A stretch of DNA of 64,000 nt from positions 80,371 through 144,370 of the forward strand of contig JAFCCU010000001.1 of assembly GCA_017610005.1 (NCBI GenBank), read 5' to 3'. The notes under the pieces were generated by a model, which saw only the letters and a program-made list of their open reading frames with translations, did not search any database and was not told the DNA's origin. The DNA is from Candidatus Woesearchaeota archaeon (lineage in GTDB: Archaea > Nanobdellota > Nanobdellia > Woesearchaeales > B29-G15). Below, one piece after another: positions 1 to 64,000 of this stretch. The position numbers were made by a program, and so were the translations under genes. Each line of letters begins with the position of its first letter. Positions within the stretch are counted from its first letter, which is position 1.

Positions 1-1
1 A

Positions 2-1234
2 TCCCATTTTGAGAAGATTGAAAAACATCATGAGGATTTATTAGGATACAGGGCAGAATTAACAGAAGGTGTAATAGACCTTAAGGCAAAAATATCTATG
101 CTTAAAGCAAGGGGAAATACTCTTGAAGATTTAGAAAGTGTTTTTAATACGTTTAAGGGATTGGTTTCGTCAAAAGCTCCTATTGAAACTGATTATTTTG
201 TAAATGAAGAATCAGCTTATAAGGCGGCACGAGGAGAGTTTGATGAAGCCCTTGCGTTGGTATTAACTAATGCAAAAGAATTAACAAGAGGAAAATATTC
301 AGAGATTTTAGCAGGTGACTTAAGGGCGAAAAATTTGGGAGAATTAAGAGAAATATTAACTCCTCTTGATGAACAGGTAGAAGAATTAGATGGACTTGCT
401 GCACATTTCTCCCTATTAGGAGATAAACTCTATTTAACGAAAACACAGAGTTTAAGAGGAAAAAAGCTTGATCAGTTAAGAGAAGTTGCAACTACTCTTG
501 ATCAAAAGAGAACCATTGACCTTTCGTATAACGCATCAACAGAAATTCTAGAAGATACAATAAAGTTAAGAGAGGATATTGATAAATATGGTATTTCAGC
601 TGAAAGGATGACCAGAATAATTGATTTAGCAAATACCACTGAAAATTTATCCGGAAGATTCAGAGATTCTAGAGGGAATAAATACTTAACAGCGTCTATT
701 GGAGATTATGAATCCCAAGTTAGACAAATCCAAGGTCAAATTGCAACTATTAAAAATATGGCCCTTGAAATCCTTGATGTAACTTCAGAATCCTTAGCTG
801 AAAAAATGGACATTCCAGGGCTTGAACAAGTAGTAAAATTTTATGAGTCATTTCCCGAGGAAGTTGAAGGGAGAGTTATTGCAACAAAAGCAACGATTAA
901 TGCATTATCCACACCAAAACCTTCTGAATTAAGTGCAGCAACTTACTTTTCAAATTTAAGGCCAAGAAATAGATTTCAAAGCAGGCTTAGTTATACTTTA
1001 GATGGGGGTACTGATAGAACTTATATTGGTAGGCTAAAAACATTTATTGGCCACTTAGGCAATATCCCTCCCCCAAGTGATGTTTATGAAGTTGAATTTG
1101 CACAGAAATTAAGAAAAGGGATTTTATTAATAGCTGCGTCTCCAATAATGAAACTTGAATTAAGAGAATGTCCTGAAAATGAACCAATTATTGCGAAAGC
1201 TTTAGAGAGAATAGATGCATATGCAACAAATTAA
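2..1234 (+). CDS. Hypothetical alpha-helical/coiled-coil protein, 5'-truncated at the window edge. The reading frame is open from nt 2, so the ATG at 98 is probably internal.
   Basis: Frame 2 has no stop from nt 2 to the TAA at 1232-1234. Composition is E/L/K-rich and helical, similar in style to the large members of the tagged family downstream. Confidence 0.5.
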   Translation, partial: SHFEKIEKHHEDLLGYRAELTEGVIDLKAKISMLKARGNTLEDLESVFNTFKGLVSSKAPIETDYFVNEESAYKAARGEFDEALALVLTNAKELTRGKYSEILAGDLRAKNLGELREILTPLDEQVEELDGLAAHFSLLGDKLYLTKTQSLRGKKLDQLREVATTLDQKRTIDLSYNASTEILEDTIKLREDIDKYGISAERMTRIIDLANTTENLSGRFRDSRGNKYLTASIGDYESQVRQIQGQIATIKNMALEILDVTSESLAEKMDIPGLEQVVKFYESFPEEVEGRVIATKATINALSTPKPSELSAATYFSNLRPRNRFQSRLSYTLDGGTDRTYIGRLKTFIGHLGNIPPPSDVYEVEFAQKLRKGILLIAASPIMKLELRECPENEPIIAKALERIDAYATN

Positions 1235-1957
1235 CTATTTTGCTATTTCCCACATCAAATCAAAATACTTTTTATAAGATTCTGCTAATCTCTCATTGAA
1301 TATTTGGATTACTAATGGAGGTTTACTATAAAAGAACATTGCAACTTCTTTCCCACAGGCATGGGTAGAAATATTAGAATTAAATTTTTCAGGTAAAAAT
1401 TTTGCAGCTGTGAAAGGCATTTTATTTAAGAGTTTGATTCTAGTTGTTGCATTTTCGTTGTAAATATGATTCATAACTACCTTTCTTTTTATTCTTTCTT
1501 TGTGAAAGTGAGGAATTTCAAATTTTATAAAATCATCAACTGCTTTTTTTGGAACGCCCCAGACTCTAATTTCATCATTATAATCTAAAAACCCATAAAG
1601 AACAGACATTAATGCTCTAACTCCTTCTCTAACAACCGCCTCTCCACGTTTTTCCCTACATTCAGAAAGTAAATTTAATTGAGGTAAATGTTTTTTGATT
1701 AATTGTTCTTTTTCTTGAATAAACCTTAATAGATTATTTGGTGAAGCTGCTTCAAAATATTTAGTTTCATATCTTGTAGTGTATGCAACAAGCCCTTTTT
1801 TTACAAGCCTTTCTAGAACTTCATAAACATTACTCCGATTAACTTTACTTTTTTTTGCAACCTCTCCTGCTGTTGCTAAACCTATTTCAAGCAAGGTTAA
1901 GTAAACTTTGCCTTCATTAGGTGAAAAACCAATTTCTTCGAAGAATCCTGGATCCAT
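1235..1957 (-). CDS. TrmB-family transcriptional regulator (N-terminal wHTH plus C-terminal effector-like domain)
   Basis: N-terminus EIGFSPNEGKVYLTLLEIGLATAGEVAKKSKVNRSNVYEVLERLVKKGLV matches the TrmB wHTH pattern. 240 aa. Divergent from the tagged-gene array. Confidence 0.65.
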   Translation of the reverse strand: MDPGFFEEIGFSPNEGKVYLTLLEIGLATAGEVAKKSKVNRSNVYEVLERLVKKGLVAYTTRYETKYFEAASPNNLLRFIQEKEQLIKKHLPQLNLLSECREKRGEAVVREGVRALMSVLYGFLDYNDEIRVWGVPKKAVDDFIKFEIPHFHKERIKRKVVMNHIYNENATTRIKLLNKMPFTAAKFLPEKFNSNISTHACGKEVAMFFYSKPPLVIQIFNERLAESYKKYFDLMWEIAK

Positions 1958-2047
1958 GGTAATTATATATGCAGCTGATTTATTAACTTTTCTTTAAATT
2001 TCAACGAAAAGTTTATTTATATCCTTCCTAATAATAATTTTAAGGAG

Positions 2048-2269
2048 GTGAAGCACTTGAAAAAACAAGTTTACGAAAAACTTGCTGCTCTAATAACTGC
2101 AGCATTTGGGCTTGTAGCTGCATTGGCTTGGAATGATACAATTAAGGCAATATTCAAGGCAGTATTTGGTAATTCTGATGGTATCTGGCCCATGTTAATT
2201 TATGCAGTTATTGTAACAATTATTGCGATATTTGTAACAATTTGGATTAGCAAGCTGGCTGACAAATAA
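2048..2269 (+). CDS. Small two-TM membrane protein (hypothetical). A TTG at 2057, nine nt after an AAGGAGGTG Shine-Dalgarno, is a likelier start.
   Basis: Two hydrophobic helices (LAALITAAFGLVAALAW and MLIYAVIVTIIAIFVTIWI). Strong SD sequence upstream. Confidence 0.5.
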   Translation: MKHLKKQVYEKLAALITAAFGLVAALAWNDTIKAIFKAVFGNSDGIWPMLIYAVIVTIIAIFVTIWISKLADK

Positions 2270-2271
2270 TT

Positions 2272-2292
2272 TTTTTCTTTTTGTTTCTCCGA
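2272..2292 (+). terminator. Oligo-T tract after the small membrane protein gene (archaeal-type terminator candidate)
   Basis: TAATTTTTTTCTTTTTGTTTCTCC immediately 3' of the stop codon. Confidence 0.25.
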
Positions 2293-2430
2293 CGCCAAAT
2301 GTGCAAAACCTTTATAAGGCATTGCTGGTTAGTACTTTGTGGTGGTACGGGGATTGAAATTGGGGATATTAAATTATATTACTAAAAGTGAATTTAGTGA
2401 TTTCTTAAATAAAGATTACGGGGCAACAAG

Positions 2431-3678
2431 ATGAGCGATTCCGTAAGACCAAGACTGGATGATTTATTAAGAGAACCAGAAGATTATGGATGGAGATCTG
2501 GACCCCTTGAAGAGATTACTTGGACGTATACAAGGACGTCGCCAGGTGGGGAAACTAAACAATTTAAGAAAACTGAACCAGTTTATTATGTTAGAAAACA
2601 TGAAGTAATTCCAGCAGGCGAACACAAAATTGATTTTGATATTATAATTGAAGAGGGAGGATTTTTACAGGTACGTGCAGGTGCACATTTATATGAGGGA
2701 GAGATGAAATCAATTTGTGTTAGGGGAGGGACTCTACAAATCGAAGGTACTCCTAAAAATAAAGTGATTATTGCACCGATGACGGGTGTAAGAAACTTTT
2801 TAGGACTATCTTTTGAAGATAAATCCAGGGATTCTATCATTAGAAATTGTGATATTTTTGGAGAAACATTTGGGAATCAATTTGTGGAAGAAAATCCTTC
2901 TGATAGGGAGTTTAATATGGCCATGATAAGGCTTAAGGATCATTCCTACGTATCTTTAGATGGTGTCAACATTTTTGTAGGGGATTTGGTTGCTGGAGCA
3001 GTTAAACTCAACGAGTCGGGGATGTCTCTTAGAAATTCACAACTTACTTCCACTTCAAGAAAAGAAAGAAAACCTTATGGAATTTTAGGAGAAGATTCAT
3101 CTGCAGAAATTTACAAAACTGGGTTTAAGGGATTTAGAGAAAGTCCAATTTCTGGAAAAATGAATTTAGTACTTGTTGGAAGCGTAGTAGAAGATTATGA
3201 AGGCCAAAGAAGTTTTATTCATATACAGAAATACAATGTTAAGGCAGAAGATAATACATTTAAGGATTGTATCGTTGATGGAAATTCTAGGCCTGGGGGG
3301 ATAACATTAGATCAAGTTCCTTTTTTTACCTTCCAGTGGAATAAGTACATAAATTGTCGTGCTAATCGGGGAGGAGGAGTAAGAACAAGATTCTCAAAAG
3401 GGACATTTAAAGATGAAGAATTTAGAAAATGTAAGGCTCAAAATGGTGGAGCAGTTCATGTATTAGAGGGGCATGTTAGATTTGAAGATTGTGAATTTCT
3501 TGAAGGATATGCCTCTGAAAGAGGGGGCGCATTATGGTTGCAGGCTGATTCAGAAGGACCCTTGCATGAGGTTGTGAATTGTACAGCTAAAGGGAATACA
3601 GGCAAACTTGCAGGTAGAAATTATTTCCACCATCCTGAGCGCAAACAAGCTACAATCATAGGAGGGATACAAGAATAA
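2431..3678 (+). CDS. Tagged family member 1: N-terminal MSDSVRPRLDDLLREP tag plus right-handed parallel beta-helix protein
   Basis: N-tag, then a WRS motif, IPAGEH-x-IDFDII, AGAHL, and repeated GGxV/GGAL beta-helix-like turns (GGGVRTRF, NGGAVHVLEG, RGGALWLQ). No signal peptide or TM segment. Confidence 0.7.
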   Translation: MSDSVRPRLDDLLREPEDYGWRSGPLEEITWTYTRTSPGGETKQFKKTEPVYYVRKHEVIPAGEHKIDFDIIIEEGGFLQVRAGAHLYEGEMKSICVRGGTLQIEGTPKNKVIIAPMTGVRNFLGLSFEDKSRDSIIRNCDIFGETFGNQFVEENPSDREFNMAMIRLKDHSYVSLDGVNIFVGDLVAGAVKLNESGMSLRNSQLTSTSRKERKPYGILGEDSSAEIYKTGFKGFRESPISGKMNLVLVGSVVEDYEGQRSFIHIQKYNVKAEDNTFKDCIVDGNSRPGGITLDQVPFFTFQWNKYINCRANRGGGVRTRFSKGTFKDEEFRKCKAQNGGAVHVLEGHVRFEDCEFLEGYASERGGALWLQADSEGPLHEVVNCTAKGNTGKLAGRNYFHHPERKQATIIGGIQE

Positions 3679-4664
3679 TGTCAAGTGATGATAGTATCAG
3701 GGGAAGGGTTGAAGATTTATTAAAAATTCCTGGTGAGGGGGTTTCTTCTGAAATGAGCCTCATTTTTGGAGATACCCCTCCCGAAGGGTTTTCAAGAGAA
3801 AATGGAGTAATCTCCTTACCTCATGGGAGTGCATTAGTTAAACCTATTGTTAAATCAAAAACAATTGAAGAGATTTTACTTGATGGTAAAAATTTGCCTA
3901 ATTCTGTAGATTTTGCAAAGAAAAGAAATATATTAAAATTATTACAAGCTGCAAGAGAACAAATTTGTTTAAACGTTCAGGCAAAATATCCTATTCTTGA
4001 ACTTCCAAAAGATAGTTTTGGAAATGATTTACAAGTCATTGATTCAAGTATTGGTCTCTTGCCTGCAATTTTAGAATTTCATCCAGTGAGCATTAAAAAG
4101 GTTTCTGGGAGAATTGAAGTGGTTGACCTTTATACACAAAAAAAGTATTCCTCAAGTCTAGGACATTCATATGAGAACGAAATATTAACCAAAAAAACTT
4201 GTTTTTCAGAAAGTATGGGATCATTGGCTATTGCAGGTGCAATGATGGACCAACTTTCTTTACTTTCAAACACAATAGAAGACAATGGGAGAATTGGATT
4301 TAGGCCAGGCGAAGGAATTGTTGTTTATTTTCCTTTTTGGAAATTCTTAGTAAAGCAAACACTTGACATAATGGGGGAGGATATTTTACAATTCAAGGTA
4401 ATGGGGAAGGGATCAATAGAAAGACATTTTTGGGAACATGAGGCAACTGTTAGTTTCTATCATGGAATTTCTTTTGATGGAATACTCGGGCATTATGAAG
4501 GTTATGATTTTGGATTATCTATGAGGGGTGTTGGTGTAAGTAATTTAATTAAATCTGATAAGGTAACTAATAAACAAATAAGAGCGCATCCCTCTCCTTT
4601 TTTCCCTCCAATCAAGGCCCCGGCGGAGTTAGTTTATTCCTTTACAGGGGGTAGAATAAATTGA
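3678..4664 (+). CDS. Tagged family member 2: N-tag (SIRGRVEDLLKIPGEG) plus unrelated 310-aa body
   Basis: Start overlaps the previous stop (TAATG). The tag is divergent but recognisable. Body has no beta-helix repeats and no TM segment. Confidence 0.55.
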   Translation: MSSDDSIRGRVEDLLKIPGEGVSSEMSLIFGDTPPEGFSRENGVISLPHGSALVKPIVKSKTIEEILLDGKNLPNSVDFAKKRNILKLLQAAREQICLNVQAKYPILELPKDSFGNDLQVIDSSIGLLPAILEFHPVSIKKVSGRIEVVDLYTQKKYSSSLGHSYENEILTKKTCFSESMGSLAIAGAMMDQLSLLSNTIEDNGRIGFRPGEGIVVYFPFWKFLVKQTLDIMGEDILQFKVMGKGSIERHFWEHEATVSFYHGISFDGILGHYEGYDFGLSMRGVGVSNLIKSDKVTNKQIRAHPSPFFPPIKAPAELVYSFTGGRIN

Positions 4665-5005
4665 CAGATTCAGGATCTATTAGACAGAGAATGGATGATC
4701 TTTTACGTATCCCAGAAGTATCTCAAATTGAACAAATTGCAAATACTCAACATGTTGCCCCATCCATTGTAAAACCTAATTGGCCCAACAGAGAATATTA
4801 TGCTATGTTAAATGATTATTGCAAACAGTTACAAACAGAGGCTGAAGAATCAAGAAAAGGGGAAGAGCAAGCACAAGCAATTGGTGCAATTGTTGTTAGC
4901 CTTTGGTATTACGGTGTAATTAAGCCAGCGGCTCCTTTTATTGCTTATGCTGCTAAAAGGATTTTTCATCCTACAAGAAAGGTTATAAAAAATGCCAGAA
5001 AATGA
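4661..5005 (+). CDS. Tagged family member 3: 114-aa protein, N-tag plus C-terminal TM helix (tail-anchored type)
   Basis: MTDSGSIRQRMDDLLRIPE tag. C-terminal hydrophobic AIGAIVVSLWYYGVIKPAAPFIAYAA followed by a basic tail. Start overlaps the previous gene by 4 nt. Confidence 0.5.
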   Translation: MTDSGSIRQRMDDLLRIPEVSQIEQIANTQHVAPSIVKPNWPNREYYAMLNDYCKQLQTEAEESRKGEEQAQAIGAIVVSLWYYGVIKPAAPFIAYAAKRIFHPTRKVIKNARK

Positions 5006-6224
5006 TTCAGTAAGGGATAAGTTGGATCACTTAGTTAGTAGTGCAAGTGATCTTTTATCTTCTCCAATTACAAAGGATATTACACTTCCAATTGATGAGT
5101 ATCATCTTGCAAATCCTATTAGGGTTGCACCTTCAGGATCATTAACAATTCTTGGAGGCACAGTAATTCACAGAGGCCTTAAATCTGGGATTATTGCAGA
5201 AGGCCCAATTTTTATAAAAGGAGAAGAGGAAAATGAAGTTCTCTTTCCCTCAAAAAATAATAAAACTGGGGCTCCTGGAATTTTAATTAGCGGAGAAGCT
5301 GCTAAAAGTTCAGAATTAAAACATTTAATCATAGGTGGGGGGAATGATCCAATTTTACATCGATATAGGATTAAAGGCTTAAATGGATTTATAGGAGATT
5401 CTGCGATTAATGTTGTTGATTCAAAAGCCAAATTGGAGGATGTGCAAATTGAAGACTGGAGAGGGGTTTCTTCCATCAGTTTTTTAAGATCAAAAGGAGA
5501 AATGACAAGAGTGCAAGTCCTGAGAGGAGGAGACATTTCAAATGCTCCAAAGTACAATGGTGCAGGGATTAGTATCCACCAATCTACTGTAAATATAGAA
5601 AATGGTTTAATTAGGTTGGTGGAAGGACAAGGGCTTATTGCAGTTGAAAGTGCAGTTTTTATAGAAAATATTGATGTTACAGAATGTCTAGGCGCAGGAA
5701 TTGTTTATTCAAGATCTTCTGGGGCAATTTTGGGTGGAAATTCCCGACAAAACGGAATAGGTATATTTGTCTATGAGGGGTTTGATTTTAATATTAAAAA
5801 TTTTGTTATCAAAAGAAACAAAAAATCTGGCGTAGTTCTTGTTTGCCCTCAAGAAGTCGTGTTGACTGAGTGTCCAATCAGATCAAATGGAAGAGCAAAA
5901 TATGGGGGAGGGGTTTATTTAGATTTAGGAAAAGAAGGCACAAGCAGAGCTGAAATTCTTGGATGTGAAATAATTGGAAACTCAGCAAAATGTGGTGGAG
6001 GAGTTGTAATAAAAGGAATTGGAAATGGTACTTATAGTTTTGAAGGGACAATCATTGATAGGAATACTGTAACAGAAAAAGTAGGAGGAGTGCTCTTTGA
6101 AGCAAGTAAGATTGGAAATTTAGAGGAATTATTTAATGGGACTATGGGCGAAGAGAACATCCCTACTAAGTTTGGAGTAGAAGTAGGAATTACTGGAGGA
6201 TTTGATTATGGGCCGTACAAATAA
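4992..6224 (+). CDS. Tagged family member 4: N-tag (DSVRDKLDHLVSS) plus parallel beta-helix protein
   Basis: Repeated GGGVYLD, CGGGVVIKG and VGGVLFEAS turns, Gly/Asn/Ile-rich. Overlaps member 3 by 14 nt. Confidence 0.65.
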   Translation: MPENDSVRDKLDHLVSSASDLLSSPITKDITLPIDEYHLANPIRVAPSGSLTILGGTVIHRGLKSGIIAEGPIFIKGEEENEVLFPSKNNKTGAPGILISGEAAKSSELKHLIIGGGNDPILHRYRIKGLNGFIGDSAINVVDSKAKLEDVQIEDWRGVSSISFLRSKGEMTRVQVLRGGDISNAPKYNGAGISIHQSTVNIENGLIRLVEGQGLIAVESAVFIENIDVTECLGAGIVYSRSSGAILGGNSRQNGIGIFVYEGFDFNIKNFVIKRNKKSGVVLVCPQEVVLTECPIRSNGRAKYGGGVYLDLGKEGTSRAEILGCEIIGNSAKCGGGVVIKGIGNGTYSFEGTIIDRNTVTEKVGGVLFEASKIGNLEELFNGTMGEENIPTKFGVEVGITGGFDYGPYK

Positions 6225-9087
6225 AGATTCAGTAAGAAAGGATTTAGATGATTTAGTTAGTCTCCCTCCTATTGCTCAACCTTCTAAAGATAATATAGCT
6301 AGTAGTCCTCATGTTACTCCACCATATCAAAAGAAAAATTTTTTTAAAAGATATCCAAAAATTTCTACAGCATTGGCAGTTGGGACAGTGGGATTATTGC
6401 TCTGGGGAACTTTTGGCATTATGAAAAGGTTAAGCCAAACTAATTTAATAAACCTCCCAGCAGAAACTTATGAGGTTGACCCATATGTAAGAACAGAAAA
6501 TGAATTACAGGACCTTACAACTCAAGTTCATAATTTTAAAACAGGAATTTTATCAGGAACAGTAACAGAGGCAAGTTATAATTCTCTTCTCAGCCAAATC
6601 AATTTCAAACCAGAATACCAAGAATTAACAAAGGGACTTGAAACTGCGTGGTTTGATGGAGTAACTCTACCTGGTTATCTTGCTGACCTACAAACTGCAA
6701 GAGACCATTTAGAAGCTGATGATATTAACGCTACAAATTTGGCTATTGATTCGCTTGAACAAAGATTGCAAGAAGATATTGGAGAACATCCAAATTTATT
6801 AACAATCCAATCTGAAATAACACAATTAAGAGAATTAACTATTCCATATTCTATTCTTGAAAATAGATTTGAAGCCCTAGATGAAATGGTTGATGATGAC
6901 AACCTCAAAAGTGCATTAGTTTTCTCATCAACATTACTTACAGATATTCAATTATTTATTAATCAAAAGGACTACCTCCCTGCTAAAGTTTTATTGCAAG
7001 AAGCACAATCTTACCAGTTAAATTCAATTGAGATTCCCATTGGGGAAGGGGGCCTAATTGCCTTAAAAAATCAAGCTGAAGGGGGGCGTTACGAAGATGT
7101 GCTTGAACAATTTGAATCCTTATATCAATTTTTATCAATGAGCGAATCCCCTGAGCTTGTTGCTCTTGCCCTAGAAACAGGTTCATTCTTTTTTGAGGGT
7201 TATCTTGTCCCCATGAATCGAGCAATAGTGGGATCAATATATCAAGACTTATTTCCAGCTAACAACTTTGATAGGGCAAGGGAAATGACTGATTCTATGG
7301 TGGAAGAAGTAAGGGCATTTAGACAAGAATATAATTTTGGAATATTAAACACTTTTGCTCAAGAACTGGACCAATTAGTTGATTCAATCAATTCCGCTGA
7401 AGAAGAATACTTGAGGGTCGAAGCATTAGGTGATGTTGTTCAAACTGTGGAAATGGTTTATGCATTATCTAATGCAGGGAATTATGATTTGGCTTATGAA
7501 CGATTTCAAGAGGCAGAAACAGAGTTACTTAAAATTAATACAATAGATGCAATCACCCTTAGAAAAAATATGAGAACTTTTGCAGAGGCAAATTTTTTAA
7601 GAGACGTTTTAACAAGGGCGCAGGGATCAATTGGTGAATTATTTGCTGAAGGGGAAGTCATTAATGCCTTGCAAGCAAATTATAATTTGGAGAAAGAATT
7701 GGGCAAAATAGAAGATGGCTCAGAGATAAGAAGTTTTAGGGATCAAATGGTGGAAGCAAGTGGTGCCCAAAGGGCTTCAATTATTAGCGCTTATTCAAGG
7801 AAAATATGGGCAGACACTGGAAATCATGATATTTCTCTTTCCATTAGACAAAGAAGTATGTGGACGAATGTGGACGGAGTTCCAAAAGCAGTATCTTTAT
7901 TCTTGCCCGGCATGGTTGCAGTTTCTCCTGGTGAGTCTCATGTTATTTTAGGTAATCTTCTATCTGAATCCTATTTATCAGATCCAAATAGATCTGGATA
8001 TATCTTTAACCCTTATATGTTTAAAAATTTTGTAATCGCTGATGCTGATGGGTCTCTTAGGAATAATGAGATAAATATTATTGCGTCTCTTTTTAGCAAT
8101 TTGGTTAAAAGAAGTATTGGTAGAGATGTTGTAACTTATTACAATTGGCAAGAAGGAGCCTTATTTGGTGACTTGGATATTCCTGAGATTTCCTGGGAAA
8201 GTGAAAATTCGTTTTGGATGGCAGCAGGACTTAATAGATATTTAATTACATTTAATCCTGAAAATAATTCTATTGTTGACATTGTGGAAGAACATTACGG
8301 TCGTGACTGGAATTATTTTGATTTGGGGGATAAAGATCACATTGAAGAGATTTTAACAGTTAACCCAGATAATTGGGATATTGATTTAGAAGATATTGAT
8401 GGTTCTAAAGAGATGATCGATCTGGGAAGGCAGTTTGGTGCTTCTTTGGCTATATTAAAATTTTATGATGCTAAGAGATTGGCTGAGGCAATTGTGGCCT
8501 ATGATGGCCAACCCGGCCTTAGTACTGCGGAAATAAACACAATAGAACGGGCTTCTTATGAATTAGAAAAAATAATAATGCCTAATCTTAGGTTCCTTAG
8601 CGCATTTAACCAAGGCACCATTTACCCAAACATTGAACAGAGACAAGATGGTCTTTATTCAATAATTGGTTCCAGAGAAATTGAGCTTTTTGATGGAACT
8701 CCTTGCAGGTATGGGGTTTCCCCTGATGCCTCAAGAGTTGCAATTGTAAGAATGACAAATGAGGGGTGGTATTTTTCTGATTTTATTGTTGTTGATATTG
8801 ATGGGAGGGACCGTGTTGATAACTCCGCAATTCTAAATATGATAAACCAAGTTGAGGATAGCAGGGAAGGGGAAGCTTCGTGTGATGTTATTCAATTTGT
8901 ACCATTTGAGTGGGTCGATAATGATACGATTAGGGCAAATTATCCAAGAAGTGTGTCAGATGTGTGTTTAATAGATGTTAATAGAGATAATCAAATTGTT
9001 TACTTTATAGACCCAGTTTATACAAATAAGGAGTGGACTGAAAGAGAGATAAGAGACGAAATGGGGGCCAATTACCCTGGGAATTAA
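6202..9087 (+). CDS. Tagged family member 5: 961-aa type-II membrane protein. Cytoplasmic N-tag, signal-anchor TM, large helical/mixed ectodomain.
   Basis: NKDSVRKDLDDLVSLPP tag. KKNFFKRYPK followed by hydrophobic ISTALAVGTVGLLLWGTFGIM, giving N-in topology. C-terminus ...EMGANYPGN. Confidence 0.7.
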   Translation: MIMGRTNKDSVRKDLDDLVSLPPIAQPSKDNIASSPHVTPPYQKKNFFKRYPKISTALAVGTVGLLLWGTFGIMKRLSQTNLINLPAETYEVDPYVRTENELQDLTTQVHNFKTGILSGTVTEASYNSLLSQINFKPEYQELTKGLETAWFDGVTLPGYLADLQTARDHLEADDINATNLAIDSLEQRLQEDIGEHPNLLTIQSEITQLRELTIPYSILENRFEALDEMVDDDNLKSALVFSSTLLTDIQLFINQKDYLPAKVLLQEAQSYQLNSIEIPIGEGGLIALKNQAEGGRYEDVLEQFESLYQFLSMSESPELVALALETGSFFFEGYLVPMNRAIVGSIYQDLFPANNFDRAREMTDSMVEEVRAFRQEYNFGILNTFAQELDQLVDSINSAEEEYLRVEALGDVVQTVEMVYALSNAGNYDLAYERFQEAETELLKINTIDAITLRKNMRTFAEANFLRDVLTRAQGSIGELFAEGEVINALQANYNLEKELGKIEDGSEIRSFRDQMVEASGAQRASIISAYSRKIWADTGNHDISLSIRQRSMWTNVDGVPKAVSLFLPGMVAVSPGESHVILGNLLSESYLSDPNRSGYIFNPYMFKNFVIADADGSLRNNEINIIASLFSNLVKRSIGRDVVTYYNWQEGALFGDLDIPEISWESENSFWMAAGLNRYLITFNPENNSIVDIVEEHYGRDWNYFDLGDKDHIEEILTVNPDNWDIDLEDIDGSKEMIDLGRQFGASLAILKFYDAKRLAEAIVAYDGQPGLSTAEINTIERASYELEKIIMPNLRFLSAFNQGTIYPNIEQRQDGLYSIIGSREIELFDGTPCRYGVSPDASRVAIVRMTNEGWYFSDFIVVDIDGRDRVDNSAILNMINQVEDSREGEASCDVIQFVPFEWVDNDTIRANYPRSVSDVCLIDVNRDNQIVYFIDPVYTNKEWTEREIRDEMGANYPGN

Positions 9088-9120
9088 AATGAGAATTATG
9101 GGGCAAATGAGGAATAAGAA

Positions 9121-10194
9121 ATGAGTGATTCAGTAAGAAAACAACTGGATGATCTATTAAGAGAATCAGCTAAAGAAGGAGTTCTTAGAGGTGAGAGGCC
9201 TTTAGAAAGGGAAAGACTCTTAGATGGTTCAAAACCAGCTACGCAATATATATCTCCAGGAGGACCATATGGTAAAAAGGAAGTAGGCAGAAGAATTCTT
9301 CTCCCAGGAGATCACATCTTTAATCATATTATAAATGTTAACGGAAACCTTGAACTACAAGCAGGGGCACATTTAATCCCTGGTCCAGAAGGAGGGTTAA
9401 ATGTTGAAGGAAAGTTAATCTTCCTGGGTACAGAAGATAATCCTGTTATAGTTGAACCAGCAATGGGATATTGCCAGGGCATTGTCGTTAGGGAAGGAGT
9501 TGTGCATTTTGAACATGCCCAGATTATTGGAATGAGTAAGCTTGATATTGTTAAAGGGGTAACAAGAATACTTGGCAAAACAGGATTAAAAATGATTGGT
9601 TCGTATGGGTCATTAAAAGACACCGAGTTTACAGAAAGTGCGTATATTTCAATGGATGGAGAAGGTTCAACTGTTAGGTTGATGAGAGTAAACGCACATA
9701 ATAATGGTGGATTTGTTGGTTGTCCAATCTTACAATTCTTCCGAGGTAGTCTTTTTGCTGAAGAGCTTGGTATGTACAACAATAGGTCAGAATATTCAGG
9801 GTTATCAATTGCGATGATGAAAGCTGAAATTGTTAGAGCTCATCTGAGATCTCAAAGAACAACCGCGTTGCGTGTGTATTCTAGTCAATTATTAATGGAG
9901 GACTCTATTATAGCGGAAAATAGTGCCCGTTATGGGGCTGGTTTATCTATTGAAGAAAATTCATTGGTTGAATTGTTGGACACTATTGTAAGAAGTAATG
10001 ATGCAAAAGTGGCTGCTGCAGGAACATATTTGCAAGAGTCAATATTAAGATTAAAAGGAACAACTAGATATGAGAAAAACAGGGCCCCTATTGCAGAAGC
10101 AATAGGTTTTGTAGGAAAACCTCCAAAGTTGGAAGATTCAGTACATATAGATGGTGAAATCTTAGCTATAGAAAGAATAACTGGGAGGTCCTAA
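9121..10194 (+). CDS. Tagged family member 6: MSDSVRKQLDDLLRES tag plus beta-helix-like protein
   Basis: The 5' 45 nt are near-identical to member 8. LLPGDHIFNHIINVNGNLELQAGAHLIPGP is shared with members 1 and 7-9. Confidence 0.7.
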   Translation: MSDSVRKQLDDLLRESAKEGVLRGERPLERERLLDGSKPATQYISPGGPYGKKEVGRRILLPGDHIFNHIINVNGNLELQAGAHLIPGPEGGLNVEGKLIFLGTEDNPVIVEPAMGYCQGIVVREGVVHFEHAQIIGMSKLDIVKGVTRILGKTGLKMIGSYGSLKDTEFTESAYISMDGEGSTVRLMRVNAHNNGGFVGCPILQFFRGSLFAEELGMYNNRSEYSGLSIAMMKAEIVRAHLRSQRTTALRVYSSQLLMEDSIIAENSARYGAGLSIEENSLVELLDTIVRSNDAKVAAAGTYLQESILRLKGTTRYEKNRAPIAEAIGFVGKPPKLEDSVHIDGEILAIERITGRS

Positions 10195-10245
10195 GAAAAA
10201 TCAAGTTAAAGACATTTATCACAGGATGTTGACTAAAAGAATATT

Positions 10246-10335
10246 GTGAGAAGAAATGGGAACCAATTACCCTGGGAATTAAAATGAGAATTATCAAGCA
10301 AATGGGGAAAACGAAATGAGTGATTCAGTAAGGGA
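10246..10335 (+). repeat. Duplicated gene-junction fragment: a copy of 9052-9140 (3' end of member 5, intergenic spacer, 5' end of the next gene)
   Basis: gaaatgggaaccaattaccctgggaattaaaatgagaattat... versus gaaatgggggccaattaccctgggaattaaaatgagaattat... A relic ...EEMGTNYPGN* reading frame is preceded by a stop. Confidence 0.8.
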
Positions 10336-11629
10336 GAAGTTGGATGACATTGTAAGGGCCCCAATTAGAAAAGGTTGGAGAAGTCATCCTTGTACTACTA
10401 GCTCGTGGGATGTTACAAAAGGTGGGAGAAAAGTTTATTCTTATAAGGCTGATACTTATACTGTAAGGGGAGAAGAGACAATTCCCGCAGGAGATCATTT
10501 TTTCGATTATAACATTAGTGTTCTAGAAGGCGCAGTATTAACAATTGATCCTGGCGCAAGGCTTTTTTTCGCATCTTTATGTGGGATACAAGTAGTTGAT
10601 GGGAAGCTTGTTAGTAGGGGTGAAAAGAATAATAAGGTCAAAATATATCGAATGAGGGGATCACTAAATGGTTCTGCAATAAAGTTTTTTGGAGAAAAAG
10701 AAACTTCTTTATTAAGACATACTGAGATTCATGGAGAAGAAATATCATTTGGGCCGGAAAATAACCTTGATCATATTTTGGAATATTCTCCTGAATTAAT
10801 CAAATTGAATGTTGCGCATGTAGACCTAGAAGAAACCACTCTATTTATGGGAGAGTATTGTAATGAAGCAATAAATTTAACCACAAGATCTGTTCTAAAA
10901 ATGAAAGGAGGAGGAATAGTAGGAGGCAAGACTCCACTTGGAGCTACAGTAAGAGGAATATCTGGTATTGGGTCAAGGTTACTAATTGATGGGGCGTCAT
11001 TTAAAGATATTAATGGAGATGTATTTGCAAATCTAATTGATTGTTCAACTACAGTAAGATCAAGCACATTTGAAAATTTAAGAGGAAATCTTTGGGGAGG
11101 AGTATTTCATGTAGGAAAGGGCACACTCACAGTTACTGATTCAACATTTGTTAAGGATGGATCTAATAGTATGGGGGGAGTTTATTATTTAGCTGGAGGA
11201 ACAATAAGATCAAGAGGGAATACTTATGAGGAGTGTTTTTCTAAACAAGGGGGAGTAATTTATGTTTTAAATGGGTCTGCATACTTTGGAGAGGACGATT
11301 TTCTTTCAAGTCGGGGAGAAAATGGAGGGGTTGTTTATGTATCGTATACTTCAAAAGAGCTTGATGGGGGAAGAGTAGAATTAATTTCTTGCAATGGAAA
11401 TAATAATCATGCAAAAATGGGAGCCATAGGGTATTTAGAAGGTGGCGGATTAATTGTTAAACAGGGGAAATATAGATGGAACTTAGCTAGTGAAGCAGGA
11501 AATTTAGCTTATTGGAGAGACCCAGCCTTTGTTGCTTTTGAAGATGTTAATTATTTGACTATCTCCCCAAATAATTTTGCCCACAGAAGAGGTTTTATTG
11601 GACCCATAGAAAAGAGGAGGAAAATTTGA
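10316..11629 (+). CDS. Tagged family member 7: MSDSVREKLDDIVRAP plus WRSH motif plus parallel beta-helix
   Basis: TIPAGDHFFDYNISVLEGAVLTIDPGARLFF; GGVFHV, GGVYYLAGG, GGVIYVLNG, GGVVYVSY repeats. C-terminus NNFAHRRGFIGPIEKRRKI. Confidence 0.75.
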   Translation: MSDSVREKLDDIVRAPIRKGWRSHPCTTSSWDVTKGGRKVYSYKADTYTVRGEETIPAGDHFFDYNISVLEGAVLTIDPGARLFFASLCGIQVVDGKLVSRGEKNNKVKIYRMRGSLNGSAIKFFGEKETSLLRHTEIHGEEISFGPENNLDHILEYSPELIKLNVAHVDLEETTLFMGEYCNEAINLTTRSVLKMKGGGIVGGKTPLGATVRGISGIGSRLLIDGASFKDINGDVFANLIDCSTTVRSSTFENLRGNLWGGVFHVGKGTLTVTDSTFVKDGSNSMGGVYYLAGGTIRSRGNTYEECFSKQGGVIYVLNGSAYFGEDDFLSSRGENGGVVYVSYTSKELDGGRVELISCNGNNNHAKMGAIGYLEGGGLIVKQGKYRWNLASEAGNLAYWRDPAFVAFEDVNYLTISPNNFAHRRGFIGPIEKRRKI

Positions 11630-11651
11630 CAATGAAAAGGAGGCATAACCA

Positions 11652-12977
11652 ATGAGTGATTCAGTAAGAAAACAACTGGATGATTTATTAAGAGAACCAG
11701 TTGGAAAAGATTGGAGAAGTCATGATAGCGCATTAAACACTTGGTCTCTTAAAAAAGGAGAAGAAGAATTTTTCTCGTGGCAAGCAAAAACCTACACAGT
11801 GAGAGGAAATGAAACAATTCCCGCAGGAGATCATTTTTTCGATTATAACATTAGTGTCCTAGAAGGCGCAGTATTAACAATTGATCCTGGAGCCAGAATT
11901 TTTTTCGCATCACTTTGTGGGATTGAAGTAAATAATGGAAAAATTGTTTCTAATGGAGAAGAAGATAATCCTGTTGAAATATACAGGATGCAAGGATCTA
12001 GACAAGGATCCTCAATCAAATTTTTTGGAAATCAGGAAACTTCTGTGTTGAGACATACTGAGATTCATGGTGAAGAGATTTCATTTGGCCCTGTAGATGA
12101 GCTTGAACATATAGTAGAGCATACTCCCCCTTTAGTTAAACTTAATGAGGCTCATGTGATATTTGAAGATTCAACTATTTTTTTAGGACAGTATTGTAGC
12201 AAGGGAATTGACTTCAGACAAGATTCTCATTTGGCTATCAAGGGAGGAGGGATAGTAGGAGGGCCAGCCCCCATAGGAGTTAATTTGATTGGAATGGCTG
12301 GAAAAGATTCTAGGCTTCAAATTGAAAGGGCATTATTTAGAGATCTTAAAGGGCAAGGGTTAGCAAGTTTGACTAACTGCACTTCTGAAGTAAAATCTAG
12401 CACTTTTAGGGATATTATTGCAAATTCATTAGGGAGAGGGTTCACCATAGGGCCTGGAACTCTCACAGCTACAGGTAACACCTTTCTTAGAGTTAGTTCT
12501 GATGACTATGGAGGGGTTTTTTATGTTTCAGATGGCAAATTAAAATCAAGAGGAAATAGGTATGAACAATGTTCTTCTAAAGAAGGGGGAGTGGTTTATG
12601 TTTCTAAAAATGGACATGCTTTCTTTGAAGAAGATGATTTTATTAAAAATCAAAGTGAATCTGGAGGCGTAGTTTACATTGGCTTTACTCCAAAAGAAAA
12701 ATTTGATGAGAGGGGCCATGCAAGATTAATTTCATGTACTGGAAGAGGCAATAATGCAACAAATGGAGGAATTGCATACTTGTTAAGTGGAGGATTAATT
12801 GTTGAAGGAGGAAAATACCGAGAAAATAAATCTAAGGAATCTGGAAATTTAGTGTTTTGGCAAGGGGATTGGACCCCTGTTTCGTTTAAAGATGTAAACT
12901 ATTTGGCAATTTCCTCAAATAATTTTGCACATAGAAAAGATTTTTTTGGAGCAATAGAAAAGAAGAGGAAAATTTGA
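11652..12977 (+). CDS. Tagged family member 8: tandem paralog of member 7
   Basis: About 80% identical to member 7 over the first ~150 aa and at the C-terminus (NNFAHRKDFFGAIEKKRKI), divergent in the middle. Same GGVxYV repeats. Confidence 0.75.
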   Translation: MSDSVRKQLDDLLREPVGKDWRSHDSALNTWSLKKGEEEFFSWQAKTYTVRGNETIPAGDHFFDYNISVLEGAVLTIDPGARIFFASLCGIEVNNGKIVSNGEEDNPVEIYRMQGSRQGSSIKFFGNQETSVLRHTEIHGEEISFGPVDELEHIVEHTPPLVKLNEAHVIFEDSTIFLGQYCSKGIDFRQDSHLAIKGGGIVGGPAPIGVNLIGMAGKDSRLQIERALFRDLKGQGLASLTNCTSEVKSSTFRDIIANSLGRGFTIGPGTLTATGNTFLRVSSDDYGGVFYVSDGKLKSRGNRYEQCSSKEGGVVYVSKNGHAFFEEDDFIKNQSESGGVVYIGFTPKEKFDERGHARLISCTGRGNNATNGGIAYLLSGGLIVEGGKYRENKSKESGNLVFWQGDWTPVSFKDVNYLAISSNNFAHRKDFFGAIEKKRKI

Positions 12978-12999
12978 CAATGAAAATGAGGAATAACCG

Positions 13000-14223
13000 A
13001 TGAGTAATTCAGTAAGAAAAACACTGGATGATCTATTAAGAGAACCAGTTAGAAATGATTGGAGGAGTCATGACCTAATCATACAAACATGGTCATTTAC
13101 TGAGCAGGTTTCAATAGATTCACAGATAGAACATACCCTTGATTTACCCACTTATGTTGTCACAGGTAATGAAACAATTCCTGCAGGAGATCATCCAATA
13201 GACTATAATATTGTAGTAGCAAGTTCAGGAAAATTAACAATTGAAGATGGAGCCAAGTTATTTTTTGATGATATGTTTAGTTTAACTTCAGATGGTGAAG
13301 TTCAAGTTTTAAGCTCTCCGGAAAGAAGAGTATTGTTTGCCCCGATGAAGGGTGTTAAGAACTTCAAGGGGGTTTGGTTAAATGGGCGCCAAAGAAAATA
13401 CCTCTTGCAGCATGTTGATTTTACTGATGATACTAGGTTTAGCCCATATACCGCAAAGAATGTTAGGAACTTTCAAATGCCTCAAAGGTTACTCCATATA
13501 GAAGATGCTGAAGTGGATTTAAGAGATGTGACATTTACGCTTGGAAGATTTTCGCAAGATGCATTAGCCATGTTTAATGCCACAGTAAATCTCTATGATC
13601 CTAAATTTTTCACAAAAGGTGAGGCATTAAAATGGATGACTAAAAATGGGGAAATGGAGGGACACGGGGGAATTTATGGACATGATTCAAAAGTTTTAGT
13701 AGAAAGAGGCTTATTTGATGGATGCGTTGGGCGAATTGGAGGAGCATTGAGGCTTGATGATTGTGATACTACCCTTAAAAATACTAAATTGATTAATAGT
13801 AGAAGTAGGCTTTGGGGTGGCGGTTTAAGTGCATCTGGGGGTTCATTAAATCTATTGGGATGCGAGTTATTGGATAATGAAGGAGCTATGATGGGAGGGG
13901 CGGTATCTGCTGAGAATTTAAGAATATTAGTAGAGGGAGGAGTTTATAGAAGAAATCATTCAGAGTTTGATGGAGGTGCATTTTGCCTTAGAAATGTAAA
14001 TGGAAAAATTGTAAAAGTAAGGGTTGAGAGAAATGGATCCTATCATGGTGCAGGGTATTTCTTAGATGATTGTAATCTTGTTTTTGAAGGGGGAGATATA
14101 GAATATAATGAAGGTCATTTTGGTGCAGGGATATATTGGGAGGGGAAAAAACCAAAAATTAGAGGAACAAAAGTTAGAAGTAATATTCCAAAAGAAGATC
14201 AGATTTATTGTGGGGATGTTTAA
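13000..14223 (+). CDS. Tagged family member 9: MSNSVRKTLDDLLREPVRNDWRSHD plus beta-helix-like protein
   Basis: Shares the tag, WRSHD and TGNETIPAGDHPIDYNIVV with members 7 and 8. GGALRLDD, WGGGLSASGG and GGAVSAENL turns. The 7/8 and 8/9 junctions are homologous at DNA level. Confidence 0.7.
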   Translation: MSNSVRKTLDDLLREPVRNDWRSHDLIIQTWSFTEQVSIDSQIEHTLDLPTYVVTGNETIPAGDHPIDYNIVVASSGKLTIEDGAKLFFDDMFSLTSDGEVQVLSSPERRVLFAPMKGVKNFKGVWLNGRQRKYLLQHVDFTDDTRFSPYTAKNVRNFQMPQRLLHIEDAEVDLRDVTFTLGRFSQDALAMFNATVNLYDPKFFTKGEALKWMTKNGEMEGHGGIYGHDSKVLVERGLFDGCVGRIGGALRLDDCDTTLKNTKLINSRSRLWGGGLSASGGSLNLLGCELLDNEGAMMGGAVSAENLRILVEGGVYRRNHSEFDGGAFCLRNVNGKIVKVRVERNGSYHGAGYFLDDCNLVFEGGDIEYNEGHFGAGIYWEGKKPKIRGTKVRSNIPKEDQIYCGDV

Positions 14224-14226
14224 AAA

Positions 14227-15591
14227 ATGATAGATGATCAAGTAAGAACAAAAATGGATGATTTATTGAGAATTCCAAAAAAACCATGGTGGAAATACCT
14301 AGGATTTTATGCAGGTATTCCTGCAGTTATTCTTGTTGCAGTTTCTGCCTGGTATTTTACAAGACCAGAAGAACCTGTTGTTCAAGATCCAGTTGTTATA
14401 ACTGCCCCTACTGAAGAAGCACCCCCTATAGATACATTGATTGGTCCAATTGCCACCCCTCAATTTAGCCCAATCGAATCTGGATATAGGGAGTTACTTT
14501 TATTATTTGAACAAGAGCATTATGATCTTATTAGGGAAAGCGGTCCGGAATTATTAGAATTGGCAAGAGATGAAGGCTCAGAGCTTTTAGGAAACATTGA
14601 AAAATTACTTTCAAATGCAAATTTAGAGTATTATCTTGTAGAAATTGAAAAGAGATCACAAAATCAATATACCTTACTTGGGATACAATCCCTTGATGTT
14701 ATTATTGGAGAAATCGATGAAAAAGCAGGCCTTCAGGATGCACTTTTAGAAGCTTACAGGGCAAAGTATGACCTAATTAAAGATTCATTATCTCAAGGTT
14801 ATATCGCTCTCACCAAGAGCCAGTTAGAGGGAATCTTGGAAGATGCTGCATATCTAAGGCAAAGGATTGGTGGGCCAGAGATTAGGTCTCTCCTAGGCGA
14901 AATACAGATAACTTATGACCATCAAATTTTACTTCCTGAACTTGAGGGAGAATTGTACGCCATTACTAAAAAATCTAATCCCGGTTACACAGATTTATCC
15001 TCTGCTCAAATTATCCTTGATTCACTAAAAGCAATTGATGACAATTCAACCTCTCGCTCATCAAGAGAGGCCATATCTGATGTTGAAGATTTTATTGAAA
15101 CATTTTCTCCAACTGTAGAAGTTAGAAATCTTTATTTAACACTGGCCTCCCAAGTATCAAACAGCAATTTTAGTGAAGCAGAAACCACTTATCAACAACT
15201 CTTAACAATCGCCAATTTAAATCCTTCAAGATCTATGGGGAATCTCATGGAAGGAATAGATTCTTATTATATTGAGAATTTAAAAATTCCAGAATTTAAA
15301 AGAAGACTTGAAGAATTATCCACTTCTGGACAAATGTTTTTAGATTCATTATTTTTAAATTGGGTTGGATCTAATGTGACTCCTGTTGCAGGGCCAGGAC
15401 TTAGAATATTATTTGTTGAAATAGATGAATTAAATGAGAAATATTCAGATCCAAGACTTCAAGATTTAAGTAAACAAACTCTTGATCAGATAGGTAGAGA
15501 TCAAATATCATTGATTGGATCGGTAGGAGTAATGTTGGGGTATGCTGTTTTAGGGGTCATGGTGGTAGGAAGTATTGTTAATGATTATTAG
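14227..15591 (+). CDS. Tagged family member 10: N-tag (QVRTKMDDLLRIPKKPWWKY) plus signal-anchor TM, large helical ectodomain and C-terminal TM
   Basis: Tag followed by KK, then GFYAGIPAVILVAVSAWYF (N-in TM). C-terminal IGSVGVMLGYAVLGVMVVGSIV hydrophobic segment. Confidence 0.65.
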   Translation: MIDDQVRTKMDDLLRIPKKPWWKYLGFYAGIPAVILVAVSAWYFTRPEEPVVQDPVVITAPTEEAPPIDTLIGPIATPQFSPIESGYRELLLLFEQEHYDLIRESGPELLELARDEGSELLGNIEKLLSNANLEYYLVEIEKRSQNQYTLLGIQSLDVIIGEIDEKAGLQDALLEAYRAKYDLIKDSLSQGYIALTKSQLEGILEDAAYLRQRIGGPEIRSLLGEIQITYDHQILLPELEGELYAITKKSNPGYTDLSSAQIILDSLKAIDDNSTSRSSREAISDVEDFIETFSPTVEVRNLYLTLASQVSNSNFSEAETTYQQLLTIANLNPSRSMGNLMEGIDSYYIENLKIPEFKRRLEELSTSGQMFLDSLFLNWVGSNVTPVAGPGLRILFVEIDELNEKYSDPRLQDLSKQTLDQIGRDQISLIGSVGVMLGYAVLGVMVVGSIVNDY

Positions 15592-15608
15592 AATTTATGT
15601 TTCCTTTA

Positions 15609-15797
15609 ATCTGCCACACATCACAGTCAACAACAATCCTTTCTTCCTTATGATGCTTCATGGTTCTAACAAGTTTCATTTTAAACTCTTCAACACTATT
15701 CAACCTTAAACCTAGAATCTTGTGAAAATTCGCTAATAAACTTCTTACTTGTAATTTTATGTATACTATATTATAGTAGATATAGAAAACGACTTTT
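15609..15797. repeat. Decayed copy (~88% identity) of the 3' end of the methyltransferase gene at 16629-16818. The pair forms direct repeats flanking the TrmB pseudogene.
   Basis: The two segments align over ~190 bp. Copy 1 carries a 2-nt deletion that breaks the methyltransferase reading frame, so it is a remnant. Confidence 0.8.
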
Positions 15798-15849
15798 CTT
15801 AAATTAATCGCTCATGATTCCGAACTCATTTTCCAACATAAATTAGAAA

Positions 15850-16580
15850 TCACTCAGGCACAACCACTTGCTCCCAAAGCACCTTAAAAAATTCTTTATA
15901 TGTTTGTGCAGCAATTTCACTTTTTATTTGAATAATGAGCGCTGTTTTGTGCCAGAAAGTTAAGATTATTTCATCTCCACAAATTGAAGTAGTCATATTT
16001 GGAGAAAATTTTCCTGGAATATATCCTGCGCTAGTATAATCCATTTTGTTTAGCATTTTAATTCTAGCAGTATTATCCTTAGTGTAAATATGAAGCATCT
16101 TTACTTTGGCTTCAATTCTCTTTTTATGCCATTTTGGAATTTCATACTTTAAAAATGCTGGATTATTTGCAGGAGGACCACCAAAAACATAAATTGGATC
16201 TTTTTTCTTAAGCCACCCAGAATTAATATTCATAAATGCTCTTGTCCCTTCGTAAACATGAGTATGCCCTTGTTTTTCAGCCATCCCAGATAAAACCTCC
16301 ATTTCAGGAAGTATTCTAGCTATTTTTCCTCTTTCTCTTTAACATACCTTAAGATATCTTTAGGGGGCGCCGCTTCATAATACTTTGTTTGATCTCTTTC
16401 AATATAATTTACAAGTCCTTTTTCAACAAGTCTTTGTAGTGAGTCGTAAGTATTAGTTCTATGAACATGACTTTTTTTTGCAATTTCTCCTGCAGTTGAA
16501 ATTCCTGCCTCAAGTAATGCCAGATAAAGTTTGCTTTCATTTGCAGAAAGACCAATTTCAGTAAGGATTGTTTCATCCAT
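15850..16580 (-). pseudogene. TrmB-family regulator paralog disrupted by a frameshift (two ORFs, 16320-16580 and 15850-16302, in different frames)
   Basis: The N-terminal wHTH ORF aligns with the intact TrmB at 1235-1957 and continues in another frame (…KEKEEK / IARILPEMEVLSG…). The shift is one missing A in an A-run near 16310. Confidence 0.55.
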
Positions 16581-16606
16581 ATTATGTTTTACGGACTAGT
16601 AACTTA

Positions 16607-17218
16607 TTAATTTTTCGCAATTGGCTTTATCCGCCACACACCACAATCAACAATTACTCGTCCTTTCTTGTGATGCTTCATGGTTCTAACAAGTTTCATT
16701 TTAAATTCTTCAACACTTTCAACCTTAAACCCAGAATCCGTTGCAAATTCGCTAATGAATTTCTTACTTGTAATTTTATGTATACTATATATTATTGTAG
16801 ATATAGAAAACGCTTTTTCCAAAAATAGTCTATCATGGTGTTTGACTTTGGTCCCAAAAGGAGGATTCATTAAGACAGTATCAACTTTTTTGGAAAAATC
16901 TTTGACATTACTTAACACAAGTTCTCCCTTAACTCCAACACCCCCCATATTCTCTTTAGTAATTTTTAGAGCAGAATCATCAACATCAACAAAATACACT
17001 TTCTTAGCACCAAGTAGCGCTGCTCCAATTCCAAATACTCCAGGCCCACATCCTAAATCTGCAACTGTTTTTCCTTCAATATCTCCTTGCATGTAAGAGG
17101 ACCATAAAACTTGCGCTGCAATTTCTGGATCAGTAGAATATTGTTCAAGTACAACTTTGGGATTATCAAACTGTTTAAGTTTTGATAATACTATTGCAAG
17201 CTCTGATTTTGAAGGCAT
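16607..17218 (-). CDS. Class I SAM-dependent methyltransferase of the METTL5 / MJ0882-like N6-adenine or N2-guanine type. The probable start is an internal Met (MPSKSE...); the maximal ORF extends to 17281.
   Basis: DLGCGPG SAM-binding motif I and LMNPPFG catalytic motif. Confidence 0.7.
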   Translation of the reverse strand: MPSKSELAIVLSKLKQFDNPKVVLEQYSTDPEIAAQVLWSSYMQGDIEGKTVADLGCGPGVFGIGAALLGAKKVYFVDVDDSALKITKENMGGVGVKGELVLSNVKDFSKKVDTVLMNPPFGTKVKHHDRLFLEKAFSISTIIYSIHKITSKKFISEFATDSGFKVESVEEFKMKLVRTMKHHKKGRVIVDCGVWRIKPIAKN

Positions 17219-17274
17219 ATTATTAATAATATAATTGGTATTAATAAACATTAGCCTAAAATAATATAAACTAA

Positions 17275-18009
17275 TTGACAAAGAATATTGTAATGATTGG
17301 TGAAATTGGATTTATTCTTTTGGCAATGTTTTCAAGTTTAGTTTCTTCAACAGTGGGCTTTGGGGGGGCAATGTTTCTTATTCCCTTATCCACATTTTTT
17401 ATTCCAATTAAAAATGCAATAGCAATTTCAACATTATTCTTCTTAGCAGACTCTTGTGTTAAAGTAATAATTTACAGAAAAAAAATTGATTGGAAAATAA
17501 CTGGATGGATGTTACTTGGGGGCTTACCTTTCTTACTATTAGGCGCATTTTTAATGGTTGTTGCTCCTGAGCTTTTATTAAGAAGGCTGCTTGGAGTAGT
17601 AGTTTTAGTTTACGTTATTAATTCAATTTTCAACTTAACAAAAAATGTTAAATTAAAAGGCTGGCTCATAGCATTGATTTCAACTGCTTATGGGTTTTTC
17701 TCTGGAATCATTGGTACGGGAGGAGTAATAAAAGCTGCAATGCTTCATCATGTAGGGTTAAAGAAAGAAAGATTTGTAGGCACATTTGCAGTTTCTGCTT
17801 TTATCTTCTTAACTATTAAAGCAGTAATTTATTCAAGATTCGAGCTTGTAACAAAAGCCCACATCCCCATATTAATCCCATTAATAATAATTGGCGTAAC
17901 TGGCCCATTTGTAGGGCGAAGGATATTAAGAAAAGTTAAAGGTAAAACCTTTAAAAAAGCAATTCTAATTATGCTTGCTCTAGTTGCAATTAATTTAATC
18001 TTCTTTTAA
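17275..18009 (+). CDS. TauE/SafE (TSUP, DUF81) family membrane transporter
   Basis: Polytopic, ~8 TM. GFGGAMFLIPL and GTGGVIKAAML Gly-rich repeats typical of the TSUP family. Confidence 0.55.
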   Translation: MTKNIVMIGEIGFILLAMFSSLVSSTVGFGGAMFLIPLSTFFIPIKNAIAISTLFFLADSCVKVIIYRKKIDWKITGWMLLGGLPFLLLGAFLMVVAPELLLRRLLGVVVLVYVINSIFNLTKNVKLKGWLIALISTAYGFFSGIIGTGGVIKAAMLHHVGLKKERFVGTFAVSAFIFLTIKAVIYSRFELVTKAHIPILIPLIIIGVTGPFVGRRILRKVKGKTFKKAILIMLALVAINLIFF

Positions 18010-18049
18010 CGAAAGGTATTTATACAATCTCAACTTCCATTTTAACAGG

Positions 18050-18577
18050 TTGGCAATTAAAAATCCATTTAAAAGTTCTGTTACAAAAGAAGACTTTGAT
18101 AAGATTAAAGTCGCCTTTAATAAGATTAAAGATCAGATGGATGAGCATTTAGAAGGAATTAATGAAAATACTAATGAAATCCAATCAAATTACGAATATT
18201 TCCACCATTTAGAATCAAAGCTTGACAAATTAACTGAAAAAATTGAAACATTAATGTTAAGATTTAATGAACTTGACCCAGGAGACAAAGCAGAAGGTAA
18301 AATTGAATTATCTTACGATGAAAAGAAAGTCTTCTTAGCAATATACAAATATTCAACCACTGAAAAGTTCATCACATATAGTGACATTTCAAAAAAACTA
18401 AATTTGCCTTTATCATTAGTGAGATTTTATGTAACAAACCTAATTGAGAAAGGAGTCCCCATTGTTAAAAAATACCAGCATAGAGAAATTCTAGTTTCAT
18501 TAGACCCTGCATTTAGAGAAGCTCAGACAAAAGAGAACCTTGTAAATATTAACGAGTCAATTACCAGATATATTTAG
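18050..18577 (+). CDS. Hypothetical protein with an N-terminal coiled coil and a C-terminal winged-helix-like DNA-binding segment
   Basis: KKVFLAIYKYSTTEKFITYSDISKKLNLPLSLVRFYVTNLIEKGVPIV resembles a MarR/TrmB-type wHTH. Confidence 0.4.
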   Translation: MAIKNPFKSSVTKEDFDKIKVAFNKIKDQMDEHLEGINENTNEIQSNYEYFHHLESKLDKLTEKIETLMLRFNELDPGDKAEGKIELSYDEKKVFLAIYKYSTTEKFITYSDISKKLNLPLSLVRFYVTNLIEKGVPIVKKYQHREILVSLDPAFREAQTKENLVNINESITRYI

Positions 18578-18614
18578 GGTTAGCTTTATTAATCATTTCT
18601 TATTATTATTCAAC

Positions 18615-19202
18615 ATGGATGAAATAGCTTTTAAGGGAGGTTTAATTGCCCTAGTTGCAGAACAAGTAGGGCTAGCACCAGTCTCTGCTCAAGAAAAAAA
18701 ACTTTCTGAATTATTCCCCTTACCAGAAGCTAAGGAATATTTAGATGGTTCCCTTGTTAACATGGCTGTTCATACATTGGAAGATGGAGAACCTCTAAAT
18801 GTGAGTAAGGCTTATAACCACATTTTTGAAATTACAAAAGGATTTTTAGAAACTGAATTTTATGAGAGGATCGGTAAAGAAGCAAGAGCCGGTTCAGAAT
18901 ATTATATGGGATATGTTATTGGAGGGGGGGAGGAGTCAGAACTTTATTTGGAATTTGGATTAAACGTTCTTCGTCAAAACCCTCTTATCTCATCTACTTT
19001 CTCAAATTTAGTAACCCTTGGATTTGATCCACAATTTGATGATGTTTCCCTTTCTGATTTTGTAAGAATAGTGCATGAAAGGTTTGAATTGCTGTGGGAT
19101 GTGGCTTCAGTTAGACTAAGAGATTTAGGTCTATTAGGAGTGGGTGGTTATTCAGTGAATCGATTAGAGAATGACGATACACCCCTGTATCTTTTTAAAT
19201 GA
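18615..19202 (+). CDS. Hypothetical protein
   Basis: Clean 195-aa ORF in the same orientation as its neighbours. No recognisable motif. Confidence 0.4.
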   Translation: MDEIAFKGGLIALVAEQVGLAPVSAQEKKLSELFPLPEAKEYLDGSLVNMAVHTLEDGEPLNVSKAYNHIFEITKGFLETEFYERIGKEARAGSEYYMGYVIGGGEESELYLEFGLNVLRQNPLISSTFSNLVTLGFDPQFDDVSLSDFVRIVHERFELLWDVASVRLRDLGLLGVGGYSVNRLENDDTPLYLFK

Positions 19203-20056
19203 TCATTTCTTCGCAATTTTTAATGGAAGTTATTGAACGTTTAGAATTATTAGCCACATGTGAAAGGCCAATGAGCTTAAGGTCAATTGGAGAAGAGCTT
19301 TCCATAAGTGATGAGTGGGCAAGAAATCTAATAGATGACAATGGGTGGGGGAAAACTTACAGGCGAAATAGGCAGCTATTACGAAGAGAAAAGGGCACAT
19401 TGGCAAAAGAAGCCAAAAAAAAGAGGAGTTTAAAAGCAAAAAAGGCAGTTATTGTTGCATTTGAAAATGCAGAGCCTGCAATGCAACTTACAATATTGCG
19501 CTGTTTAAAGCACCCGCATAAAAACGCAAAACATAATATTGGTACTTTAACTACAATTTACTCAAGACATCTTGATGCAGTGGCGAATAATAGATTACCT
19601 ACATTATCTGAACTGGGGAAGGGTCTTGAAGTAACAGTTCAATATGTTTCAAGGGTTATGAGGGATGTAGCAGGTAGGAGACATGCTCCGGCAAGAAGAT
19701 TTAAACCTTATGAAATTAAATATATAAGAGGAATCAACCAAATTCCTTCTCCACTATCTCTTGCAGATAGGGCGCACTTTACTGGATATGAAAGCCACCA
19801 CTTAACAAATCAAAAAGGCCATGGAGTTGTAGTTTTACCAAGAACTAGTATGATTAGCAAGATATCTTATAAAAAAGCCAATGATTTTTTAGTAAAATTA
19901 GTTGCTTGTGATTTTGTACCTAAGGTAATGAGAGATACTAACATTAGATACAATACGCAAGCAAACTATATATTAGAAAACCAAGGGTGGATATTAAGAG
20001 ATATTGCACAGTTTGAAGTTGCAGCTGAAGGATTAAGGGACAAATACTTCCCTTAA
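19199..20056 (+). CDS. Hypothetical basic protein with two HTH-like segments
   Basis: MSLRSIGEELSISDEWARNLI and LSELGKGLEVTVQYVSRVMRDV. Lys/Arg-rich. Overlaps the previous stop by 4 nt. Confidence 0.4.
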   Translation: MIISSQFLMEVIERLELLATCERPMSLRSIGEELSISDEWARNLIDDNGWGKTYRRNRQLLRREKGTLAKEAKKKRSLKAKKAVIVAFENAEPAMQLTILRCLKHPHKNAKHNIGTLTTIYSRHLDAVANNRLPTLSELGKGLEVTVQYVSRVMRDVAGRRHAPARRFKPYEIKYIRGINQIPSPLSLADRAHFTGYESHHLTNQKGHGVVVLPRTSMISKISYKKANDFLVKLVACDFVPKVMRDTNIRYNTQANYILENQGWILRDIAQFEVAAEGLRDKYFP

Positions 20057-20096
20057 AACAGTTCCATTTTTAAATTATTAGTTTTACCATTCTTTT

Positions 20097-21467
20097 ATGG
20101 GAGTGAACTCAGCATTATTAAATGTTTTAAGGGGAGGTAGAATCAACTCGTCATTTACAGCAGCCGAAAAACTTTATCAAAGAGTTTTATGGGCAATTGA
20201 AGATTCTTTATCTGCTGGCGCTAAAAATGCATTGGAAGTTCATAAGATGCTTCCTTATCTTAAACGAGTTTCTCCTTTAACAATTGATATTATTGGTGAA
20301 AAACACCCTGATTTTGAATTTGACGGCAGAATAATTGATCCAAAATTAACCTTTGATATGAATTACTTGATGGTAATTGATGAAATAGAAGGAGAAACAT
20401 TTAATCATTATGGTAATTGGCAAGAGGTTGTCGATGAGCTTGGATATTCAAGGAATATTACCCTTGCTTTAGCTTGGGCAGCACAGATTCATCATCCTGA
20501 AGAAGGGGCAATTTCAAAACAAGAATTATTTGCAAGTTTGGGGAGTCAAAGAAGAGCAAAGCTTCTTCTTGGTGATTTAAACCTTCAAATATTATTATCT
20601 GAAGATATTGATCCTTATTTTGGAATTGAGCAGATGGTTGATTATAATTTAAATTTAGGGGAAATGGAGTTACTTTTGGGACTAAAATCCCAAAATATTC
20701 ATCATGAGTTAAGAAGAAGAAAGCTCATTAATAAATGGCAAGAAATAAGGAGAGCTGAAAAACAACCTCCAAGAAGTGTTTTTAAACACAATCTCTTAAC
20801 TTCATTTGGAAAAGATTTGTGGGCATATACAAGGCATAAGGCAGAAGAAGGGAGTGTTGTTGCAAAAGCTATGGGTGCATATTCTACTCGGGGGAGGAAT
20901 TCTGGGATTAATTTATCCTTGGGGATGATCCTTATAACTAGGGTGAAAGAAGCCCAGAATCAAATAAAACCTAATGGGAGACCTCCAGGATTAAGGGACT
21001 TAGTAGAAGGGTTAAGTGTTACAGTTCACTCTGCTGAAGATTATTATGTAAAGGTGAATGAAGATCTTCCTTCTGGGAGGAGATTATTAAGACAAGTTCC
21101 AAAATCAGTTGATTGGTTTATCAGAGATGCTTTAGCATTTAATTCAAACTTATCTATTAAAGATAGAGCGTGGTACATGGACCTTCCTTTCCATGTTGTT
21201 AAAAGAAGGGCAGTTAAGCATGGGTTTGGAACAATGGGAGGATATGCAACTCATGGGCGAATAAATTACAGATCAGCGGATTTATTTTACCTTGCAATGG
21301 ATGATTCTACTTTAACTAAGGCTGATGCAATTGAACTTGGAGGGGTTAGGGGAGAACGCGCTTTTTTGGAGTTATTAGATAGAAAAACTGAGTTAAGAAG
21401 AGAGATTGGAAGTTTCAAAGGCCATGTTACAAAACTCAAAAAGAAGTATGGGCTAACCATTTCTTAA
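20097..21467 (+). CDS. Hypothetical protein (456 aa)
   Basis: Long clean ORF. No motif recognised. Confidence 0.4.
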   Translation: MGVNSALLNVLRGGRINSSFTAAEKLYQRVLWAIEDSLSAGAKNALEVHKMLPYLKRVSPLTIDIIGEKHPDFEFDGRIIDPKLTFDMNYLMVIDEIEGETFNHYGNWQEVVDELGYSRNITLALAWAAQIHHPEEGAISKQELFASLGSQRRAKLLLGDLNLQILLSEDIDPYFGIEQMVDYNLNLGEMELLLGLKSQNIHHELRRRKLINKWQEIRRAEKQPPRSVFKHNLLTSFGKDLWAYTRHKAEEGSVVAKAMGAYSTRGRNSGINLSLGMILITRVKEAQNQIKPNGRPPGLRDLVEGLSVTVHSAEDYYVKVNEDLPSGRRLLRQVPKSVDWFIRDALAFNSNLSIKDRAWYMDLPFHVVKRRAVKHGFGTMGGYATHGRINYRSADLFYLAMDDSTLTKADAIELGGVRGERAFLELLDRKTELRREIGSFKGHVTKLKKKYGLTIS

Positions 21468-22227
21468 TATCTTCAATCTTTTTTTCAATTTCTATTTCAC
21501 CTGCCTTTACATAATGCTTCCAGTCGTGAAATTTGGGAGATTCAGAAAAATCCTTATCAAATTTAGGTTTTATTACAAAAACTTTTTTTTGATCAAATTC
21601 AGGCAATTGTGCATTTATTACAATTGCAAAAACAGTTGCAATAGAATTAAACAAGTTTTGTGAAGAGAGTGGTTGATCAATATCCATTAGATCAATTGCA
21701 ATAACTTTATCCATCCCCTTTTCTAATAAGTAGTTGACTGGAAGGGGTTCAAGGAGACATCCATCCATATATTGATTATTTTGAAATTTATAGGCTGGCA
21801 AAAATCCAGGGATTGCAGATGATGCCATTACTGCATCAATTAATTTCCCAGATTCAAAATGAACTGTTTTTCTTTGGTTGAGGGATGTTGCAGAAATAAT
21901 GATTGGAATGATAGTATCATCAAATTTTTTATCACCGAAATAATATTTTGTTAAAAATTTCTTTATTTTTGAGCCTTTTAACACAGATTTTACAGGGAGC
22001 CTTAAATCAGCCAGTTTCATATACAATTGCATTTCACTAAATTTAGAAATAACATCTACCATTGGGTGTAATGTTCCATTTAATCCGTAAATCCCTGCAG
22101 CTAAGGCTCCAATTGAAGTTCCTGCAACCATATCAAAAGAAATCCCCTCTTTTGAAAGTCTTTCTAATATTGGTACAAACGCAAAACCCCGGGCAGAGCC
22201 TGAGCCAAGAGCAAGTCCTAGCTTCAT
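21436..22227 (-). CDS. Patatin-like phospholipase
   Basis: LALGSGSARG oxyanion motif, a GTSIG nucleophile elbow (GxSxG), and DGG near the C-terminus. Confidence 0.7.
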   Translation of the reverse strand: MKLGLALGSGSARGFAFVPILERLSKEGISFDMVAGTSIGALAAGIYGLNGTLHPMVDVISKFSEMQLYMKLADLRLPVKSVLKGSKIKKFLTKYYFGDKKFDDTIIPIIISATSLNQRKTVHFESGKLIDAVMASSAIPGFLPAYKFQNNQYMDGCLLEPLPVNYLLEKGMDKVIAIDLMDIDQPLSSQNLFNSIATVFAIVINAQLPEFDQKKVFVIKPKFDKDFSESPKFHDWKHYVKAGEIEIEKKIEDIKKWLAHTSF

Positions 22228-22298
22228 AGAGGGTAAAGACGTAGATTTACTATATAAATTTTGCTAAGGTTTATTAATATAGGTATATTCAAAGTTTT

Positions 22299-22730
22299 AT
22301 GCAAGATCAATTAAAATCAAGATTAATTGAAGCAATTACTACCTTGGCAGAGGTATCTCCGGTCTCTCAAAATACTCCTTTAAATGAAGCCTTTTTATCA
22401 AAAACAACAGGATATGTGGGGCATGGTGTGCAGGATTTTTATGCAACACCAAATAGACTTTGTTCAAGATTATTAAATGAAAATTTGCATCATACCCTTA
22501 GTGATATTACTTCTTTTATCCAGGTTGGATTTGGAATAGAATTAGGTATGGCTAAATCTCATTTATTTGTTGTCTTGTCTAAATCTACTGAAGGAAGGAT
22601 GCATAAAAACTTTTGTAGCATAGGAGTAGATTCTACTAGTGATTCACCAACAATTGCAGATTATGTTGATTATGTTGTAGATTCTTATGATAGCCTTTTG
22701 ACAACTTATATTTTTAATAACCTCCCCTAA
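22299..22730 (+). CDS. Hypothetical protein
   Basis: 143-aa ORF. No motif recognised. Confidence 0.35.
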   Translation: MQDQLKSRLIEAITTLAEVSPVSQNTPLNEAFLSKTTGYVGHGVQDFYATPNRLCSRLLNENLHHTLSDITSFIQVGFGIELGMAKSHLFVVLSKSTEGRMHKNFCSIGVDSTSDSPTIADYVDYVVDSYDSLLTTYIFNNLP

Positions 22731-22760
22731 GTTTTTAAACTTCAAAAGTAATTAAGGCTT

Positions 22761-23636
22761 GTGAAAGAAGCACTGTTCTATAAAAAATTAAAAAACAAAT
22801 TAGTTCAGTGTGAGCTTTGCCCCCATAATTGTGTAATTAAGCCAGGAGAAAGAGGCAAGTGCAGAGTAAGGGAAAATCAAGAAGGCAAATTAATTGCCTT
22901 AACATATGGGAAGTTAGCGACAGCGGCAATAGACCCAATTGAGAAAAAACCCTTATATCATTTTCATCCAGGCGAAAAAGCCTTTTCAATTGCAACAGAA
23001 GGCTGTAATTTAGCTTGCCCATTTTGTCAAAATCACACATTATCTCAAAAACCAGAAGAAGGTTTTCCTGTATTTGGAGAAATAGTTACCCCAAGGGATA
23101 TAGTTGATAAAGCAGAAGAAACAGGCTGCAAAATTATAGCTTACACATATTCAGAACCAACAATAGCTTATGAATTCTGGCTCGATACAATGAAAGAAGC
23201 TAAGAAGAGAGGATTGCTTAATGTCTGGGTCACAAATGGCTTCATAAACCCTAAACCCTTAACCTTACTTCTCCCTTATTTGGATGCAGCAAATATTGAT
23301 TTAAAGGGTTTTTCTGAAGAGGCATACTCAATGATGGGTGGAAAGCTTAAACCAGTTTTAGAAACAATTAAACTCATTCATGACAAAGTTCATATTGAAA
23401 TAACCACGCTTATAATACCTGAATTTAATGAGCAAGATGTACAAGACATAGGCAAATTTATTGCTAACCTTAATCCTAAAATACCCTGGCATATTTCTCG
23501 CTTCTTCCCCCATTATAAACTGAAAAGGAAAGACCCAACACCTTTAGAAATAATGAGAAAAGTTGAAAAGACAGCGCATGCAACTGGGGTTAAACATATT
23601 TACCTTGGGAATATGGGAATAAACCATAAATCTTAA
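22761..23636 (+). CDS. Radical SAM enzyme (AmmeMemoRadiSam-type / PFL-activase-like), GTG start
   Basis: CNLACPFCQN CxxxCxxC motif and an upstream CELCPHNC. The size and the MEMO1 homolog elsewhere in the window fit the AmmeMemoRadiSam family. Confidence 0.6.
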   Translation: MKEALFYKKLKNKLVQCELCPHNCVIKPGERGKCRVRENQEGKLIALTYGKLATAAIDPIEKKPLYHFHPGEKAFSIATEGCNLACPFCQNHTLSQKPEEGFPVFGEIVTPRDIVDKAEETGCKIIAYTYSEPTIAYEFWLDTMKEAKKRGLLNVWVTNGFINPKPLTLLLPYLDAANIDLKGFSEEAYSMMGGKLKPVLETIKLIHDKVHIEITTLIIPEFNEQDVQDIGKFIANLNPKIPWHISRFFPHYKLKRKDPTPLEIMRKVEKTAHATGVKHIYLGNMGINHKS

Positions 23637-23661
23637 ATACTATTTTCTTATGAATAAATAA

Positions 23662-24708
23662 ATGGTAACCCTGCAATCAGTCTATTTCGGAAATTCACTT
23701 CAAACTTATCTTTTTGCAACACTAGCATTTATCGGAGTATTATTTATTTTAAGATTCATTAAATTTGTAGTTGTAAAGCAACTACTGCGATTATCTGGAA
23801 AAACAAAAACAGAGTTAGATGATTTAATTATAGGAATAATCGATAGTATCGGGTGGCCAGTTTACTTTTTAATTGGAGTTTATATGGGATTATTTTTCAC
23901 AATTGAACCTCCAATTGTTTATACAGTGTTAAGTTACTTAGGTTTAGTCATATTGATCTTCTATGCTACAAAAATTGCAACTTCTGTAGTTGCTTGGGGA
24001 TCAGGCAAAATTTTACATAAACAACAGGAAGCAGGGCCAGTTGACCCTACAATGATTAATTTTATTAAAAATATTATTAAAGGATTATTATGGCTTGTAG
24101 CTCTTTTAATATTGCTTCAAAATCTGGGAGTTAATGTAACTTCTGTTATTGCAGGGTTAGGTATTGGAGGACTTGCTATTGCATTTGCATTGCAGGGAAT
24201 CTTAAGTGATATCTTTGCAAGTGTTTCAATTTATTTTGATAAACCATTTGAAGTAGGAGACTATATTGTAATTGGTGGAGACTCTGGAACAGTTGAACAC
24301 ATTGGCATAAAATCAACAAGAATTAAGACTTTAAAGGGTCAGGAGTTAATTGTAAGCAATCAAGAATTAACAAGCACTCGAGTTAATAATTACAAAAAGA
24401 TGGATAGGAGACGTGTTGTATTCTCAATAGGGCTTACTTATGATACCACTGCAGAAACTTTAGCAAAAGTTCCATTAATGATAAAAGGAATTATTCAAAA
24501 AGTTAAGCACACTGAACTTGAGCGAGTGCATTTTGCTAGTATGGGGGATTATTCATTAAATTTTGAAATAGTCTACTATGTTGACACAAAAGAATATGCA
24601 GTTTATATGGATATTCACCAGGAAATAATCTTAAAACTTAAGGGAGACTTTGATAAGAAGAAAATCGAATTTGCTTATCCAACGCAGACGGTTTTCTTGG
24701 AAAAATAG
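23662..24708 (+). CDS. MscS-family mechanosensitive channel
   Basis: N-terminal TM helices, then DKPFEVGDYIVIGGDSGTVEHIGIKSTRIKTLKGQELIVSNQEL, the conserved MscS beta-domain signature. Confidence 0.75.
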   Translation: MVTLQSVYFGNSLQTYLFATLAFIGVLFILRFIKFVVVKQLLRLSGKTKTELDDLIIGIIDSIGWPVYFLIGVYMGLFFTIEPPIVYTVLSYLGLVILIFYATKIATSVVAWGSGKILHKQQEAGPVDPTMINFIKNIIKGLLWLVALLILLQNLGVNVTSVIAGLGIGGLAIAFALQGILSDIFASVSIYFDKPFEVGDYIVIGGDSGTVEHIGIKSTRIKTLKGQELIVSNQELTSTRVNNYKKMDRRRVVFSIGLTYDTTAETLAKVPLMIKGIIQKVKHTELERVHFASMGDYSLNFEIVYYVDTKEYAVYMDIHQEIILKLKGDFDKKKIEFAYPTQTVFLEK

Positions 24709-24710
24709 GA

Positions 24711-24730
24711 CCACTAATTAGTGGTTCTAT
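24711..24730 (+). terminator. Perfect 9-bp-stem hairpin immediately after the mscS stop
   Basis: GACCACTAATTAGTGGTTC. Confidence 0.3.
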
Positions 24731-24758
24731 ATCCAAACCTTTTTAAAATAATCTGTAT

Positions 24759-26282
24759 TTGTATTATTTTATGACGCTAAATGTAATCTTCAACACCCAA
24801 ATAAAAGGGGGTTCAGGTAAGACTTCTACACTAGTTGAACTTCTATTTGCATTATCTCAAAGATATAAAACAGGAGTAATTGATATGGACGCTCAAGGAG
24901 CTATGGGATCAACTCTCCTAGGGAGGGAAATCAAATGCTTAAGACCATCTGAATACTTGGCTCCTGAAAAAGTAACAATGGCTGACCCTCAAGTATTTAG
25001 ACTTGTATCAAAAGGGCAAAGAATTACGTTTCAAGTTCCTAAGGTTGAGACAAGCGTTGCCTTGTTCCCATTAGGCCATTTTAGAGATCATGAAGATAGG
25101 ATTTGCGAGTTAGGGGAAGCATTAGACCAAATGGATGATCCTGATTTCTTAATAATTGATTCTTCAGGTATGGATGATATTGAAAATACATTAGCAAATT
25201 CAATAGATCCTCTTAGGGCAGTTTATGGAGGGGATATTAATTTATTTCCATTAAATGTCTCGACTCCATTTTCAAACATTACTTCAATGGGTTTTACTAG
25301 AACAACTCAGGCAATTGAAGAACTTATAGCAAGGGGATTTTCACCGAATAGAATTTTCCCAATTTCAGTATTGAATAAAACCCCTATCAGAGATAGGTCT
25401 ACTTATGATTTAGTATCTTCAGAATTTGTAGATAAGTTAATTGATCAAGGTTTTTTAAGCAAATATCCTGAAGATGATTGTACAGGAAATTCCCCAAGAA
25501 AAGTTACTCTTGAAGGCCAAAGCGCATTATCCATTTTATTCCCAGAGATTGCAAATTTGCAAGACGGAGATTTTTCTCTATTTTTAAGAGATGGACCAAA
25601 GTATTACTTTTACCCCCATCTATTGGATGCATTAAAAATTAGAGGTATTGAGATCCCAATAAAAGATGAAAAAATTCAGATGTTTTCGTCAGGAATAACA
25701 AGATTTATTGGATATGTTTCTGGATGTAGTCAGGTGAGGGGAAAAAATTCCCATAATATTCATTTGGAATCTTTTGATCTTGATGCAATATCAGAAGATC
25801 CACAATTGGGGTATTTACTTGAAAGATATAAGGGAGCATATTCTGGTATATCCTTTCCAAGTATTCACTCTGAAAGACAAGAGTTCGGTTCGCGTTTTAC
25901 TGCTCCAAGCATGGATTTTATTTCAATTAAAGCACCTCTTAATCAAAATAAATTTAGAAGACTGTGCCATTTTGTAGAGGCAACCCTCGCACCAGGAGAA
26001 ATAGCAACTTTTGAGGGGCCCAACCATCCAAATCGGTTTATAATTAGCTTAGATCGTGAGCAATTTGACTCTTACATCCATTGTGAAGGGGGTGAATATT
26101 CAAGAGGAATACAAGGGATCCCCTTCTGCGCAATAGCATATTCTGAAACTACTCCGGGCAGGTTGCACGTTGGATTCTTGAATCAGACGTCACTAAGAAT
26201 AGATTATAATATGGAATGCCAACCATTTTATAGAAATGTTATTGAGCCTGTTTTAAAGACAATTGCAGGCTTGTTGCCCTAA
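24759..26282 (+). CDS. ParA/MinD-like P-loop ATPase fused to a ~250-aa C-terminal domain of unknown function
   Basis: Deviant Walker A NTQIKGGSGKTST and a hydrophobic-D Walker B FLIIDSSG. The C-terminal half has no recognised motif. Confidence 0.5.
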   Translation: MYYFMTLNVIFNTQIKGGSGKTSTLVELLFALSQRYKTGVIDMDAQGAMGSTLLGREIKCLRPSEYLAPEKVTMADPQVFRLVSKGQRITFQVPKVETSVALFPLGHFRDHEDRICELGEALDQMDDPDFLIIDSSGMDDIENTLANSIDPLRAVYGGDINLFPLNVSTPFSNITSMGFTRTTQAIEELIARGFSPNRIFPISVLNKTPIRDRSTYDLVSSEFVDKLIDQGFLSKYPEDDCTGNSPRKVTLEGQSALSILFPEIANLQDGDFSLFLRDGPKYYFYPHLLDALKIRGIEIPIKDEKIQMFSSGITRFIGYVSGCSQVRGKNSHNIHLESFDLDAISEDPQLGYLLERYKGAYSGISFPSIHSERQEFGSRFTAPSMDFISIKAPLNQNKFRRLCHFVEATLAPGEIATFEGPNHPNRFIISLDREQFDSYIHCEGGEYSRGIQGIPFCAIAYSETTPGRLHVGFLNQTSLRIDYNMECQPFYRNVIEPVLKTIAGLLP

Positions 26283-26327
26283 GCACCGCAGCACATCAAT
26301 ATATACTAAAAACCCTTATTTCTCTCT

Positions 26328-26675
26328 ATGAAAGAGCATTACCAAGTATTTGCAGACTCAGTTGACAGCAGGCTGGACAATGATTTTATTGGAAAACTAG
26401 AAAAAACCGTAAATAAAGGCATGTATATGATGGCTGCAGCACCTGCAGTTGCTGAAGAAGCAGGTTTTTCATGGCCTGCTCCAAATAAAATTACTTGGAT
26501 TGCTGGAGCTGTTTTTTTAGGTTCTTTAGCTCTTGCTGGCCTTAGTGATGGGAGACCAAGGTTTAGGGTATATTCGCGGCTTACAGAAAAAGTAATCTAT
26601 GGTTCAGCTTTTATTGGTGGAGGAGCATATATTCTTCAAGTACTTGGTCAAGAAGTTGGTAAGTTGTTTAAATAA
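26328..26675 (+). CDS. Hypothetical small membrane protein
   Basis: Hydrophobic AAPAVAEEAGF…WIAGAVFLGSLALAGL and SAFIGGGAYILQVLG segments. Confidence 0.35.
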   Translation: MKEHYQVFADSVDSRLDNDFIGKLEKTVNKGMYMMAAAPAVAEEAGFSWPAPNKITWIAGAVFLGSLALAGLSDGRPRFRVYSRLTEKVIYGSAFIGGGAYILQVLGQEVGKLFK

Positions 26676-26736
26676 AGATTTTGTCTAGTAAATATAAAAG
26701 TTAATTCCATTTCTAAGCATATTTTTAATATTGCTC

Positions 26737-26937
26737 TTATTTAGGAAATTTTATAATTTTTACAGGAGGCATTGGGCGATATGCGTTGATGCCTATATCA
26801 TATCCACCTTGTGAAGGCCACATAGGTCCTTCTCGATTTCCAGGAGTTCTTGAAGCGTCCCTTTTTCCATCAAGATAATTCCACATTTCCATTGCTCCAT
26901 GATCAATAAATCCTCGTTTATCTCTTAGTAATTCCAT
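26737..26937 (-). CDS. Hypothetical small protein
   Basis: 66-aa ORF. Weak evidence only. Confidence 0.25.
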   Translation of the reverse strand: MELLRDKRGFIDHGAMEMWNYLDGKRDASRTPGNREGPMWPSQGGYDIGINAYRPMPPVKIIKFPK

Positions 26938-27055
26938 TTTTATCTCCTAATTTCTTTTATTCCCATACATTATACCCGTTTAATTGTAAAGGTAACTTTC
27001 CTTAAGATTGTTTAAGGCTAAGATCGTATATAAAGCTATTGGAGGGCCTCTTGAA

Positions 27056-27448
27056 TTAATCGAGTTTATAAGGGCTCATAGCGTCAAGTTTTTCTGTTAA
27101 GCTTTTTTGTCCAAGTGTAGGCGTTAGATCAATTTCTGGTACTTTTAATGGATTTCTTGTAATTGCTGCAATTTGTATGTTTAATTGAGTTTCTCTTTGT
27201 TCAGTGAAGATTTCTTGTTGAGCTAGATTTGCATTTCTTTTCCTTTCACTTTCTTCTAATTGTGTAGCTGTCTCGAAATAAGATTGCCGATATGCCTCCT
27301 TTGCCATAAATGAGCCAAAAGTGCGTGGACCAGGACACCCATACAATGCATCAGATATTCCCAATTCAATTGCTTGTTCTTCCATTCTATTGTCTTGTTC
27401 TATTCTAATACCTCTTGGATCAAGTGGTAGATACGGATTGAATTCCAT
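27056..27448 (-). CDS. Hypothetical protein
   Basis: 130-aa ORF. No motif. Confidence 0.3.
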   Translation of the reverse strand: MEFNPYLPLDPRGIRIEQDNRMEEQAIELGISDALYGCPGPRTFGSFMAKEAYRQSYFETATQLEESERKRNANLAQQEIFTEQRETQLNIQIAAITRNPLKVPEIDLTPTLGQKSLTEKLDAMSPYKLD

Positions 27449-27716
27449 AGTTAAGGATAAAGTGAATATAGTATATAAGAAAATGCTGTTGTGACAAGGG
27501 CAACACTCACTTTAAAGTCTTTTTTCAAGAGAAAGCGGTTTGTCTTTTCTGGTTTGATCTTTGTTTCTTAATAAATTTAATATTTCATCTTCACAATGTG
27601 GGCAGGAGTGTGAAAATTATGTGAAATATGCCTGTAAAAATCTTTTTGGCGACTGTATCCGTAGCCTCTTTGCCCCATATATAATCCCATAAATTTAAAG
27701 AAAAATTTAATTCTTT

Positions 27717-28244
27717 TTAATTCTTAGCATTTACAATAGGGGATGCAACACTTCTGTACCATCTAATTAATCTTTGTAAGGGTTTAAAATTATTAACTAA
27801 GATTCCATTTAAATGGTCAAACTCATGCTGCACAAATTGGGCTAATCTCCCTTTCATCTCAGCTTGAAACTCATTTCCGTCAATATCTTGGAAAGTTACA
27901 TTGACTTTATATGCTCTTAATTTAAATCCACTATATCCTATTTGACAGCTTTCATAGATTGGATACCTAACGCCCTGAAGTCTCACTTCTGGATTTACCA
28001 TAGTGATAGTGTCTTCGAGGGTAGGTGCTTCAGAAAACCAGGTAATATTCGCAGGTTTATCATTAACAACAACAAATAATCGCTTTAAATACCCTATTTC
28101 AGGCCCAGAAGCACCCCCTAAATCATATTTTCTAATTAATTCCTTAAGATAATCTACTTTTCCATATACCTTATCTGTTTCGAAATCTACTTCTTCGCAG
28201 ATTGTATGTAATTGTTCTAGTGTTGCTAATCCCATATTTCTCAA
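27717..28244 (-). CDS. def: Peptide deformylase homolog
   Basis: Motif 3 QHEFDHLNG, an EGCLS-like ESCQIGYSG, and a GΦGΦAAPQ-like GASGPEIGY. Confidence 0.65.
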   Translation of the reverse strand: MRNMGLATLEQLHTICEEVDFETDKVYGKVDYLKELIRKYDLGGASGPEIGYLKRLFVVVNDKPANITWFSEAPTLEDTITMVNPEVRLQGVRYPIYESCQIGYSGFKLRAYKVNVTFQDIDGNEFQAEMKGRLAQFVQHEFDHLNGILVNNFKPLQRLIRWYRSVASPIVNAKN

Positions 28245-28439
28245 ATTTTTAATTGAATCCTCACTTTTAAACTTTTTTATTGATTTTTTTAATTCTTGTG
28301 TATATTGAAAAGAATTACCTAGACTTATATTCTTTAAAATATATATTAAAATAGACTATAGTGTTCTAAAATATATAATATAAAACTATCTTTCTAGACA
28401 TTATTTTTAATAATATTGTTTTTTATAATATAATAAAAC

Positions 28440-28500
28440 CTTTAATAAATAATTAAAAATATTAGCCTTAATTATAATTAAAAGATTTAATTAAAAATTA
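28440..28500. repeat. Extremely AT-rich tract 3' of the integrase containing the palindrome TAATTAAAAGATTTAATTA
   Basis: Same palindrome class as the array at 29780-29995. Confidence 0.5.
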
Positions 28501-28546
28501 ATAATATTAACCATTCCTCAAAAACTAGTTTCTCGTCTAAAAACTA

Positions 28547-29353
28547 TCATAAATCATCAAGTGGACTTCTTAATTTTTTTAGCTCACTAGTACTTACTTG
28601 AGTATAAATTTGGGTAGTCTGGAGGTTAGAATGGCCCAATAATTCCTGTATTTTACGGATATCTGTACCGTTTTCAAGCATGTGGGTAGCAAAAGAATGG
28701 CGCATTGTATGGGGTGTTACATGCTTCATAATACCTGCTTTTCTAGCAGTTCTGGCAATTATTTCTTGGATATTTCTAGGGCTTATTGGCCCGTTGTGGC
28801 CAGGAAATAGATAAATTGATTTATTTTCTTTCAAATACTCTTCAATTTCGGTGCGAAGACATTCTGAGAGCAGTATTAGGCGATCTTTAGCACCCTTACC
28901 ACTACGAACCCATCCAATACCTTCTGATAATTCAAGTTCATTTACCTTAAAATTGCATAATTCAGATACTCTTATGCCTGTTGAATAAAGAAATTTGATT
29001 ATTAATTTGGTTTTAAGATAATTTGCAGCTTTTATTAAATTTTTAATTTCTTGTTTAGATAAGACAGTTGGGAGTTTTTTTGGGGCTTTTGGAGTTTTTA
29101 ATGTAACAACATTTTTTTTTAAAATTTCATCAAAATAGAATTTCAATGCAGCTTTAACTAATGCGATAGTTCTTACACTTGAATTTTTTTCATGCATTAA
29201 GTAAGCAATGTAATTTTTAACATCAGTTTCAGAAATCTCATTTTCAGTTTTTTTAATAAAATGCAGAAATTTTACATTATGATAAAAATAGGATTTTATT
29301 GTTTCTTTAGAAAAACCCCTTAATTTTAATTCTGTTATTAAATTTTCAAGCAT
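28547..29353 (-). CDS. Tyrosine recombinase/integrase (XerA/XerC-like)
   Basis: C-terminal HTMRHSFATHMLENGTDIRKIQELLGHSNLQTTQIYTQV carries the R…HxxR…Y catalytic signature. N-terminal SAM-like core-binding domain. Confidence 0.8.
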   Translation of the reverse strand: MLENLITELKLRGFSKETIKSYFYHNVKFLHFIKKTENEISETDVKNYIAYLMHEKNSSVRTIALVKAALKFYFDEILKKNVVTLKTPKAPKKLPTVLSKQEIKNLIKAANYLKTKLIIKFLYSTGIRVSELCNFKVNELELSEGIGWVRSGKGAKDRLILLSECLRTEIEEYLKENKSIYLFPGHNGPISPRNIQEIIARTARKAGIMKHVTPHTMRHSFATHMLENGTDIRKIQELLGHSNLQTTQIYTQVSTSELKKLRSPLDDL

Positions 29354-29779
29354 TTTTCACCTCTTTTATAGCTCCAAGCGTGATAACACGCGTGTAACAG
29401 TCATTATACGAACGTTTAGTATTTAATACTTTCGTTTGTCGTCGGAGAAGCCATTCTAGCCCCATATTTACGCTAAAAAGGTTAGGGTAATGGAATAAAA
29501 GAAGGGTTGAAAAGATGTGTTGTTTTGAAAAATAATCAAAATTGTAAGAAACCAAAAAAAGTGGGTTTTTTGATAATTTCATTAAAAAGTAGAATTTCTT
29601 AATTATCATCAAATTTTAACAAAATTGGAAAAAATAAAAATAAAACAACAAACTTCTGTATTTCGAACTTTTGTATAAAACAACAAAAAGTGAGATCTTT
29701 GGAAAAAAAGTATTAAAACAAGTATATAATTCTTTTCAATATTGTAAAAAATATAATTGCTTTCTAAATACCTATGATC

Positions 29780-29995
29780 AAAAGATTTAACCAAAAGCTA
29801 AAGCTTTTAATAATAAGTTCATTGTAGAAAGTTTTAAGAAATAATCAAAGGTTTTGATTATTAAATTATTTATAAAAATAATCAAAAGATTTGATTAAAA
29901 GTTAAATATTTTCATACTATAAACTTTTAAAAAATAATCAAAGGTTTTGATTAAAATAAAAAGCTAAATAATTAAAGGTTTTTGTTAAAAGTTAA
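29780..29995. promoter_or_regulatory. Array of at least five copies of the palindrome (A)TAATCAAARRTTTTGATTA(A), spaced ~40-50 bp apart in AT-rich DNA upstream of the integrase
   Basis: aataatcaaaggttttgattattaaa, aataatcaaaagatttgattaaaag, aataatcaaaggttttgattaaaat, plus degenerate copies gatcaaaagatttaacc and aattaaaggtttttgtt. Confidence 0.6.
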
Positions 29996-30211
29996 TAATT
30001 ATTTAAAATTTCTTCCGAAATTTTACTGGGGTTTAATACCCTAGACTTCAGTCCGAAATTTTTAATCCCAAAAATCCATCACTCGGACCTATCCCCAACT
30101 TAAAAGTTGGGTTATTGCGGCCCCCGAAAAAAGATGGATTTTTGTTATAACTATTAAAAATATTTGATTCTAATCTACTAATATTTTAAAAAAGAATCTT
30201 CTTAAAAACAT

Positions 30212-31156
30212 TTACATAACTAAAACAGGTTCAGGAACTGTGTATTTAGATTTATTAGGAGTTTCTGCTTGCAATTCCTCAAGAATTGGCACTAAGTGAT
30301 TCTGAACAGCATTGTCAATGTATCTCCTGCTCAAAGAAATATTTCCTGCAGCAATTGGGGCCATAGTTTTCTTAATTTGTTTGCAATAAGCATCTTGATT
30401 ACGAGGATCTTGAGTTATTGTAATTAGTCTTTGGAGATTTTCTACTGTAATAAAGTCTGATTCTCCCTTTAGGGCCGCTTTCTCTCGTAATTCAGTTAAA
30501 CCCCCTGTTGCACCTTGTTTAGCAAGATATTCTAGATCAAATAAATCTGTTCCTTTAATTACACCATCCCACTCAATCATTCGTGAGACACATGCACTAA
30601 GTTTGTCTGCATACAATTCGTCAATAGGGGTTACTAGTAAACTTCCATATTCTCCTTCAATTCGTTCTGAGTCTCCTACAGCCACATTTTTTATTTCAAC
30701 AACAACTCGAGAAGCCCCTAAATGAGATTCTCCATGATCTTTAACAAGAAGATCATCTAGACCATATTCCCGCAAAGGCATATGGTCTAAGTCGCTTCCC
30801 TGTAAATCTTGCTCTGCAAGAGCAAATGAAACTCTAAGAAAATCAGGTTCATTTTTTTGTACTTCAATCTTCAGTGGCCAAAAAACTGGCCCAGCATCTG
30901 GTTTATGTGATTGTACGATATCTATTGGTTTAGTAGTTTCATCAATAATTGATTGAGCAATTGTATCAAAATCTGCACAAGCATAATCTAGATCAGCTGA
31001 ATACCTTGGAGAACCGTGAACAAAATGCATCGCTCCTCCACCACGAAGGACAAGGGCTTCAGAGAGTATGGGATCAGTCGCAAATTTACTTAAGATTGTT
31101 TCTAAAATTCTATCCCTTGATTCAAGCTTTATCCGATGGATTTCTTGCTGTTTCAT
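30212..31156 (-). CDS. Nucleotidyltransferase of the AbiEii / DUF1814 family
   Basis: LVLRGGGAMHFVHGSPRYSADLDY matches the GGTAL…RxSxDID NTase signature of AbiEii toxins. 314 aa. Confidence 0.55.
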   Translation of the reverse strand: MKQQEIHRIKLESRDRILETILSKFATDPILSEALVLRGGGAMHFVHGSPRYSADLDYACADFDTIAQSIIDETTKPIDIVQSHKPDAGPVFWPLKIEVQKNEPDFLRVSFALAEQDLQGSDLDHMPLREYGLDDLLVKDHGESHLGASRVVVEIKNVAVGDSERIEGEYGSLLVTPIDELYADKLSACVSRMIEWDGVIKGTDLFDLEYLAKQGATGGLTELREKAALKGESDFITVENLQRLITITQDPRNQDAYCKQIKKTMAPIAAGNISLSRRYIDNAVQNHLVPILEELQAETPNKSKYTVPEPVLVM

Positions 31157-31230
31157 TAAGAAAAACTTAGGATTTCATCATTTATAAGTCTTTTGGTTTG
31201 TTTGTTACTAATCAGTAATAACAGATCAAT

Positions 31231-33660
31231 TTAATCCTCTCCAAGGTAAAGAACTTGGCTCATTTCTTTTATTATTGCTCCCGTATCCCTGCTCTCCTGG
31301 TCAACTATCTCTAATACATTTCCCCTTTGGTGGACTACTTTTAAGCCATTACTTGATAACTGTTCTTTTAAAAGTGAATACCCTTGTTCAATCATTGGTC
31401 CAAATTCCTGTGTTAAAATGCCTGTTTGCCAAAAAAAAGCTTTGGCATTTCGTTGAAGATGCTGCCTCTGTGAACTTAAGAATAAAAAGTCTTCAGTGGA
31501 CAAGTTTTGGGCATTAATTAACTCTTTAATATCCTCCGGTATCCTCTTGTCTAACCTGGCTATTGCTTGTTCATATCTAGTTGTTTCAAACCCTTCAACT
31601 TCTTCTGCAGCAACAGCCAGCACTGGGTTGCCATGATAAGCAAGAGCGAATTCTTTTTGAAAAAATGTACCTTCGTCTCTTTTAACAATTGTTAATAAGT
31701 CTCTTTTAATCTTGCGTTTAAGTTCAGGTTTTGTTAAGAGTAATTCTTCTACTCCCTCTTCTGCCAATAAAACAATCTCTTTTAATGCAACCCTATACTG
31801 ATTAATAATCTTTCTTCTTTGATCCCAATCCTTGCTAAATTCTTCATGTAAACCTCTAAATTCATCTCGAGAAACACCTGTATAATTAAATAAGTCTGAA
31901 TAATCATGATTGAGTTTTTCAGTGTATAAAAAACCAATAAGTAAGTTTTCTGCAATTGGTTCTAAATATCTAATAAATGTGAGCGAGTCATTTCCCCTAT
32001 CTAATGAGGTTCTGTAAGCCTCAAAAAGAGCTTTTGTTTCAGGGACTCTTTTAACAATAACATCTTCAATAAAAAGTGGCCAAGGAACGTAAGCAAGGTG
32101 GCGTGAGCCTGCAGATTCTTCTGTTGGAAGTTGCCTTAATTTTTTCCCGTCTTCTTTTAATTTTTTCTTTTTAGGATTTAAGATAATATCAGGAATTCTA
32201 TGCCTTCCATATCGTTTATAAAACCTCTTATCAATAAGTTCTGTAAGTGCTTCTCTTCTTAGTGTGAGATTTTTCAAGGGAATGCCAGTTAGATTTGCTA
32301 TTTCTTGGAGGCTTTGTTTTTGAGGTTCAATCTTATTATCTACTGCAATCATGATTGCAGTATCTTCTATAGCGTATTGGCCGATAAGATTTATTGTTTC
32401 AGTATCACCAAGCTCAGCAAGAAGACTTAGATAGTTTAGAAAGTCTCTAGGTAAACCTTTTTTAAAAGTGATGTCCAGTTGTTTGCAAATAGCTTCAAGA
32501 TTTCTGCGTTTAAATTGAGGAATACAATTAAATGCAATATAAAGTGGATCAATAATAATTGCATCAGCAAATCTTTCTTTGACAAAAAATTCACTATCTC
32601 CATTTTTTATTGAAGACTTTCTTGGCCCTCTATTGTGCAAATCTGCCCAAGAATTATCTTTTTGCAATTTTGTTTGTATTTTTTTTAATTCCTCAAAGTC
32701 GTAGCCATGGTAATGAAGAATAAATGAAAAAGGTGCTTCTTTATGCCAAATGTCTCTGGCCCAATCCCTCATTTCCATAGTAGAAATTACAGCCTTTAGA
32801 TTTTGTTTTTGGCGTTCATGGTGGGTTGCAAATATCAATGAGAGTGCAGGGAAAATTGAGGGAGAATATGTACTAATATTTTCCCCTAAACTTTCAATAG
32901 CTTGGGAAAATTCATCATATATGGTGCCAAACCTTTCATAAACTCGATCTTTTTTTGCACCTTTTCTTTTTAGGGCTTTTTGAAATTCAATAAATCTTGC
33001 TTCAACTGCTTCATCAGTTGCTAAGAATTGGTGCACTTGAAACTCTACTCCTTCTGCTTTAAGAATTCCTTCTAAAGGGGTTGTTGTTCCAAGATGGCCT
33101 TCATATTTTCCATCTCTTTTAATTATCAATGCATTATGGCTCATATGGCCTTTTGAATGTTGCAACATAACATTTGCCCATTCAAATATTTCTTTTTCTG
33201 TGGCCCCTTCAAGCTCTGGAGTCAATAAAATGGCTTTAGGTATAAAATACTCATTAAACCATTCTTTAAAAACAGGATTTTCTAAAGAAGGAGGAGAATC
33301 ATCACTAAAGAAAGCAAATTCAGTATCCATATAAATTCGATTTTTAGATAAGAGGTTTACATCCTCTTCAAGTACAGATATTGTGTTTGGGGCAAAATTT
33401 ATACCTGTCCTGCTCCATTCTAGGATATTTTGGCTGGGATTTTCAGCTACTTTTTTTAATAGTTCTGGATTAATTTGAACATATCTTTCAAGGCTTCCTA
33501 ATTCCCAGGATAACACTTTAGCAGCACTCTTTAAGTTTGGAGGAATTGAGCTTCTTAACGTGCAAACCGGGCCAGTTTCATCTCTAAATGTAAAAAGAGC
33601 CTCTCTTCTGTCTTCTCCTTTCACTTTATGCACAGTGATGGAGTCATTAATAATTGGCAT
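31231..33660 (-). CDS. Large hypothetical protein (809 aa) with possible DEDD-type exonuclease-like motifs
   Basis: RIYMDTEF (DxE-like) and GQYAIEDTA (YxxxD-like), but the spacing is atypical. Otherwise no recognised domain. Confidence 0.4.
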   Translation of the reverse strand: MPIINDSITVHKVKGEDRREALFTFRDETGPVCTLRSSIPPNLKSAAKVLSWELGSLERYVQINPELLKKVAENPSQNILEWSRTGINFAPNTISVLEEDVNLLSKNRIYMDTEFAFFSDDSPPSLENPVFKEWFNEYFIPKAILLTPELEGATEKEIFEWANVMLQHSKGHMSHNALIIKRDGKYEGHLGTTTPLEGILKAEGVEFQVHQFLATDEAVEARFIEFQKALKRKGAKKDRVYERFGTIYDEFSQAIESLGENISTYSPSIFPALSLIFATHHERQKQNLKAVISTMEMRDWARDIWHKEAPFSFILHYHGYDFEELKKIQTKLQKDNSWADLHNRGPRKSSIKNGDSEFFVKERFADAIIIDPLYIAFNCIPQFKRRNLEAICKQLDITFKKGLPRDFLNYLSLLAELGDTETINLIGQYAIEDTAIMIAVDNKIEPQKQSLQEIANLTGIPLKNLTLRREALTELIDKRFYKRYGRHRIPDIILNPKKKKLKEDGKKLRQLPTEESAGSRHLAYVPWPLFIEDVIVKRVPETKALFEAYRTSLDRGNDSLTFIRYLEPIAENLLIGFLYTEKLNHDYSDLFNYTGVSRDEFRGLHEEFSKDWDQRRKIINQYRVALKEIVLLAEEGVEELLLTKPELKRKIKRDLLTIVKRDEGTFFQKEFALAYHGNPVLAVAAEEVEGFETTRYEQAIARLDKRIPEDIKELINAQNLSTEDFLFLSSQRQHLQRNAKAFFWQTGILTQEFGPMIEQGYSLLKEQLSSNGLKVVHQRGNVLEIVDQESRDTGAIIKEMSQVLYLGED

Positions 33661-33745
33661 TATCTGCAGAGAGTACCGGCAGGTTTTTAAAGTTTTTTAT
33701 TTTATTTACTAATTAGTAGTCAATATTTAGAAAAATGGTTAAAAA

Positions 33746-35350
33746 ATGGCAAATGTTGTAAATTATTTCCCATTTCCTGTATTAAGGCCTCATCAAGCAG
33801 AGTTTTTAGAGGCTATTGTTCAAGCTTTTGATTCTGGGTATAAATATGTCCCTCTTGAAGCACCAACTGGTTTTGGAAAATCTCCCTTAGCAGTGGCTTT
33901 GGGGAATTATTACGGAGATCAAGGGAATGGGACCCATATCTTAACCTCTACAAAACAGCTTCAAACACAATATCTTTCAACTTTTCCTAATGATGTTAGA
34001 ACAGTCAAGGGGAGGGCAAATTTTACTTGCAATGCAGTAAATGTTTTAATTGATCAAGCAAAGGTTCCTACTTCTAGGGCCCCTTGTATTACTGATCCTA
34101 AATATGATTGCTCTTTAAAGCCAGGACTTGCAGGAGAGGATTTAGCAGCAATTTCAGCTAACCGTGGGCCTTTATTTTGGAAATCAAAAGAACACTGTAC
34201 CTATTGGGCTCAAAAAACTGGCGCTATGAATTCCAAAATTGCACTCCACAATTATCCTTACTTTATTGGTGAAACAGAACATGTTGGAGATTTTGGAAAA
34301 CGTGACTTACTAATTTGTGATGAGGCTCATAACATTGAATCTGAGATTATGAAATATGTGGGGTTAAAAGTTGATGCACGCACACTTAAACAATGTGGAC
34401 TTAGAATTGAGGGTGATGTTGAAGAGGCAGTTAGGTATAGAACTGTCTTAGATACTCTTGCTGATAATTTAAGGCAATTAGTTGATATTGAAGTTGATCC
34501 AGAAAGAGCTAATGAACTGGAACAACTTTTAGGTAAAACCCAAATGGTTGCTGATGGGATTGATTGCAATCCTAAAAATTGGGTTGTGCTTCATACTAAT
34601 GGAGGAATTGAATTTAAACCTTTACAAATTTCTAATTATACTAAAGACCTTTTGTTTAACAAAGGAGAGCGTGTTTTGCTTATGTCTGCAACAATACTTA
34701 ACATAAATATGCTCCAGAGGTATCTAGGACTTGACCCTAGAGAGGTTGCACCTATTCTTAAGGTGCCTGCTCAGATATCCCCTGACCAGCGAAAATTTCA
34801 TTTAAGATATGTTGGGAGTATGAGTAGAGAATCTAGAACTGAAACAATGCCAAGATTAATTGAAGAAGTAGATAAAATAATTACAGAACATCCTCATGAA
34901 AAAGGAATAATTCATTCAGTTTCTTACCAAAATGCAAAAGAAATTTATTCTGGAGTTTCGAGTCATTCAAGAAGCAGACTCTTGTTTCCAACCTCTTCGC
35001 AACAGATACCTCGCAATATGGAGATCCACACAACTTCATCTGATCCAACTGTTCTTCTTTCTCCAAGTATGAAAGAAGGAGTAGACTTAGTAGAAGCTCT
35101 ATCGAGGTTTCAAGTGATGGTAAAAGTTCCCTATCCTTTCTTGGGAGATCCCCAAATTATGAGGAGGATGAAAAATGATAGATCTTGGTACGAATGGATG
35201 ACTCTTGTAAGTTTGATTCAAACAGCTGGTCGTTCTGTGAGGTCTACTGAGGATTGGGCAGAAACCTTTATTTTAGATTCTGCTTTTGATAATCTAAAAA
35301 ATTCTAGGTTAATTCCTAAGTGGTTTAAGGAAGCTTATGTTTCTGGTTAG
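33746..35350 (+). CDS. XPD/Rad3-family SF2 DNA helicase with an FeS-cluster domain
   Basis: Motif I EAPTGFGKS, DEAH box LICDEAHN, four Cys (FTCNAV, APCITDPKYDCS, HCTYW) in the FeS-domain position, motif VI QTAGRSVR. 534 aa, like the short archaeal XPDs. Confidence 0.75.
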   Translation: MANVVNYFPFPVLRPHQAEFLEAIVQAFDSGYKYVPLEAPTGFGKSPLAVALGNYYGDQGNGTHILTSTKQLQTQYLSTFPNDVRTVKGRANFTCNAVNVLIDQAKVPTSRAPCITDPKYDCSLKPGLAGEDLAAISANRGPLFWKSKEHCTYWAQKTGAMNSKIALHNYPYFIGETEHVGDFGKRDLLICDEAHNIESEIMKYVGLKVDARTLKQCGLRIEGDVEEAVRYRTVLDTLADNLRQLVDIEVDPERANELEQLLGKTQMVADGIDCNPKNWVVLHTNGGIEFKPLQISNYTKDLLFNKGERVLLMSATILNINMLQRYLGLDPREVAPILKVPAQISPDQRKFHLRYVGSMSRESRTETMPRLIEEVDKIITEHPHEKGIIHSVSYQNAKEIYSGVSSHSRSRLLFPTSSQQIPRNMEIHTTSSDPTVLLSPSMKEGVDLVEALSRFQVMVKVPYPFLGDPQIMRRMKNDRSWYEWMTLVSLIQTAGRSVRSTEDWAETFILDSAFDNLKNSRLIPKWFKEAYVSG

Positions 35351-35586
35351 GATTTTTATTTGGTATAAGAGTGATCTAACTGAGTTTCTATTAGCGTTTG
35401 CACCCCCTATATGAAACGTTCCCAGGCACTGCCCTTTCTTCATTATAGTTTACAAGCCCAACAGTGCCCTTGATCTTTAATACTCTTATTAAAAAAACAT
35501 TTAGGTAATATTAACCAAAAAGAACAGCCACGTAAATGGCAACCCCTTTTCTTAATCCATAAAGAAAAAAGATTTAGCCAAAAGTA

Positions 35587-36063
35587 TTACTCTTTCTTTT
35601 GATATTCAAGCAAGAAAATCTCCTCTTTTTTCTTAGTCCAATGAGGAAGTGTATCCACAAGTTCAAATCCCAATTTTTCCCAGAATAAGGATAATTGGGC
35701 GTAATCTGAATCAGTTTTTACAGTTATTTTGGCTTTTGGAAACTTTTCTAGAATTAAATTAGTAGCAAATTCAATTAAGAATTTACCTCCTCCCCTTCTT
35801 TGATAGTTTCTTCTTACAACTAAATGGTTAAGTCTAAATTCTTTAGGCGTTACTTTTCTAATGCAGACTCCACCGACAATTTCTCTATCAATTCCAACAA
35901 ATACTCCACCAGTTTTACCATGCTTTTTTTCATAATCTTTAAGATAGGTAAGTACTTCTGGTGTTTCTTGTGAAAAAACTCCATGGCCATCAGGAAAAGA
36001 ACTTTTCCCTAATTGATCATAGATGGGATATTCTTCAGGTTTGGCTTTTCTTATTTCTATCAT
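35587..36063 (-). CDS. GNAT-family N-acetyltransferase
   Basis: Motif A NYQRRGGGKFLIEFA (Q/RxxGxG/A). Confidence 0.65.
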   Translation of the reverse strand: MIEIRKAKPEEYPIYDQLGKSSFPDGHGVFSQETPEVLTYLKDYEKKHGKTGGVFVGIDREIVGGVCIRKVTPKEFRLNHLVVRRNYQRRGGGKFLIEFATNLILEKFPKAKITVKTDSDYAQLSLFWEKLGFELVDTLPHWTKKKEEIFLLEYQKKE

Positions 36064-36785
36064 CCTAAATAGTCCAGCTTTTTCTTTTCATGAATTTCAG
36101 ATGCCATCTTGCCTTTCATTAGAATATTTTTTAATTTATCTTCAAATTCTTGAGCTTGTTTTAATAATGGTTCATAATCAACTGCAAGCCCTAGATATTT
36201 ATCTAATGCCATAATAATTCCCGCAGCAGCTTTACTGTCAGGGAGTTTTGTATGAGTTTTTGCAAAGAAGCATGTTAATGGGATTTTGCCACTTTTTAAA
36301 ATTAAAGCAGAGGTTAAACCCATAATAATTCCATCTTGAAGTTTATTCAATGCAAGATGTTTCATTTTTAATTCAATTGCGTGGGTGTTTGTATAGTAAA
36401 AAACAGATCCATCTTTTACACTTTCGTCAATTTCTTGTTCTTGAGCACCAACACCTTCAATACTTATTACTTCTCTTGCATTAAGTTTAGTATAAAGTTC
36501 TAAAATTGCAATAGATAATTCCCATTCATTCCCATACATCATATTTAGGCCATGAACAATCACCATATTTTTTTCTTTATTATAATAAATTCCAAGAGGC
36601 TCAATAATCTTACCTTTATGAATGGCAACAATAGCAGGAGCATCATCAAAAATAATTTTACCAATCTGTTCAAACTTCATATGTTCCATCAAAAATTCAG
36701 TAGAAATTGTCCCTATCAGTCCAATACCTGGAAATCCTTCAATGAGAGTTACGTTTTTTGGTTTTTTATTAAGCCTTACTTCCAT
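36060..36785 (-). CDS. PAC2-family proteasome assembly chaperone (PbaA/PbaB-like)
   Basis: N-terminal LIEGFPGIGLIGTISTEFL typical of the PAC2/COG1938 family. Adjacent to lonB. Confidence 0.6.
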   Translation of the reverse strand: MEVRLNKKPKNVTLIEGFPGIGLIGTISTEFLMEHMKFEQIGKIIFDDAPAIVAIHKGKIIEPLGIYYNKEKNMVIVHGLNMMYGNEWELSIAILELYTKLNAREVISIEGVGAQEQEIDESVKDGSVFYYTNTHAIELKMKHLALNKLQDGIIMGLTSALILKSGKIPLTCFFAKTHTKLPDSKAAAGIIMALDKYLGLAVDYEPLLKQAQEFEDKLKNILMKGKMASEIHEKKKLDYLG

Positions 36786-36797
36786 TTTGCCACCTCT

Positions 36798-38690
36798 TTA
36801 ATTTCTGTTTTGTTTTAGAGCTTTTAAAACTTTCTCTTGCCCTTTCCAATTTAGGGCGTGTTCAAGCACTTCACTTATGTGGGTTACAGGTATTATTTTT
36901 ATCTTATTTTCCTTATCTTTTGATATAACAATATCTTCAATATTAGATTTTGGTACAATTGCTACTTTTATTCCTGTTTCAATAGCAGCTTCTATTTTTG
37001 GAGTAATTCCTCCAACTGGTAAAACATCTCCTCTCACAGATAATGAACCAGTCATACAAACACCTTGTTTAACAGGTAGCCCCTTTAATGCAGAGATAAT
37101 TGCAGTTGCAACAGCAATACTTGCTGAATCACCTTCTAAGCCATCATAGCTTTGCAAGAATTGTACAAAAACATCATATTTATCCTTTAGATCCTCTCCA
37201 AAGTTCTTCCTAATAATTGCAGTAACATTGATTATTGCTTCTTTAGCAATTTCTCCCAATTTACCTGTAGCAACAATTCGTTTCTCCTTGCCCCCTGGAG
37301 TAACTTCAGCTTCAATTGGCTGGATTATCCCAGAATAAGCTTGGTCAGAACCAAAGACTGCAAGCCCGTTGACCCTTCCTACTTTTTCACCGCTAGTCCT
37401 AATTACTTCATATTCTTTTCTTCTATCTATATATTCATCTGCCATCTGTTGTTCAACTGGCCTTGCAGTTTTTCTAGCTGAGATTACGTGATTTACAGTA
37501 ACAAACTTTGCTTTCTCTTTTACTGCAATATCTCCTGCAGCTCTAATCAGTCCACCAAGTCCTCTTAACATTAAAGTAAAATGGCCTTTTCGAGGAGATC
37601 TCCTTTTAGCTTCTTTGATTATTTCTTCAACAGCTGATTTATCAAAATGAGGAATTTTTTTGTCCTTAATAACTTCTTGAGCAACAAATCTTACTAGTTT
37701 GTCTTTATTTTTTTGAGTGTTTTTCATTGATTCATTCATAAAGACTTCATAACCGTATCCTCTTATTCTGGATCTTAACGCTGGATGCATTTCTCTTAAG
37801 GTTTCAACATTTCCAGCAGCAACTAATACAAAGTCACAAGGTACTGGTTCAGTTTTAACCATAGCACCTGCTGATCTTTCAGATTGGCCAGTAATTGAAA
37901 ATTCTTTATTTTGTATGGCTGAAAGTAATTCTTGTTGGGTTGTTGGTGTAAGGGTTGCAATTTCATCAAAAAATAAAACTCCTTTATGGGCTTTGTGAAT
38001 CATTCCTGCCATAACTCTCATATTTGCAGGTGTGCCTAGGCCTCCTGACTGAAATGGATCGTGAAGTACGTCGCCAAGAAGAGCTCCTGCATGAGCACCA
38101 GTTGCATCATGAAATGGCGCTTGTTTTTTCTTATGATTGTCAACAATTAACTTTGGTGGGACTGATTTAGTTTGAAACATGCGCTTTCCAAACGATAAAA
38201 ACATCATAAATGCACCTAAAAAGACCATACTTCCTAAAAAAATACCTACAAACATTATTCCTCCTAGAAGCATTGAACCTCCTTCAATATCTGAATAATA
38301 ATTAAATGAGTACCAAGGAGCAATCATTGCAATTATTAATATCGCAAATAGAATAACATTTTGAAATTTAAAAATATTGTTTCCCTGAGCTTTTGCTTGC
38401 CCAATTAAAGTTCTTCCTTGGCCAGCCTTAACTTCTCTAATCAATGGTGCAAATTCATCATTAGGGTTTGCAAAAGATAACACATCCTTAAGTTTTTCTT
38501 TGGGCAAAAGTTCAGCTAGAGCCATTCCAAGCATACTTTTCCCTGTTCCTGGCTTACCTAGAAGTAAAACATGTCTTCGTTGTAATGCTGCTTCTTTAAT
38601 AATTTCAACAGCCCCTTCTTGACCAATGATTTGGTCAACTATTCGCTTCTTTACAGTTATATCCTTTGTAGTTTTATATTTCATCCCCAA
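36798..38690 (-). CDS. lonB: Archaeal membrane-bound Lon protease (LonB)
   Basis: Walker A GKPGTGKS; two TM helices inserted in the AAA+ domain; C-terminal protease domain with the [16 protein letters not shown] Ser-Lys dyad motif. Confidence 0.9.
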
Positions 38691-38743
38691 TATCGGGATA
38701 AATCAAGGGTTTAAAAAGGTTGTGAAAAAAGTACTTAGATTTT

Positions 38744-39187
38744 TTAGCTATACCATTCCGGCGCAACATTATTTAATGCTTTAATAAGAACACTTGAAAC
38801 AACATTAATTGCTGGTACAGGAGAATTGGCTACTTCTACTTTCTTTTCATAGTTATCTGTTTTCACATACATTCCTGTACACATCCCTCCAATAACATAC
38901 TTGTTTATGTAGGAATCTTCTAAAGAAGTAAAATTATATTCATCTAATAATCCAATAATTTCCCTTACTTTTTGTCTTGAAATTGAGGCATTTTTAATAA
39001 GCTTCTCACTGCCATGGGATACTAAGATATCTATATCCCCGCGGCCATTTAATGTAATTTGAGTCCAGCCCCAGGATTGGTTACAGGAACCAAACCCATA
39101 TTGAAGATTAATATTTTGAGGGGCACAGCTAATTAATATAATTACTAAAAAGAAAATTAAAAATTTACATCTCTTCAACGACATCAA
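38744..39187 (-). CDS. Hypothetical secreted/lipoprotein-like protein
   Basis: N-terminal hydrophobic signal FLIFFLVIILISCAPQ with a Cys after the hydrophobic core. Confidence 0.4.
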   Translation of the reverse strand: MMSLKRCKFLIFFLVIILISCAPQNINLQYGFGSCNQSWGWTQITLNGRGDIDILVSHGSEKLIKNASISRQKVREIIGLLDEYNFTSLEDSYINKYVIGGMCTGMYVKTDNYEKKVEVANSPVPAINVVSSVLIKALNNVAPEWYS

Positions 39188-40826
39188 TCCCCAATAAGTT
39201 TAATCCCCTCTTTATAGTTTTTGCAACATTCTCAATTAGTTTTAACCGTGAATTAGTTAGGTTTTCACCTTGGCCCAAAACCTTTGTTGAGACATAATAA
39301 GAATTAAATGCTTGTGCTAAATCAAGTAAATATCGTGGCAACATATTTATCTTGTAATTTTCCCCAATTTCACTAATTAAAGAATCAAATTCTAAAATGT
39401 ACTTTGCAAGCTCAAATTCCGCTTGTGTTGTTAATACTTTTGCATCAAATGCTTTTATTTCTTTGACTTTTGCTTTCTTAAAAATTGATTTAATCCTTGT
39501 ATATACATATTGTAAATAAGGGCCTGATTCTCCTTCAAATGAAAGTGATTCATTCACATTAAATACAATGACTCGTTTTCGTTCTTTACAAAGCATAGTA
39601 AATTTAAGGGCGGCCATTGAAATTTTTAATGCAGTATCTTTGATTTTTCTTTTGCTCCAATCTTTATGCCGTTTTTTAACTTCACTTATGGCTTCTTTTA
39701 ATACTTGATTTTTAAGTTCATCATAACTTATGACATTTCCAAGCCTTGAAGACATTTTTCCTGAAGATAATTGAACAAGGCCATAACTATGATGATAGCA
39801 TTTCTTTGCTTGGGGAAAGCCCATTAATTCTAATGTTTTAAAGAGTTGTTTAAAGTAAAGCTCTTGTTCTGAACCAACAACATAAATGTTTCGATCAATA
39901 TTATACTTCTTAAATTTCCTTTTAGCTAGTTCTAAATCCTTTGTTGAATAAAGAGAGGTTCCATCTGATTTTAATACCAAGTATTTACCTAATTTATATT
40001 TATCTAAATCCACAAGTAAACTGCCTTGATCTTTTCTTGCAATCCCTTTCTTTTGTAAGTCTAATGCAATTTTCTTACCTTCATGAGAAACTTCACTTTC
40101 AAAAAAGTAAATGTCAAAATTAACATCTAGTTCTTTATAGATTGCATAAAATGTATCCATAGACCATTTGTAGGTTTTTTTCCATAGCGCAGTGAAATGT
40201 TTATCTCCCTTTTCAAATTTCTGCAAAACTTGACTTATCTCTTCTTTTAATCGTTCATTCTCACTAACCTTTTTTGTTGCTTTTACATACACATCTGCTA
40301 GCCAATTTCCATAGTCTTTATCTGGGAGCTTTTTACAATACTTATCAATATACCATAATGACTTAGCAACATGGGTGCCAATATCACCAATGTAATTAGC
40401 TGCAATTACCTTGTAACCACTTGCTCTTAATATTCTAACAATTGCATCTCCTAAAACCACATTTCTTAAGTGTCCAATATGAAAAGCCTTATGGGTGTTT
40501 GGTTGAGAGTATTCAACCATTACTTTTTCATTTTTTTTTGGTTTAATCTCTTTATATTCTAAAGCAGATTTAATAATCTCGGTTTTATCATAGAAAAAAT
40601 TCAAATAAGGCCCTTTTGTAATTACTTTGTCAAAGCCTTTAGGAAGTTTAATTTTAGCTAGTTTTTTGGCAGCATCAACCGGATTTTTACCAAATTTAAA
40701 GCAAGGCAAGGATAAATCGCCGAGGCTTGAATCAGGAGGAATTGAAAACAAATCGATAATTCCTTTTTGATTGGTAGCTTTTTGTATAACCCTTGCTAGA
40801 GTTAATTTTAGTTGATCCATAGGCAA
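39165..40826 (-). CDS. argS: Arginyl-tRNA synthetase
   Basis: HIGH motif PNTHKAFHIGHLRN; anticodon-binding DALR-like C-terminus; 553 aa. Confidence 0.85.
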   Translation of the reverse strand: MPMDQLKLTLARVIQKATNQKGIIDLFSIPPDSSLGDLSLPCFKFGKNPVDAAKKLAKIKLPKGFDKVITKGPYLNFFYDKTEIIKSALEYKEIKPKKNEKVMVEYSQPNTHKAFHIGHLRNVVLGDAIVRILRASGYKVIAANYIGDIGTHVAKSLWYIDKYCKKLPDKDYGNWLADVYVKATKKVSENERLKEEISQVLQKFEKGDKHFTALWKKTYKWSMDTFYAIYKELDVNFDIYFFESEVSHEGKKIALDLQKKGIARKDQGSLLVDLDKYKLGKYLVLKSDGTSLYSTKDLELAKRKFKKYNIDRNIYVVGSEQELYFKQLFKTLELMGFPQAKKCYHHSYGLVQLSSGKMSSRLGNVISYDELKNQVLKEAISEVKKRHKDWSKRKIKDTALKISMAALKFTMLCKERKRVIVFNVNESLSFEGESGPYLQYVYTRIKSIFKKAKVKEIKAFDAKVLTTQAEFELAKYILEFDSLISEIGENYKINMLPRYLLDLAQAFNSYYVSTKVLGQGENLTNSRLKLIENVAKTIKRGLNLLGIDVVEEM

Positions 40827-40856
40827 ACAATTAATTAACCACTATAAATATTTTTT

Positions 40857-41963
40857 CTAATTAATTTTAGGTCTTTTACCTGAGAGATCTAACTTTCTTT
40901 CTGGCCCAGGTTTGGGCATTCCTGGAGTTAATAATGGGGCTTTATCTTCTTTTATTGGGGTCATTGGTTTCGCAACCGGTGCTTTAAGGCCCTTTATTGA
41001 AGCGTCGTCTGAAGTAACTAAAGTTCTCTTTTCTTTAACTTGCAAAGGTTGGGATTTTCTATTAATTATCTGTGCCCCATTTCCACTTAGTTTTTTTAAC
41101 ATGGCAGCATCAGATAATTTCCTCTCAGAAAGACCTTTTTGAGCATCCCAAGTGCCTTGTACTCCCGACTCAAGATTTGGAAGAGGTCCTGAATCTAGCA
41201 GTGCGCTTCTTTCCTCAATTTTTTCTTTTCCATATAAACCTAGAATAAATCTGTCAAGCATTAATCCCTGGTTCCTAAAGACATTTCCAAGTCCCCCTGG
41301 TTTCATAACATAAGACCTTAGAAAGTTAATCAATCCACCAATGACATGATCATCATCAAATTTTTCTTCAACATGAGTTCTTAGGATTTTTAATGCGTCG
41401 GAATGTTTATTGAATCTGTAAGCTAGACTTAAAAGAGACATGCTTGCAACTGTTTCTAAATCATTTAATCCATCATAAATCTCATGACTGGGCTTGTCAA
41501 ATTCTGTTGGCATCGCTTCTTGATCAATGAGTCCATATCTTATATTTACATAAATGGGAGTTCTTTCTCCTTCTCTTTGATAAGTGCCTTTTACTCTATG
41601 CTCCGGGTCGTCTTGGCAATGCTTGCCGAGTAGTTTTTTAATTCCTGTAAAATAATCTTGATTTCCATCAGCAATATTTTTTAATTCCGATTCTTGGTGT
41701 GAACTCGCTAAAACCTTTGCAACTATATCATCTCCACTATAACCTCTTCCGTTAGGTGTAACAACTGAACCATAAGCAATTTTACTTGCAGAAGTGGTAA
41801 TTCTGGCCTTTATTTCTTTCATGGAAACATGAAATGCAATCATTTCAAGTAAAGCTATTTTGCCTGGAAAATTAAATCCTTCAATATCGGTGTCAAATTC
41901 ATTCGCATCAATACCATAAAGAGAATCAGGAACATATTCTGTATATCCAAATGGGTTTGACAT
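40857..41963 (-). CDS. Hypothetical protein with a Pro/Lys-rich C-terminal tail
   Basis: 368-aa ORF. Tail KAPVAKPMTPIKEDKAPLLTPGMPKPGPERK. Confidence 0.4.
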   Translation of the reverse strand: MSNPFGYTEYVPDSLYGIDANEFDTDIEGFNFPGKIALLEMIAFHVSMKEIKARITTSASKIAYGSVVTPNGRGYSGDDIVAKVLASSHQESELKNIADGNQDYFTGIKKLLGKHCQDDPEHRVKGTYQREGERTPIYVNIRYGLIDQEAMPTEFDKPSHEIYDGLNDLETVASMSLLSLAYRFNKHSDALKILRTHVEEKFDDDHVIGGLINFLRSYVMKPGGLGNVFRNQGLMLDRFILGLYGKEKIEERSALLDSGPLPNLESGVQGTWDAQKGLSERKLSDAAMLKKLSGNGAQIINRKSQPLQVKEKRTLVTSDDASIKGLKAPVAKPMTPIKEDKAPLLTPGMPKPGPERKLDLSGKRPKIN

Positions 41964-42121
41964 AATTGCCAGAGGAATTCATTATTTATAAACGTTTTGG
42001 TGTTTTACTACTAACAAGGAACAATCTTTTATTGCTTAAATTTAGTGAAAATCGAAGAGTTTAAATACTAGTTATACGAAAAGTATTACGTTATCATACT
42101 ATGGAAAAAAGGTGATTTTTC

Positions 42122-43195
42122 ATGAAAGCAATAGTAATGACCCCAAATGGGTTAAAATTAAGTGATGTACAAAAACCAACACCTGGTCCAGATGAAGTAT
42201 TAGTCCGAATTGAATGGGCAAGCGTATGTGGTTCTGATTATCCATTTCTAAACGGAGTTGTTGATAATTCTCATTTAATAGGGAAGGTTATGGGCCATGA
42301 GGGCGCAGGCCAAATTGTTGAAATCGGTAATGATGTAAAAGGTTTTCATACTGGAGAGAAAGTTGCTTTTGAATCTCATCGGGCTAGAAAAGAATGGCTT
42401 AAAGATGGTAACGATGCTTATAAAGATAAACATTTTGCAATAATAGGATACAGGGGATTTCCAAAAGGAAAACCACCTCAAGGTACATGGGCCGAATATA
42501 TTTCTGTTCCAGCGGTATATGCCCATAAAATCCCTAATGAATTAGCTTACCATTATCCTGGAAGCTTATGGGAACCACTGGGAAATTCAATAAGGTTAGC
42601 AACAGCTGTTAAAGAAAGATTTCCAGACAAAAACAAAGAAATTGTATTTAGTGGGTGTGGCCCTCAGGGAATGCTTGCTATGTTGATTTTAAATAAATAT
42701 TACGGGTACAAAAAAATTATTGCACTTGAAGTTTCTGATAAGCGTATAGAACTTATGAATAAGCTTGGGATTGCCAAAGTTTACAAACCTAGTGAAATGC
42801 CAAAAATTTCCCCTGAGATGTGGGTTGAAGTTTCTGGAGCATATCCCGCATATAAACAAGCAATTGAGACAACAAAAAAAGGAGGCACAATAATTCTCTT
42901 CGGTTTAATCAAGAAAGATATTGAAATTGAGGGCTTGCCTTATAACACCTTTGTGCTTGACCTTCATGAAACCAAACAAGATGGGTTAAATTTAATTGGA
43001 ATTTCAGGAAGACTTAATGAAGATTGGGTTAAATGTCCTGAAGTGATAAAGGAGCTTGCAGGAACAGTTGACTTAAATGAATTGTATTCTTATTATGGGC
43101 CACTGCAAAACATGCCCCATATTGAACAGTCAATTGGGCTTCCTCCAAAAGATCCTGAGTTTGTAAAAGCGGTGTTTTCAGGGTTTTTGTTGTAA
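42122..43195 (+). CDS. Zinc-dependent alcohol dehydrogenase family protein (threonine/sorbitol dehydrogenase-like)
   Basis: Zn-ADH signature GHEGAGQIVEIGNDVKG; catalytic-zinc Cys CGSD; Rossmann motif GCGPQG. Confidence 0.75.
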   Translation: MKAIVMTPNGLKLSDVQKPTPGPDEVLVRIEWASVCGSDYPFLNGVVDNSHLIGKVMGHEGAGQIVEIGNDVKGFHTGEKVAFESHRARKEWLKDGNDAYKDKHFAIIGYRGFPKGKPPQGTWAEYISVPAVYAHKIPNELAYHYPGSLWEPLGNSIRLATAVKERFPDKNKEIVFSGCGPQGMLAMLILNKYYGYKKIIALEVSDKRIELMNKLGIAKVYKPSEMPKISPEMWVEVSGAYPAYKQAIETTKKGGTIILFGLIKKDIEIEGLPYNTFVLDLHETKQDGLNLIGISGRLNEDWVKCPEVIKELAGTVDLNELYSYYGPLQNMPHIEQSIGLPPKDPEFVKAVFSGFLL

Positions 43196-43253
43196 ATCTT
43201 CCGGTTTTTTTGACAACACTTTCTTTTAAGCTAGTTTTTTCTTTAGGCTTGAG

Positions 43254-44195
43254 GTGGTTACCATGCCAACTAAAGAAGAAATGTACGCAATTATTCAATC
43301 TGCAGCCCCATCTCCAAGGGTGGAGCTAATGCCTGCAGAAGAAATTGACTTAACTAAGATTCCAAAAGCTGCAATTAAAATTGCTAAAAATCAAAATCGA
43401 ATTAGAGATTTAGTAATTTCAAAAGCAGCCAGTGGAGAGTATCCCCTTGAATCAGGGGTTAGAAAAGGGTTTGAGGATTTAGGTGCAATGCAAGTTTTTG
43501 GTGCAAGATTCCGCGTTTTTATATCTCCTGGAAGTCATAACCTAGAGACTTTGATGAATGCACAAGCAGGCCATATGGGTTATATTAGCCAAGGGCTTTC
43601 AACGGTTCTAGCGGATATTCAGGATGCAAGAGCATTTGCTGAAACCTACTGGGGAGAATTAAGTGAAGCACCATTAGAAATGGACGCTGTTGAGCGGGAA
43701 TCTTTAATTACTGCTTCAGCTGCAGCTGAGAAGGTGTTAAAACTTACTGCAGAAGTTTATAGTGATAGTGAGCAACCAGTAGAATACTTTGATAATATGA
43801 TGCAGACAATTGAAGCGGAGCGAGAGAGGATAAATAGCACTAGCACAGCTGTAAGAGCAAAAGAGAACTTAATTGGGCATAAAGAAAGAGTAGAATTTGG
43901 AAGTACCATCTTGAGTCATTTAGACTACGCTGAACAAAGAATTCTTGATTGGCAAACTTCTATTAAAAACTCTGAAGAAAAATTAAAGTTGACAAGAGAT
44001 GTTTTGCCAGCTCTTGCAGATGGAAGTGCTTCATTAAATGAATTTGTAAGACTTAGCGGTGAAGTGATCCAAAACACCCTTGGACTAGTTGTAGGGGAAC
44101 TTTCACAAAGTTATAAGTCAGTTAAGACTCTTGGGAAACCAAGAGATCTTCAATTGCCTAGGGGGAAGAGTTATAGGATGATTCGGGGAGGCTAA
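43254..44195 (+). CDS. Hypothetical protein
   Basis: 313-aa helical ORF. No motif. Confidence 0.4.
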   Translation: MVTMPTKEEMYAIIQSAAPSPRVELMPAEEIDLTKIPKAAIKIAKNQNRIRDLVISKAASGEYPLESGVRKGFEDLGAMQVFGARFRVFISPGSHNLETLMNAQAGHMGYISQGLSTVLADIQDARAFAETYWGELSEAPLEMDAVERESLITASAAAEKVLKLTAEVYSDSEQPVEYFDNMMQTIEAERERINSTSTAVRAKENLIGHKERVEFGSTILSHLDYAEQRILDWQTSIKNSEEKLKLTRDVLPALADGSASLNEFVRLSGEVIQNTLGLVVGELSQSYKSVKTLGKPRDLQLPRGKSYRMIRGG

Positions 44196-44302
44196 AATGA
44201 ATCTTGTGGAAATAGTTACTAAAGCTCTTGGCTTATTTACAAGACCGCCAGGAGTTTCAAAAATGGAATGTAATAATTACATTTTACCACAGAAGGAATA
44301 TT

Positions 44303-45400
44303 TTAAATGAATTCAACTTCAATAAGAAAGGAATCATCTGTGGGGTATTCCTCGACAATCGCAGGAATGGCTCCAAGCAGTTTAACATTTTTTTTCTTTA
44401 ATTCTTTTAAGGGCACAATCGCCCTTTTAAGTTTCTTATCAAGTTTAAAAGTAGAAAATCTAGCACCACCACAAATTTCTATTAATTGATGATAAATAAC
44501 TGTGCTGTTAGCTTTTGCAATTCTTTCTTTATACTTGGCACCTGGTTCTAAGCCTGGCAAATAAACAACCCCCCTAATTAATGTGCCATCTTTTGAAACT
44601 TTATCGTATTTTTCTTTAACTACTTTAGCTTGATTTTTTAATCTGTTTTTAAGTTGCACTTTATCTTTTAGTTTTACAGTGCAATAATGGATTTTTAGCT
44701 TACCCTTGTAGCCTTTAAGCACCTTAAGGGCAGTTTCTTGTGAACCTTTAGCTGCATAAGATTTATCTGATTTAGTAAAAAATCCTTTTTTATTAATTGT
44801 ATTAAAAGAATTATCAGCAATTTCAAGTTCATTTAAATTTAAAAAAGTAATCCAATTTTTTGCATACTCAATTAATTCAAATATTTTTATATCATACCTT
44901 GGGATTGCAGGAATTTCCAGCCCATAATCCCAGTTAAATTCATTAGGCAATTTTAATTTTGGCCAATTTTTCTTTTCATCAAGATCTGGGTGCAGTCTTA
45001 TTTCATCAAGACCAGCATCAAATAATTGTTTAAGTTTGGCTTTAGTAATTCCTTCTGGAATAGTATAAAGATGGATATGAAACTTTTCGCCAAATTCTTC
45101 TTTTAAAGTTTTAATGTATTTTACAGTCCTTTTAATTTTACATAAACTGTCTCCTCCAGTAAATCCTGCCCCTTGAGCACCGCTTGCATTAACTTCTTTG
45201 ATAATATCTTTTACATCATTTACTGGCCGTTCATTTGCAAAGGTAACATCTTTGTGAAATTTATAATCGGAAATTGAGCAGTAAAAACAATTTCTTTGGC
45301 AAATGCCAGTTACAAATAAAACCAACTTTCTACCCTTAACACACTGTTTGCAGCCAATAGGGAGCCCATTGATACTCCAAGAGTGAAAACGCGTTTTCAT
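44303..45400 (-). CDS. Radical SAM domain protein (uncharacterised subfamily)
   Basis: CQRNCFYC CxxxCxxC near the N-terminus, plus an extra upstream CKQC. Confidence 0.6.
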   Translation of the reverse strand: MKTRFHSWSINGLPIGCKQCVKGRKLVLFVTGICQRNCFYCSISDYKFHKDVTFANERPVNDVKDIIKEVNASGAQGAGFTGGDSLCKIKRTVKYIKTLKEEFGEKFHIHLYTIPEGITKAKLKQLFDAGLDEIRLHPDLDEKKNWPKLKLPNEFNWDYGLEIPAIPRYDIKIFELIEYAKNWITFLNLNELEIADNSFNTINKKGFFTKSDKSYAAKGSQETALKVLKGYKGKLKIHYCTVKLKDKVQLKNRLKNQAKVVKEKYDKVSKDGTLIRGVVYLPGLEPGAKYKERIAKANSTVIYHQLIEICGGARFSTFKLDKKLKRAIVPLKELKKKNVKLLGAIPAIVEEYPTDDSFLIEVEFI

Positions 45401-45481
45401 TTAATTTAAAAACAAGAGGTGTTTTAAAAGGCTTTAGTTTACTACGAAACAGTTATAAATAATGAGTTATTCATTATATTT

Positions 45482-46363
45482 ATGATTGTTTTAAAAATAA
45501 TTGAGACTTGGTTAGAATATTATGATATATCTCTTCCACAAGAGGGTATGGGAGCATTGGCTGATAGGGTTGTTAAACTTTCAGAAGAGACAAGAACTCC
45601 CTCTGAAGCAATAGGTTTAATCACCAATTCATCTGAAGAAGGATTGCTCCCTTTACTAATTCATATAAGAAATATTCAAAAAACTGATACGTTTTCGCCT
45701 TCAAGGCGAAATGTGGAAATTGGACTTTCAGATGTTGAGTTTCTTGTTGCAACAAGATATCCGGGAATTTCTAGTTCTTCAAGAACAGAATTATTAAAAG
45801 ATTCTTTTTTTAGATTTTATGAAAATATATTTTTCGATAAAGCTGGAAGAAATTTGCCTCCCAGTGCAATTTTTCCGAGAAACGCTTATCATTTAGGATT
45901 AATTTGTTCTGAATTATATCAAGAGAGTGAAAATGTAATGGATGGTCTCTTGAGAAAAGAAGTTCTTGAACGGGCAAGAGTATTTGTTAATATGGCAAGG
46001 CAAAACGGCTATGTCCATTCTGATAGAATTAAAGATTCCGAAGTAAGGATGGGAGTAACCAAAACTGATGTTTTGGATGCAAATCTTTTAATTTTAGAAG
46101 CAGGTTTAATTGAAGAAAGCGAAAGAATGCCAATTTATAAAGATGCAATTAGATTGCTTGAAATAGCAGATAAAGAACAATTGACTAACCATTGTACTGC
46201 AAGACTTCATAGGACATTTGCAAAATCTTTACTTGGTATTAACCCTTCGCCTGAACAATATAATCGAGCCGGTGTCCATTATGAAGTAGGGATTACAATT
46301 CTTAATCCCGAAGATCATTTAAGGCAAACAATGGAACAGGAATTTAAGAAGTGGGACTTATAA
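45482..46363 (+). CDS. Hypothetical protein
   Basis: 293-aa ORF. No motif. Confidence 0.4.
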   Translation: MIVLKIIETWLEYYDISLPQEGMGALADRVVKLSEETRTPSEAIGLITNSSEEGLLPLLIHIRNIQKTDTFSPSRRNVEIGLSDVEFLVATRYPGISSSSRTELLKDSFFRFYENIFFDKAGRNLPPSAIFPRNAYHLGLICSELYQESENVMDGLLRKEVLERARVFVNMARQNGYVHSDRIKDSEVRMGVTKTDVLDANLLILEAGLIEESERMPIYKDAIRLLEIADKEQLTNHCTARLHRTFAKSLLGINPSPEQYNRAGVHYEVGITILNPEDHLRQTMEQEFKKWDL

Positions 46364-47098
46364 AAATAATCGCTGATAATTCATAAAAATAATTCTTTTA
46401 ACTTCAATAGGGTCTAATCCTTTAAGTTCTGCAATTTTATTAACTGTTACTTGTACATTTGCAGGATTATTTATTGCGCCTCTTTTGGGTGCAAGATACG
46501 GAGAATCAGTTTCGGTTAGAAGCAAGTTATTTGGAACTAATTTAACCATCTCTTGAAATCCTTCATTAAACACAAGAATTGGGGGGATTGAAAAATGGTA
46601 TTTTAATTTAATTGCTTCTTTTACAAGCTCTAAGTCTCCAGTAAAACAATGCAAGACTACTTTTGGCGCATTATGTTTTTTAAGAAGGGAAATAACTTCT
46701 TTTTCTTTCTGCCTTGTATGCACAACTACCGGCACATCAAGTTTTTTTGCTAGTTTAATAAACATACTAAAAACTTCTTTTTGTTTCTTAAAATCCTTAC
46801 CATACTTTCCATCCAGCCCAATTTCACTAATTGCAATCGGATTTTTAGTCTTAATCCACTCAATTTCTTTTTCTATTTGTTTAATGGTCATATCTTCAGC
46901 TTCAGTAGGGTAGATCCCATAAGCAGCCTTTACAATATGATAAGTATCAGCCAAAACTTTAGTTGCCCTATTAGTTTCAATATTAATACCACAATTGATA
47001 ATTGCAGTAACACCTGCTCTAGCAGCATTTGCTACCATCTTTTCTACTGATTCTTTAAATCCATCTGAGTCAAGATGGCAGTGGACATCTACGAGCAT
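46358..47098 (-). CDS. TatD-family metal-dependent hydrolase (DNase)
   Basis: N-terminal MLVDVHCHLD motif and a HCFTG-type downstream His/Asp ligand pattern. Confidence 0.8.
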   Translation of the reverse strand: MLVDVHCHLDSDGFKESVEKMVANAARAGVTAIINCGINIETNRATKVLADTYHIVKAAYGIYPTEAEDMTIKQIEKEIEWIKTKNPIAISEIGLDGKYGKDFKKQKEVFSMFIKLAKKLDVPVVVHTRQKEKEVISLLKKHNAPKVVLHCFTGDLELVKEAIKLKYHFSIPPILVFNEGFQEMVKLVPNNLLLTETDSPYLAPKRGAINNPANVQVTVNKIAELKGLDPIEVKRIIFMNYQRLFL

Positions 47099-47131
47099 AT
47101 TTTAATTGTAGAACAAGTGGTATATAAATTT

Positions 47132-47251
47132 TTACAATAAAGTTTTACACTTATTACAAACATGAGTATTTTTCTTTTCATCAAATGTGGTTGATACTCC
47201 ATACTCTATTAATGTGCCACATTTTGGACACTTTGGCTCTAAAAATTCCAT
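47132..47251 (-). CDS. 39-aa zinc-ribbon mini-protein (MEFLEPKCPKCGTLIEYGVSTTFDEKKNTHVCNKCKTLL). It is below the 60-aa cutoff of the ORF track.
   Basis: Two CxxC pairs (CPKC … CNKC) separated by ~20 aa. Confidence 0.35.
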   Translation of the reverse strand: MEFLEPKCPKCGTLIEYGVSTTFDEKKNTHVCNKCKTLL

Positions 47252-47446
47252 AGAATCATAATTATTAAACAATTTCCCCTCAGCTATTATTCTTAGGTAA
47301 AAGAACTTTATATACTTTACTGTAAAGAAGGTGTAAGGTATAGGGTTTAGGATATAGGGTTTGAGGTTTGTTGGATAATATCTTTCACTTCAGAACCTTA
47401 AAGTGTAGGGTAATATGGTTTATGTGAAGGTATTCTTCATTTCCCA

Positions 47447-47580
47447 CTTCAGACTTCAAACTTCTTACTTCAAACTTCTTACTTCAAACTTCTAACTTCA
47501 AACTTCTAACTTCAAACTTCTTACTTCAGACTTCTTACTTCAAACTTCTAACTTCAGACTTCTAACTTCAGACTTCCGAC
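47447..47580. repeat. Tandem heptamer array (~19 units) ACTTCAR/ACTTCTW, i.e. (TTCAGAC/TTCTTAC)n, preceded by degenerate (T)AGGGTTT units
   Basis: acttcagacttcaaacttcttacttcaaacttcttacttcaaacttctaacttc… read directly from the sequence. Confidence 0.9.
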
Positions 47581-47636
47581 TGGGCAAAAGTTTATATATC
47601 TTCTCTTATTTGTGTGTTGTCTAGATATATACAACA

Positions 47637-48077
47637 ATGAAAACCTTAGTTATTTTTTATTCAAGGACAGGCACTACTAGGAAAGTTGCAAAAGCAATTT
47701 CTAAAGCATTAAAAAGTGACATTAAAGAGATTTTTCCTAAACGAGAATTTAAGGGATTCTTTGGTTTTTTTCGAGGGGGATTTGAAGCAGTAATGCGTAA
47801 AACCCCTAAGATTAAGCCTTTAAAGAAATTGGAATACGATTTAGTTGTTATTGGTTCCCCTGTATGGGCAGGTAATATGGCAAGCCCAGTGAGAACTTTT
47901 TTAACAAAACAAAAACCAAAGAAAGTAGCATTCTTTGCAACATCTGGTGGAGACATTGGAAAAACTTTTAGTGAAATGCAAAAAATAAGCAAAAAACCAA
48001 TTGCAATATTTAATTTGAAAACAACGCAGGTAAAGAAGGGTTTTACAATAACTCCCTTTATCAAAAAACTGAAGTGA
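47637..48077 (+). CDS. Flavodoxin-like fold protein
   Basis: N-terminal MKTLVIFYSRTGTTRKVAKAI and a later GSPVWAGNM, typical of flavodoxin-family FMN binding. Confidence 0.55.
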   Translation: MKTLVIFYSRTGTTRKVAKAISKALKSDIKEIFPKREFKGFFGFFRGGFEAVMRKTPKIKPLKKLEYDLVVIGSPVWAGNMASPVRTFLTKQKPKKVAFFATSGGDIGKTFSEMQKISKKPIAIFNLKTTQVKKGFTITPFIKKLK

Positions 48078-48089
48078 AGGTGTTAAATA

Positions 48090-48629
48090 ATGGAAGATGT
48101 ATTAGAAGTTATGATTGGAGATGAATTAACAGCAAATGAAGTTGAAACTTTAAAACCTTACTTTAATGCCCAAGGCTTAGCATTTGGTGTTGAATCCTGG
48201 ATGGGTAGAAGAGCAGATTTTTGGACACATAAAAGAGTTAAATATAATGATGAAGGTGTGCCTCAATTCCCTTCTGTTGAAATTTATGGTGAGAATTTTA
48301 TTGACCTTGGTTTGGATCATCTGGTTACAAAAGGGGCAGTTACCTTGCTTGTGGGTAGGATTGATGAAAAGGAAAAACCCATTTTCCCTGATATTCAAAG
48401 AGCTTTGAGAAGCGCTGCAAGGGATTGGTTAAAAGAATCTAGAAAAGATCATAATCATCCAAGTTATGCTTCAGCTCATAAAATAGCAGTTTTTGATAAA
48501 AAGGGACCAGGAAGGGTATATGCTTCAGCGGCAAACCTTCCACTGCCTTCAACGAAGGTAATTAACAGGCGCGGTTTAATTCCTATATCTGAAGGATTAC
48601 AGTTAGCTTACTCAGGAGCCCCACAATAA
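48090..48629 (+). CDS. Hypothetical protein
   Basis: 179-aa ORF. No motif. Confidence 0.4.
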   Translation: MEDVLEVMIGDELTANEVETLKPYFNAQGLAFGVESWMGRRADFWTHKRVKYNDEGVPQFPSVEIYGENFIDLGLDHLVTKGAVTLLVGRIDEKEKPIFPDIQRALRSAARDWLKESRKDHNHPSYASAHKIAVFDKKGPGRVYASAANLPLPSTKVINRRGLIPISEGLQLAYSGAPQ

Positions 48630-48660
48630 CTTTTTAAACTTCTTTTAATTTTATTTTTAA

Positions 48661-49542
48661 ATGCAGAAGGAACACTGGATGATGGTTGTGGCTGGCTTGC
48701 TCGCTGGTTTTATCATTTTTGGTGCTAAAATCTTTGGCAATGCAGGGCTTTCTGTTTATGAAATTATGATTGGAACTTCCTTAATAGCAACAATTGGCTT
48801 GGCACCCCTAGTAATTTTTAAGAAATCTTGGAGAATGCCAGTAGGATTTTTAAAATACATACCTTTTTTTGGTTTTATTGGATTTATCATTAGTTTTTCT
48901 CAATATGGGGCAGTCAATTTAGGGGTTCCTGTATCAATTTCAGTCCTCTTGCTTTACACTATGCCCTTATGGGTAATTATTTTTGATAAGGTTTTTTTAA
49001 AAGAGATTATTACCAAGGAGAAAATATTTGCCGTAATAACAGTGCTTATTGGTGTATTATTATTGATTAATCCATTTACTGAAACTGATTTTGGAAGCAT
49101 CCCTGGAGTAATTTTAGCACTTTTAGGGGGAGTGGCTCTTGCATTTTGGGTAATTCTTGGAAGAGTTGTTGGAAGAAAGTTATACCATCCTGTTGCAATT
49201 AGATTTGGGTATTCTATATCAACATTATTCTTTTTAGTAGTTTCATATCCAATTGTTAAGAATTATGTAAATATGCCAGAATTCATGTCGCTTTCCTTTT
49301 CTTTTCCTATAATAATTTGGGTTTACTTAACGTTATATGTGTTTATTACTAATGTTGCAGGAAATTTACTATTCTATAAAGCAGTTCAAAAAATTTCAGC
49401 TACAGATGCTGGGGTAATATTACTTATTGAACCCCTTTCAGGAACATTACTTGCTGCAGTCTTCTTGTCTCAACCAGTTACTTGGTTAATAGGCCTTGGT
49501 GGAATATTAATTCTCACTGGCAATTATCTGGTTGTCAAGTAA
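48661..49542 (+). CDS. EamA/DMT-superfamily transporter
   Basis: ~10 TM helices in two halves. 293 aa. Confidence 0.55.
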   Translation: MQKEHWMMVVAGLLAGFIIFGAKIFGNAGLSVYEIMIGTSLIATIGLAPLVIFKKSWRMPVGFLKYIPFFGFIGFIISFSQYGAVNLGVPVSISVLLLYTMPLWVIIFDKVFLKEIITKEKIFAVITVLIGVLLLINPFTETDFGSIPGVILALLGGVALAFWVILGRVVGRKLYHPVAIRFGYSISTLFFLVVSYPIVKNYVNMPEFMSLSFSFPIIIWVYLTLYVFITNVAGNLLFYKAVQKISATDAGVILLIEPLSGTLLAAVFLSQPVTWLIGLGGILILTGNYLVVK

Positions 49543-49574
49543 ACCTTAAATACATCTTGCTATTTTAATTTCTT

Positions 49575-50351
49575 ATGAAAATTTTAGTCACAAATGATGA
49601 TGGTTACAAATCAACTGGCATAAGAGCAGCGTTAGCTGCGGTAAAACCTTTTGCTTCAGAAATATATTTGTTCGCACCGTATGAACAACAAAGCGGTGTT
49701 GGAGGAAAAGTAACATTTTCTGAGGAGATTAAATTTACAGAATATGAATTAGATGGCATTAAAGGCTACGCAGTACATGGTACTCCTGCTGATGTTATTC
49801 GAATGGCTTTAATTGTTAAAGGATTAAAACCTGATTTAATTGTTTCTGGAATAAATTTTGGAGAACAAATTGGAAGTGTTGCAGTGCATATGTCTGGTAC
49901 AATGGCCGCGTTAGTTTATGGGGCTGCCTTTGGTATTCCAGGGATTGGATTATCTATGGTACCTCAAGATGAAGCCCATAAGTTTCATAACCACAATGAA
50001 TCAGAACTTCATTCAATGGAAGATTACCCTGGAAAAATTGCAACAAAAATTGTGGGATACGCAATAAAAAATGGTTTGTCTGGTGCCGAATTTTGGAATG
50101 TTAACTTTCCTAAAGAACCCTCTGAAGAAGTGATTGTTGTTCCTATGGAAAGAAGCTGGCATTGGCAAAATGAAGAAATAACTCTAAAAGAAGATTCTTT
50201 TATTGAGTGGGGAAAAATGCTGCCCCCAAAAGAACCAAAAGGAAATGATTTAGAACATATCTGTGATAAAATAACAATCACTCCCTGTAAGGCCGATTTT
50301 ACAGATTTTGAAGCAATAAAAAGATTGAAAGAGGGTATTAAGAGAATCTAA
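49575..50351 (+). CDS. surE: 5'/3'-nucleotidase SurE
   Basis: N-terminal MKILVTNDDGYKSTGI matches the conserved SurE DDG motif. 258 aa. Confidence 0.8.
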   Translation: MKILVTNDDGYKSTGIRAALAAVKPFASEIYLFAPYEQQSGVGGKVTFSEEIKFTEYELDGIKGYAVHGTPADVIRMALIVKGLKPDLIVSGINFGEQIGSVAVHMSGTMAALVYGAAFGIPGIGLSMVPQDEAHKFHNHNESELHSMEDYPGKIATKIVGYAIKNGLSGAEFWNVNFPKEPSEEVIVVPMERSWHWQNEEITLKEDSFIEWGKMLPPKEPKGNDLEHICDKITITPCKADFTDFEAIKRLKEGIKRI

Positions 50352-50485
50352 CATATTTCTTTTCTCTAAACTCATAAAGCATCGCCGGCCGGTGCACTCT
50401 TTCTATTTCGCCTGTTTCTTTTAAGAAATCCTGTTACAAAGCAAAAATAATAAAAGTAAGAGACGTTTTCTAAATTTCGTTAAAA

Positions 50486-51850
50486 ATGATAACTAGAGCT
50501 GAAATAGACCCTAAAACTGTAGTTAAGGAAATTGGGCAGTTTATTGTAGAAACTGTTATTTCTTCTGGATTAAAAGGAGCAGTTATTGGACTTTCTGGCG
50601 GTGTTGATTCTGCAGTTGTTTCAGCTATAACAAAACGAGCTTTTGATGAACATGGAGGTTTAACTTTAAGAGGTTACTCTATGCCTACATCTACCAATGC
50701 AGAATCAGATAAGGATGATGCAAAAGAATTAGCTGAATTTTTAGATATTCCCTATGAAAATATTCCAATCCAGGAGATTATGGAGGCATTTGTAAAAAGC
50801 AATGAGACTTTTAAAAATTCATTTCATGGGGGGAATGCAGCAGCTGCTGTAAGATTGACGCAACTCAGTGGTGAAGCAGGGGAACACAGAGGGATTGTAC
50901 TTGGAACAGGCAACCGAGATGAATATTTTTTAGGTTACTTTACAAAACGAGGAGATGGTGCAGCAGACATCCAACCAATACTGCAATTAACAAAAAGAAT
51001 GGTTTATCAGGTTGGAAAGTATCTAAACTTGCCAGAATCAATCTTGACAAGGGCTCCAACAGCAGGACTTGAACCCGGGCAGACTGATGAAGCTGATTTA
51101 GGTTTTAGCTATGATGAAGCAGAATTAATCATAAACGGTTTTTTAAACGGTTATAATCCTAATGAGATCAATAAAATTACAGGAATTGCACTTGAAAAGA
51201 TAGAAAAGGCAAAGAGATTGCATGAAACAACTGCTCACAAGAGAGCCGCTGCACCTTTTCCCCAAGTCACAATGGATTATGGAAATGGTAAGGCGCATTT
51301 GACTGAAGCTGATTCAGCCTTGGTTATTGGTAGATTCCAAATGGTTGCGAGAGGCCATGAAGATATGTTTTGGCAAATAACAGAGCATCCTGGTATAAAG
51401 AAGATTTATGTTGGAATTGGGTCAAGGGGGAATACTGAAGATCCCCAGCATCGCTATCTATTCTCATTTGAAGAAGTTAGAGAATTAATGGTCCCCTTAC
51501 TTGAGCAAATTAAAGCAGAAAAAGGGATTGATTATCAAATTGAAGATGTACCTGATATTAATAATAATTTAGAATATTCAAGTCATGTTGAAGGTATTTT
51601 CCCAGATATAACTGGGAAAACTGCAATTGTAACTGGGGATCCAGCAACTGTGCTTTGTTTTGATGCAAAATACCCAATTTTTAAACCAGAATTCCGAGTA
51701 AGTATTCATTCATCCACTATTCGGGATTTAATTCGGGACAACAAGCCGTACGCTCATCTAGTACATGACATTGGAGCAATGAATAGGATCAACTATGAAG
51801 GTCGTTTACGCCAGTACTGGACGGAGCATGGTAATGTGCGACTCGGTTGA
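50486..51850 (+). CDS. nadE: NAD+ synthetase (NadE, PP-loop) fused to a C-terminal nucleotidyltransferase (NMNAT/NadM-like) domain
   Basis: N-terminal GLSGGVDSAV PP-loop. C-terminal ALVIGRFQMVARGHEDMF resembles the (H/T)xGH cytidylyltransferase motif of archaeal NadM. Confidence 0.65.
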   Translation: MITRAEIDPKTVVKEIGQFIVETVISSGLKGAVIGLSGGVDSAVVSAITKRAFDEHGGLTLRGYSMPTSTNAESDKDDAKELAEFLDIPYENIPIQEIMEAFVKSNETFKNSFHGGNAAAAVRLTQLSGEAGEHRGIVLGTGNRDEYFLGYFTKRGDGAADIQPILQLTKRMVYQVGKYLNLPESILTRAPTAGLEPGQTDEADLGFSYDEAELIINGFLNGYNPNEINKITGIALEKIEKAKRLHETTAHKRAAAPFPQVTMDYGNGKAHLTEADSALVIGRFQMVARGHEDMFWQITEHPGIKKIYVGIGSRGNTEDPQHRYLFSFEEVRELMVPLLEQIKAEKGIDYQIEDVPDINNNLEYSSHVEGIFPDITGKTAIVTGDPATVLCFDAKYPIFKPEFRVSIHSSTIRDLIRDNKPYAHLVHDIGAMNRINYEGRLRQYWTEHGNVRLG

Positions 51851-51990
51851 TATTCTATCTCAATTAACAAAATATATTTTGGATAATGATTATATCTTAA
51901 GGTGATTTTACTAGAAATGGTACTTATACATAATAAACACTAGGAACACTTATAAATAAAGCTTAATCATGCTTGAAAAGGTGAATCATT

Positions 51991-52482
51991 ATGGCTGAGG
52001 ATTTAGATAAACTTGTAGGAATAGACAAAGAAAAGAAAAAAAGCAAAAAAAAAGGCCCTGTTAAAAAAGATGATATGATCAGTGTAGAATATGAAGGAAA
52101 GTTTACAGACGGTAAGGTTTTTGATTCTTCAGAAAAAGCAGGCAAACTATTAGAATTCCAAGTGGGTGCAGGCATGGTCATTAAAGGCTTTGATGCAGCA
52201 TTAATTGGTATGAAACCTGGTGAAGAAAAAGATGTTACAATTAAACCTGAGGATGGTTATGGGGTTATTAATCCTGAGATGGTAAGAGATGTACCAAAGC
52301 CAAGTATGCCTGAAGAACAAGAATTAAAAAAGGGTATGACCTTAATGCTTGGCTTACCAAATGGCCAAAAGTTTCCTGCAAAAGTAATGGATGTTGGGAA
52401 AGACACAATCAAACTTGATTTAAACCATCCTTTAGCTGGGAAAACTTTGAAGTTTCATATAAAACTTGTTGAAATTATTTAA
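51991..52482 (+). CDS. FKBP-type peptidyl-prolyl cis-trans isomerase with a Lys-rich N-terminal tail
   Basis: DMISVEYEGKFTDGKVFDSS…LEFQVGAGMVIKGFDAALIGMKPGE, the FKBP core. Confidence 0.8.
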   Translation: MAEDLDKLVGIDKEKKKSKKKGPVKKDDMISVEYEGKFTDGKVFDSSEKAGKLLEFQVGAGMVIKGFDAALIGMKPGEEKDVTIKPEDGYGVINPEMVRDVPKPSMPEEQELKKGMTLMLGLPNGQKFPAKVMDVGKDTIKLDLNHPLAGKTLKFHIKLVEII

Positions 52483-52487
52483 CTTTT

Positions 52488-52871
52488 TTATTTGAACTCC
52501 CTAACTATTTTTATTTCTCCAGATTTATTAAATATTCCTAACCCTATAGTATCATTTCCAGAAATAACCTTTTTGCCCGCACAAAGTTTCTCAATATTTA
52601 ACATCCCTGCGTCACATGCAAGCACAACTACTTGCTCACCCCTAGGCATTTGCATTCTTTCCTTTAAATCCCTAGAACACACAGGTACAATACTTTTATC
52701 ATCAAGCACGCTAAATCCTTCTTCTTCTAGCGCAGTTTTAATTTCAATTGCTCCTCTTAGCCCCCCGGTTTTACAAATAGAAGCGCACACAGAACAACTT
52801 ACAATAGAAATTGGCTTTTTTTCTAACTCTTCTTTAATTTCTGCGAGGGGCCTCTTTTTTGTGACTATCAT
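52488..52871 (-). CDS. Hypothetical Cys-containing protein
   Basis: 127 aa. SCSVCASICKTGG. Preferred over the overlapping low-complexity ORF on the + strand. Confidence 0.35.
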   Translation of the reverse strand: MIVTKKRPLAEIKEELEKKPISIVSCSVCASICKTGGLRGAIEIKTALEEEGFSVLDDKSIVPVCSRDLKERMQMPRGEQVVVLACDAGMLNIEKLCAGKKVISGNDTIGLGIFNKSGEIKIVREFK

Positions 52872-52907
52872 GTTAGTTTTGATAATGGGTTGTATTTAAA
52901 ATTTTCT

Positions 52908-55355
52908 TTAAAAGAACTTACTCAAAGCGCTTTGATCTTTCTTTGCCAATATCTCATCAGGTTTTATCCCAAGTTCTAAGAAAATCGAATCAACAGCAGG
53001 GATTATCTGTTTGTTTACATAATAATCAGTATCATAATCAGGTTTTTCTACCATATCAGCTTCAATTGCCCTTTCTCCCACTTTTCCAGAACCAGTTTGA
53101 ACTATCCAGTGGATAATGTCTCCTACTTGAACAGTTTGCCCTCCTGCAATCATCTTTTTTGCAACAGCTACATGAGGAGAAATTGAATTATACTCTTTAA
53201 TTGATTTTGTTAGCTGGGTTTTAATAATCATTTTTTTCTTTTCTATTTCATTTTTCCTTACTTTTGCTACAAGATCAATAATGTACTTTTGTGCTTTTTT
53301 AACATCATTATCCTTTAGTATTATCTCTAAAACATGTTTTTGAGCTTCGCGTGCTAGTAAACTCCAGTTTCTCCGCACATACTCAAAACCAGTAATCTTC
53401 ATCTTGCCTTCTTTAGAAATCATAGCATATTTCTTCTTTGCACCAGTTGTAGAGGTTTTTGTGCTGACAAATAAAGCACTTGGAAAGGTCCCTTCAAACT
53501 GCAATTCCATAATATCTGGAAGGGTATCGTTAATATTTATTGCAAAATCCTTTGCTTCATCTAATGTTTTCCCATTTAAATCAAGAAAAATACTATCTGT
53601 ATCTCCGTAAATTACCTTAAATCCAGCTTTCTCTGCGCTTTTAATAACCTCTGTCAAATAATGCCTGCCATAGGCCGTAATACTAAGTGCAGCGTCAAAC
53701 GCATACCATCTTGAGCCAAAGTACCCCATATAGCCCCACATTGCGTTAGCAAGGGTTTTTAGAGCGTGAGAGCGAGCTTCCATTACAGCACTTGTCTCCT
53801 GCTGTTTAATTATTTCTTTTAAGCGTACTCTCCGAGTAATAAGTTCTTTAATTACTCCTGGAATAAATCCCACTTTTTTTGTACAAAACCAAATATCATC
53901 TCGTCCTGGTACTTTTTCTGCAGTATCTTTACAGCATTTACATTGTAATGTTTCAGGCGAAATATTGTGGGCGGAGATTATGCTAGGATATAGAGAACGG
54001 TAATCAAAGACAGCGACATTTTTGTAAAGACCAGGTGTTGGTTCATATACATAAGCACCTTGAAAAGAGCTTCTGCGCCTTTCAGCAATTGATTTATGGC
54101 CTGGTAAATTTGGAATTATAATATTATCATTGTATGCTTTTGTTATTAAATATCCTTCAACAAGTTTTGAAAATCTTGACCTTGACATATCAAAAGGCAT
54201 TAATCTTGTTAATTTCACAAACTCCACAATATCTGGTAATATTTTTTGACAAAGTTTGTAGGTTACTTCAGTATCACGAAGATTATATTCTGCAAATTTT
54301 CCTAGTTCTTTGTCCCCACTTCCCCAGATTTTACCTAAGCGTGAAATATCTACTTCAATTTTCCCTATACCTAAGATTTCTTTTGCAACACTGTCAAGAT
54401 CATATGAAGTAGTGCTTAGCCCTTGAGCCCATATATATCTAATAAATTTAAAGACATCAACATGAATTAATCCTTCAATGTATGCCTTTTTAACTTTAGT
54501 CCCAGTAAGTCGCACAGCTGAATTATTAAGGCCTGGTTTAAATTCTACACCTAAATGATCCGCACGTTTTTTTATATAAGGCCAGTCAAAGCCATCAGAA
54601 TAATATCCACAGATTATATCTGGGTCGTCTTTTCTAATAATCTCTGCAAATCTTTTATACATGTCTTCTTCAGTTGGTAAAAATTCAACAAAATCTCCTT
54701 TTACTGGAAATTTATTCCAGGTTAAAACCCGCTTAATGCCCTGTGAATAAACTGCAATCATCAAAATTGGATATTTTTTAGGATCAATATCCTTTGAAGG
54801 AGTTTCAATGTCAATTGCCATTATAGATAAGTTTGAGTAGGTTTCATCAGATGCAAGCTCAATCTTATCTGCTTTGAAGATTTTTGCACGGTTTTTGCCA
54901 GGGATAAATTCTCCACTAGCTGTGTGTTTTTCTAGTGGAATAATATTATTATCAACTAAAAACCTTTGAATAAAATGTATATCTTTTTCATATACATGTT
55001 CAATTAACTCATTTTCTTTTATTTCATAAGCTAATTTAGGAATATCTTTAGGAATGGGGGTTTCACATTTGAAACATGTGACTTCTACTGTGCCAAGTAT
55101 CTTTTTTATCTTTTCAACCTTTCCAATACCAGTTTTACGCTCTTCAAGCTGAAGCGTTAAATTCTTTAGATATTTTTCAACTACATCTTCCTGCCCTTTT
55201 TTAGGAATGACGAGAAAATAAGGAATAAAACTACTGTAACGAACACACACTCTCTCATCTTTAGATTTCCCATAGATATAGATCACAGCGGAATCACCTT
55301 CGAGCTTTTGCACTGCATCTAGAGGATAAAAGTCAATACTTACCATAGTGAACAA
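52908..55355 (-). CDS. polB: Family-B DNA polymerase (replicative PolB)
   Basis: Exo I MAIDIET, Exo II YYSDGFDWPYI, Pol A DYRSLYPSII, KTLANAMWGYMG, Pol C VIYGDTDSIF. 815 aa, no inteins. Confidence 0.9.
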   Translation of the reverse strand: MFTMVSIDFYPLDAVQKLEGDSAVIYIYGKSKDERVCVRYSSFIPYFLVIPKKGQEDVVEKYLKNLTLQLEERKTGIGKVEKIKKILGTVEVTCFKCETPIPKDIPKLAYEIKENELIEHVYEKDIHFIQRFLVDNNIIPLEKHTASGEFIPGKNRAKIFKADKIELASDETYSNLSIMAIDIETPSKDIDPKKYPILMIAVYSQGIKRVLTWNKFPVKGDFVEFLPTEEDMYKRFAEIIRKDDPDIICGYYSDGFDWPYIKKRADHLGVEFKPGLNNSAVRLTGTKVKKAYIEGLIHVDVFKFIRYIWAQGLSTTSYDLDSVAKEILGIGKIEVDISRLGKIWGSGDKELGKFAEYNLRDTEVTYKLCQKILPDIVEFVKLTRLMPFDMSRSRFSKLVEGYLITKAYNDNIIIPNLPGHKSIAERRRSSFQGAYVYEPTPGLYKNVAVFDYRSLYPSIISAHNISPETLQCKCCKDTAEKVPGRDDIWFCTKKVGFIPGVIKELITRRVRLKEIIKQQETSAVMEARSHALKTLANAMWGYMGYFGSRWYAFDAALSITAYGRHYLTEVIKSAEKAGFKVIYGDTDSIFLDLNGKTLDEAKDFAININDTLPDIMELQFEGTFPSALFVSTKTSTTGAKKKYAMISKEGKMKITGFEYVRRNWSLLAREAQKHVLEIILKDNDVKKAQKYIIDLVAKVRKNEIEKKKMIIKTQLTKSIKEYNSISPHVAVAKKMIAGGQTVQVGDIIHWIVQTGSGKVGERAIEADMVEKPDYDTDYYVNKQIIPAVDSIFLELGIKPDEILAKKDQSALSKFF

Positions 55356-55378
55356 AAGGGCGAAGATTGCTTATATAT

Positions 55379-55846
55379 TTATCCCTTAAAGCGCACAGCG
55401 TGAGGCAAAACTTTCAGAAGATCAATTGATCTCATCTTTATTGTCATTGTATGACTTCCTGGGTTAAAGTATAAAAACTCATTTTCAAAAAGTATATCAT
55501 TCACATATGTCTTAATCTCACTTTTATATCCAAAAGGTGCAACGCATCCAATCTCAACACTCGTTATTCTCTTAACTTCATCGGGTGAAGCTAATTTTAA
55601 TGATTTAACGCCTTCAAGCTTAGAAATCTTCTTAGAATCTACCCTTTCAGTTCCTGGTCCAAGCACAAGCAAAAATCCTCTTTTATTAGTTTTAAAAAGC
55701 ATAGCTTTTATTCCTTCTTTCTCACTTTTTAACCCTCGGATATTAGCAGCTTCTTTGCATGTATAAACTGCGTCATGTGAGAATTTAGAGAATTCAAGCT
55801 GGTTTTCTTTAAGAACTTTAATAATTCTATTAGTTAAATCACCCAT
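55379..55846 (-). CDS. YbaK/ProX-family aminoacyl-tRNA deacylase
   Basis: GCVAPFGY near the C-terminus and overall YbaK-like size (155 aa). Confidence 0.55.
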   Translation of the reverse strand: MGDLTNRIIKVLKENQLEFSKFSHDAVYTCKEAANIRGLKSEKEGIKAMLFKTNKRGFLLVLGPGTERVDSKKISKLEGVKSLKLASPDEVKRITSVEIGCVAPFGYKSEIKTYVNDILFENEFLYFNPGSHTMTIKMRSIDLLKVLPHAVRFKG

Positions 55847-55902
55847 AAAACTTATTTCGTGATTACCCTATAAATATCTTTCTTGAAAATCTCACTGGAC
55901 AT

Positions 55903-56773
55903 TTGCGCAGAGAGTTTTTAAAGTTAGAAAACATAATCAATTTTATGGAGGAAAAAAATAAACTTGTGGTTTTTCAAGATATGGAAATAAGGAGAGTTTG
56001 GTTTAAGGAAGAATGGTATTTTTCTGTTGTTGATATTATTTCGGCACTTACAGATAGCCCCACTCCGAGACAGTATTGGGGAAGGTTAAAGATAGAGAGT
56101 TTAAAAGCCTTGAGTTGTCCCCAATTTGGGTACAACTGAAACTGGCAGCTTCTGACGGAAAATTTTATCTGACAGATTGTGCTAACACAAAATCTCTGTT
56201 TAGGATAATCCAATCAGTCCCTTCCAAAAAAGCAGAGCCTTTCAAACAGTGGCTCGCGCAAGTAGGATATGATAGAATAGAAGAAATTGAAAATCCAGAA
56301 CTTGCTCAGGATAGCGTAAAGAGATATTACGAACTAAAAGGTTATCCAAAAGGCTGGATCGATAAGAGATTGAGAGGAATAGTAATCAGACAAGATCTAA
56401 CTGGCGAATGGAAAAACAGAGAAATTGAAGCCAAAAATGAATTTGCAATTCTAATAAATGAGATATCTAAGGCAACTTTTGGAAAAACAGTAGGTGAATA
56501 TAAAGAATTTAAACAATTAAAAAAGAAAAATCAAAACTTAAGAGATAACATGAGTGATTTTGAGTTAATTTTTACAATGCTGGGTGAAAAAACACCACAG
56601 AAATAACAAAAGATCGTGATTCTCAAGGTTTTGTTGAATGTAAGGATTCAGCCAAAAATGGTGGAGATGCTACAGGAGATGCAAGAAAAGTAGTTGAAAA
56701 TAAATTAGGAAAATCGACAATTTTTAATGAGAATTTTCTGCCTCAACAAAAGAAACGAAAAATGCTAAAGTAA
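55903..56773 (+). pseudogene. Bro-N / DinD-like gene in three successive frames (55903-56139, 56076-56606, 56600-56773), disrupted at two poly-A runs
   Basis: VVFQDMEIRRVWFKEEWYFSVVDIISALTD (Bro-N start), then …LTDCANTKSLFRIIQSVPSKKAEPFKQWLAQVGY… in another frame, then …ITKDRDSQGFVEC…NENFLPQQKKRK in a third. Each shift equals one missing A in an A-run. Confidence 0.6.
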
Positions 56774-56875
56774 CTTCAGAACAGTCTAAAGTAAAAAGCT
56801 CAAACCCCAAACCTCTCCGCTTTTGAGTCACAAGTTTTAAAAACACCATACTATTTTCCCATATCGTGATTTAAA

Positions 56876-57946
56876 ATGTTATTAAGAAAGAAAACCAAAA
56901 AAAAGGAGGAGCCTAAAGCTTCAAAAAAGGCTGTAGCAAAGAAAGCTGCACCTAAAAAGGCCGTAAAAAAGGTTGCAAAGATAACTGCAACTAAAAATGC
57001 TGCACCTAAGAAAGTTACTGCAAAGAAAGCTGCACCTAAGGCCAAGAAAGTTGTGGATTCTCCCCTAGATTTTGAAAACGAAGTATCTGCTGCAGATCAG
57101 TTCACTGACTCTTTTGCAGAGATAAGAAAAATAGATGAGAGTAAAAAACCACAAGAAAGGCGAACTTTTACTCCCAGACAAGATTATAGAAGAAATGACA
57201 GAAGACCAACTAGCAGACCTGATTCTAGAAGTCCAGATAGCAGAAGACCAGCTTCCAGATCAGATAACAGAAATCCTGCTAATTTTAGGCCACCCAGAGC
57301 AGTAAATGTTAGACCTATTCTTGCGCATGCCCCTTCTCCACCTAAACCTACAGGAGATACAAGGCGATTGCAAGTTACAAGGAAAGAAACTACTGCTGCT
57401 AATGAAGGAAGAAGTGCTTTTGGATCCAGTAGAATTCCAAAAGCTAATAAGAAGCTACTTTCTCTTCCTGGACAAAGAGTTGGAGTTTTTGTTGACGTAC
57501 AAAATATGTATTATTCAGCAAAACACTTGTTTAATTCCAAGGTTAACTTCAAACAAGTATTAGAAGATGCTGTTAATGGCAGACAATTAATCAGAGCAAT
57601 TGCTTATGGAATTAAAGCAGATATTAAAGAGGAAGAAAACTTCTTTGAAGCTCTAGAAAAAATTGGATTTGAAGTTAAAACAAAGGATCTTCAGATATTT
57701 GTTGATGGTTCCAAGAAAGGCGATTGGGATGTTGGAATTGCAATGGATGCTATGAGGCTAGGACCAAAATTAGATGTAGTGGTACTTGTTTCAGGTGATG
57801 GAGATTTTAGAGATCTTGTTGAGTATCTAAAAAGCTCAGGATGCAGAGTTGAAGCATTAGCTTTTAAGAAAACTGCTTCAGCAAGATTGACCTCAGTTGT
57901 CGACCATTTCACTGATCTTGTAGGTAATAAATACTTGATCAAATAA
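56876..57946 (+). CDS. NYN/LabA-like (PIN-fold) domain protein with an N-terminal AKP-rich histone-H1-like tail and an RS/RD-rich linker
   Basis: KKAVAKKAAPKKAVKKVAKITATKNAAPKK repeats; RRPTSRPDSRSPDSRRPASRSDNRNP; C-terminal RVGVFVDVQNMYY…VVLVSGDGDF NYN core. Confidence 0.6.
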   Translation: MLLRKKTKKKEEPKASKKAVAKKAAPKKAVKKVAKITATKNAAPKKVTAKKAAPKAKKVVDSPLDFENEVSAADQFTDSFAEIRKIDESKKPQERRTFTPRQDYRRNDRRPTSRPDSRSPDSRRPASRSDNRNPANFRPPRAVNVRPILAHAPSPPKPTGDTRRLQVTRKETTAANEGRSAFGSSRIPKANKKLLSLPGQRVGVFVDVQNMYYSAKHLFNSKVNFKQVLEDAVNGRQLIRAIAYGIKADIKEEENFFEALEKIGFEVKTKDLQIFVDGSKKGDWDVGIAMDAMRLGPKLDVVVLVSGDGDFRDLVEYLKSSGCRVEALAFKKTASARLTSVVDHFTDLVGNKYLIK

Positions 57947-57980
57947 AAATCCCCACAGCAACAAGCTGAGGGAATTTTTA

Positions 57981-58901
57981 ATGTTCAAGATCCCAGGAGG
58001 GTATCTTAAACAAATGAATGAACTGTTAAAAGTATTAGAAGACATGAAGAAAAGCGAACCTGAAAGGGGAGCTAAGCAGAGTACCCTTGATAAAACTGAT
58101 TTTTCAAGGGTACAAAGCCCTTCTTCAACTAATACTTACTTCGAATGTCCTCGAAGATATTTCTATAAGTACATTAAAGACATACCAACTTTACCCAGCA
58201 TTTATCTAATTAGGGGAAAAATGGTGCATGCAGTCTTAGAAGATTTCTTTGAACTTGATCCAAGCAAATTATCTCCAGAAGGATTTGTTATGGAGATGAA
58301 AATGATCATGATGAAGGATTTTCAAGAGAAATGGTTAAAAGATAGACAAAATATAATAGATTTAGGAATGGGTAAAGATGAACGCTTAGGCTTTTTTCAA
58401 AGTTCTAAAGTGATGATATTAAAATTTGCAGAAGTATTTGCAGATAAAGTAAAACATCTTCTGCCTAAGATGCAGTTTGTTGAAGCTTTTAATGCAGCAA
58501 AACCTAAAACTGAACTTTATTTTAAGAGTGAAGAATACAAAGTGCAAGGATATGTAGACGCAATATTTGATTCTGATAAAGTTAAAATTATTGACTATAA
58601 AACAAGTTCAAGGGATATAATGCGTGAAGGCTATAAAAGACAATTGGCAATATACGCCCTAATGTATGAAGAGAAATATGGGAAATTACCTGATGAAGTG
58701 GGCATTCATTTTCTATTATTTGGAGAAACCATACTTCCTGCAACAATGGAAATGGTGGAAGATGCTAAAAAAGACTTAGCTTATGTTCATTCAAAGACAA
58801 AAACTGGCAGTATGGATGATTATCCTAAGGGAGTAAGACCTTTGTGTAAATGGAGCCGAGGCCAGTGTGATTATTATGATATTTGTGGTGGGACAGATTA
58901 A
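57981..58901 (+). CDS. Cas4/RecB-like PD-(D/E)XK nuclease with a Cys cluster (stand-alone)
   Basis: N-terminal Cys in YFECPRRYFYKY, YVDAIFD…IIDYKTS nuclease motifs, C-terminal CKWSRGQCDYYDICGG (C-x6-C-x5-C). Confidence 0.6.
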   Translation: MFKIPGGYLKQMNELLKVLEDMKKSEPERGAKQSTLDKTDFSRVQSPSSTNTYFECPRRYFYKYIKDIPTLPSIYLIRGKMVHAVLEDFFELDPSKLSPEGFVMEMKMIMMKDFQEKWLKDRQNIIDLGMGKDERLGFFQSSKVMILKFAEVFADKVKHLLPKMQFVEAFNAAKPKTELYFKSEEYKVQGYVDAIFDSDKVKIIDYKTSSRDIMREGYKRQLAIYALMYEEKYGKLPDEVGIHFLLFGETILPATMEMVEDAKKDLAYVHSKTKTGSMDDYPKGVRPLCKWSRGQCDYYDICGGTD

Positions 58902-59698
58902 TTCTTCTTAACATGCACATCCATCTGATTAAATGGAATGTTAATACTTGACTTGGCTAGCTTTTCTTTAATTATTTTAATTAGATCAAACCTTGTATGC
59001 CAATAATCTGATTTCTTGGTCCATCCTCTTACAGAAATTACCATCGCTGAATCACTCATTTTATACACAATTGCTTTATATTCGGGTTCATCTAAGACTC
59101 TTTTATCTTTTTTTAGAATCTCTAAAATGATTTTAATGGCCTTATCAAGCGAAGCTTTATAAGGGATATTTACTTCAAATTTAATCATTCGAGTGGAATA
59201 AGCTGTAAAATTTACTATCGCATTTCCCCAGACAGAAGAATTGGGAACAACTATCTTTTCGTTTGTAAAAGTTTTAATTTCTAGAGCTGAAATTCCAATA
59301 TCTCTAACAGTTCCTTTAATTTCTTTTCCTACTTGAATGTAATCTCCTACATGAAATGGTTTGTACACCATTATCATTATTCCAGAGGCAAAATTAGAAA
59401 ATACATCTTTTAACGCTAAACCAATAATCGCACCTGCAATACCCAAAGATGCTAGAAATGGGGCTAAGTTAATTTCAAATACACTTAGAATAACAACAGC
59501 AACAACAAACCATTCAACAATTTTAAGGATCCTGAAAACAAAATTAGCTGTTCCGGTATCAAATTTTCTCCAATCTCTTACTTTTTCAAGCACAAAATTA
59601 TTTAGAATAACTATGAATATGTACCCACCTGCAAATACTAAAAAAGCTTTTAAGATCTTGATAAACAGATCCATATTCTGCTCAATAAATTGCATCAT
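58898..59698 (-). CDS. MscS-family mechanosensitive channel (small paralog)
   Basis: TM helices plus PFHVGDYIQVGKEIKGTVRDIGISALEIKTFTNEKIVVPNS. Confidence 0.7.
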   Translation of the reverse strand: MMQFIEQNMDLFIKILKAFLVFAGGYIFIVILNNFVLEKVRDWRKFDTGTANFVFRILKIVEWFVVAVVILSVFEINLAPFLASLGIAGAIIGLALKDVFSNFASGIMIMVYKPFHVGDYIQVGKEIKGTVRDIGISALEIKTFTNEKIVVPNSSVWGNAIVNFTAYSTRMIKFEVNIPYKASLDKAIKIILEILKKDKRVLDEPEYKAIVYKMSDSAMVISVRGWTKKSDYWHTRFDLIKIIKEKLAKSSINIPFNQMDVHVKKN

Positions 59699-59787
59699 TC
59701 ACCTCTTAAGACCGAAGATGAGTTATTTAGTATATAAAACTTTTCACCCTTAGCTTTATAAGTGATTATTTAACAGTAACTAATTCA

Positions 59788-60168
59788 ATGGTCATTTACC
59801 AATTTAATGGGGTAACGTATGACCAAATTTCTGCAACACTAATTGATCGTGGTATTACTTTTAAAGAGATCGCTGAACCCAAGAAAGTGACAGATAGATT
59901 CTATCGTTGTCATTGGATTGATTTATCCTCGGAAACAGATAGGAATCAATTCCGATTAGCCTTAGAAAGGCAACCCTTGCATGTGAGGGTGCGGGGAAAT
60001 GCGAGGAAAGGATTCACTTTATATTATTACGCAGGGTATAAGATAGAAAAAGTTGAAGATTTAGATGGGATTACTGGGGAACTTAAAGATGGCCTTATTC
60101 GTGAAAGAACAATTGTTACCCTCAATGCACAGATTCCAAGCGACCTTGAAATAAAAATTCATAAATAA
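59788..60168 (+). CDS. Hypothetical protein
   Basis: 126-aa ORF. Confidence 0.35.
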   Translation: MVIYQFNGVTYDQISATLIDRGITFKEIAEPKKVTDRFYRCHWIDLSSETDRNQFRLALERQPLHVRVRGNARKGFTLYYYAGYKIEKVEDLDGITGELKDGLIRERTIVTLNAQIPSDLEIKIHK

Positions 60169-60174
60169 AAAAGT

Positions 60175-60480
60175 TTATGCCATTAATTGATGATTATAGG
60201 CTATTTCTAATAATCTCGCAATATTTGTTGCAGAGGTAATATTAACTTTAAACAACATATGCTTTTCATCTTGCACAAGTTCTGCTAAAGTTTCTCTTCC
60301 ACCAACAACTCTCCTTTGCACAAGCAAATTATTGCCTTGGCCCACTAAATACCATCTTTTTAAGGGAAGTTCATCATTAAAAACAACTTCTCCTAACTCA
60401 GATATTAGCTCTTCACGTTCACTTGGTTCGATACAAAATATTGTTTCTTGCATTTTTTTCACCTTTATTCCAATTAGCAA
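60175..60480 (-). CDS. Hypothetical protein
   Basis: 101-aa ORF. Confidence 0.3.
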   Translation of the reverse strand: MLIGIKVKKMQETIFCIEPSEREELISELGEVVFNDELPLKRWYLVGQGNNLLVQRRVVGGRETLAELVQDEKHMLFKVNITSATNIARLLEIAYNHQLMA

Positions 60481-60586
60481 GTTGCATCTTTAAATTGTTT
60501 CACGAGAATATTAGACTATGCCTATTTATGATGAGAAAAATTAGATTATTTCTTTAGTTTAAGAGAGTAAATACAATTCTGATAAA

Positions 60587-61438
60587 TTACTTAAAAACCA
60601 TCGCAGCATATCCTACTGCATTCTTATAATCCTTAGAAATATCTCCAGAAGTATAGTAATTTAATAATCTAATATCACATTTTGGGAGTAAAACAAGTAA
60701 AATTGCAATGCCCATCATCCCACAGATTGTAGCTCCAGTTTCTTCAATGTAGTCAACAAATTTATTCATATCTTGCGCTTTAATAAGCTTAATTGCTCCA
60801 GCATCAAGATCATACATTTTTTGTGCTTTATCAAGTTCAAAAGGTATAAAACCATAAGCTGGCCCATAATGGGTAAAATCACTGCTAACAATGACTACAA
60901 CTCTTTTTCTTGATTCTAAAATCGTTTCTTTTAAGTCGAGAGCAAATTTAGTAATGCTTAAATCATTAGATAGTAAAACTGGAACTATTTTAATATCATT
61001 TAGATGGTCTTTACAAGCATATTGTAAAAAAGGTAGCTGCACTTCAATTGAATGTTCCCCTGGCATATTACTTAATTCTAAATCACTCTTTTCAACTAAT
61101 AATCTAACAAAATCCTTATCAGTTCTAACAAGCCCTAGAGGAGTTTTCCAATCATCCATCATTGTAGAAGATTTTCCAACACTTGAATGGTTGGGCCCTA
61201 GAATAATATAAATATCTGCAAACTCAGCTTCTGCAAGTTCTTTATATGCCCATGCAGCGCAAGCACCAGAATAGATATATCCTGCGTGAGGTGCAATAAT
61301 GCCTTTAATCTCTCCTTTTCTTGGCCCAGGCAAGACTCCAGGCCCCCTCTTCCCGACAAAACAGTTCTTTAGTTGAACATCTAGCTCTTCAAAGTTTCCA
61401 GCATAAAATTGCCCAGCAACAACTGGTGTGCGAACCAT
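60587..61438 (-). CDS. MEMO1-family protein (AmmeMemoRadiSam system protein B)
   Basis: N-terminal MVRTPVVAGQFYAG…IIAPHAGYIYSG and overall MEMO1 architecture. 283 aa. Confidence 0.7.
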   Translation of the reverse strand: MVRTPVVAGQFYAGNFEELDVQLKNCFVGKRGPGVLPGPRKGEIKGIIAPHAGYIYSGACAAWAYKELAEAEFADIYIILGPNHSSVGKSSTMMDDWKTPLGLVRTDKDFVRLLVEKSDLELSNMPGEHSIEVQLPFLQYACKDHLNDIKIVPVLLSNDLSITKFALDLKETILESRKRVVVIVSSDFTHYGPAYGFIPFELDKAQKMYDLDAGAIKLIKAQDMNKFVDYIEETGATICGMMGIAILLVLLPKCDIRLLNYYTSGDISKDYKNAVGYAAMVFK

Positions 61439-61537
61439 AAAATAGAAGGTGTATATTTTATTAATATAATTTATGGTTTAGCTTAAATTATAAAATTAAT
61501 CAAAAACTATTTAAAAAGCCTACAATAATTAATTCAA

Positions 61538-62068
61538 ATGTCTAAAAAATTAGCTATGGGATTATTTGCAAAAGAAAGAGTCTTATTACAAGATTCTGAT
61601 GAAACGAGAGAACTTTTAAATAAATCTGGTTTTGGGAAAAAAATAGCTTCAGGACAAATCCAAATTTCACTTCTAGAAGCATTATATCTAATCCAAGCTG
61701 AAAAAATCGCAATAAAAGATGGGAGAAAGGTTCTTGATTATGAAAAACTTTTAAAAATTGTTACAAAGAAAGATGATAGATTCTATATTAGATTCTGCGT
61801 ATTTAAAGATATTAGGGATAGAGGGTATATTTGTAAAACAGCACTTAAATTTGGCGCTGACTTTAGAGTCTATGATCGTGGTGTAAAACCAGGAGAAGAC
61901 CATGCTAAATGGGTGTTATATGCAGTTCATGAATCTGAAAAACTAACATGGCATGAGTTTGCAGCAAAAAATAGAGTTGCTCATTCTACTAAGAAAAAAC
62001 TTGTTATTGGCATAGTAGATGATGAAAGTGATGTAACATATTATGAATGTGCATGGCTTAGACCTTAA
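61538..62068 (+). CDS. endA: tRNA-splicing endonuclease (EndA, catalytic subunit)
   Basis: ISLLEALYLI, FKDIRDRGYI, GADFRVYDRG and HAKW match the archaeal EndA catalytic-domain motifs. 176 aa. Confidence 0.75.
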   Translation: MSKKLAMGLFAKERVLLQDSDETRELLNKSGFGKKIASGQIQISLLEALYLIQAEKIAIKDGRKVLDYEKLLKIVTKKDDRFYIRFCVFKDIRDRGYICKTALKFGADFRVYDRGVKPGEDHAKWVLYAVHESEKLTWHEFAAKNRVAHSTKKKLVIGIVDDESDVTYYECAWLRP

Positions 62069-62070
62069 TA

Positions 62071-62240
62071 GTCTGAAGTAAGAAGTCTGAAGTCTGAAGT
62101 CTGAAGTCTGAAGTAAGAAGTCTGAAGTCTGAAGTCTGAAGTCTGAAGTCTGAAGTAAGAAGTCTGAAGTCTGAAGTCTGAAGTAAGAAGTCTGAAGTCA
62201 GAAGTTGGGAGTCGGGAGTCAGGAGGTCAAAGTTCGAGAA
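62071..62240. repeat. Tandem heptamer array (GTCTGAA/GTAAGAA)n, the reverse complement of the 47447-47580 array, with a degenerate tail
   Basis: gtctgaagtaagaagtctgaagtctgaagtctgaag… then gtcagaagttgggagtcgggagtcaggaggtcaaagttcgag. Confidence 0.9.
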
Positions 62241-62318
62241 GTTATATTTTTGTTGTATTAATTGCACACTTCCAAAAAGTTTAAATAGAGATTGTCTTAC
62301 TAAATTGCGGGAAAAGAG

Positions 62319-62873
62319 ATGATAGAGATAAAGTTTATAGGAAGAGGGGGGCAAGGTGGTAAGACTGCGGCTTATTTGGCTGCTGAAGCTGCTTTTGCAG
62401 CTGGCAAACAGGTTCAGGCATTCCCTGAATTTGGACCTGAAAGAGAAGGAGCACCAGTATTTGCTTTTACACGAATTTCTGATTCATCGATAAAAATTCA
62501 TTCTGGTGTAACTAACCCTGATATTGTAATTTTGATTGATGAATCACTTTGTGATGAATTGGATGTTATGGCTGGAGTAAAAAAAGGGTCGCCAGTTATT
62601 GTTAATGCTCCAAAAATAAGTTCAAAATTAAAAAGAAAATTAAAAGGAGCTAGCATTCATTATGTTGATGCTACCAAAATTGCTTTAGCACATTTAGGCA
62701 GAAATATTCCAAATCTTGCTATGCTTGGAGCATTAGCAACTGTAAGTGATTTATTTTCTTTAGATTCCTTAGAAAAAGCATTTAAAAAAGAATTGGGGCA
62801 CAAATTAAAGCCTGAAGTAATTAACAAGAATATTTTAGCTATGGAAGAAGCAGCAAAACAGGTAAAAGAATGA
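62319..62873 (+). CDS. porG: Pyruvate (2-oxoacid):ferredoxin oxidoreductase gamma subunit
   Basis: MIEIKFIGRGGQGGKTAAYLAAEAAFAAGKQVQAFPEFGPEREGAP is the canonical POR-gamma N-terminus. Confidence 0.85.
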   Translation: MIEIKFIGRGGQGGKTAAYLAAEAAFAAGKQVQAFPEFGPEREGAPVFAFTRISDSSIKIHSGVTNPDIVILIDESLCDELDVMAGVKKGSPVIVNAPKISSKLKRKLKGASIHYVDATKIALAHLGRNIPNLAMLGALATVSDLFSLDSLEKAFKKELGHKLKPEVINKNILAMEEAAKQVKE

Positions 62874-63142
62874 AAAAATCTTGGAAAAACATGCCAGAAG
62901 GGGGCTTAATAGTTGAAGCTGGAAACTCTATTGAATTTAAAACTGGTGCTTGGGCCTCAGTTAAACCTGTTCATGATAAGAATAAGTGTGTAAATTGTTT
63001 AAAATGTCATTTTATTTGCCCGGAAGGCGCAATTTCAGTTAAGGATGGTAAAATAGACAAATTTGATCTTGATTTTTGTAAAGGTTGTGGAGTATGTGCA
63101 GAAGAATGCCCTGTAAAAGCAATAAAAATGGTGAAAAAATGA
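62870..63142 (+). CDS. porD: POR delta subunit (2x[4Fe-4S] ferredoxin-like)
   Basis: CVNCLKCHFICP and CKGCGVCAEECP. Overlaps the porG stop. Confidence 0.85.
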   Translation: MKKSWKNMPEGGLIVEAGNSIEFKTGAWASVKPVHDKNKCVNCLKCHFICPEGAISVKDGKIDKFDLDFCKGCGVCAEECPVKAIKMVKK

Positions 63143-64000
63143 TTAAGAAAAAAGCAATGACTGGAGCAGAAGCAGCTGCTGAAGCAATGCGTCAGATAAA
63201 CCCTGAAGTAGTTGCAGCATATCCTATTACTCCTCAAACACCAATTATGCATAAATTCTCTCAATTTGTTGCTGAAGGGGATGTTGATACTGAATATATC
63301 AATGTGGAATCTGAACATTCTGCAATGAGTGCATGTGTTGGTGCAAGTGCAGCTGGTGGAAGAGTAATGACTGCAACGTCTGCTAATGGGCTTGCATTAA
63401 TGTTTGAAATCGTTTATATTGCAGCTTCTAGTCGTTTGCCTATTGTTATGAATGTAGTTAATAGGGCGCTTTCAGGGCCAATTAATATTCACTGTGACCA
63501 TTCTGATACAATGGCCTGTAGAGATACTTCTTGGATTCAATTATACTCAGAAAATGCTGAAGAAGTTTATGAAAACAATTTAATTGCATTAAAATTAGCT
63601 GAAAAAGTAAATCTTCCTGTAATGGTTTGCCAAGATGGTTTTATCACAAGTCATGCTGTTGAAAGTATGAAGGTTTTAGATGATAAAACAGTAAAAGATT
63701 ATATAGGGGTTTATAAACCAAAATATTATTTATTAAATATAGATAAGCCAATAACTTCAGGACCTCTGGACTTTTTTGACTATTACTTCGAGCATAAAAG
63801 ACAACAAATTGAAGCAATGACTAAGGTTATTCCTGAGTTTCATAAAATAGTAAAGGATCTAAGCAAACTACTTGGAAAAGACTATGATGTTCTTGAAGAG
63901 TACCACCTTGATGATGCAGAGTATGTAATAATCTCTCTTAATTCAACTGCAGGAACTGTAAAACATACTATAGATAAATTAAGAAAAGAGGGCAAGAAAG
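63139..64000 (+). CDS. porA: POR alpha subunit, 3'-truncated by the window end (not in the ORF track because it has no stop)
   Basis: The ATG overlaps the porD stop (ATGA). MIKKKAMTGAEAAAEAMRQINPEVVAAYPITPQTPI… The frame is open to nt 64000. Confidence 0.8.
   Translation, partial: MIKKKAMTGAEAAAEAMRQINPEVVAAYPITPQTPIMHKFSQFVAEGDVDTEYINVESEHSAMSACVGASAAGGRVMTATSANGLALMFEIVYIAASSRLPIVMNVVNRALSGPINIHCDHSDTMACRDTSWIQLYSENAEEVYENNLIALKLAEKVNLPVMVCQDGFITSHAVESMKVLDDKTVKDYIGVYKPKYYLLNIDKPITSGPLDFFDYYFEHKRQQIEAMTKVIPEFHKIVKDLSKLLGKDYDVLEEYHLDDAEYVIISLNSTAGTVKHTIDKLRKEGKK

What the first reader, a model, noticed from the sequence alone, without database searches (positions are those of the whole stretch)
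2431..15591. Ten consecutive same-strand genes that share a ~16-aa N-terminal tag (DSVRxxLDDLLRxP) but have very different bodies
Every ORF between 2431 and 15591 begins with a near-identical hydrophilic peptide. Examples: MSDSVRPRLDDLLREP, MSSDDSIRGRVEDLLKIP, MTDSGSIRQRMDDLLRIP, MPENDSVRDKLDHLVSS, …NKDSVRKDLDDLVSLP, MSDSVRKQLDDLLRES, MSDSVREKLDDIVRAP, MSDSVRKQLDDLLREP, MSNSVRKTLDDLLREP, MIDDQVRTKMDDLLRIP. The bodies differ in fold and topology. Members 1, 4 and 6-9 are Gly/Asn-rich right-handed parallel beta-helix proteins with GGxV(Y)V-type turns. Members 1, 7, 8 and 9 add a conserved WRSH(P/D) motif and an IPAGDHxxDYNI module. Members 5 and 10 are large type-II membrane proteins. Member 3 is a 114-aa tail-anchored protein. 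Member 2 is unrelated in sequence. The genes are tightly packed with 1-23 nt overlaps, which is operon-like. I do not recognise this tag as a Sec, Tat, class-III or archaeosortase signal. It is charged, has no hydrophobic core, and no PGF-CTERM or PEF-CTERM is present. Sharing only a short N-terminal module among otherwise divergent cargoes resembles the logic of polymorphic toxin/effector families or secretion-tagged surface-protein families. For an archaeon this would be an undescribed targeting or tagging system.
Basis: partly seen in the sequence, partly recalled or inferred. Interest (0 to 1): 0.88.

Follow-up and report, generated by a model that had tools for sequence, protein, structure and literature searches.

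The report
Shared N-terminal helix tag operon
Ten neighbouring genes of an uncultured archaeon all start with the same 14-residue helix-forming peptide although they encode at least five unrelated kinds of protein; the peptide matches no known signal and is most likely a common docking handle, but it was found in this one locus only.

Summary
Ten consecutive + strand genes (2431-15591) each begin with [DNG][SQ][VI]Rxx[LMV][DE][DH][LI][LV][RKS]x[PSA]. A tag HMM scores the ten at 27-35 bits; the next best segment in all six frames of the 64 kb scores 3.8. The "different bodies" claim needs correcting. Six members (m1, m4, m6-m9) are one divergent right-handed beta-helix paralogue family. m2, m3, m5 and m10 are unrelated to that family and to each other, so the tag sits on at least five body types. 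Synonymous codon variation, and no conserved RNA structure, put the constraint on the peptide. The tag is a three-turn amphipathic helix ending in Pro. It has no hydrophobic core, RR, GG or YSIRK features. In the two clear membrane proteins it is predicted on the cytoplasmic side. Both members searched (m5, m8) are orphans among 5.8 billion proteins. No N-terminal tag was found in 185,579 species genomes. No partner, secretion or virion genes lie in the window. Best reading (about 0.38): a shared docking helix that gathers the operon's products at the inner membrane face. Export signal, duplication relic and degron remain open. The finding is interesting but rests on a single locus.

The parts
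2431..3678 (+). m1, 415 aa, tagged right-handed beta-helix protein (tag core nt 2437-2478, DSVRPRLDDLLREP)
   Evidence: Pfam Beta_helix scores 24.3 bits, just below the 25.9 cut-off. Paralogue of m7, m8 and m9 at E 1e-22 to 1e-26. No hydrophobic N-region.
3678..4664 (+). m2, 328 aa, tagged soluble protein of unknown fold (tag nt 3690-3731, DSIRGRVEDLLKIP)
   Evidence: No Pfam, PHROG, NCBIfam or PDB match. Body unrelated to the other members. The single-sequence AlphaFold2 model failed, pLDDT 31.
4661..5005 (+). m3, 114 aa, TTG start, tagged small protein (tag nt 4673-4714, GSIRQRMDDLLRIP). It has a weak C-terminal hydrophobic segment at about residues 72-98 and a +6 C-terminal tail.
   Evidence: Maximum Kyte-Doolittle score 1.39; topology ambiguous.
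4992..6224 (+). m4, 410 aa, tagged beta-helix protein with the most degenerate tag (nt 5004-5045, DSVRDKLDHLVSSA)
   Evidence: Pfam Beta_helix 41.3 bits (cut-off 25.9) and NosD 24.2 bits. Weak link to m9, E 4e-6.
6202..9087 (+). m5, 961 aa (or 959 aa from the ATG at 6208), tagged bitopic membrane protein. Tag nt 6226-6267 (DSVRKDLDDLVSLP); TM at residues 56-74; about 885 aa of very acidic (net -74) extracytoplasmic part.
   Evidence: N-flank +5, C-flank +1, so N-in. Orphan: the only hit among 5.8 billion proteins is itself. No PDB or Pfam match.
9121..10194 (+). m6, 357 aa, tagged divergent beta-helix paralogue (tag nt 9127-9168, DSVRKQLDDLLRES)
   Evidence: (E 1e-4 to m1, 7e-5 to m8).
10316..11629 (+). 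m7, 437 aa, tagged beta-helix protein (tag nt 10322-10363, DSVREKLDDIVRAP) with WRSH and IPAGDH modules
   Evidence: (P0002, 57% identical to m8).
11652..12977 (+). m8, 441 aa, tagged beta-helix protein (tag nt 11658-11699, DSVRKQLDDLLREP)
   Evidence: AlphaFold2 gives pLDDT 81.7 and pTM 0.84. Residues 3-13 form a helix (pLDDT 52-61), followed by a beta-hairpin cap and a beta-helix. Foldseek PDB hits are PL6 lyases, AlgG and CBA120 TSP3, E about 1e-4. The only homologues in 5.8 billion proteins are m7 and m9.
13000..14223 (+). m9, 407 aa, tagged beta-helix protein (tag nt 13006-13047, NSVRKTLDDLLREP)
   Evidence: (P0003).
14227..15591 (+). m10, 454 aa, tagged membrane protein. Tag nt 14236-14277 (DQVRTKMDDLLRIP); TM1 at residues 24-45 starts six residues after the tag; acidic (net -33) external domain; TM2 at 426-453 at the extreme C-terminus.
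   Evidence: N-flank +3 with 5 K/R, C-flank -2, so N-in.
2057..2269 (+). Untagged 70-aa DUF5654 small membrane protein with its own RBS, between the divergent regulator and m1. It may be the first gene of the transcription unit.
   Evidence: PF18898, 91.3 bits.
1235..1957 (-). TrmB-family regulator, divergently oriented upstream of the operon
   Evidence: PF01978, 63 bits.
15850..16580 (-). Second TrmB-like gene, split into two ORFs (16320-16580 HTH; 15850-16302 C-domain). It is a paralogue of 1235-1957 and brackets the operon on the other side.
   Evidence: 44% identity; 58% identity.
10228..10315 (+). Remnant copy of the 3' end of m5 plus the intergenic spacer, lying upstream of m7. It is a trace of segmental duplication within the operon.
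   Evidence: D5: 9033-9179 vs 10228-10374, 76%.

Best explanation
The tag is a short N-terminal docking (assembly) helix. It has three amphipathic turns with V/I, L/M, L and L/V on one face. Invariant Arg and near-invariant Asp residues sit on the polar side. Asp/Ser cap the N-end, and Pro stops the helix before a variable linker.

All ten products of one operon carry it, so all can bind the same site. That site is either an unidentified hub at the cytoplasmic face of the membrane or the tags of the other members, bundling together.

The membrane proteins m5 and m10 (and perhaps m3) present their tags at the inner membrane surface. The six soluble beta-helix paralogues and m2 would be recruited there. 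The operon would then build one envelope-associated multi-protein assembly whose interchangeable beta-helix subunits share a common plug.

Shown: the tag exists, is exclusive to these genes in the window, is constrained at the peptide level, is predicted helical and detached from the fold, lacks every feature of known signal peptides, and sits on at least five unrelated bodies.

Inferred: cytoplasmic location (positive-inside rule only), binding to a common partner, and the existence of a complex.
For: - Exclusivity: the ten tags score 27-35 bits against 3.8 bits or less for everything else in 64 kb.
- Modularity: tag identity averages 58% across all 45 pairs, including pairs with no body similarity. 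The m1, m6, m8 and m9 tags are 79-93% identical while the bodies of m1, m8 and m9 are 23-28% identical by BLASTP and m6 matches them only over a short stretch.
- Peptide-level constraint: 125 of 364 identical residue pairs use different codons. RNAalifold finds no pairs around the ten starts.
- Helix: AlphaFold2 on m8 gives helix 3-13 before the beta-helix. Even the failed m2 model puts helix 7-14 on the tag. Hydrophobic moment is 0.46-0.78 with net charge about 0.
- Cytoplasmic side: the m10 flanks are +3 (N) and -2 (C), and its TM starts six residues after the tag. The m5 flanks are +5 and +1.
- No h-region in the soluble members.
- Operon organisation: overlapping or closely spaced genes, each with an RBS.
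- Precedent for the logic: 7-29-aa conserved N-terminal peptides dock otherwise unrelated beta-helix tailspikes onto an adaptor (PMC6872550). Amphipathic N-terminal encapsulation peptides recruit unrelated enzymes (PMC4594438 and PMC12339742).
Against: - No receptor or hub gene is identified. The only untagged gene in the unit is a 70-aa DUF5654 protein.
- No interaction was tested; AlphaFold-multimer was not available.
- By the positive-inside rule, m3 (C-tail +6, N-flank -3) would place its tag outside. That conflicts with a purely cytoplasmic site unless its weak hydrophobic segment is a hairpin or not membrane-spanning.
- CASH/Pmp-type beta-helices are, from general knowledge, nearly always extracellular. 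The outside matches are giant repeat proteins of 1,200-7,800 aa. This argues that the soluble members must leave the cell somehow.
- Everything rests on a single locus in a single contig. No comparative support could be obtained.
Confidence: 0.38

Rival explanations
1. The tag is a non-classical export or hand-over signal. It delivers the signal-peptide-less beta-helix proteins (and m2) to a dedicated translocation route at the membrane, and they end up on the cell surface. The membrane members carry the tag because they are recruited to, or form part of, the same site.
For: - The beta-helix bodies resemble extracellular lyases, epimerases, adhesins and tailspikes. Their repeats match giant surface-type repeat proteins.
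- m5 and m10 have large acidic extracytoplasmic domains, so the operon looks envelope-directed.
- The seven soluble members have no Sec, Tat or class III features, so any export would need another signal.
- The tag lies at the extreme N-terminus and is followed by Pro and a linker, as cleavable leaders often are.
Against: - In m5 and m10 the tag is predicted to stay cytoplasmic, so it cannot be a translocated leader there.
- There is no conserved cleavage motif after the tag. Residues following R-x-P vary.
- No transporter, ATPase, peptidase or secretion gene lies in the operon or elsewhere in the 64 kb.
- N-glycosylation sequon density does not separate these proteins from cytoplasmic controls.
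Confidence: 0.25
2. The tag is a historical by-product with little or no function of its own. A 5' gene end (RBS plus the first 15-20 codons) was copied repeatedly by unequal recombination within a rapidly expanding lineage-specific island and fused to new bodies. The near-identical 40-66-nt starts then act mainly as recombination substrates that keep being homogenised.
For: - Traces of segmental duplication: a remnant of the m5 3' end lies upstream of m7, and 11530-11725 vs 12878-13073 are 86% identical across a gene boundary.
- The same codon is used at 66% of identical tag residues against 47% expected from body codon usage.
- Tag similarity is decoupled from body phylogeny. The m8 tag is 93% identical to m6 and 86% to m1 and m9, but only 64% to its closest paralogue m7.
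- The tag was not found anywhere else. The locus is bracketed by paralogous TrmB genes and a duplicated gene fragment.
Against: - Within the beta-helix family the bodies have diverged to 23-28% identity, and m2, m3, m5 and m10 show no detectable similarity to one another or to that family. The tag stays at 43-93% identity with an invariant Arg and near-invariant Ser, Asp and Leu. Without selection it should have decayed like the bodies.
- A third of the identical residues use different codons, so recent conversion alone does not explain the identity.
- The conserved positions follow helical periodicity (i, i+4, i+7, i+8). Neutral DNA relics do not do that.
Confidence: 0.12
3. The tag is a common N-terminal degron or regulatory handle. 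A membrane-proximal protease or unfoldase (for example the membrane-bound LonB encoded at 36798-38690, or PAN/proteasome) or a chaperone recognises it. This allows coordinated turnover or quality control of all products of the operon.
For: - Exposed, detached N-terminal helix.
- Predicted cytoplasmic, membrane-proximal position in m5 and m10.
- LonB and a PAC2 proteasome-assembly factor are present in the window.
Against: - There is no specific link between the tag and any protease. LonB is 21 kb away among housekeeping genes.
- To my knowledge, degrons are rarely this strictly conserved in sequence across one operon only.
- No adaptor gene is present.
Confidence: 0.1
4. The locus is virus-derived, for example a provirus remnant or tailocin-like module. 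In this reading the beta-helix proteins are receptor-binding spikes, and the tag is the conserved adaptor-binding peptide seen in multi-tailspike phages.
For: - Foldseek hits include CBA120 TSP3, HK620, P22 and Fri1 tailspikes.
- Multi-spike phages use conserved N-terminal peptides as short as 7 aa on otherwise unrelated beta-helix spikes (PMC6872550).
- The operon looks like an insertion between duplicated flanks.
Against: - No PHROG hit for any of the ten proteins.
- No tblastn hit in 50,697 phage records, and none in IMG/VR.
- No capsid, portal, terminase, tail or adjacent integrase genes.
- The tag is also on integral membrane proteins with a cytoplasmic N-terminus.
- The fold matches are generic for the pectate-lyase fold (TM-score 0.2-0.45).
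Confidence: 0.06

Closest known systems
Conserved N-terminal adaptor peptides of multi-tailspike phages (K1-5/SP6, G7C, CBA120, Klebsiella KP32/Menlow/PhiK64-1 groups; PMC6872550)
   Same: Several right-handed beta-helix proteins are encoded side by side. They share only a very short (7-29 aa) N-terminal peptide while their bodies diverge or are unrelated. The peptide is a plug for a common docking site, and modules are exchanged by recombination.
   Different: - No virion or adaptor (T4gp10-like) gene, no PHROG or phage sequence match, and a chromosomal archaeal context.
- The tag is also on integral membrane proteins, a small hydrophobic protein and a non-beta-helix protein.
- The tag is predicted cytoplasmic in the membrane members.
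Bacterial microcompartment encapsulation peptides (PMC4594438, PMC12339742)
   Same: An amphipathic helix of about 15-20 aa sits at the terminus of functionally unrelated proteins of one operon. It is joined to the body by a flexible linker and recruits them all into one assembly.
   Different: - No BMC shell (PF00936, PF03319) genes in the window.
- BMCs are not known in archaea (own knowledge).
- The cargo here is beta-helix and membrane proteins, not metabolic enzymes.
- Encapsulation peptides are not conserved in sequence to this degree.
Helical short linear motifs that dock into helical bundles: paxillin LD motif (LDxLLxxL) and ESCRT-III MIM1 ((D/E)xxLxxRLxxL(K/R)). Both consensus strings are recalled from memory, not tested.
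   Same: The core LDDLL(R) fits LDxLL / LxxLL. The hydrophobic spacing i, i+4, i+7(8) followed by a basic residue resembles MIM1. These are short acidic amphipathic helices at a protein terminus.
   Different: - These are eukaryotic or ESCRT-context motifs.
- No FAT, MIT or Vps4 domain was detected in the 64 kb.
- The resemblance covers 5-8 residues and could be chance.
Dockerin-cohesin logic of cellulosomes
   Same: A small shared module on diverse bodies gathers them on one scaffold.
   Different: Dockerins are Ca-binding domains of about 60-70 aa on Sec-secreted proteins. Here there is no dockerin or cohesin Pfam hit, no signal peptides, and the tag is only 14 aa.
N-terminal leaders and signals: Sec, Tat, class III, the YSIRK-G/S signal-peptide motif, and double-glycine leaders
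   Same: They occupy the extreme N-terminus. 'SVRK/SIRx' superficially recalls YSIRK, and the acidic amphipathic helix recalls GG-leaders.
   Different: No hydrophobic core after the motif, no RR, no GxxS, no GG/GA cleavage site, and no C39-peptidase ABC exporter nearby.

Membership tests
Sec / class III (prepilin-like) signal peptides | Hydrophobic h-region of about 7-20 residues within the first 30-40 residues | tested here: not met
   The maximum 10-residue Kyte-Doolittle score in the first 60 aa of m1, m2, m3, m6, m7, m8 and m9 is -0.10 to 1.13. For m4 it is 1.78, at residue 50 and inside the beta-helix. Only m5 and m10 have a hydrophobic stretch, and that is their signal-anchor TM downstream of the tag.
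Tat signal peptides | Twin-arginine motif (S/T-R-R-x-F-L-K) followed by an h-region | tested here: not met
   None of the ten N-termini has RR, and there is no h-region.
YSIRK-G/S signal peptide motif (PF04650) | YSIRKxxxGxxS inside the n-region of a Sec signal peptide | tested here: not met
   No Pfam hit at E up to 1. The tag has [DN]S[VI]R but no GxxS and no following h-region.
Double-glycine (C39/PCAT) leader peptides | Leader ending in GG/GA/GS at the cleavage site, with a peptidase-domain ABC exporter nearby | tested here: not met
   Residues after the tag vary and show no conserved GG. No ABC transporter or C39 peptidase appears among the roughly 50 window proteins scanned.
Archaeosortase/exosortase C-terminal sorting signals (PGF-CTERM, PEF-CTERM) | C-terminal PGF/PEF tripeptide, then a TM helix, then a basic tail | tested here: not met
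   Only m10 ends in a TM helix (426-453). It has no PGF/PEF and no basic tail, ending ...SIVNDY. No NCBIfam hit.
Bacterial microcompartment encapsulation peptide system | Shell proteins (BMC-H PF00936, BMC-P PF03319) encoded with the tagged cargo | tested here: not met
   No such Pfam hit in any scanned protein of the window. The region upstream of nt 1 could not be seen.
Phage/virus tailspike module with a conserved N-terminal adaptor peptide | Virion structural context (adaptor with T4gp10-like domain, tail or baseplate, capsid) and homology to phage receptor-binding proteins | tested here: not met
   PHROGs gave no hit for the beta-helix members. tblastn against phages found none. IMG/VR scans found none at an N-terminus. 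No structural genes in the window.
Right-handed parallel beta-helix (PbH1/CASH, Pfam Beta_helix PF13229): the bodies of m1, m4, m6-m9 | Pfam score above the gathering threshold, or a pectate-lyase-type beta-helix fold | tested here: met
   m4 scores 41.3 bits against a 25.9 cut-off. m1 scores 24.3, just below it. The m8 AlphaFold2 model has pTM 0.84 with continuous beta rungs. Foldseek gives PL6 lyases and AlgG at probability 1.00. The profile matches thousands of beta-helix repeat proteins. Membership of m6, m7 and m9 is by paralogy only.
Polymorphic toxin / effector families | Conserved N-terminal trafficking domain, variable C-terminal toxin domain, and an adjacent immunity gene | tested here: not met
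   No toxin, immunity or trafficking domain in Pfam, NCBIfam or PHROGs. The variable parts are whole structural proteins, not C-terminal tips. PADLOC was not run.
LD-motif / MIM1-type helical SLiM | Binding of the helix to a FAT-like four-helix bundle or a MIT domain | not testable with these tools
   The sequence fits LDxLL in eight of the ten tags. No MIT, Vps4 or FAT domain was found in the window.

The most novel reading that the evidence does not exclude
The tag is the address label of a previously undescribed archaeal sorting system. In this reading a short, charged, non-hydrophobic N-terminal helix is recognised at the inner face of the membrane. It directs both integral membrane and signal-peptide-less beta-helix proteins to one site, from which the soluble members are exported or assembled into a surface structure independently of Sec, Tat and archaeosortase.
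Probability: 0.2. Interest if true: 0.88.

Novelty: new variant of a known kind. Interest (0 to 1): 0.6.

Why it matters
Archaeal protein sorting is known through Sec, Tat, class III signals and C-terminal archaeosortase signals. How signal-less surface-type proteins of small-genome uncultured archaea reach their place is open.

This operon offers a compact, testable case. It has a 14-residue peptide with a clear consensus on ten proteins of at least five architectures, including two or three membrane anchors.

If the tag is a docking or sorting handle, three things follow:
- It defines a new portable tag for archaeal cell biology.
- It gives a way to find the receptor, using peptide pull-down or AF3 screening.
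- It explains how lineage-specific beta-helix arsenals are plugged into one structure.

If it turns out to be a duplication relic, it is still a clean example of 5'-end cassette spread inside a fast-evolving island.

Tried and rejected
1. Tag-profile search of the 5.8-billion-protein collection (A3). It returned nothing, not even the window's own proteins. Local hmmsearch with the same profile and the same database size gives those proteins E values of 1e-14 to 4e-5. The search failed its positive control and carries no weight.

2. Degenerate DNA pattern for the tag.
   - Genome contigs: 67 single hits, none at an N-terminus. The window's own genome is not in that collection.
   - Viral contigs: 7 chance hits, 0 with a second pattern, and 0 for an exact 43-mer.

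3. The look-up of encoding contigs for m8 and m10: not on record. The remaining roughly 150 kb of the 217,591-bp source contig could not be read.

4. Exhaustive profile search with the beta-helix family. The top 150 were swamped by giant repeat proteins that match only profile positions about 170-430. Weaker full-length homologues scoring below about 198 bits would not have been listed.

5. m2 single-sequence AlphaFold2 failed (pLDDT 31). The afdb50 library was unavailable.

6. PDB sequence searches for m2 and m5 found nothing.

7. An RNA-level explanation is rejected. RNAalifold finds 0 pairs, and the tag shows synonymous variation.

8. The N-glycosylation sequon density test for extracellular location was uninformative.

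9. The bacterial-type promoter/terminator scan gave the background number of sites.

11. Literature searches for the motif string and for a described archaeal N-terminal tag found nothing.

12. Organism identity below 'archaeon' could not be established. The archaeal assignment rests on LonB, family B polymerase, tRNA-intron endonuclease, PAC2 and TrmB.

Full report
WHAT IS THERE.

The window carries ten consecutive + strand ORFs:
- m1, 2431-3678
- m2, 3678-4664
- m3, 4661-5005
- m4, 4992-6224
- m5, 6202-9087
- m6, 9121-10194
- m7, 10316-11629
- m8, 11652-12977
- m9, 13000-14223
- m10, 14227-15591

Each is preceded by a GGAGG/GGGG-type ribosome-binding site. Each opens, 2-10 residues after the start codon, with the peptide [DNG][SQ][VI]-R-x-x-[LMV]-[DE]-[DH]-[LI]-[LV]-[RKS]-x-[PSA]. 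The first five genes overlap by 1-23 nt and the others are 3-121 nt apart.

A regex scan of all six frames finds the motif at these ten N-termini and nowhere else. An HMM of the ten tags separates them completely from the rest. The tags score 27.1-35.0 bits, and the best of the other 854 six-frame segments scores 3.8 bits.

HOW DIFFERENT ARE THE BODIES.

I removed the tags and ran an all-against-all BLASTP.
- m1, m7, m8 and m9 are clear paralogues (E 1e-22 to 1e-26; m7/m8 57% identical).
- m6 attaches weakly (1e-4 to m1, 7e-5 to m8).
- m4 attaches weakly to m9 (4e-6).
- The alignment confirms the shared WRSH and IPAGDHxxDYNI modules.
- m2, m3, m5 and m10 show no similarity to this family or to each other.

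So the ten genes represent at least five unrelated body types, not ten.

AlphaFold2 on m8, using its paralogues as the alignment, gives a confident model (pLDDT 81.7, pTM 0.84). Residues 3-13, which are the tag, form a helix of only moderate confidence (52-61). A beta-hairpin cap and a long right-handed beta-helix follow.

Foldseek against the PDB returns PL6 lyases, the AlgG epimerase, the PfbA adhesin, NosD and phage tailspikes. E values are about 1e-4 and TM-scores 0.2-0.45, which is a generic pectate-lyase-fold match. Pfam sees Beta_helix in m4 (41.3 bits) and just below threshold in m1.

The membrane members:
- m5 has one TM helix (56-74) followed by about 885 very acidic residues.
- m10 has a TM helix starting six residues after the tag (24-45) and another at the extreme C-terminus (426-453).
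- m3 has only a weak hydrophobic segment.

NATURE OF THE CONSTRAINT.

Tag identity averages 58% over all 45 pairs and reaches 79-93% among m1, m6, m8 and m9. Yet the bodies of m1, m8 and m9 are only 23-28% identical by BLASTP, and m6 matches them only over a short stretch.

At identical residues, 125 of 364 codon pairs differ. The peptide, not the DNA, is what is kept.

Identical codons are nevertheless somewhat more frequent than body codon usage predicts (0.66 against 0.47). Tag similarity also does not follow body phylogeny: the m8 tag is closer to those of m6, m1 and m9 than to that of its sister m7. This points to common descent of the tag DNA, with some exchange between genes.

The operon shows other duplication scars. 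A remnant of the m5 3' end lies upstream of m7, and an 86%-identical stretch runs across the m7/m8 and m8/m9 boundaries.

RNAalifold finds no conserved structure around the ten start sites.

WHAT THE TAG LOOKS LIKE.

The conserved hydrophobic positions (V/I, L/M, L, L/V at i, i+4, i+7, i+8) fall on one face of a helix. Arg is invariant, and Ser, Asp, Asp and Leu are at least 90% conserved. Pro follows in 8 of 10 tags. Hydrophobic moment is 0.46-0.78 and net charge is about zero.

There is no hydrophobic core, no twin arginine, no GxxS, no GG cleavage site and no C-terminal sorting signal. Pfam, NCBIfam and PHROGs return nothing for the N-termini.

By the positive-inside rule, the N-termini of m10 (flanks +3/-2) and m5 (+5/+1) are cytoplasmic. 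In m10 the tag must sit right at the inner membrane surface. m3 is ambiguous because its +6 C-terminal tail would argue for the opposite orientation if the weak segment spans the membrane.

DISTRIBUTION.

m8 has only m7 and m9 as homologues among 5.8 billion clustered proteins. m5 has only itself. All are on one 217,591-bp contig held by NCBI and JGI.

An exhaustive profile search with the beta-helix family recovers the window's own paralogues. Beyond them it finds only giant (1,200-7,800 aa) repeat proteins that match the C-terminal GGxVYV-type rungs, not the N-terminal module.

A degenerate DNA pattern for the tag gave these results:
- In one genome for each of 185,579 species, 67 single matches, none at an N-terminus.
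- In virus collections and in phage and plasmid records, nothing.

A tag-profile search of the large protein collection failed its own positive control and is disregarded. The rest of the source contig could not be reached.

As far as could be tested, then, the tag is confined to this operon. That test is incomplete, most importantly for the organism's own genome.

CONTEXT.

About 50 other proteins of the window were scanned against Pfam.
- The window is an archaeal chromosome. It carries LonB with the archaeal LID domain, family B polymerase, tRNA-intron endonuclease, PAC2 and ArgRS.
- There are no shell, secretion, peptidase-exporter or virion genes.
- The operon is preceded by an untagged 70-aa DUF5654 membrane protein (2057-2269) and a divergent TrmB-family regulator (1235-1957).
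- It is followed by a 210-bp duplicated fragment of the neighbouring methyltransferase gene and a second, split TrmB paralogue.
- The operon has slightly higher G+C and a much stronger G-over-C skew than its surroundings.

Together with its orphan status, this makes it look like a fast-evolving, possibly inserted, lineage-specific island.

INTERPRETATION.

One reading fits all ten carriers. The tag is a short docking helix presented at, or recruited to, the cytoplasmic face of the membrane. It binds either an unidentified hub or the other tags. The operon's products (two or three membrane anchors, six interchangeable beta-helix subunits and m2) would thereby assemble into one envelope-associated complex.

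The logic has precedents. Conserved 7-29-residue N-terminal peptides plug unrelated beta-helix tailspikes onto a common adaptor in multi-spike phages (PMC6872550). Amphipathic encapsulation peptides recruit unrelated enzymes into microcompartments (PMC4594438). Membership of either system is excluded here, because there are no virion genes, no shell genes and no sequence relation.

The core LDDLL(R) also fits the LDxLL/LxxLL and MIM1-type helical motifs. This is a recalled resemblance and was not tested.

I give the docking-helix reading about 0.38.

The main rival (0.25) is a non-classical export signal. It is attractive because this kind of beta-helix is almost always extracellular. It is weakened by the cytoplasmic tag of the membrane members, by the absence of a cleavage motif and by the absence of any transporter.

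A functionless duplication relic (0.12) is contradicted by the helical periodicity of conservation and by the survival of the tag on bodies that have diverged beyond recognition. A degron or regulatory handle (0.10) and a virus-derived spike module (0.06) remain possible. An RNA-level element is rejected.

VERDICT.

The modular, selected, non-canonical tag is shown. Targeting or secretion, partner genes and wider distribution are not.

The system lies outside every named family tested. Its logic is that of known shared-terminal-peptide docking systems, so I file it as a new variant of a known kind.

I give a 0.2 chance that it marks a truly new archaeal sorting route. The overall interest score is 0.6. 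It is held down by the single-locus evidence and by the inability to inspect the rest of the genome.

Noticed in passing
window 15606-15816 vs 16626-16837: A direct repeat of about 210 bp (81-84% identical) lies between m10 and the second TrmB-like gene. It is a copy of the 3' end of the methyltransferase gene (16607-17281, - strand). The repeat brackets that TrmB-like gene. It suggests a local duplication, with the tagged operon sitting at the junction as a possible insertion.
   Followed up: partly
window 15850-16302 and 16320-16580 (- strand): The downstream TrmB-like regulator is split into an 86-aa HTH ORF and a 150-aa C-domain ORF. These are 58% and 44% identical to the intact TrmB gene at 1235-1957. 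The split could be a pseudogene, a frameshift or an assembly error. The two paralogues flank the operon in the same orientation.
   Followed up: partly
window 10228-10374 vs 9033-9179; 11530-11725 vs 12878-13073: There are duplication scars inside the operon. The last roughly 90 nt of m5 plus the spacer are repeated upstream of m7 (76% identical). A 196-nt stretch spanning gene end, spacer and tag is 86% identical at the m7/m8 and m8/m9 junctions, although the m8 and m9 bodies are only about 28% identical. This is possible gene conversion or recombination at the tags.
   Followed up: partly
window 2001-14000: Strong positive GC skew (0.15-0.33) and slightly higher G+C (0.36-0.37) across the operon, compared with skew of about -0.19 to +0.25 and G+C of 0.33-0.34 in the immediate flanks (0.26-0.37 across the rest of the window). 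The cause was not investigated. It could be amino-acid composition (Gly, Asp, Glu, Arg codons) or foreign origin.
   Followed up: no
window 27717-31156 (- strand): A low-GC patch (0.26 at 28-30 kb) holds a peptide deformylase (unusual for an archaeon), a XerC/D-type tyrosine recombinase (28547-29353) and an AbiEii-type toxin (30212-31156). It may be an integrated element unrelated to the finding.
   Followed up: no
window 2057-2269 (+): A 70-aa DUF5654 two-helix membrane protein with a strong RBS lies directly upstream of m1. It is below the 80-aa ORF listing threshold used. It is the only untagged gene that may belong to the transcription unit.
   Followed up: partly
window 4992-6224 (m4): The m4 tag is the most degenerate (DSVRDKLDHLVSSA, with no Arg or Pro at the end). 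It is followed by a second partial copy of the tag's end (SDLLSSP). MAFFT aligned that copy to the DLLRxP of the other members.
   Followed up: no
tool behaviour: The word-indexed protein search with a 46-column alignment of the N-termini found 857 candidates but scored none. It did not return the six window proteins known to be in the collection. Negative results from short or low-complexity profile queries with that tool should not be trusted.
   Followed up: yes

Follow-up and report, generated by a model that had tools for sequence, protein, structure and literature searches.

A short amphipathic tag at the N terminus of ten tandem archaeal gene products, possibly a cytoplasmic docking helix

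Ten adjoining genes encode a common N-terminal tag

Ten tandem plus-strand genes from an uncultivated archaeon (positions 2431-15591 of the window, the 64-kb stretch of DNA that was analyzed) have a common N-terminal start, an amphipathic helix of about 14 residues that is the first element of each product. We tentatively read this tag as a lineage-specific cytoplasmic docking or targeting helix that may mark every product of one operon. Its consensus is M-x(1-6)-[DN]S[VI]R-x-x-[LM][DE]D-L-[LV]-[RKS]-x-P. As a protein regular expression, the tag gave 10 matches in the six-frame translation, all at ORF starts and 0 elsewhere; a degenerate DNA pattern of it had 4 matches (0.00 expected). The tagged genes, m1 to m10, and two neighbors are the following.

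1235..1957, minus strand: TrmB-family regulator, divergent from the cluster and a candidate regulator of it
2048..2269, plus strand: small DUF5654 protein with two transmembrane (TM) segments (E = 3.7e-26), directly upstream of m1, likely start TTG 2057
2431..3678, plus strand: m1, 415 aa; tag at nt 2437-2478, right-handed beta-helix (Beta_helix, E = 2.6e-5)
3678..4664, plus strand: m2, 328 aa; tag at nt 3690-3731, then a soluble domain of unassigned fold
4661..5005, plus strand: m3, 114 aa, TTG start; tag at nt 4673-4714, then an m5-like linker
4992..6224, plus strand: m4, 410 aa; divergent tag DSVRDKLDHLVSSA at nt 5004-5045, beta-helix
6208..9087, plus strand: m5, 959 aa; tag at nt 6226-6267, Pro-rich linker, basic flank, TM segment I52-M72 (nt 6361-6423)
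9121..10194, plus strand: m6, 357 aa; tag at nt 9127-9168 with S for the final P, beta-helix paralog
10316..11629, plus strand: m7, 437 aa; tag at nt 10322-10363, beta-helix
11652..12977, plus strand: m8, 441 aa; tag at nt 11658-11699, beta-helix
13000..14223, plus strand: m9, 407 aa; tag at nt 13006-13047, beta-helix
14227..15591, plus strand: m10, 454 aa; tag at nt 14236-14277, KKPWWK, hydrophobic segment Y24-F44 (nt 14296-14358)

The sequences and coordinates given for the tagged members in a preliminary description of this DNA were borne out on re-reading. The tagged genes are closely packed or overlapping on one strand, which is consistent with a single operon. The DUF5654 gene is possibly the first gene of this operon, and no tie between it and the tag was found. 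Purine-rich, SD-like motifs lie 8-12 nt upstream of the tagged ORFs. An in-frame stop occurs 4-20 codons upstream of every tag, making a hidden signal peptide or N-terminal extension impossible in these ORFs. For m5, ATG 6208 is a better start than TTG 6202, two codons upstream, with GGAGG at 6195-6199; the public gene call (959 aa) agrees with the ATG.

The tag is the sole part shared among m2, m3, m5, m10, and the beta-helix family, and it is kept on at least four unrelated protein architectures. The likeness of m2 to the other members is limited to the tag, while the homology of m3 to m5 extends into the linker (E = 1.5e-5 over 45 aa). The m3 gene resembles a copy of the m5 5' module, and upstream of m7 lies what remains of the 3' end of m5.

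Selection acts on the tag peptide

Together, the conserved positions make up an amphipathic helix of three turns, with a Ser/Asp N-cap and a terminating Pro. They include a hydrophobic stripe (V5-L9-L12-L13) and an i/i+4 ladder of charges (R6-D10-R14), plus D11; the linker downstream is not conserved. Three turns are short for a stand-alone interaction module. The hydrophobic moment ranges from 0.43 to 0.78 (95th percentile of the background, 0.55), and the mean hydrophobicity is negative. The latter and the two conserved Asp led us to reject an in-plane membrane anchor. AlphaFold2 predicted the helix at residues 3-13 in m8 and 4-14 in m10 with low pLDDT, so its packing on the downstream domain is not confident.

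Within the tag, pS is nearly random (0.59-0.65 versus a random level of 0.55-0.58), whereas pN is about half of random; it amounts to 0.28-0.34 in the tag and 0.67-0.69 over the next 13 codons. Selection on the tag acts at the peptide level. An RNA-level explanation was rejected, since synonymous sites are saturated and consensus folding of the SD-plus-tag region gave no conserved RNA structure.

These data bear on the idea that the tag has no sorting role. It would then govern protein stability or turnover, as a degron or anti-degron, or else expression; tandem duplication and the reuse of 5' ends would have passed it on, and local gene conversion would have homogenized it. We regard this as unlikely. 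It would account for the tags of m6, m8, m9, and m1, which have 83-96% DNA identity, in contrast to about 27% protein identity for the gene bodies and to unrelated upstream DNA, as well as for the m5 remnant upstream of m7 and the m5-like 5' module of m3; the window also encodes a membrane-bound LonB whose active site is cytoplasmic. However, the diverse members combine saturated synonymous sites with a conserved peptide, for which gene conversion alone is insufficient. RNA structure is absent, the complete amphipathic face is conserved, as is typical for a binding helix, and four unrelated architectures have retained the tag. Patchy gene conversion does keep certain tags identical in DNA, which tells against the docking reading.

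The tag of m5 and m10 probably faces the cytoplasm

Among the ten members, a Kyte-Doolittle average above 1.5 (19-residue window) was reached only in m5 (maximum 1.67, aa 54-72) and m10 (1.71 at aa 24-42 and 2.28 at aa 433-451). The m5 protein consists of the tag DSVRKDLDDLVSLP, a 31-residue Pro/Ser-rich linker, QKKNFFKRYPK-ISTALAVGTVGLLLWGTFGIM-KR, and an acidic domain of about 885 aa that is predicted to lie outside. In m10, the tag DQVRTKMDDLLRIP is followed by KKPWWK-YLGFYAGIPAVILVAVSAWYF-TRPEEP, an acidic all-alpha domain of about 380 aa, and a second TM segment at the extreme C terminus (I427-V451, nt 15505-15579), before a terminal NDY. The single-sequence AlphaFold2 model of m10 (pLDDT 50.8) was too poor for a fold search.

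In both proteins, an uncharged 21-residue segment follows the tag, with K/R on its N-terminal side. The flanking charges are +5/0 (N) and +2/-1 (C) in m5 and +5/-2 (N) and +1/-3 (C) in m10, and the resulting C-N differences (-4 and -5, respectively) point to an N-in orientation. We based the topology on such charge-bias rules and on an in-genome control, in which polytopic membrane proteins of the same genome showed a strong positive-inside bias (K+R per membrane side: MscS, 0 versus 10; TauE, 4 versus 27; EamA, 18 versus 5). The MscS count fits the known N-out/C-in topology of this channel. By these rules, the hydrophobic segments of m5 and m10 are probably oriented with the tag on their cytoplasmic side, in support of the earlier proposal that the tag stays in the cytoplasm. 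The m3 protein has a marginal hydrophobic segment (aa 73-98, nt 4877-4954) followed by a basic +7 tail (KRIFHPTRKVIKNARK), and its tag would be outside by the charge rule if this segment truly spans the membrane.

The same proposal had contrasted the tag with a cleaved signal, and this part could not be established. A (-3,-1) signal-peptidase-like site, VSA41|W42, leaves room for tag cleavage in m10; the corresponding sites of m5 are weaker and located within the hydrophobic core. One may just as well take the m10 segment for a signal peptide whose n-region is extended, with the VSA|W site and, at the other end of the protein, a C-terminal anchor. If m10 were cleaved after the segment, its tag would be cytoplasmic only transiently and missing from the mature protein.

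Extended to the other members, this becomes the proposal of a removable leader or extended n-region whose role would end with translocation or processing and which would then be cleaved, by signal peptidase in m10 (perhaps also m5) and by a dedicated protease at R-x-P in the soluble members. Such a leader, which we consider improbable, would resemble ESPR/YSIRK-type extensions or double-glycine leaders. In its favor, the canonical V-S-A|W of m10 follows an h-region of 14-15 residues and is combined with a C-terminal TM segment, as is usual in archaeal surface proteins of type I, and the tag helix always terminates in the conserved Pro. The YSIRK-G/S motif occurs in Gram-positive surface proteins, and we take the S-[VI]-R-K of the tag to resemble its SIRK. 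Moreover, long domain-structured signal sequences are known in beta-helical autotransporters, as is the ESPR of type V secretion (PMC2805444). Against it, 7 of the 10 members lack an h-region, a GG/GA cleavage motif is absent, KR directly follows the m5 segment, whose (-3,-1) sites are inside the core, and neither a C39-peptidase ABC transporter nor another candidate protease was found in the window.

Beta-helix members carry the tag without a signal peptide

The cargo domain of m1, m4, and m6 to m9 is a right-handed parallel beta-helix according to Pfam (for m4, PF13229 Beta_helix with 41.3 bits against a cut-off of 25.9; NosD, 24.2) and to the AlphaFold2 model of m8 (pTM 0.84), in which helix 3-13 is followed by a beta-hairpin and the right-handed beta-helix. 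Foldseek matched this model to PL6 lyases, AlgG, PfbA, and tailspikes. The hydropathy maximum of m1, m2, m4, and m6 to m9 is at most 1.45 (19-residue window) and never N-terminal, which, together with the upstream stops, bears out the claim that the beta-helix members have no TM segment or signal peptide. That proteins of this kind are normally found at the surface or outside the cell also held: N-terminal hydrophobic signals are present in 99 of 148 relatives elsewhere (the beta-helix profile search gave 62,835 matches), and the structural neighbors of the domain are secreted enzymes, adhesins, and tailspikes. The frequency of N-glycosylation sequons, a proxy for an outside location, did not differ between tagged and housekeeping proteins and so says nothing on where the tagged ones reside.

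Two very improbable explanations start from the beta-helix itself. In the first, the tag would be the N-terminal capping helix of the fold and, elsewhere, a by-product of exon-like 5' reuse. Many right-handed beta-helix proteins do have an N-terminal amphipathic cap helix, and 6 of the 10 members are beta-helix proteins. Nevertheless, the pLDDT of the m8 tag helix is 52-61 versus more than 85 in the core, and a hairpin and linker separate the helix from the first coil. The tag is also equally conserved on m2, m3, m5, and m10, none of which has a beta-helix, and in m5 and m10 it would lie across the membrane from the large domain.

In the second, which we think just as remote, the beta-helix paralogs would bind receptors in the manner of tailspikes, as parts of an integrated archaeal virus or of a surface appendage, with the shared N terminus as the plug that connects them to one baseplate or adaptor. 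Phage tailspikes and pre-neck appendages are among the fold matches of the m8 model (E = 4e-6 to 1e-3) and, as in multi-tailspike phages, several beta-helix paralogs combine a constant N terminus with divergent bodies. These fold matches are generic to the beta-helix, being equally good to lyases and adhesins, and in multi-tailspike phages the anchor is a folded domain with a length of tens to hundreds of residues. The tag has no viral context. No PHROG match was found in nine members (m7 excluded) or in the untagged upstream ORF 98-1234, phage genomes and IMG/VR gave no match, and no capsid, terminase, or portal gene was found among the scanned ORFs of the window. The cytoplasmic N termini predicted for m5 and m10 are a further misfit.

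The tag differs from known signal classes

The tag differs from standard signals, being a hydrophilic amphipathic helix of neither Sec, Tat, nor pilin type. A Sec signal or anchor (basic n-region and, within the first 60 or so residues, an h-region of at least 7-15 residues for a signal and about 20 for an anchor) is present only in m5 and m10. It was rejected as the identity of the tag itself, whose hydrophobicity is negative; the m3 segment is C-terminal and marginal. A Tat signal (S/T-R-R-x-F-L-K, then an h-region) was rejected because the tag has a single invariant Arg, followed by K, Q, G, P, E, D, or T and then by the acidic LDDLL. The class III layout of prepilins and archaellins (short basic leader, G/A at -1, hydrophobic helix of about 20 residues from +1) is absent from all members. 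ESPR (PF13018) was rejected for lack of a Pfam match. ESPR and YSIRK motifs are also cytoplasmic to a hydrophobic segment in large surface proteins, exactly the layout predicted for m5 and m10, but 7 of the 10 tag carriers have no hydrophobic region, the acidic LDDLL replaces the G/S part of YSIRK, and this archaeon has no outer membrane.

Double-glycine leaders are recognized in the cytoplasm by C39-peptidase ABC exporters and need no hydrophobic core. The tag is likewise N-terminal and amphipathic, with 15-18 residues and hydrophobic residues at -4/-7 from the boundary. This identity was rejected because the boundary is [RKS]-x-P, without GG/GA/GS at -2/-1, and the tagged cargo has 114-959 aa in contrast to small peptides. 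MIM1 helices of ESCRT-III (consensus (D/E)xxLxxRLxxL(K/R), C-terminal) bind the MIT domains of Vps4/CdvC and are thus read by a cytoplasmic ATPase domain. They share with the tag three turns, Leu at i, i+4, and i+7, and conserved Asp/Glu and Arg. MIM1 was rejected as well, since the tag is N-terminal with an R/L register off by one and its carriers are not ESCRT-III; MIT, Vps4, and ESCRT-III genes were not found in the window.

To our knowledge, no microcompartments have been reported in archaea. The encapsulation peptides of bacterial microcompartments (BMC) are nonetheless comparable, being short terminal amphipathic helices with a poorly conserved linker, whose hydrophobic face docks on a common cytoplasmic partner (PMC4594438, PMC12339742). 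The tag has the same build, a terminal amphipathic helix and a variable linker on functionally diverse proteins of one operon. Two to three of the tagged proteins are predicted to sit in the membrane with a large domain outside, which would bar them from being lumen cargo, and the tag has no sequence relationship with these peptides. No shell genes (BMC-H/T, PF00936; BMC-P, PF03319) were found in the scanned ORFs of the window, which beyond 22 kb were those of at least 120 aa.

Searches beyond the cluster

We searched GTDB representative genomes, JGI metagenomes, and IMG/VR, which do not include the source contig, with a 37-bit degenerate DNA pattern of the tag. The 5, 14, and 0 matches, respectively, were ORF-internal or out of frame in unrelated, mostly high-GC bacteria and are chance matches, so that no true copy of the tag was found in these collections. 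With the tag in a single genome, comparative support is absent. A tag profile run against 5.8 billion proteins returned 8 word-sharing candidates, none at E ≤ 10; with a motif of 14 residues, such a search has no statistical power. For m8 and m5, the only homologs found were same-contig paralogs or the query protein, and a sensitive profile search retrieved only generic beta-helix repeats in giant proteins, whose N termini lack the tag. Pfam, NCBIfam, PHROGs, PDB sequences, phage genomes, and plasmids gave no match over the tag or the non-beta-helix members, nor did residues 1-30 of any member match Pfam or NCBIfam. An archaeal N-terminal tag of such kind was not found in the literature. The whole cluster is an orphan.

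A cytoplasmic ATPase, chaperone, or channel had been put forward as the partner of the tag, and this gained no support within the 64-kb window, where no such gene, nor a shell gene, could be attributed to it. Genes of these types in the window are a housekeeping LonB, a ParA/MinD-like ATPase, an FKBP, a PAC2 protein, and MscS channels. The co-distribution test suggested for finding the partner is unworkable as framed, given that no second genome with the tag was found.

A possible docking helix and its significance

The tag may function in docking or targeting, or as a degron, and the reading that we prefer, with some reserve, is the cytoplasmic docking or targeting helix of a single operon. 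In m5 and m10, the adjacent hydrophobic segment would insert N-in and hold the tag in the cytoplasm, while in the seven soluble members the tag would be a free N-terminal appendage. Its hydrophobic stripe may dock in the groove of a common partner, or the tag helices may bundle together. Either would bring the beta-helix proteins together with m2 and m3 on the inner side of the membrane, near the cytoplasmic tails of m5 and m10. Such docking could serve the assembly of a membrane-associated complex, a possibility that we find somewhat doubtful, or, with less probability, a hand-over for the non-Sec/non-Tat export or sorting of the signal-less beta-helix proteins to the outside. It is conceivable, though unlikely, that the tag is the address label of a new archaeal route, independent of Sec and Tat and defined by this hydrophilic helix, taking folded, signal-less, adhesin-like beta-helix proteins from the cytoplasm to the surface, with m5, m10, and m3 as membrane components or co-sorted anchors.

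Protein movement in archaea uses Sec, Tat, and pilin-type signals, and sorting uses C-terminal archaeosortase signals. A hydrophilic N-terminal tag on the soluble beta-helix and membrane proteins of one operon is outside all these classes. Its value is limited at present by the single genome, the rule-based topology argument, and a window in which no partner was found. Should the tag prove to be an address for docking or export, a little-known lineage of archaea would have a targeting principle of a new kind, and the 14-residue peptide would be a handle to fish out the machinery that reads it.

A shared N-terminal helix opens ten consecutive genes

The ten consecutive plus-strand genes m1 to m10 (2431-15591), tightly spaced or overlapping, all begin with the same pattern, M-x(1-6)-[DN]S[VI]R-x-x-[LM][DE]D-L-[LV]-[RKS]-x-P (the tag). 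Its regular expression gave ten matches in the six-frame translation of the 64 kb, all at ORF starts and none elsewhere, confirming that the common N terminus recognized in the preliminary description is real and nonrandom. These are ORF starts because an in-frame stop lies 4-20 codons upstream of every match. The degenerate DNA form of the tag had four matches (0.00 expected), and a purine-rich SD-like motif was found 5' of every tagged start. The start of m5, previously set at TTG 6202, is better placed at ATG 6208, which follows GGAGG at 6195-6199 and agrees with the public gene call (959 aa).

All-against-all BLASTP united m1, m4, m6, m7, m8, and m9 in one paralogous family and showed that the tag is the sole likeness of m2, m3, m5, and m10 to these beta-helix members. 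About 25 linker residues are additionally common to m3 and m5, whose tags and linkers are homologous. The Pfam families Beta_helix and NosD matched m4, and m1 weakly. The AlphaFold2 model of m8 (pLDDT 81.7, pTM 0.84) shows a helix at residues 3-13, a hairpin, and then a right-handed beta-helix, with Foldseek matches to PL6 lyases, AlgG, the PfbA adhesin, NosD, and phage tailspikes (E-values from 1e-6 to 1e-3). The membrane-anchored m5 and m10 showed faint mutual similarity, within the helical region, with one protein upstream of the cluster:

98-1234, plus strand: untagged helical protein of 378 aa, faintly like the outside domains of m10 and m5 (BLASTP, E = 0.2); DUF7260 match (E = 1.3e-3)

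The N terminus of this protein is ARGNTLEDLESVF, which could be a decayed tag shifted by one residue.

The conserved positions of the tag define an amphipathic helix of three turns, N-capped by Ser/Asp and closed by a Pro, with V5, L9, L12, and L13 as its hydrophobic stripe and R6-D10-R14 as i/i+4 charge pairs, D11 lying alongside. Hydrophobic moments range from 0.43 to 0.78 (background 95th percentile, 0.55), and the mean hydrophobicity is negative. A membrane-binding helix was rejected on the two conserved Asp residues and the low hydrophobicity, and a Sec, Tat, or pilin-type signal was ruled out by the motif sequence and hydropathy layout. AlphaFold2 modeled the tag as helical in both m8 and m10, at low confidence compared with the beta-helix core, so that a free appendage would fit better than a packed cap; a helix capping the beta-helix is a very improbable role.

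Selection on the tag and history of the array

Over the 13 tag codons (Nei-Gojobori), pS was 0.59-0.65, no different from unrelated sequences (0.55-0.58, measured over the following 13 codons), and pN was 0.28-0.34 versus 0.67-0.69 in the next 13 codons, a contrast that persisted after near-identical members were dropped. RNAalifold found no consensus pairing over the SD-plus-tag region, and selection therefore acts on the tag peptide. The tag DNA of m1, m6, m8, and m9 (2431-2478, 9121-9168, 11652-11699, and 13000-13047) is 83-96% identical, despite gene bodies with about 27% protein identity and unrelated upstream DNA, a pattern that points to patchy gene conversion limited to the first ~48 nt. 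The closest paralogs overall, m7 and m8, share only 73% tag identity. The m6-m7 spacer carries, at 10228-10374, a 76% copy of 9033-9179, comprising the last ~55 nt of m5, the spacer, and the m6 start; this leaves a remnant of the m5 3' end upstream of m7, a trace of the segmental duplication from which the array arose. Duplication and conversion might also have kept alike a shared stability or expression element, a reading that we consider unlikely.

Membrane topology

Topology was assessed with Kyte-Doolittle 19-residue windows and the positive-inside and charge-difference rules. Hydrophobic segments were restricted to m5 (aa 54-72) and m10 (aa 24-42 and 433-451); the beta-helix members and m2 had none. 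The earlier statement that the beta-helix members lack a transmembrane (TM) segment or signal peptide therefore holds, and the in-frame stops lie so near the starts that no signal peptide can have been overlooked in tagged members. Flank charges (m5, N +5/0 versus C +2/-1; m10, N +5/-2 versus C +1/-3) place both N termini inside under these rules. In polytopic proteins of the same window, K+R were strongly asymmetric between the two sides, with 0 versus 10 (MscS), 4 versus 27 (TauE), and 18 versus 5 (EamA), the MscS result fitting its known N-out/C-in topology. The topology predicted for m5 and m10 is reasonable and passes this internal control. ORF 38744-39187 begins MMSLKRCKFLIFFLVIILISC, which we take to be a lipobox-type signal; the organism does make use of classical signals.

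Three features had escaped the preliminary description. The C terminus of m10 holds a second, stronger TM segment (I427-V451, 15505-15579; window 2.28), followed only by NDY, with no basic tail. The first m10 segment has a canonical V-S-A|W (-3,-1) site (VSA41|W42) after a 14-15-residue core. Given this site and the C-terminal TM segment, the first segment can also be read as a putative cleavable signal peptide whose n-region is long, on a protein anchored through its C terminus. Two layouts of m10 follow: a hairpin of two TM segments enclosing an outside domain of ~380 aa or, after cleavage at VSA41|W42, a type I protein. Weaker signal-peptidase-like (-3,-1) sites also occur in m5. The tag had been described as cytoplasmic rather than cleaved. 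What can be stated firmly is narrower: by the topology rules, it faces the cytoplasm during insertion of m5 and m10, and the mature proteins may keep it or lose it by cleavage. A removable leader or extended signal-peptide n-region is an unlikely explanation of the tag. The third feature is a marginal hydrophobic stretch in m3, AIGAIVVSLWYYGVIKPAAPFIAYAA (aa 73-98, window 1.39; aa 73-114 correspond to 4877-5005), followed by the tail KRIFHPTRKVIKNARK, with 7 basic residues of 16. If this stretch spans the membrane, the basic tail would, by the positive-inside rule, put the m3 tag outside, opposite to m5 and m10, unless m3 is tail-anchored.

Genomic setting and candidate partners

The window is archaeal and has genes for a family B DNA polymerase, a LonB-type protease, an arginyl-tRNA synthetase, and a tRNA-intron endonuclease, together with PAC2, TrmB regulators, a NYN protein, and Memo. 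GC content is ~34%, and neither tRNA nor Rfam element was found in the window. The region 2001-14000, across the cluster, has slightly higher GC (0.36-0.37 versus 0.33-0.34 in the remaining window) and strongly positive GC skew (+0.15 to +0.33) relative to the rest. The cluster is flanked by:

2048-2269, plus strand: DUF5654 small membrane protein of 70-73 aa with two TM helices (E = 3.7e-26)
1235-1957 and 15850-16580, minus strand: TrmB-family paralogs in the same orientation

The DUF5654 ORF, with GGAGG just 5' of it, lies directly upstream of m1, between m1 and the divergent TrmB gene. The downstream TrmB copy is split into a helix-turn-helix (HTH) ORF (16320-16580) and a C-terminal ORF (15850-16302), and is therefore probably frameshifted or a pseudogene. 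Farther downstream, two adjacent function-unassigned ORFs (19199-21467, plus strand; 285 and 456 aa), paralogous over their C-terminal ~160 residues (E = 2e-4), sit 3' of a coiled-coil plus winged-helix protein (18050-18577). Within 27717-31156, a gene for peptide deformylase, which archaea do not usually have, adjoins a stretch of 26% GC that may be mobile or of foreign origin; it contains an AbiEii toxin-like gene (30212-31156) and a gene for a tyrosine recombinase (28547-29353).

The ORFs scanned in the window include no secretion ATPase, C39-peptidase exporter, MIT/Vps4, shell protein, or viral module. The window does encode LonB, a ParA/MinD-like ATPase, FKBP, PAC2, two MscS channels, TauE, and EamA; no link to the tag was found for these or for the DUF5654 protein.

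Distribution

The degenerate pattern, in searches whose reach excludes divergent versions of a 14-residue motif, retrieved no true tag copy outside the cluster from GTDB representatives, JGI metagenomes, or IMG/VR. The matches (5, 14, and 0, respectively) were all rejected, as each falls inside an ORF or in another reading frame and comes from unrelated bacteria, most of them GC-rich. A virion-like adaptor, which the tailspike matches of m8 could bring to mind, seems a most unlikely identity for the tag. Among 5.8 billion proteins, m8 and m5 had no homologs beyond their own contig, and the cluster proteins are present in public collections (NCBI, JGI), each seen on a single 217,591-bp contig. 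The tag, m2, m3, m5, and m10 had no match in Pfam, NCBIfam, PHROGs, PDB sequences, phage genomes, or plasmids. The beta-helix family profile, used in a full HMMER search, returned 62,835 proteins; the best 148 foreign matches, mostly giant repeat proteins aligned over the repeat region only, included none with a tag-like N terminus and 99 with a hydrophobic signal or anchor at the start.

A predicted docking or targeting helix

We tentatively favor, at slightly less than an even chance, a docking or targeting helix that is read in the cytoplasm and marks all products of one operon, a function predicted from a single genome. The tag would gather these products at the inner membrane face beside the m5 and m10 tails, either for assembling a membrane-associated complex or to direct them into a novel export or sorting route; the second option has its appeal, since the great majority of proteins related to the beta-helix domain are secreted. 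In function the tag comes closest to the encapsulation peptides of bacterial microcompartments (PMC4594438, PMC12339742), in which a helix and a linker are carried by varied cargo proteins of an operon. In layout, m5 and m10 come closest to beta-helical surface proteins with extended signal-peptide motifs (PMC2805444). The tag fails a defining feature of each family. Devices of this kind, short targeting or docking helices at a protein terminus, are known, and the tag is an unrelated example from an orphan operon of an archaeon. As such it is of moderate interest, and would be of considerably more if an export route does lie behind it.

Follow-up and report, generated by a model that had tools for sequence, protein, structure and literature searches.

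How do neighboring genes with products of unrelated folds come to share almost the same DNA at their 5' ends? The question is raised by ten genes that stand in an operon-like row on the forward strand (positions 2431 to 15591) of a 64-kb stretch of an archaeal genome, here called the window. A sequence-only reading of this array had proposed cassette-style recombination, citing near-identical 5' ends, a gene junction copied ahead of member 7, and homologous 7/8 and 8/9 junctions, and had likened the locus to contingency or antigenic-variation loci. All three of its sequence observations are nonrandom. Recombination within the array, with exchange at conserved 5' ends, is upheld by the mosaic, the junctions, and the low synonymous divergence described below; the contingency and antigenic-variation part is not. 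Archaeal markers in the window include LonB (TIGR00764, 826 bits), XerA_Arch (271 bits), TrmB, PAC2, and a family B polymerase.

Ten complete genes share a short N-terminal tag

All ten members are complete open reading frames (ORFs), each with its own start codon. Calculated from the coordinates, gene spacing is −17 to +33 nt, with 121 nt before member 7; members 6 to 9 carry Shine-Dalgarno-like motifs of the GAGG/GGAGG type (GGGG in member 7). This layout suggests an operon-like unit, and the upstream noncoding region (2271 to 2430, forward strand), in which a TATA-like box (CTTTATAAGG near 2310) can be read, is probably its promoter. The products comprise six right-handed beta-helix proteins, three proteins with a membrane anchor (hydrophobic or transmembrane segments), and one without a recognizable fold.

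The beta-helix proteins, all encoded on the forward strand, are members 1 (2431 to 3678; 415 amino acids [aa]; tag MSDSVRPRLDDLLREP), 4 (4992 to 6224; 410 aa; MPENDSVRDKLDHLVSS), 6 (9121 to 10194; 357 aa; MSDSVRKQLDDLLRES; a divergent paralogue), 7 (10316 to 11629; 437 aa; MSDSVREKLDDIVRAP), 8 (11652 to 12977; 441 aa), and 9 (13000 to 14223; 407 aa; MSNSVRKTLDDLLREP). Pfam Beta_helix scores 24.3 bits in member 1, slightly under the cutoff, while in member 4 Beta_helix (41.3 bits) and NosD (24.2 bits) each exceed their own. An AlphaFold2 (AF2) model of member 8 is a parallel beta-helix (pLDDT 80, pTM 0.82) and has a short helix near the N terminus (residues 3 to 12); its Foldseek matches are AlgG, PL6 lyases, and tailspikes. 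The GGx[ILV] coil repeats of these proteins, which recur every ~25 residues, and their clustering as multiple paralogues recall chlamydial Pmp and POMP-repeat proteins, which are likewise right-handed beta-helices (PMC10715098, PMC11166332); indeed, the JGI name for P0054, a relative outside the array whose nearest member is member 9 (30% identity), is "predicted outer membrane repeat protein." Unlike Pmp and POMP proteins, the beta-helix members are only 357 to 441 aa long, show no Sec signal peptide and no hydrophobic stretch within residues 1 to 40, rarely contain FxxN motifs, bear the N-terminal tag, and come from an archaeon; no array member matches Chlam_PMP (Pfam) or the POMP repeat (NCBIfam) at an E value of ≤0.1.

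The other four genes are also on the forward strand. Member 2 (3678 to 4664; 328 aa; MSSDDSIRGRVEDLLKIP), whose start codon overlaps the member 1 stop, has no recognizable fold, and its single-sequence AF2 model is unusable (pLDDT 32). Member 3 (4661 to 5005; 114 aa; TTG start; TDSGSIRQRMDDLLRIP) has a moderately hydrophobic C-terminal segment. Member 5 (6202 to 9087; 959 to 961 aa) carries the tag at residues 7 to 20, followed by a single transmembrane segment (residues 54 to 72, numbered from the ATG at 6208); its large C-terminal domain retrieved only itself in a word-indexed search of 5.8e9 proteins. Member 10 (14227 to 15591; 454 aa; MIDDQVRTKMDDLLRIP) has a transmembrane segment straight after the tag (residues 25 to 43) and another at the C terminus (433 to 451), and it is weakly similar to member 5 (21% over 165 to 246 aa; E of about 0.01).

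The tag, DS[VI]Rxx[LMV][DE]DL[LV][RKS]xP, opens all ten products, and six-frame translation of the 64 kb turned up no further occurrence. It spans about 14 residues and is predicted to form an amphipathic helix, usually ending in proline (helical hydrophobic moment, 0.43 to 0.69). In members 5 and 10 the transmembrane segment comes after the tag and is preceded by positive charges, so the tag would lie in the cytoplasm. There the tags may all bind one partner and so serve for docking or sorting. Cargo proteins of bacterial microcompartments carry N-terminal encapsulation peptides, and these offer a functional analogy only: they too are short amphipathic helices joined by a linker to varied proteins of one operon. 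The differences are that some tag bearers here are membrane proteins, that a Pfam scan of 38 flanking ORFs found no shell-protein family, and that, to our knowledge, compartments of this type are not known in archaea.

The DNA encoding the tag is more uniform than the protein requires

The 5' ends of members 6 (ATG at 9121) and 8 (ATG at 11652) differ at one position in the first 45 nt and at two in the first 48, as the sequence-only reading had noted, and the excess over protein constraint that it claimed is borne out: 13 of 14 codons at identical residues are the same, compared with 40 to 60% of such codons in the gene bodies. The two proteins align over only their first ~180 to 200 residues, at about 27% identity, yet the genes share 46 of these 48 nt. 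The homogenized group is wider than had been noted, since a 39-nt pattern matches members 1, 6, 8, and 9 with 0 or 1 mismatch (chance expectation, 0). Across the ten members, 238 pairs are codon identical within the motif, compared with 164 ± 15 when synonymous codons were redrawn from the codon usage of the window; none of 5,000 simulations reached 238. CTG makes up 2% of the leucine codons in the window, yet four members have it at one and the same place in the motif; GTA, 30% of valine codons, is used by all eight members that have valine.

Among members 1, 6, 8, and 9, the proportion of synonymous differences (pS) in the tag is 0.00 to 0.34, against 0.64 to 0.68 in the bodies (Fisher P of 5e-5 to 0.04; the counts are small, each pair having some 10 synonymous sites, and pairs are interdependent); among members 6, 8, and 9, synonymous divergence in the tag is 0 to 0.1. 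Member 7 keeps the amino acid motif with saturated synonymous codons (pS of 0.74 to 0.90 versus every other member). The only relatives found outside the window, three tandem beta-helix genes on a metagenome contig (L008), also keep the motif with different codons; two of them share ...TLDDRLRAGI..., in which 4 of 10 codons differ synonymously. Because the motif persists with other codons in member 7 and the L008 genes, the DNA identity of the tags appears to reflect recent exchange rather than a requirement at the RNA level.

Gene junctions are duplicated and member 8 is a mosaic

The junction between members 5 and 6 is indeed copied ahead of member 7: positions 9033 to 9179 recur at 10228 to 10374 on the forward strand, at an offset of 1,195 nt and 76% identity. 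The first copy runs from the tail of member 5 across a 33-nt spacer into member 6, of which it takes in the first ~20 codons; the second has a decayed tail of the member 5 type (10228 to 10282), then a spacer, and likewise ~20 codons from the start of member 7. The two agree at 44 of 55 positions in the tail, 27 of 33 in the spacer, and 32 of 45 in the first 15 codons, with identity at background in the flanks (15/60 and 19/60), and an exact 32-mer occurs solely at 9068 to 9099 and 10263 to 10294. The relic frame is confirmed as well: it reads ...LTKRIL*EEMGTNYPGN*, is interrupted in frame by a stop, and lacks a gene body. Its 55 nt, 80% identical to their source, the final 55 nt of member 5, are the sole incomplete piece in the array.

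The 7/8 and 8/9 junctions, likewise said to be homologous, match at 86% over positions 11530 to 11725 and 12878 to 13073 (forward strand; offset, 1,348 nt). In each copy, the tail of one gene (member 7 in the former, member 8 in the latter) is followed by a 22-nt spacer and by the opening 25 codons of the next gene (member 8 or 9, respectively); 83 of 100 tail positions, 19 of 22 spacer positions, and 67 of 75 positions in the first 25 codons are identical, with background identity outside. Homology of each duplicated junction ends 60 to 75 nt inside the downstream gene, right after the tag. Since the repeats are 76 to 86% rather than fully identical, an assembly artifact is unlikely as their source.

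The body of member 8 is 57% identical in amino acids to that of member 7. Describing these two genes as ~80% identical at both ends with a divergent middle is a rough approximation: in successive 25-codon windows, nucleotide identity is 0.76, 0.51, 0.88, 0.83, 0.61, and 0.83, then 0.55 to 0.72, and finally 0.81 to 0.93 at the 3' end. Codons 25 to 50, right after the tag, encode only 24% identical residues, and the tails encode a conserved C terminus (72 to 80%). The nearest relative also changes along member 8. In its first ~60 to 96 nt, 21 informative sites side with member 9 and 10 with member 7; in the remainder, 104 side with member 9 and 366 with member 7 (Fisher P = 2e-7, before correction for the breakpoint scan). 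At codons 17 to 25, members 8 and 9 share DWRSHD, and member 7 has the states of the distant member 1 (GWRS.P). Between members 8 and 9, dS is 0.25 in the first 25 codons versus about 1.2 overall. Member 8 is thus a mosaic, with a member 9-like 5' end on a member 7-like body. Judged from the substitutions between members 7 and 8 (dS of about 1.06, dN/dS of about 0.28), that duplication is old and under purifying selection.

Probable recombination at the tag in place of constraint or programmed variation

Could the 5' ends be conserved for a function of the nucleotides themselves, as a start-codon hairpin, a target of a small RNA or RNA-binding regulator, or a rare-codon pause, and bear no trace of recombination? 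The rare CTG would fit this, as would G-ending codons at its position in six of the seven members with leucine there (15% usage), and members 6, 7, 8, and 9 all have a 6- to 7-bp stem, AUUCAG(U)/(A)CUGGAU, in their minimum-free-energy folds; in member 8 (z = −2.6) it also covers the AUG. A hairpin of this kind would account for the rare CUG codon and could mean some contribution at the RNA level. Across the ten members, 82% of the cells within this stem are paired, but shuffled controls give 78%, and 39 of 500 shuffles reach the observed value; the stem has a single double change, z scores are insignificant in four of the five members folded, and RNAalifold on the ten 5' regions found no consensus structure. 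The peptide is preserved despite freely varying codons in member 7 and the L008 genes, and duplicated upstream gene tails and the relic are left unexplained. We consider this reading unlikely. If the genes had simply been duplicated in tandem and had then diverged independently, without recombination at the tag, the likeness would come from the parts under most constraint: the C-terminal motif, the Shine-Dalgarno sequence, and the tag. The conserved C terminus of members 7 and 8, the Shine-Dalgarno-like motifs in the spacers, and the strong variation of identity within the bodies as well (0.51 to 0.88) agree with this scenario. However, protein constraint cannot both bring synonymous divergence in the member 6, 8, and 9 tags close to zero and leave member 7 at saturation, and plain duplication explains neither the 5' identity of members 6 and 8, nor the switch of nearest relative along member 8, nor an 80% identical, noncoding relic of member 5 beside members 6 and 7, whose proteins are at most 27% identical. 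It is therefore very unlikely.

Gene conversion drives antigenic variation at Borrelia vlsE, with its silent vls cassettes, and at Neisseria pilE/pilS, and these systems, like contingency loci, have arrayed related segments with conserved ends and variable interiors that recombine through the conserved parts. A programmed locus of this kind, frequently shuffling surface-protein cassettes through their ends to vary an exposed beta-helix coat, would match the recombination footprints, which are real, and the variable interiors, above all codons 25 to 50 of members 7 and 8; Pmp-like GGx[ILV] coils of ~25-residue period are, moreover, typical of surface adhesins (PMC10715098, PMC11166332). But the array has no expression site or silent cassettes, all ten genes being full ORFs; the 64 kb contain no tag or cassette fragments elsewhere and no simple-sequence or meaningful inverted repeats, and the sole recombinase in the window is a XerA-type housekeeping enzyme 13 kb away. 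The diversifying selection that had been proposed finds no support in the old, purifying divergence of members 7 and 8, in which the nonsynonymous proportion tops the synonymous one in no 25-codon window. Surface exposure of beta-helix members that lack a signal peptide is putative, and the decay of the relic fits old, rare events. We regard programmed variation as highly improbable. Polymorphic toxin systems, in which conserved N-terminal trafficking regions precede recombining C-terminal cassettes, also derive diversity from recombination downstream of a conserved module (PMC3482391); in the array the conserved part spans just ~14 residues, what follows it is in each case an entire protein, with several folds represented, and there are no toxin or immunity domains or stand-alone 3' cassettes.

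Evolution of the array

The array is probably best explained as a lineage-restricted set of tagged genes shaped by unequal crossing-over and short-tract gene conversion, both seeded at the DNA that encodes the tag. Because the tag is conserved at the protein level, its DNA is the only homology shared by diverged neighbors and would thereby become the recombination substrate. Unequal crossing-over (nonallelic homologous recombination) between neighboring tags would duplicate or delete whole gene units. The order of events, a history read from one genome, may have been as follows: one or more early events would have placed a copy of the member 5 tail and spacer before member 7, where it has decayed to the relic; unequal crossing-over would have set the 5' end of member 9 on a member 7 body, yielding member 8, and copied the 7/8 junction as the 8/9 junction; and later short-tract conversion would have homogenized members 1, 6, 8, and 9 over their opening ~48 nt. 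A single crossover for member 8 would make its tag and body the same age. The tag and noncoding spacer look younger than the bodies (dS of about 1), so a second process is needed, either conversion or synonymous and regulatory constraint.

Concerted evolution through unequal crossing-over and gene conversion is a general mechanism for tandem multigene families, and bacterial surface-lipoprotein families, whose 5' and signal-peptide regions are conserved and whose bodies diverge, exemplify it. The array shares with such families its same-strand paralogues, junction duplicates offset by a unit length, a chimeric member, and a homogenized tract of low synonymous divergence; it differs from the lipoprotein families in that the tract encodes a charged amphipathic N-terminal peptide rather than a signal peptide, is common to unrelated folds, and belongs to an archaeon. 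Change in this array is ordinary gene-family evolution, with no programmed switching system.

Ten adjacent genes encode products with a common N-terminal peptide

Ten open reading frames on the + strand make up the array: member 1 (2431-3678), member 2 (3678-4664), member 3 (4661-5005), member 4 (4992-6224), member 5 (6202/6208-9087; 959 amino acids), member 6 (9121-10194), member 7 (10316-11629), member 8 (11652-12977), member 9 (13000-14223), and member 10 (14227-15591; 454 amino acids). The gaps between them measure -17 to +33 nt, with one exception of 121 nt ahead of member 7. This layout would fit a single operon with a TATA-like element near 2310 as its promoter, possibly controlled by a divergent TrmB-family regulator at 1235-1957 (minus strand). 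Between this regulator and member 1 lies a small TTG-start ORF (approximately 2038-2270) which lacks the common peptide; it is preceded by AAGGAGGTG, and its product of about 76 residues is apparently a two-helix membrane protein (...AALAWNDTIKAIF...).

The window has a G+C content of about 34% and contains no tRNA genes or Rfam elements. Its archaeal origin is established by LonB (TIGR00764; 826 bits in a profile search), XerA_Arch (271 bits, exceeding the cut-off), TrmB, PAC2, a family-B polymerase, and a Rad3/XPD-type helicase. The XerA-type tyrosine recombinase (28547-29353, minus strand) adjoins a very A/T-rich stretch (28000-30000; G+C 26%) with a 93-nt tandem repeat at 29807-30004, and an AbiEii-family toxin gene follows at 30212-31156; the A/T-rich stretch may contain the dif region or form the edge of a mobile element. 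Nearby, a peptide-deformylase-like gene (27717-28244, minus strand) scores 71 bits against Pfam Pep_deformylase, below the NCBIfam equivalog cut-offs. To our knowledge archaea do not formylate the initiator methionine, so this gene is unusual in an archaeal context.

Every product of the array (10/10) carries, beginning within its first six residues, a variant of the motif D-S-[VI]-R-x-x-[LMV]-[DE]-D-L-[LV]-[RKS]-x-P. We refer to this peptide of about 14 residues as the tag and to the remainder of each gene as the body. A six-frame scan of the 64 kb found no copy of the motif outside the array, the tag matched no Pfam, NCBIfam, PHROG, or PADLOC model, and a literature search returned no relevant published motif or family.

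Tag-coding DNA is nearly identical in four members

The sequence-only reading had singled out members 6 and 8 as nearly identical at their 5' ends, and the counts agree: 1 of 45 nt differs, or 2 of 48 over a slightly longer stretch. Of 14 tag positions with a shared amino acid, 13 also share the codon; in the bodies, codon identity at such positions is 40 to 60%, near the expectation from codon usage. A 39-nt tag pattern, allowing at most one mismatch, matches exactly members 1, 6, 8, and 9, with 0 matches expected by chance. Across all ten members, 238 pairs of motif codons are identical, compared with 164 ± 15 when synonymous codons were redrawn according to the codon usage of the window, and 0 of 5000 simulations reached the observed value. 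CTG accounts for 2% of Leu codons in the window, yet four members have it at one and the same place in the motif, and GTA (30% of Val codons) is used by 8/8 of the members having Val at the motif position. Among members 1, 6, 8, and 9, Nei-Gojobori counts over tag codons 1 to 16 gave pS values of 0.00 to 0.34, versus 0.64 to 0.68 for their bodies (one-sided Fisher p 5e-5 to 0.04).

The tag of member 7 is saturated in every pair (pS 0.74 to 0.90) despite retention of the amino acid motif, and two genes on a metagenome contig described below, L008, differ synonymously at 4 of 10 shared motif codons. Together, these results indicate that codon choice is free to vary while the peptide is kept, and the near-identity of the tag DNA in members 1, 6, 8, and 9 is therefore best read as a sign of segments of recent common ancestry. 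Constraint at the RNA level possibly contributes to the identity as well, and the explanation does not need it. The minimum-free-energy folds of members 6 to 9 contain a hairpin, AUUCAGU/ACUGGAU (in member 8 at 11650-11690, where it covers the AUG), which would account for the kept rare CUG Leu codon. However, RNAalifold found no consensus structure over the ten 5' regions, and the 5' folds are significantly better than shuffles in member 8 alone. The hand-named 6-bp stem AUUCAG/CUGGAU is 82% paired, no better than shuffled controls (78%, with 39 of 500 attaining the observed level); it has a single double change, and its covariation support is not significant.

Junctions between members are duplicated, and member 8 is a mosaic

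Two gene junctions had been described from the sequence as duplicated, and alignment bears out both. The member 5/6 junction (9033-9179) occurs again at 10228-10374, ahead of member 7, at an offset of 1195 and with 76% identity. The copies agree at 44/55 positions in the member 5 tail, 27/33 in the spacer, and 32/45 in the first 15 codons, with homology ending about 60 nt inside the downstream gene and background identity on either flank; a 32-mer is identical at 9068-9099 and 10263-10294 and is found at these two sites only. The second copy reads ...LTKRIL*EEMGTNYPGN* with an in-frame stop, and it is a decayed relic of a member 5-type tail. The 7/8 junction (11530-11725) is repeated as the 8/9 junction (12878-13073) at an offset of 1348 with 86% identity (tail, 83/100; spacer, 19/22; first 25 codons, 67/75), again with background identity beyond its ends. 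We rejected an assembly artifact as the source because the repeats are diverged rather than identical.

The exact 32-nt repeat, CCAATTACCCTGGGAATTAAAATGAGAATTAT, lies 22-53 nt upstream of the member 6 and member 7 start codons, in junction copies that are elsewhere just ~76 to 80% identical. It contains the near-palindrome AATTACCCTGGGAATT and an A/T-rich, TATA-like stretch, and it could serve as an internal promoter or regulator site, or it could mark a tract of recent conversion.

In a codon alignment of members 7, 8, and 9, member 8 switches its nearest relative. Over its first 96 nt, 21 sites agree with member 9 against member 7 and 10 show the opposite pattern; beyond this point, 366 sites agree with member 7 and 104 with member 9 (p = 2e-7, before correction for the breakpoint scan). 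In codons 17 to 25, members 8 and 9 have D-W-R-S-H-D in common, and member 7 has G-W-R-S-H-P, which agrees with the G-W-R-S-G-P of the distant member 1, so the signal goes beyond divergence peculiar to member 7. Consistent with the switch, dS between members 8 and 9 is 0.25 in the first 25 codons versus about 1.2 overall.

Members 7 and 8 differ with a dS of about 1.06 and a dN of about 0.30, a ratio of about 0.28, which points to an old duplication of genes evidently under purifying selection. In 25-codon windows the nonsynonymous proportion never rises above the synonymous one, a comparison of two sequences with synonymous sites near saturation. The tag looks younger than the bodies, as possibly does the entire 196-nt 7/8 and 8/9 junction, and this age difference would call for later short-tract conversion or for constraint on the spacer.

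Six members are predicted beta-helix proteins, and two others carry transmembrane segments

Six products (members 1, 4, 6, 7, 8, and 9) are paralogues of the right-handed beta-helix type. Protein identity is 57% between members 7 and 8 and 20 to 39% in the remaining pairs, some of which align over partial length. Member 4 matches Pfam Beta_helix at 41.3 bits (threshold, 25.9) and member 1 falls slightly below at 24.3 bits, and the same Pfam search gave no match for members 6 to 9. The AF2 model of member 8 (built on the five paralogues; pLDDT 80, pTM 0.82) combines a long parallel beta-helix with a beta-hairpin region and a short N-terminal helix (residues 3 to 12, low confidence). Foldseek placed it in the PDB beside the alginate epimerase AlgG, PL6 lyases, and tailspikes (probability, ~1.0), and also beside polygalacturonases and adhesins; these matches represent the generic fold.

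The six beta-helix members show neither a hydrophobic stretch at the N terminus (Kyte-Doolittle 19-mer maximum, -0.96 to 0.65 over the first 40 residues) nor an RR motif of the Tat type in the first ~40 residues; lacking an h-region and a twin-arginine motif, they do not carry a Sec, Tat, or class III signal peptide. A transmembrane segment lies shortly behind the tag in members 5 and 10, another is present at the C terminus of member 10, and member 3 ends in a moderately hydrophobic stretch. Member 2 shows no recognizable features, and its single-sequence AF2 model (pLDDT 32) was unusable. NCBIfam, PHROGs, and PADLOC offered no family for any of the ten members, and a PDB sequence search with members 5 and 2 returned nothing useful. 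Members 5 (6208-9087) and 10 (14227-15591) are weakly similar (~21% identity over 165 to 246 residues; E ~0.01). They may be old paralogues, a hint that duplication of a block made up of beta-helix genes and one for a membrane protein gave rise to the row.

The C-terminal halves of the beta-helix members repeat a GGx[ILV] motif about every 25 residues, as do the coils of Pmp-type proteins (PMC10715098, PMC11166332). Unlike chlamydial Pmp autotransporters, these six members lack a Sec signal peptide, have almost no FxxN, and are only 357 to 441 amino acids long. No member matched the Chlam_PMP or POMP-repeat profiles of Pfam and NCBIfam, and we rejected a Pmp-type identity on the missing N-terminal hydrophobic region, the missing profile match, and the near absence of FxxN. 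A peptide system for encapsulation in microcompartments was set aside since the locus has no shell-protein genes; PF00936 and PF03319 are absent from the Pfam matches of the ten members and 38 flanking ORFs. The tag is not a RiPP leader, as its bearers are proteins of 114 to 961 amino acids, and a viral or known-defense origin of the array was rejected for lack of PHROGs and PADLOC matches.

One relative outside the genome carries a variant of the tag

When members 8 and 5 were used to query 5.8 billion proteins in a word-indexed search, the matches came only from the source contig of 217,591 bp. In an exhaustive HMMER profile search, giant beta-helix repeat proteins matching the C-terminal coils crowded the output, and the best 150 of its 29,443 matches included one full-length relative, P0054 (435 amino acids; E = 4e-50); weaker full-length relatives may lie beyond those 150. 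P0054 is encoded on L008 (JGI 3300048658, contig Ga0502859_0017574, 1-2373), a 2.4-kb metagenome contig of 44% G+C that is too short to reveal the rest of its locus. Three beta-helix genes stand in tandem on L008, and the products of genes 2 and 3 open with ...[YG]TLDDRLRAGI...; in a joint alignment the L-D-D of the tag and the following R are invariant. The presence of tandem genes with a variant tag indicates that the tag and the tandem layout are both older than this genome; the tag itself is evidently under selection at the protein level.

Scans of genome contigs with a profile and with a degenerate DNA pattern for DSVRxxLDDLLR gave nothing usable; seven DNA-pattern matches were chance occurrences in noncoding frames of bacterial genomes. 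Two metagenome-contig scans and one viral scan found no closely related locus, an absence that is weak evidence given that each used one or two peptide patterns and did not recover the source contig. A 51-amino-acid protein that clustered with member 1 (P0157) was discarded for want of any visible resemblance to it. The NAD synthase, Rad3/XPD-type helicase, and SurE of the window are likewise singletons at 90% identity among ~15 billion proteins. The host lineage seems to be very sparsely sampled, or masked in the searched collections.

Recombination within the array and a possible role for the tag

Recombination breakpoints and a homogenized tract both fall in the DNA that encodes the tag. 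Recombination within the array, as proposed from the sequence alone, is borne out by the junction offsets, the mosaic member 8, and the low pS of the tag. With its genes on the same strand, unit-length offsets (1195 and 1348), a mosaic member, and a low-pS tract, the array has the marks of a family of tandem paralogues, and these features support unequal crossing-over and gene conversion, a known kind of mechanism, as its probable origin. An unequal crossover between a member 7-like tag and the member 9 tag would yield gene A, a chimera with the head of B and the body of A, and gene B, and would duplicate the A/chimera junction as the chimera/B junction; the mosaic member 8 and the duplicated junction are the product expected of such an event. 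On the member 5/6 side, the simplest history would be a tandem duplication that began inside member 5, 55 nt short of its end, followed by at least one tag-to-tag exchange setting the member 7 body behind the second junction copy. This putative order of events is reconstructed from one genome.

The further suggestion that this is a contingency or antigenic-variation locus, a programmed system, is not supported. There are no silent or truncated cassettes: all ten ORFs are complete with start codons, and the only fragment is one 55-nt relic. The window holds no extra copies of the tag or junctions, and at the array we found no meaningful simple-sequence (tandem) repeats and no convincing inverted repeats. 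A dedicated recombinase is likewise missing; the sole recombinase of the window is the XerA-type housekeeping enzyme, 13 kb from the array. A shufflon driven by XerA was rejected because inverted repeats are absent and every gene is in direct orientation.

The tag (core [VI]Rxx[LM]DDL[LV]R; LDDxLR in the distant relative) may matter as a peptide. It would form an amphipathic helix (hydrophobic moment, 0.43 to 0.69); in members 5 and 10 this helix would stay in the cytoplasm, given the positive charges ahead of the membrane segments. The tag could act as a common docking or sorting peptide. We tentatively propose, while considering it rather unlikely, that the tag is an undescribed archaeal sorting or assembly signal which docks six beta-helix proteins without signal peptides and three membrane-anchored proteins onto a common partner, for example, in an unconventional route of export or envelope assembly. 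Under such a proposal, the recombination footprints would be a by-product of the shared module, behind which new bodies could be plugged.

Beta-helix proteins of this kind are usually extracellular. The gene family is uncharacterized and very sparsely represented in the searched databases. Its locus is a clean, datable archaeal example of textbook recombination, in which a short conserved coding module provides diverged neighbors with the homology for unequal crossing-over and conversion and genes are duplicated and re-headed. The shared tag is the more interesting element, as the ten products, with three or more architectures among them, begin with one N-terminal peptide that is conserved as protein sequence in the sole outside relative. 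Should the tag prove to be a signal for targeting or docking, it would point to an uncharacterized system for the sorting or assembly of proteins in this poorly sampled lineage of archaea.
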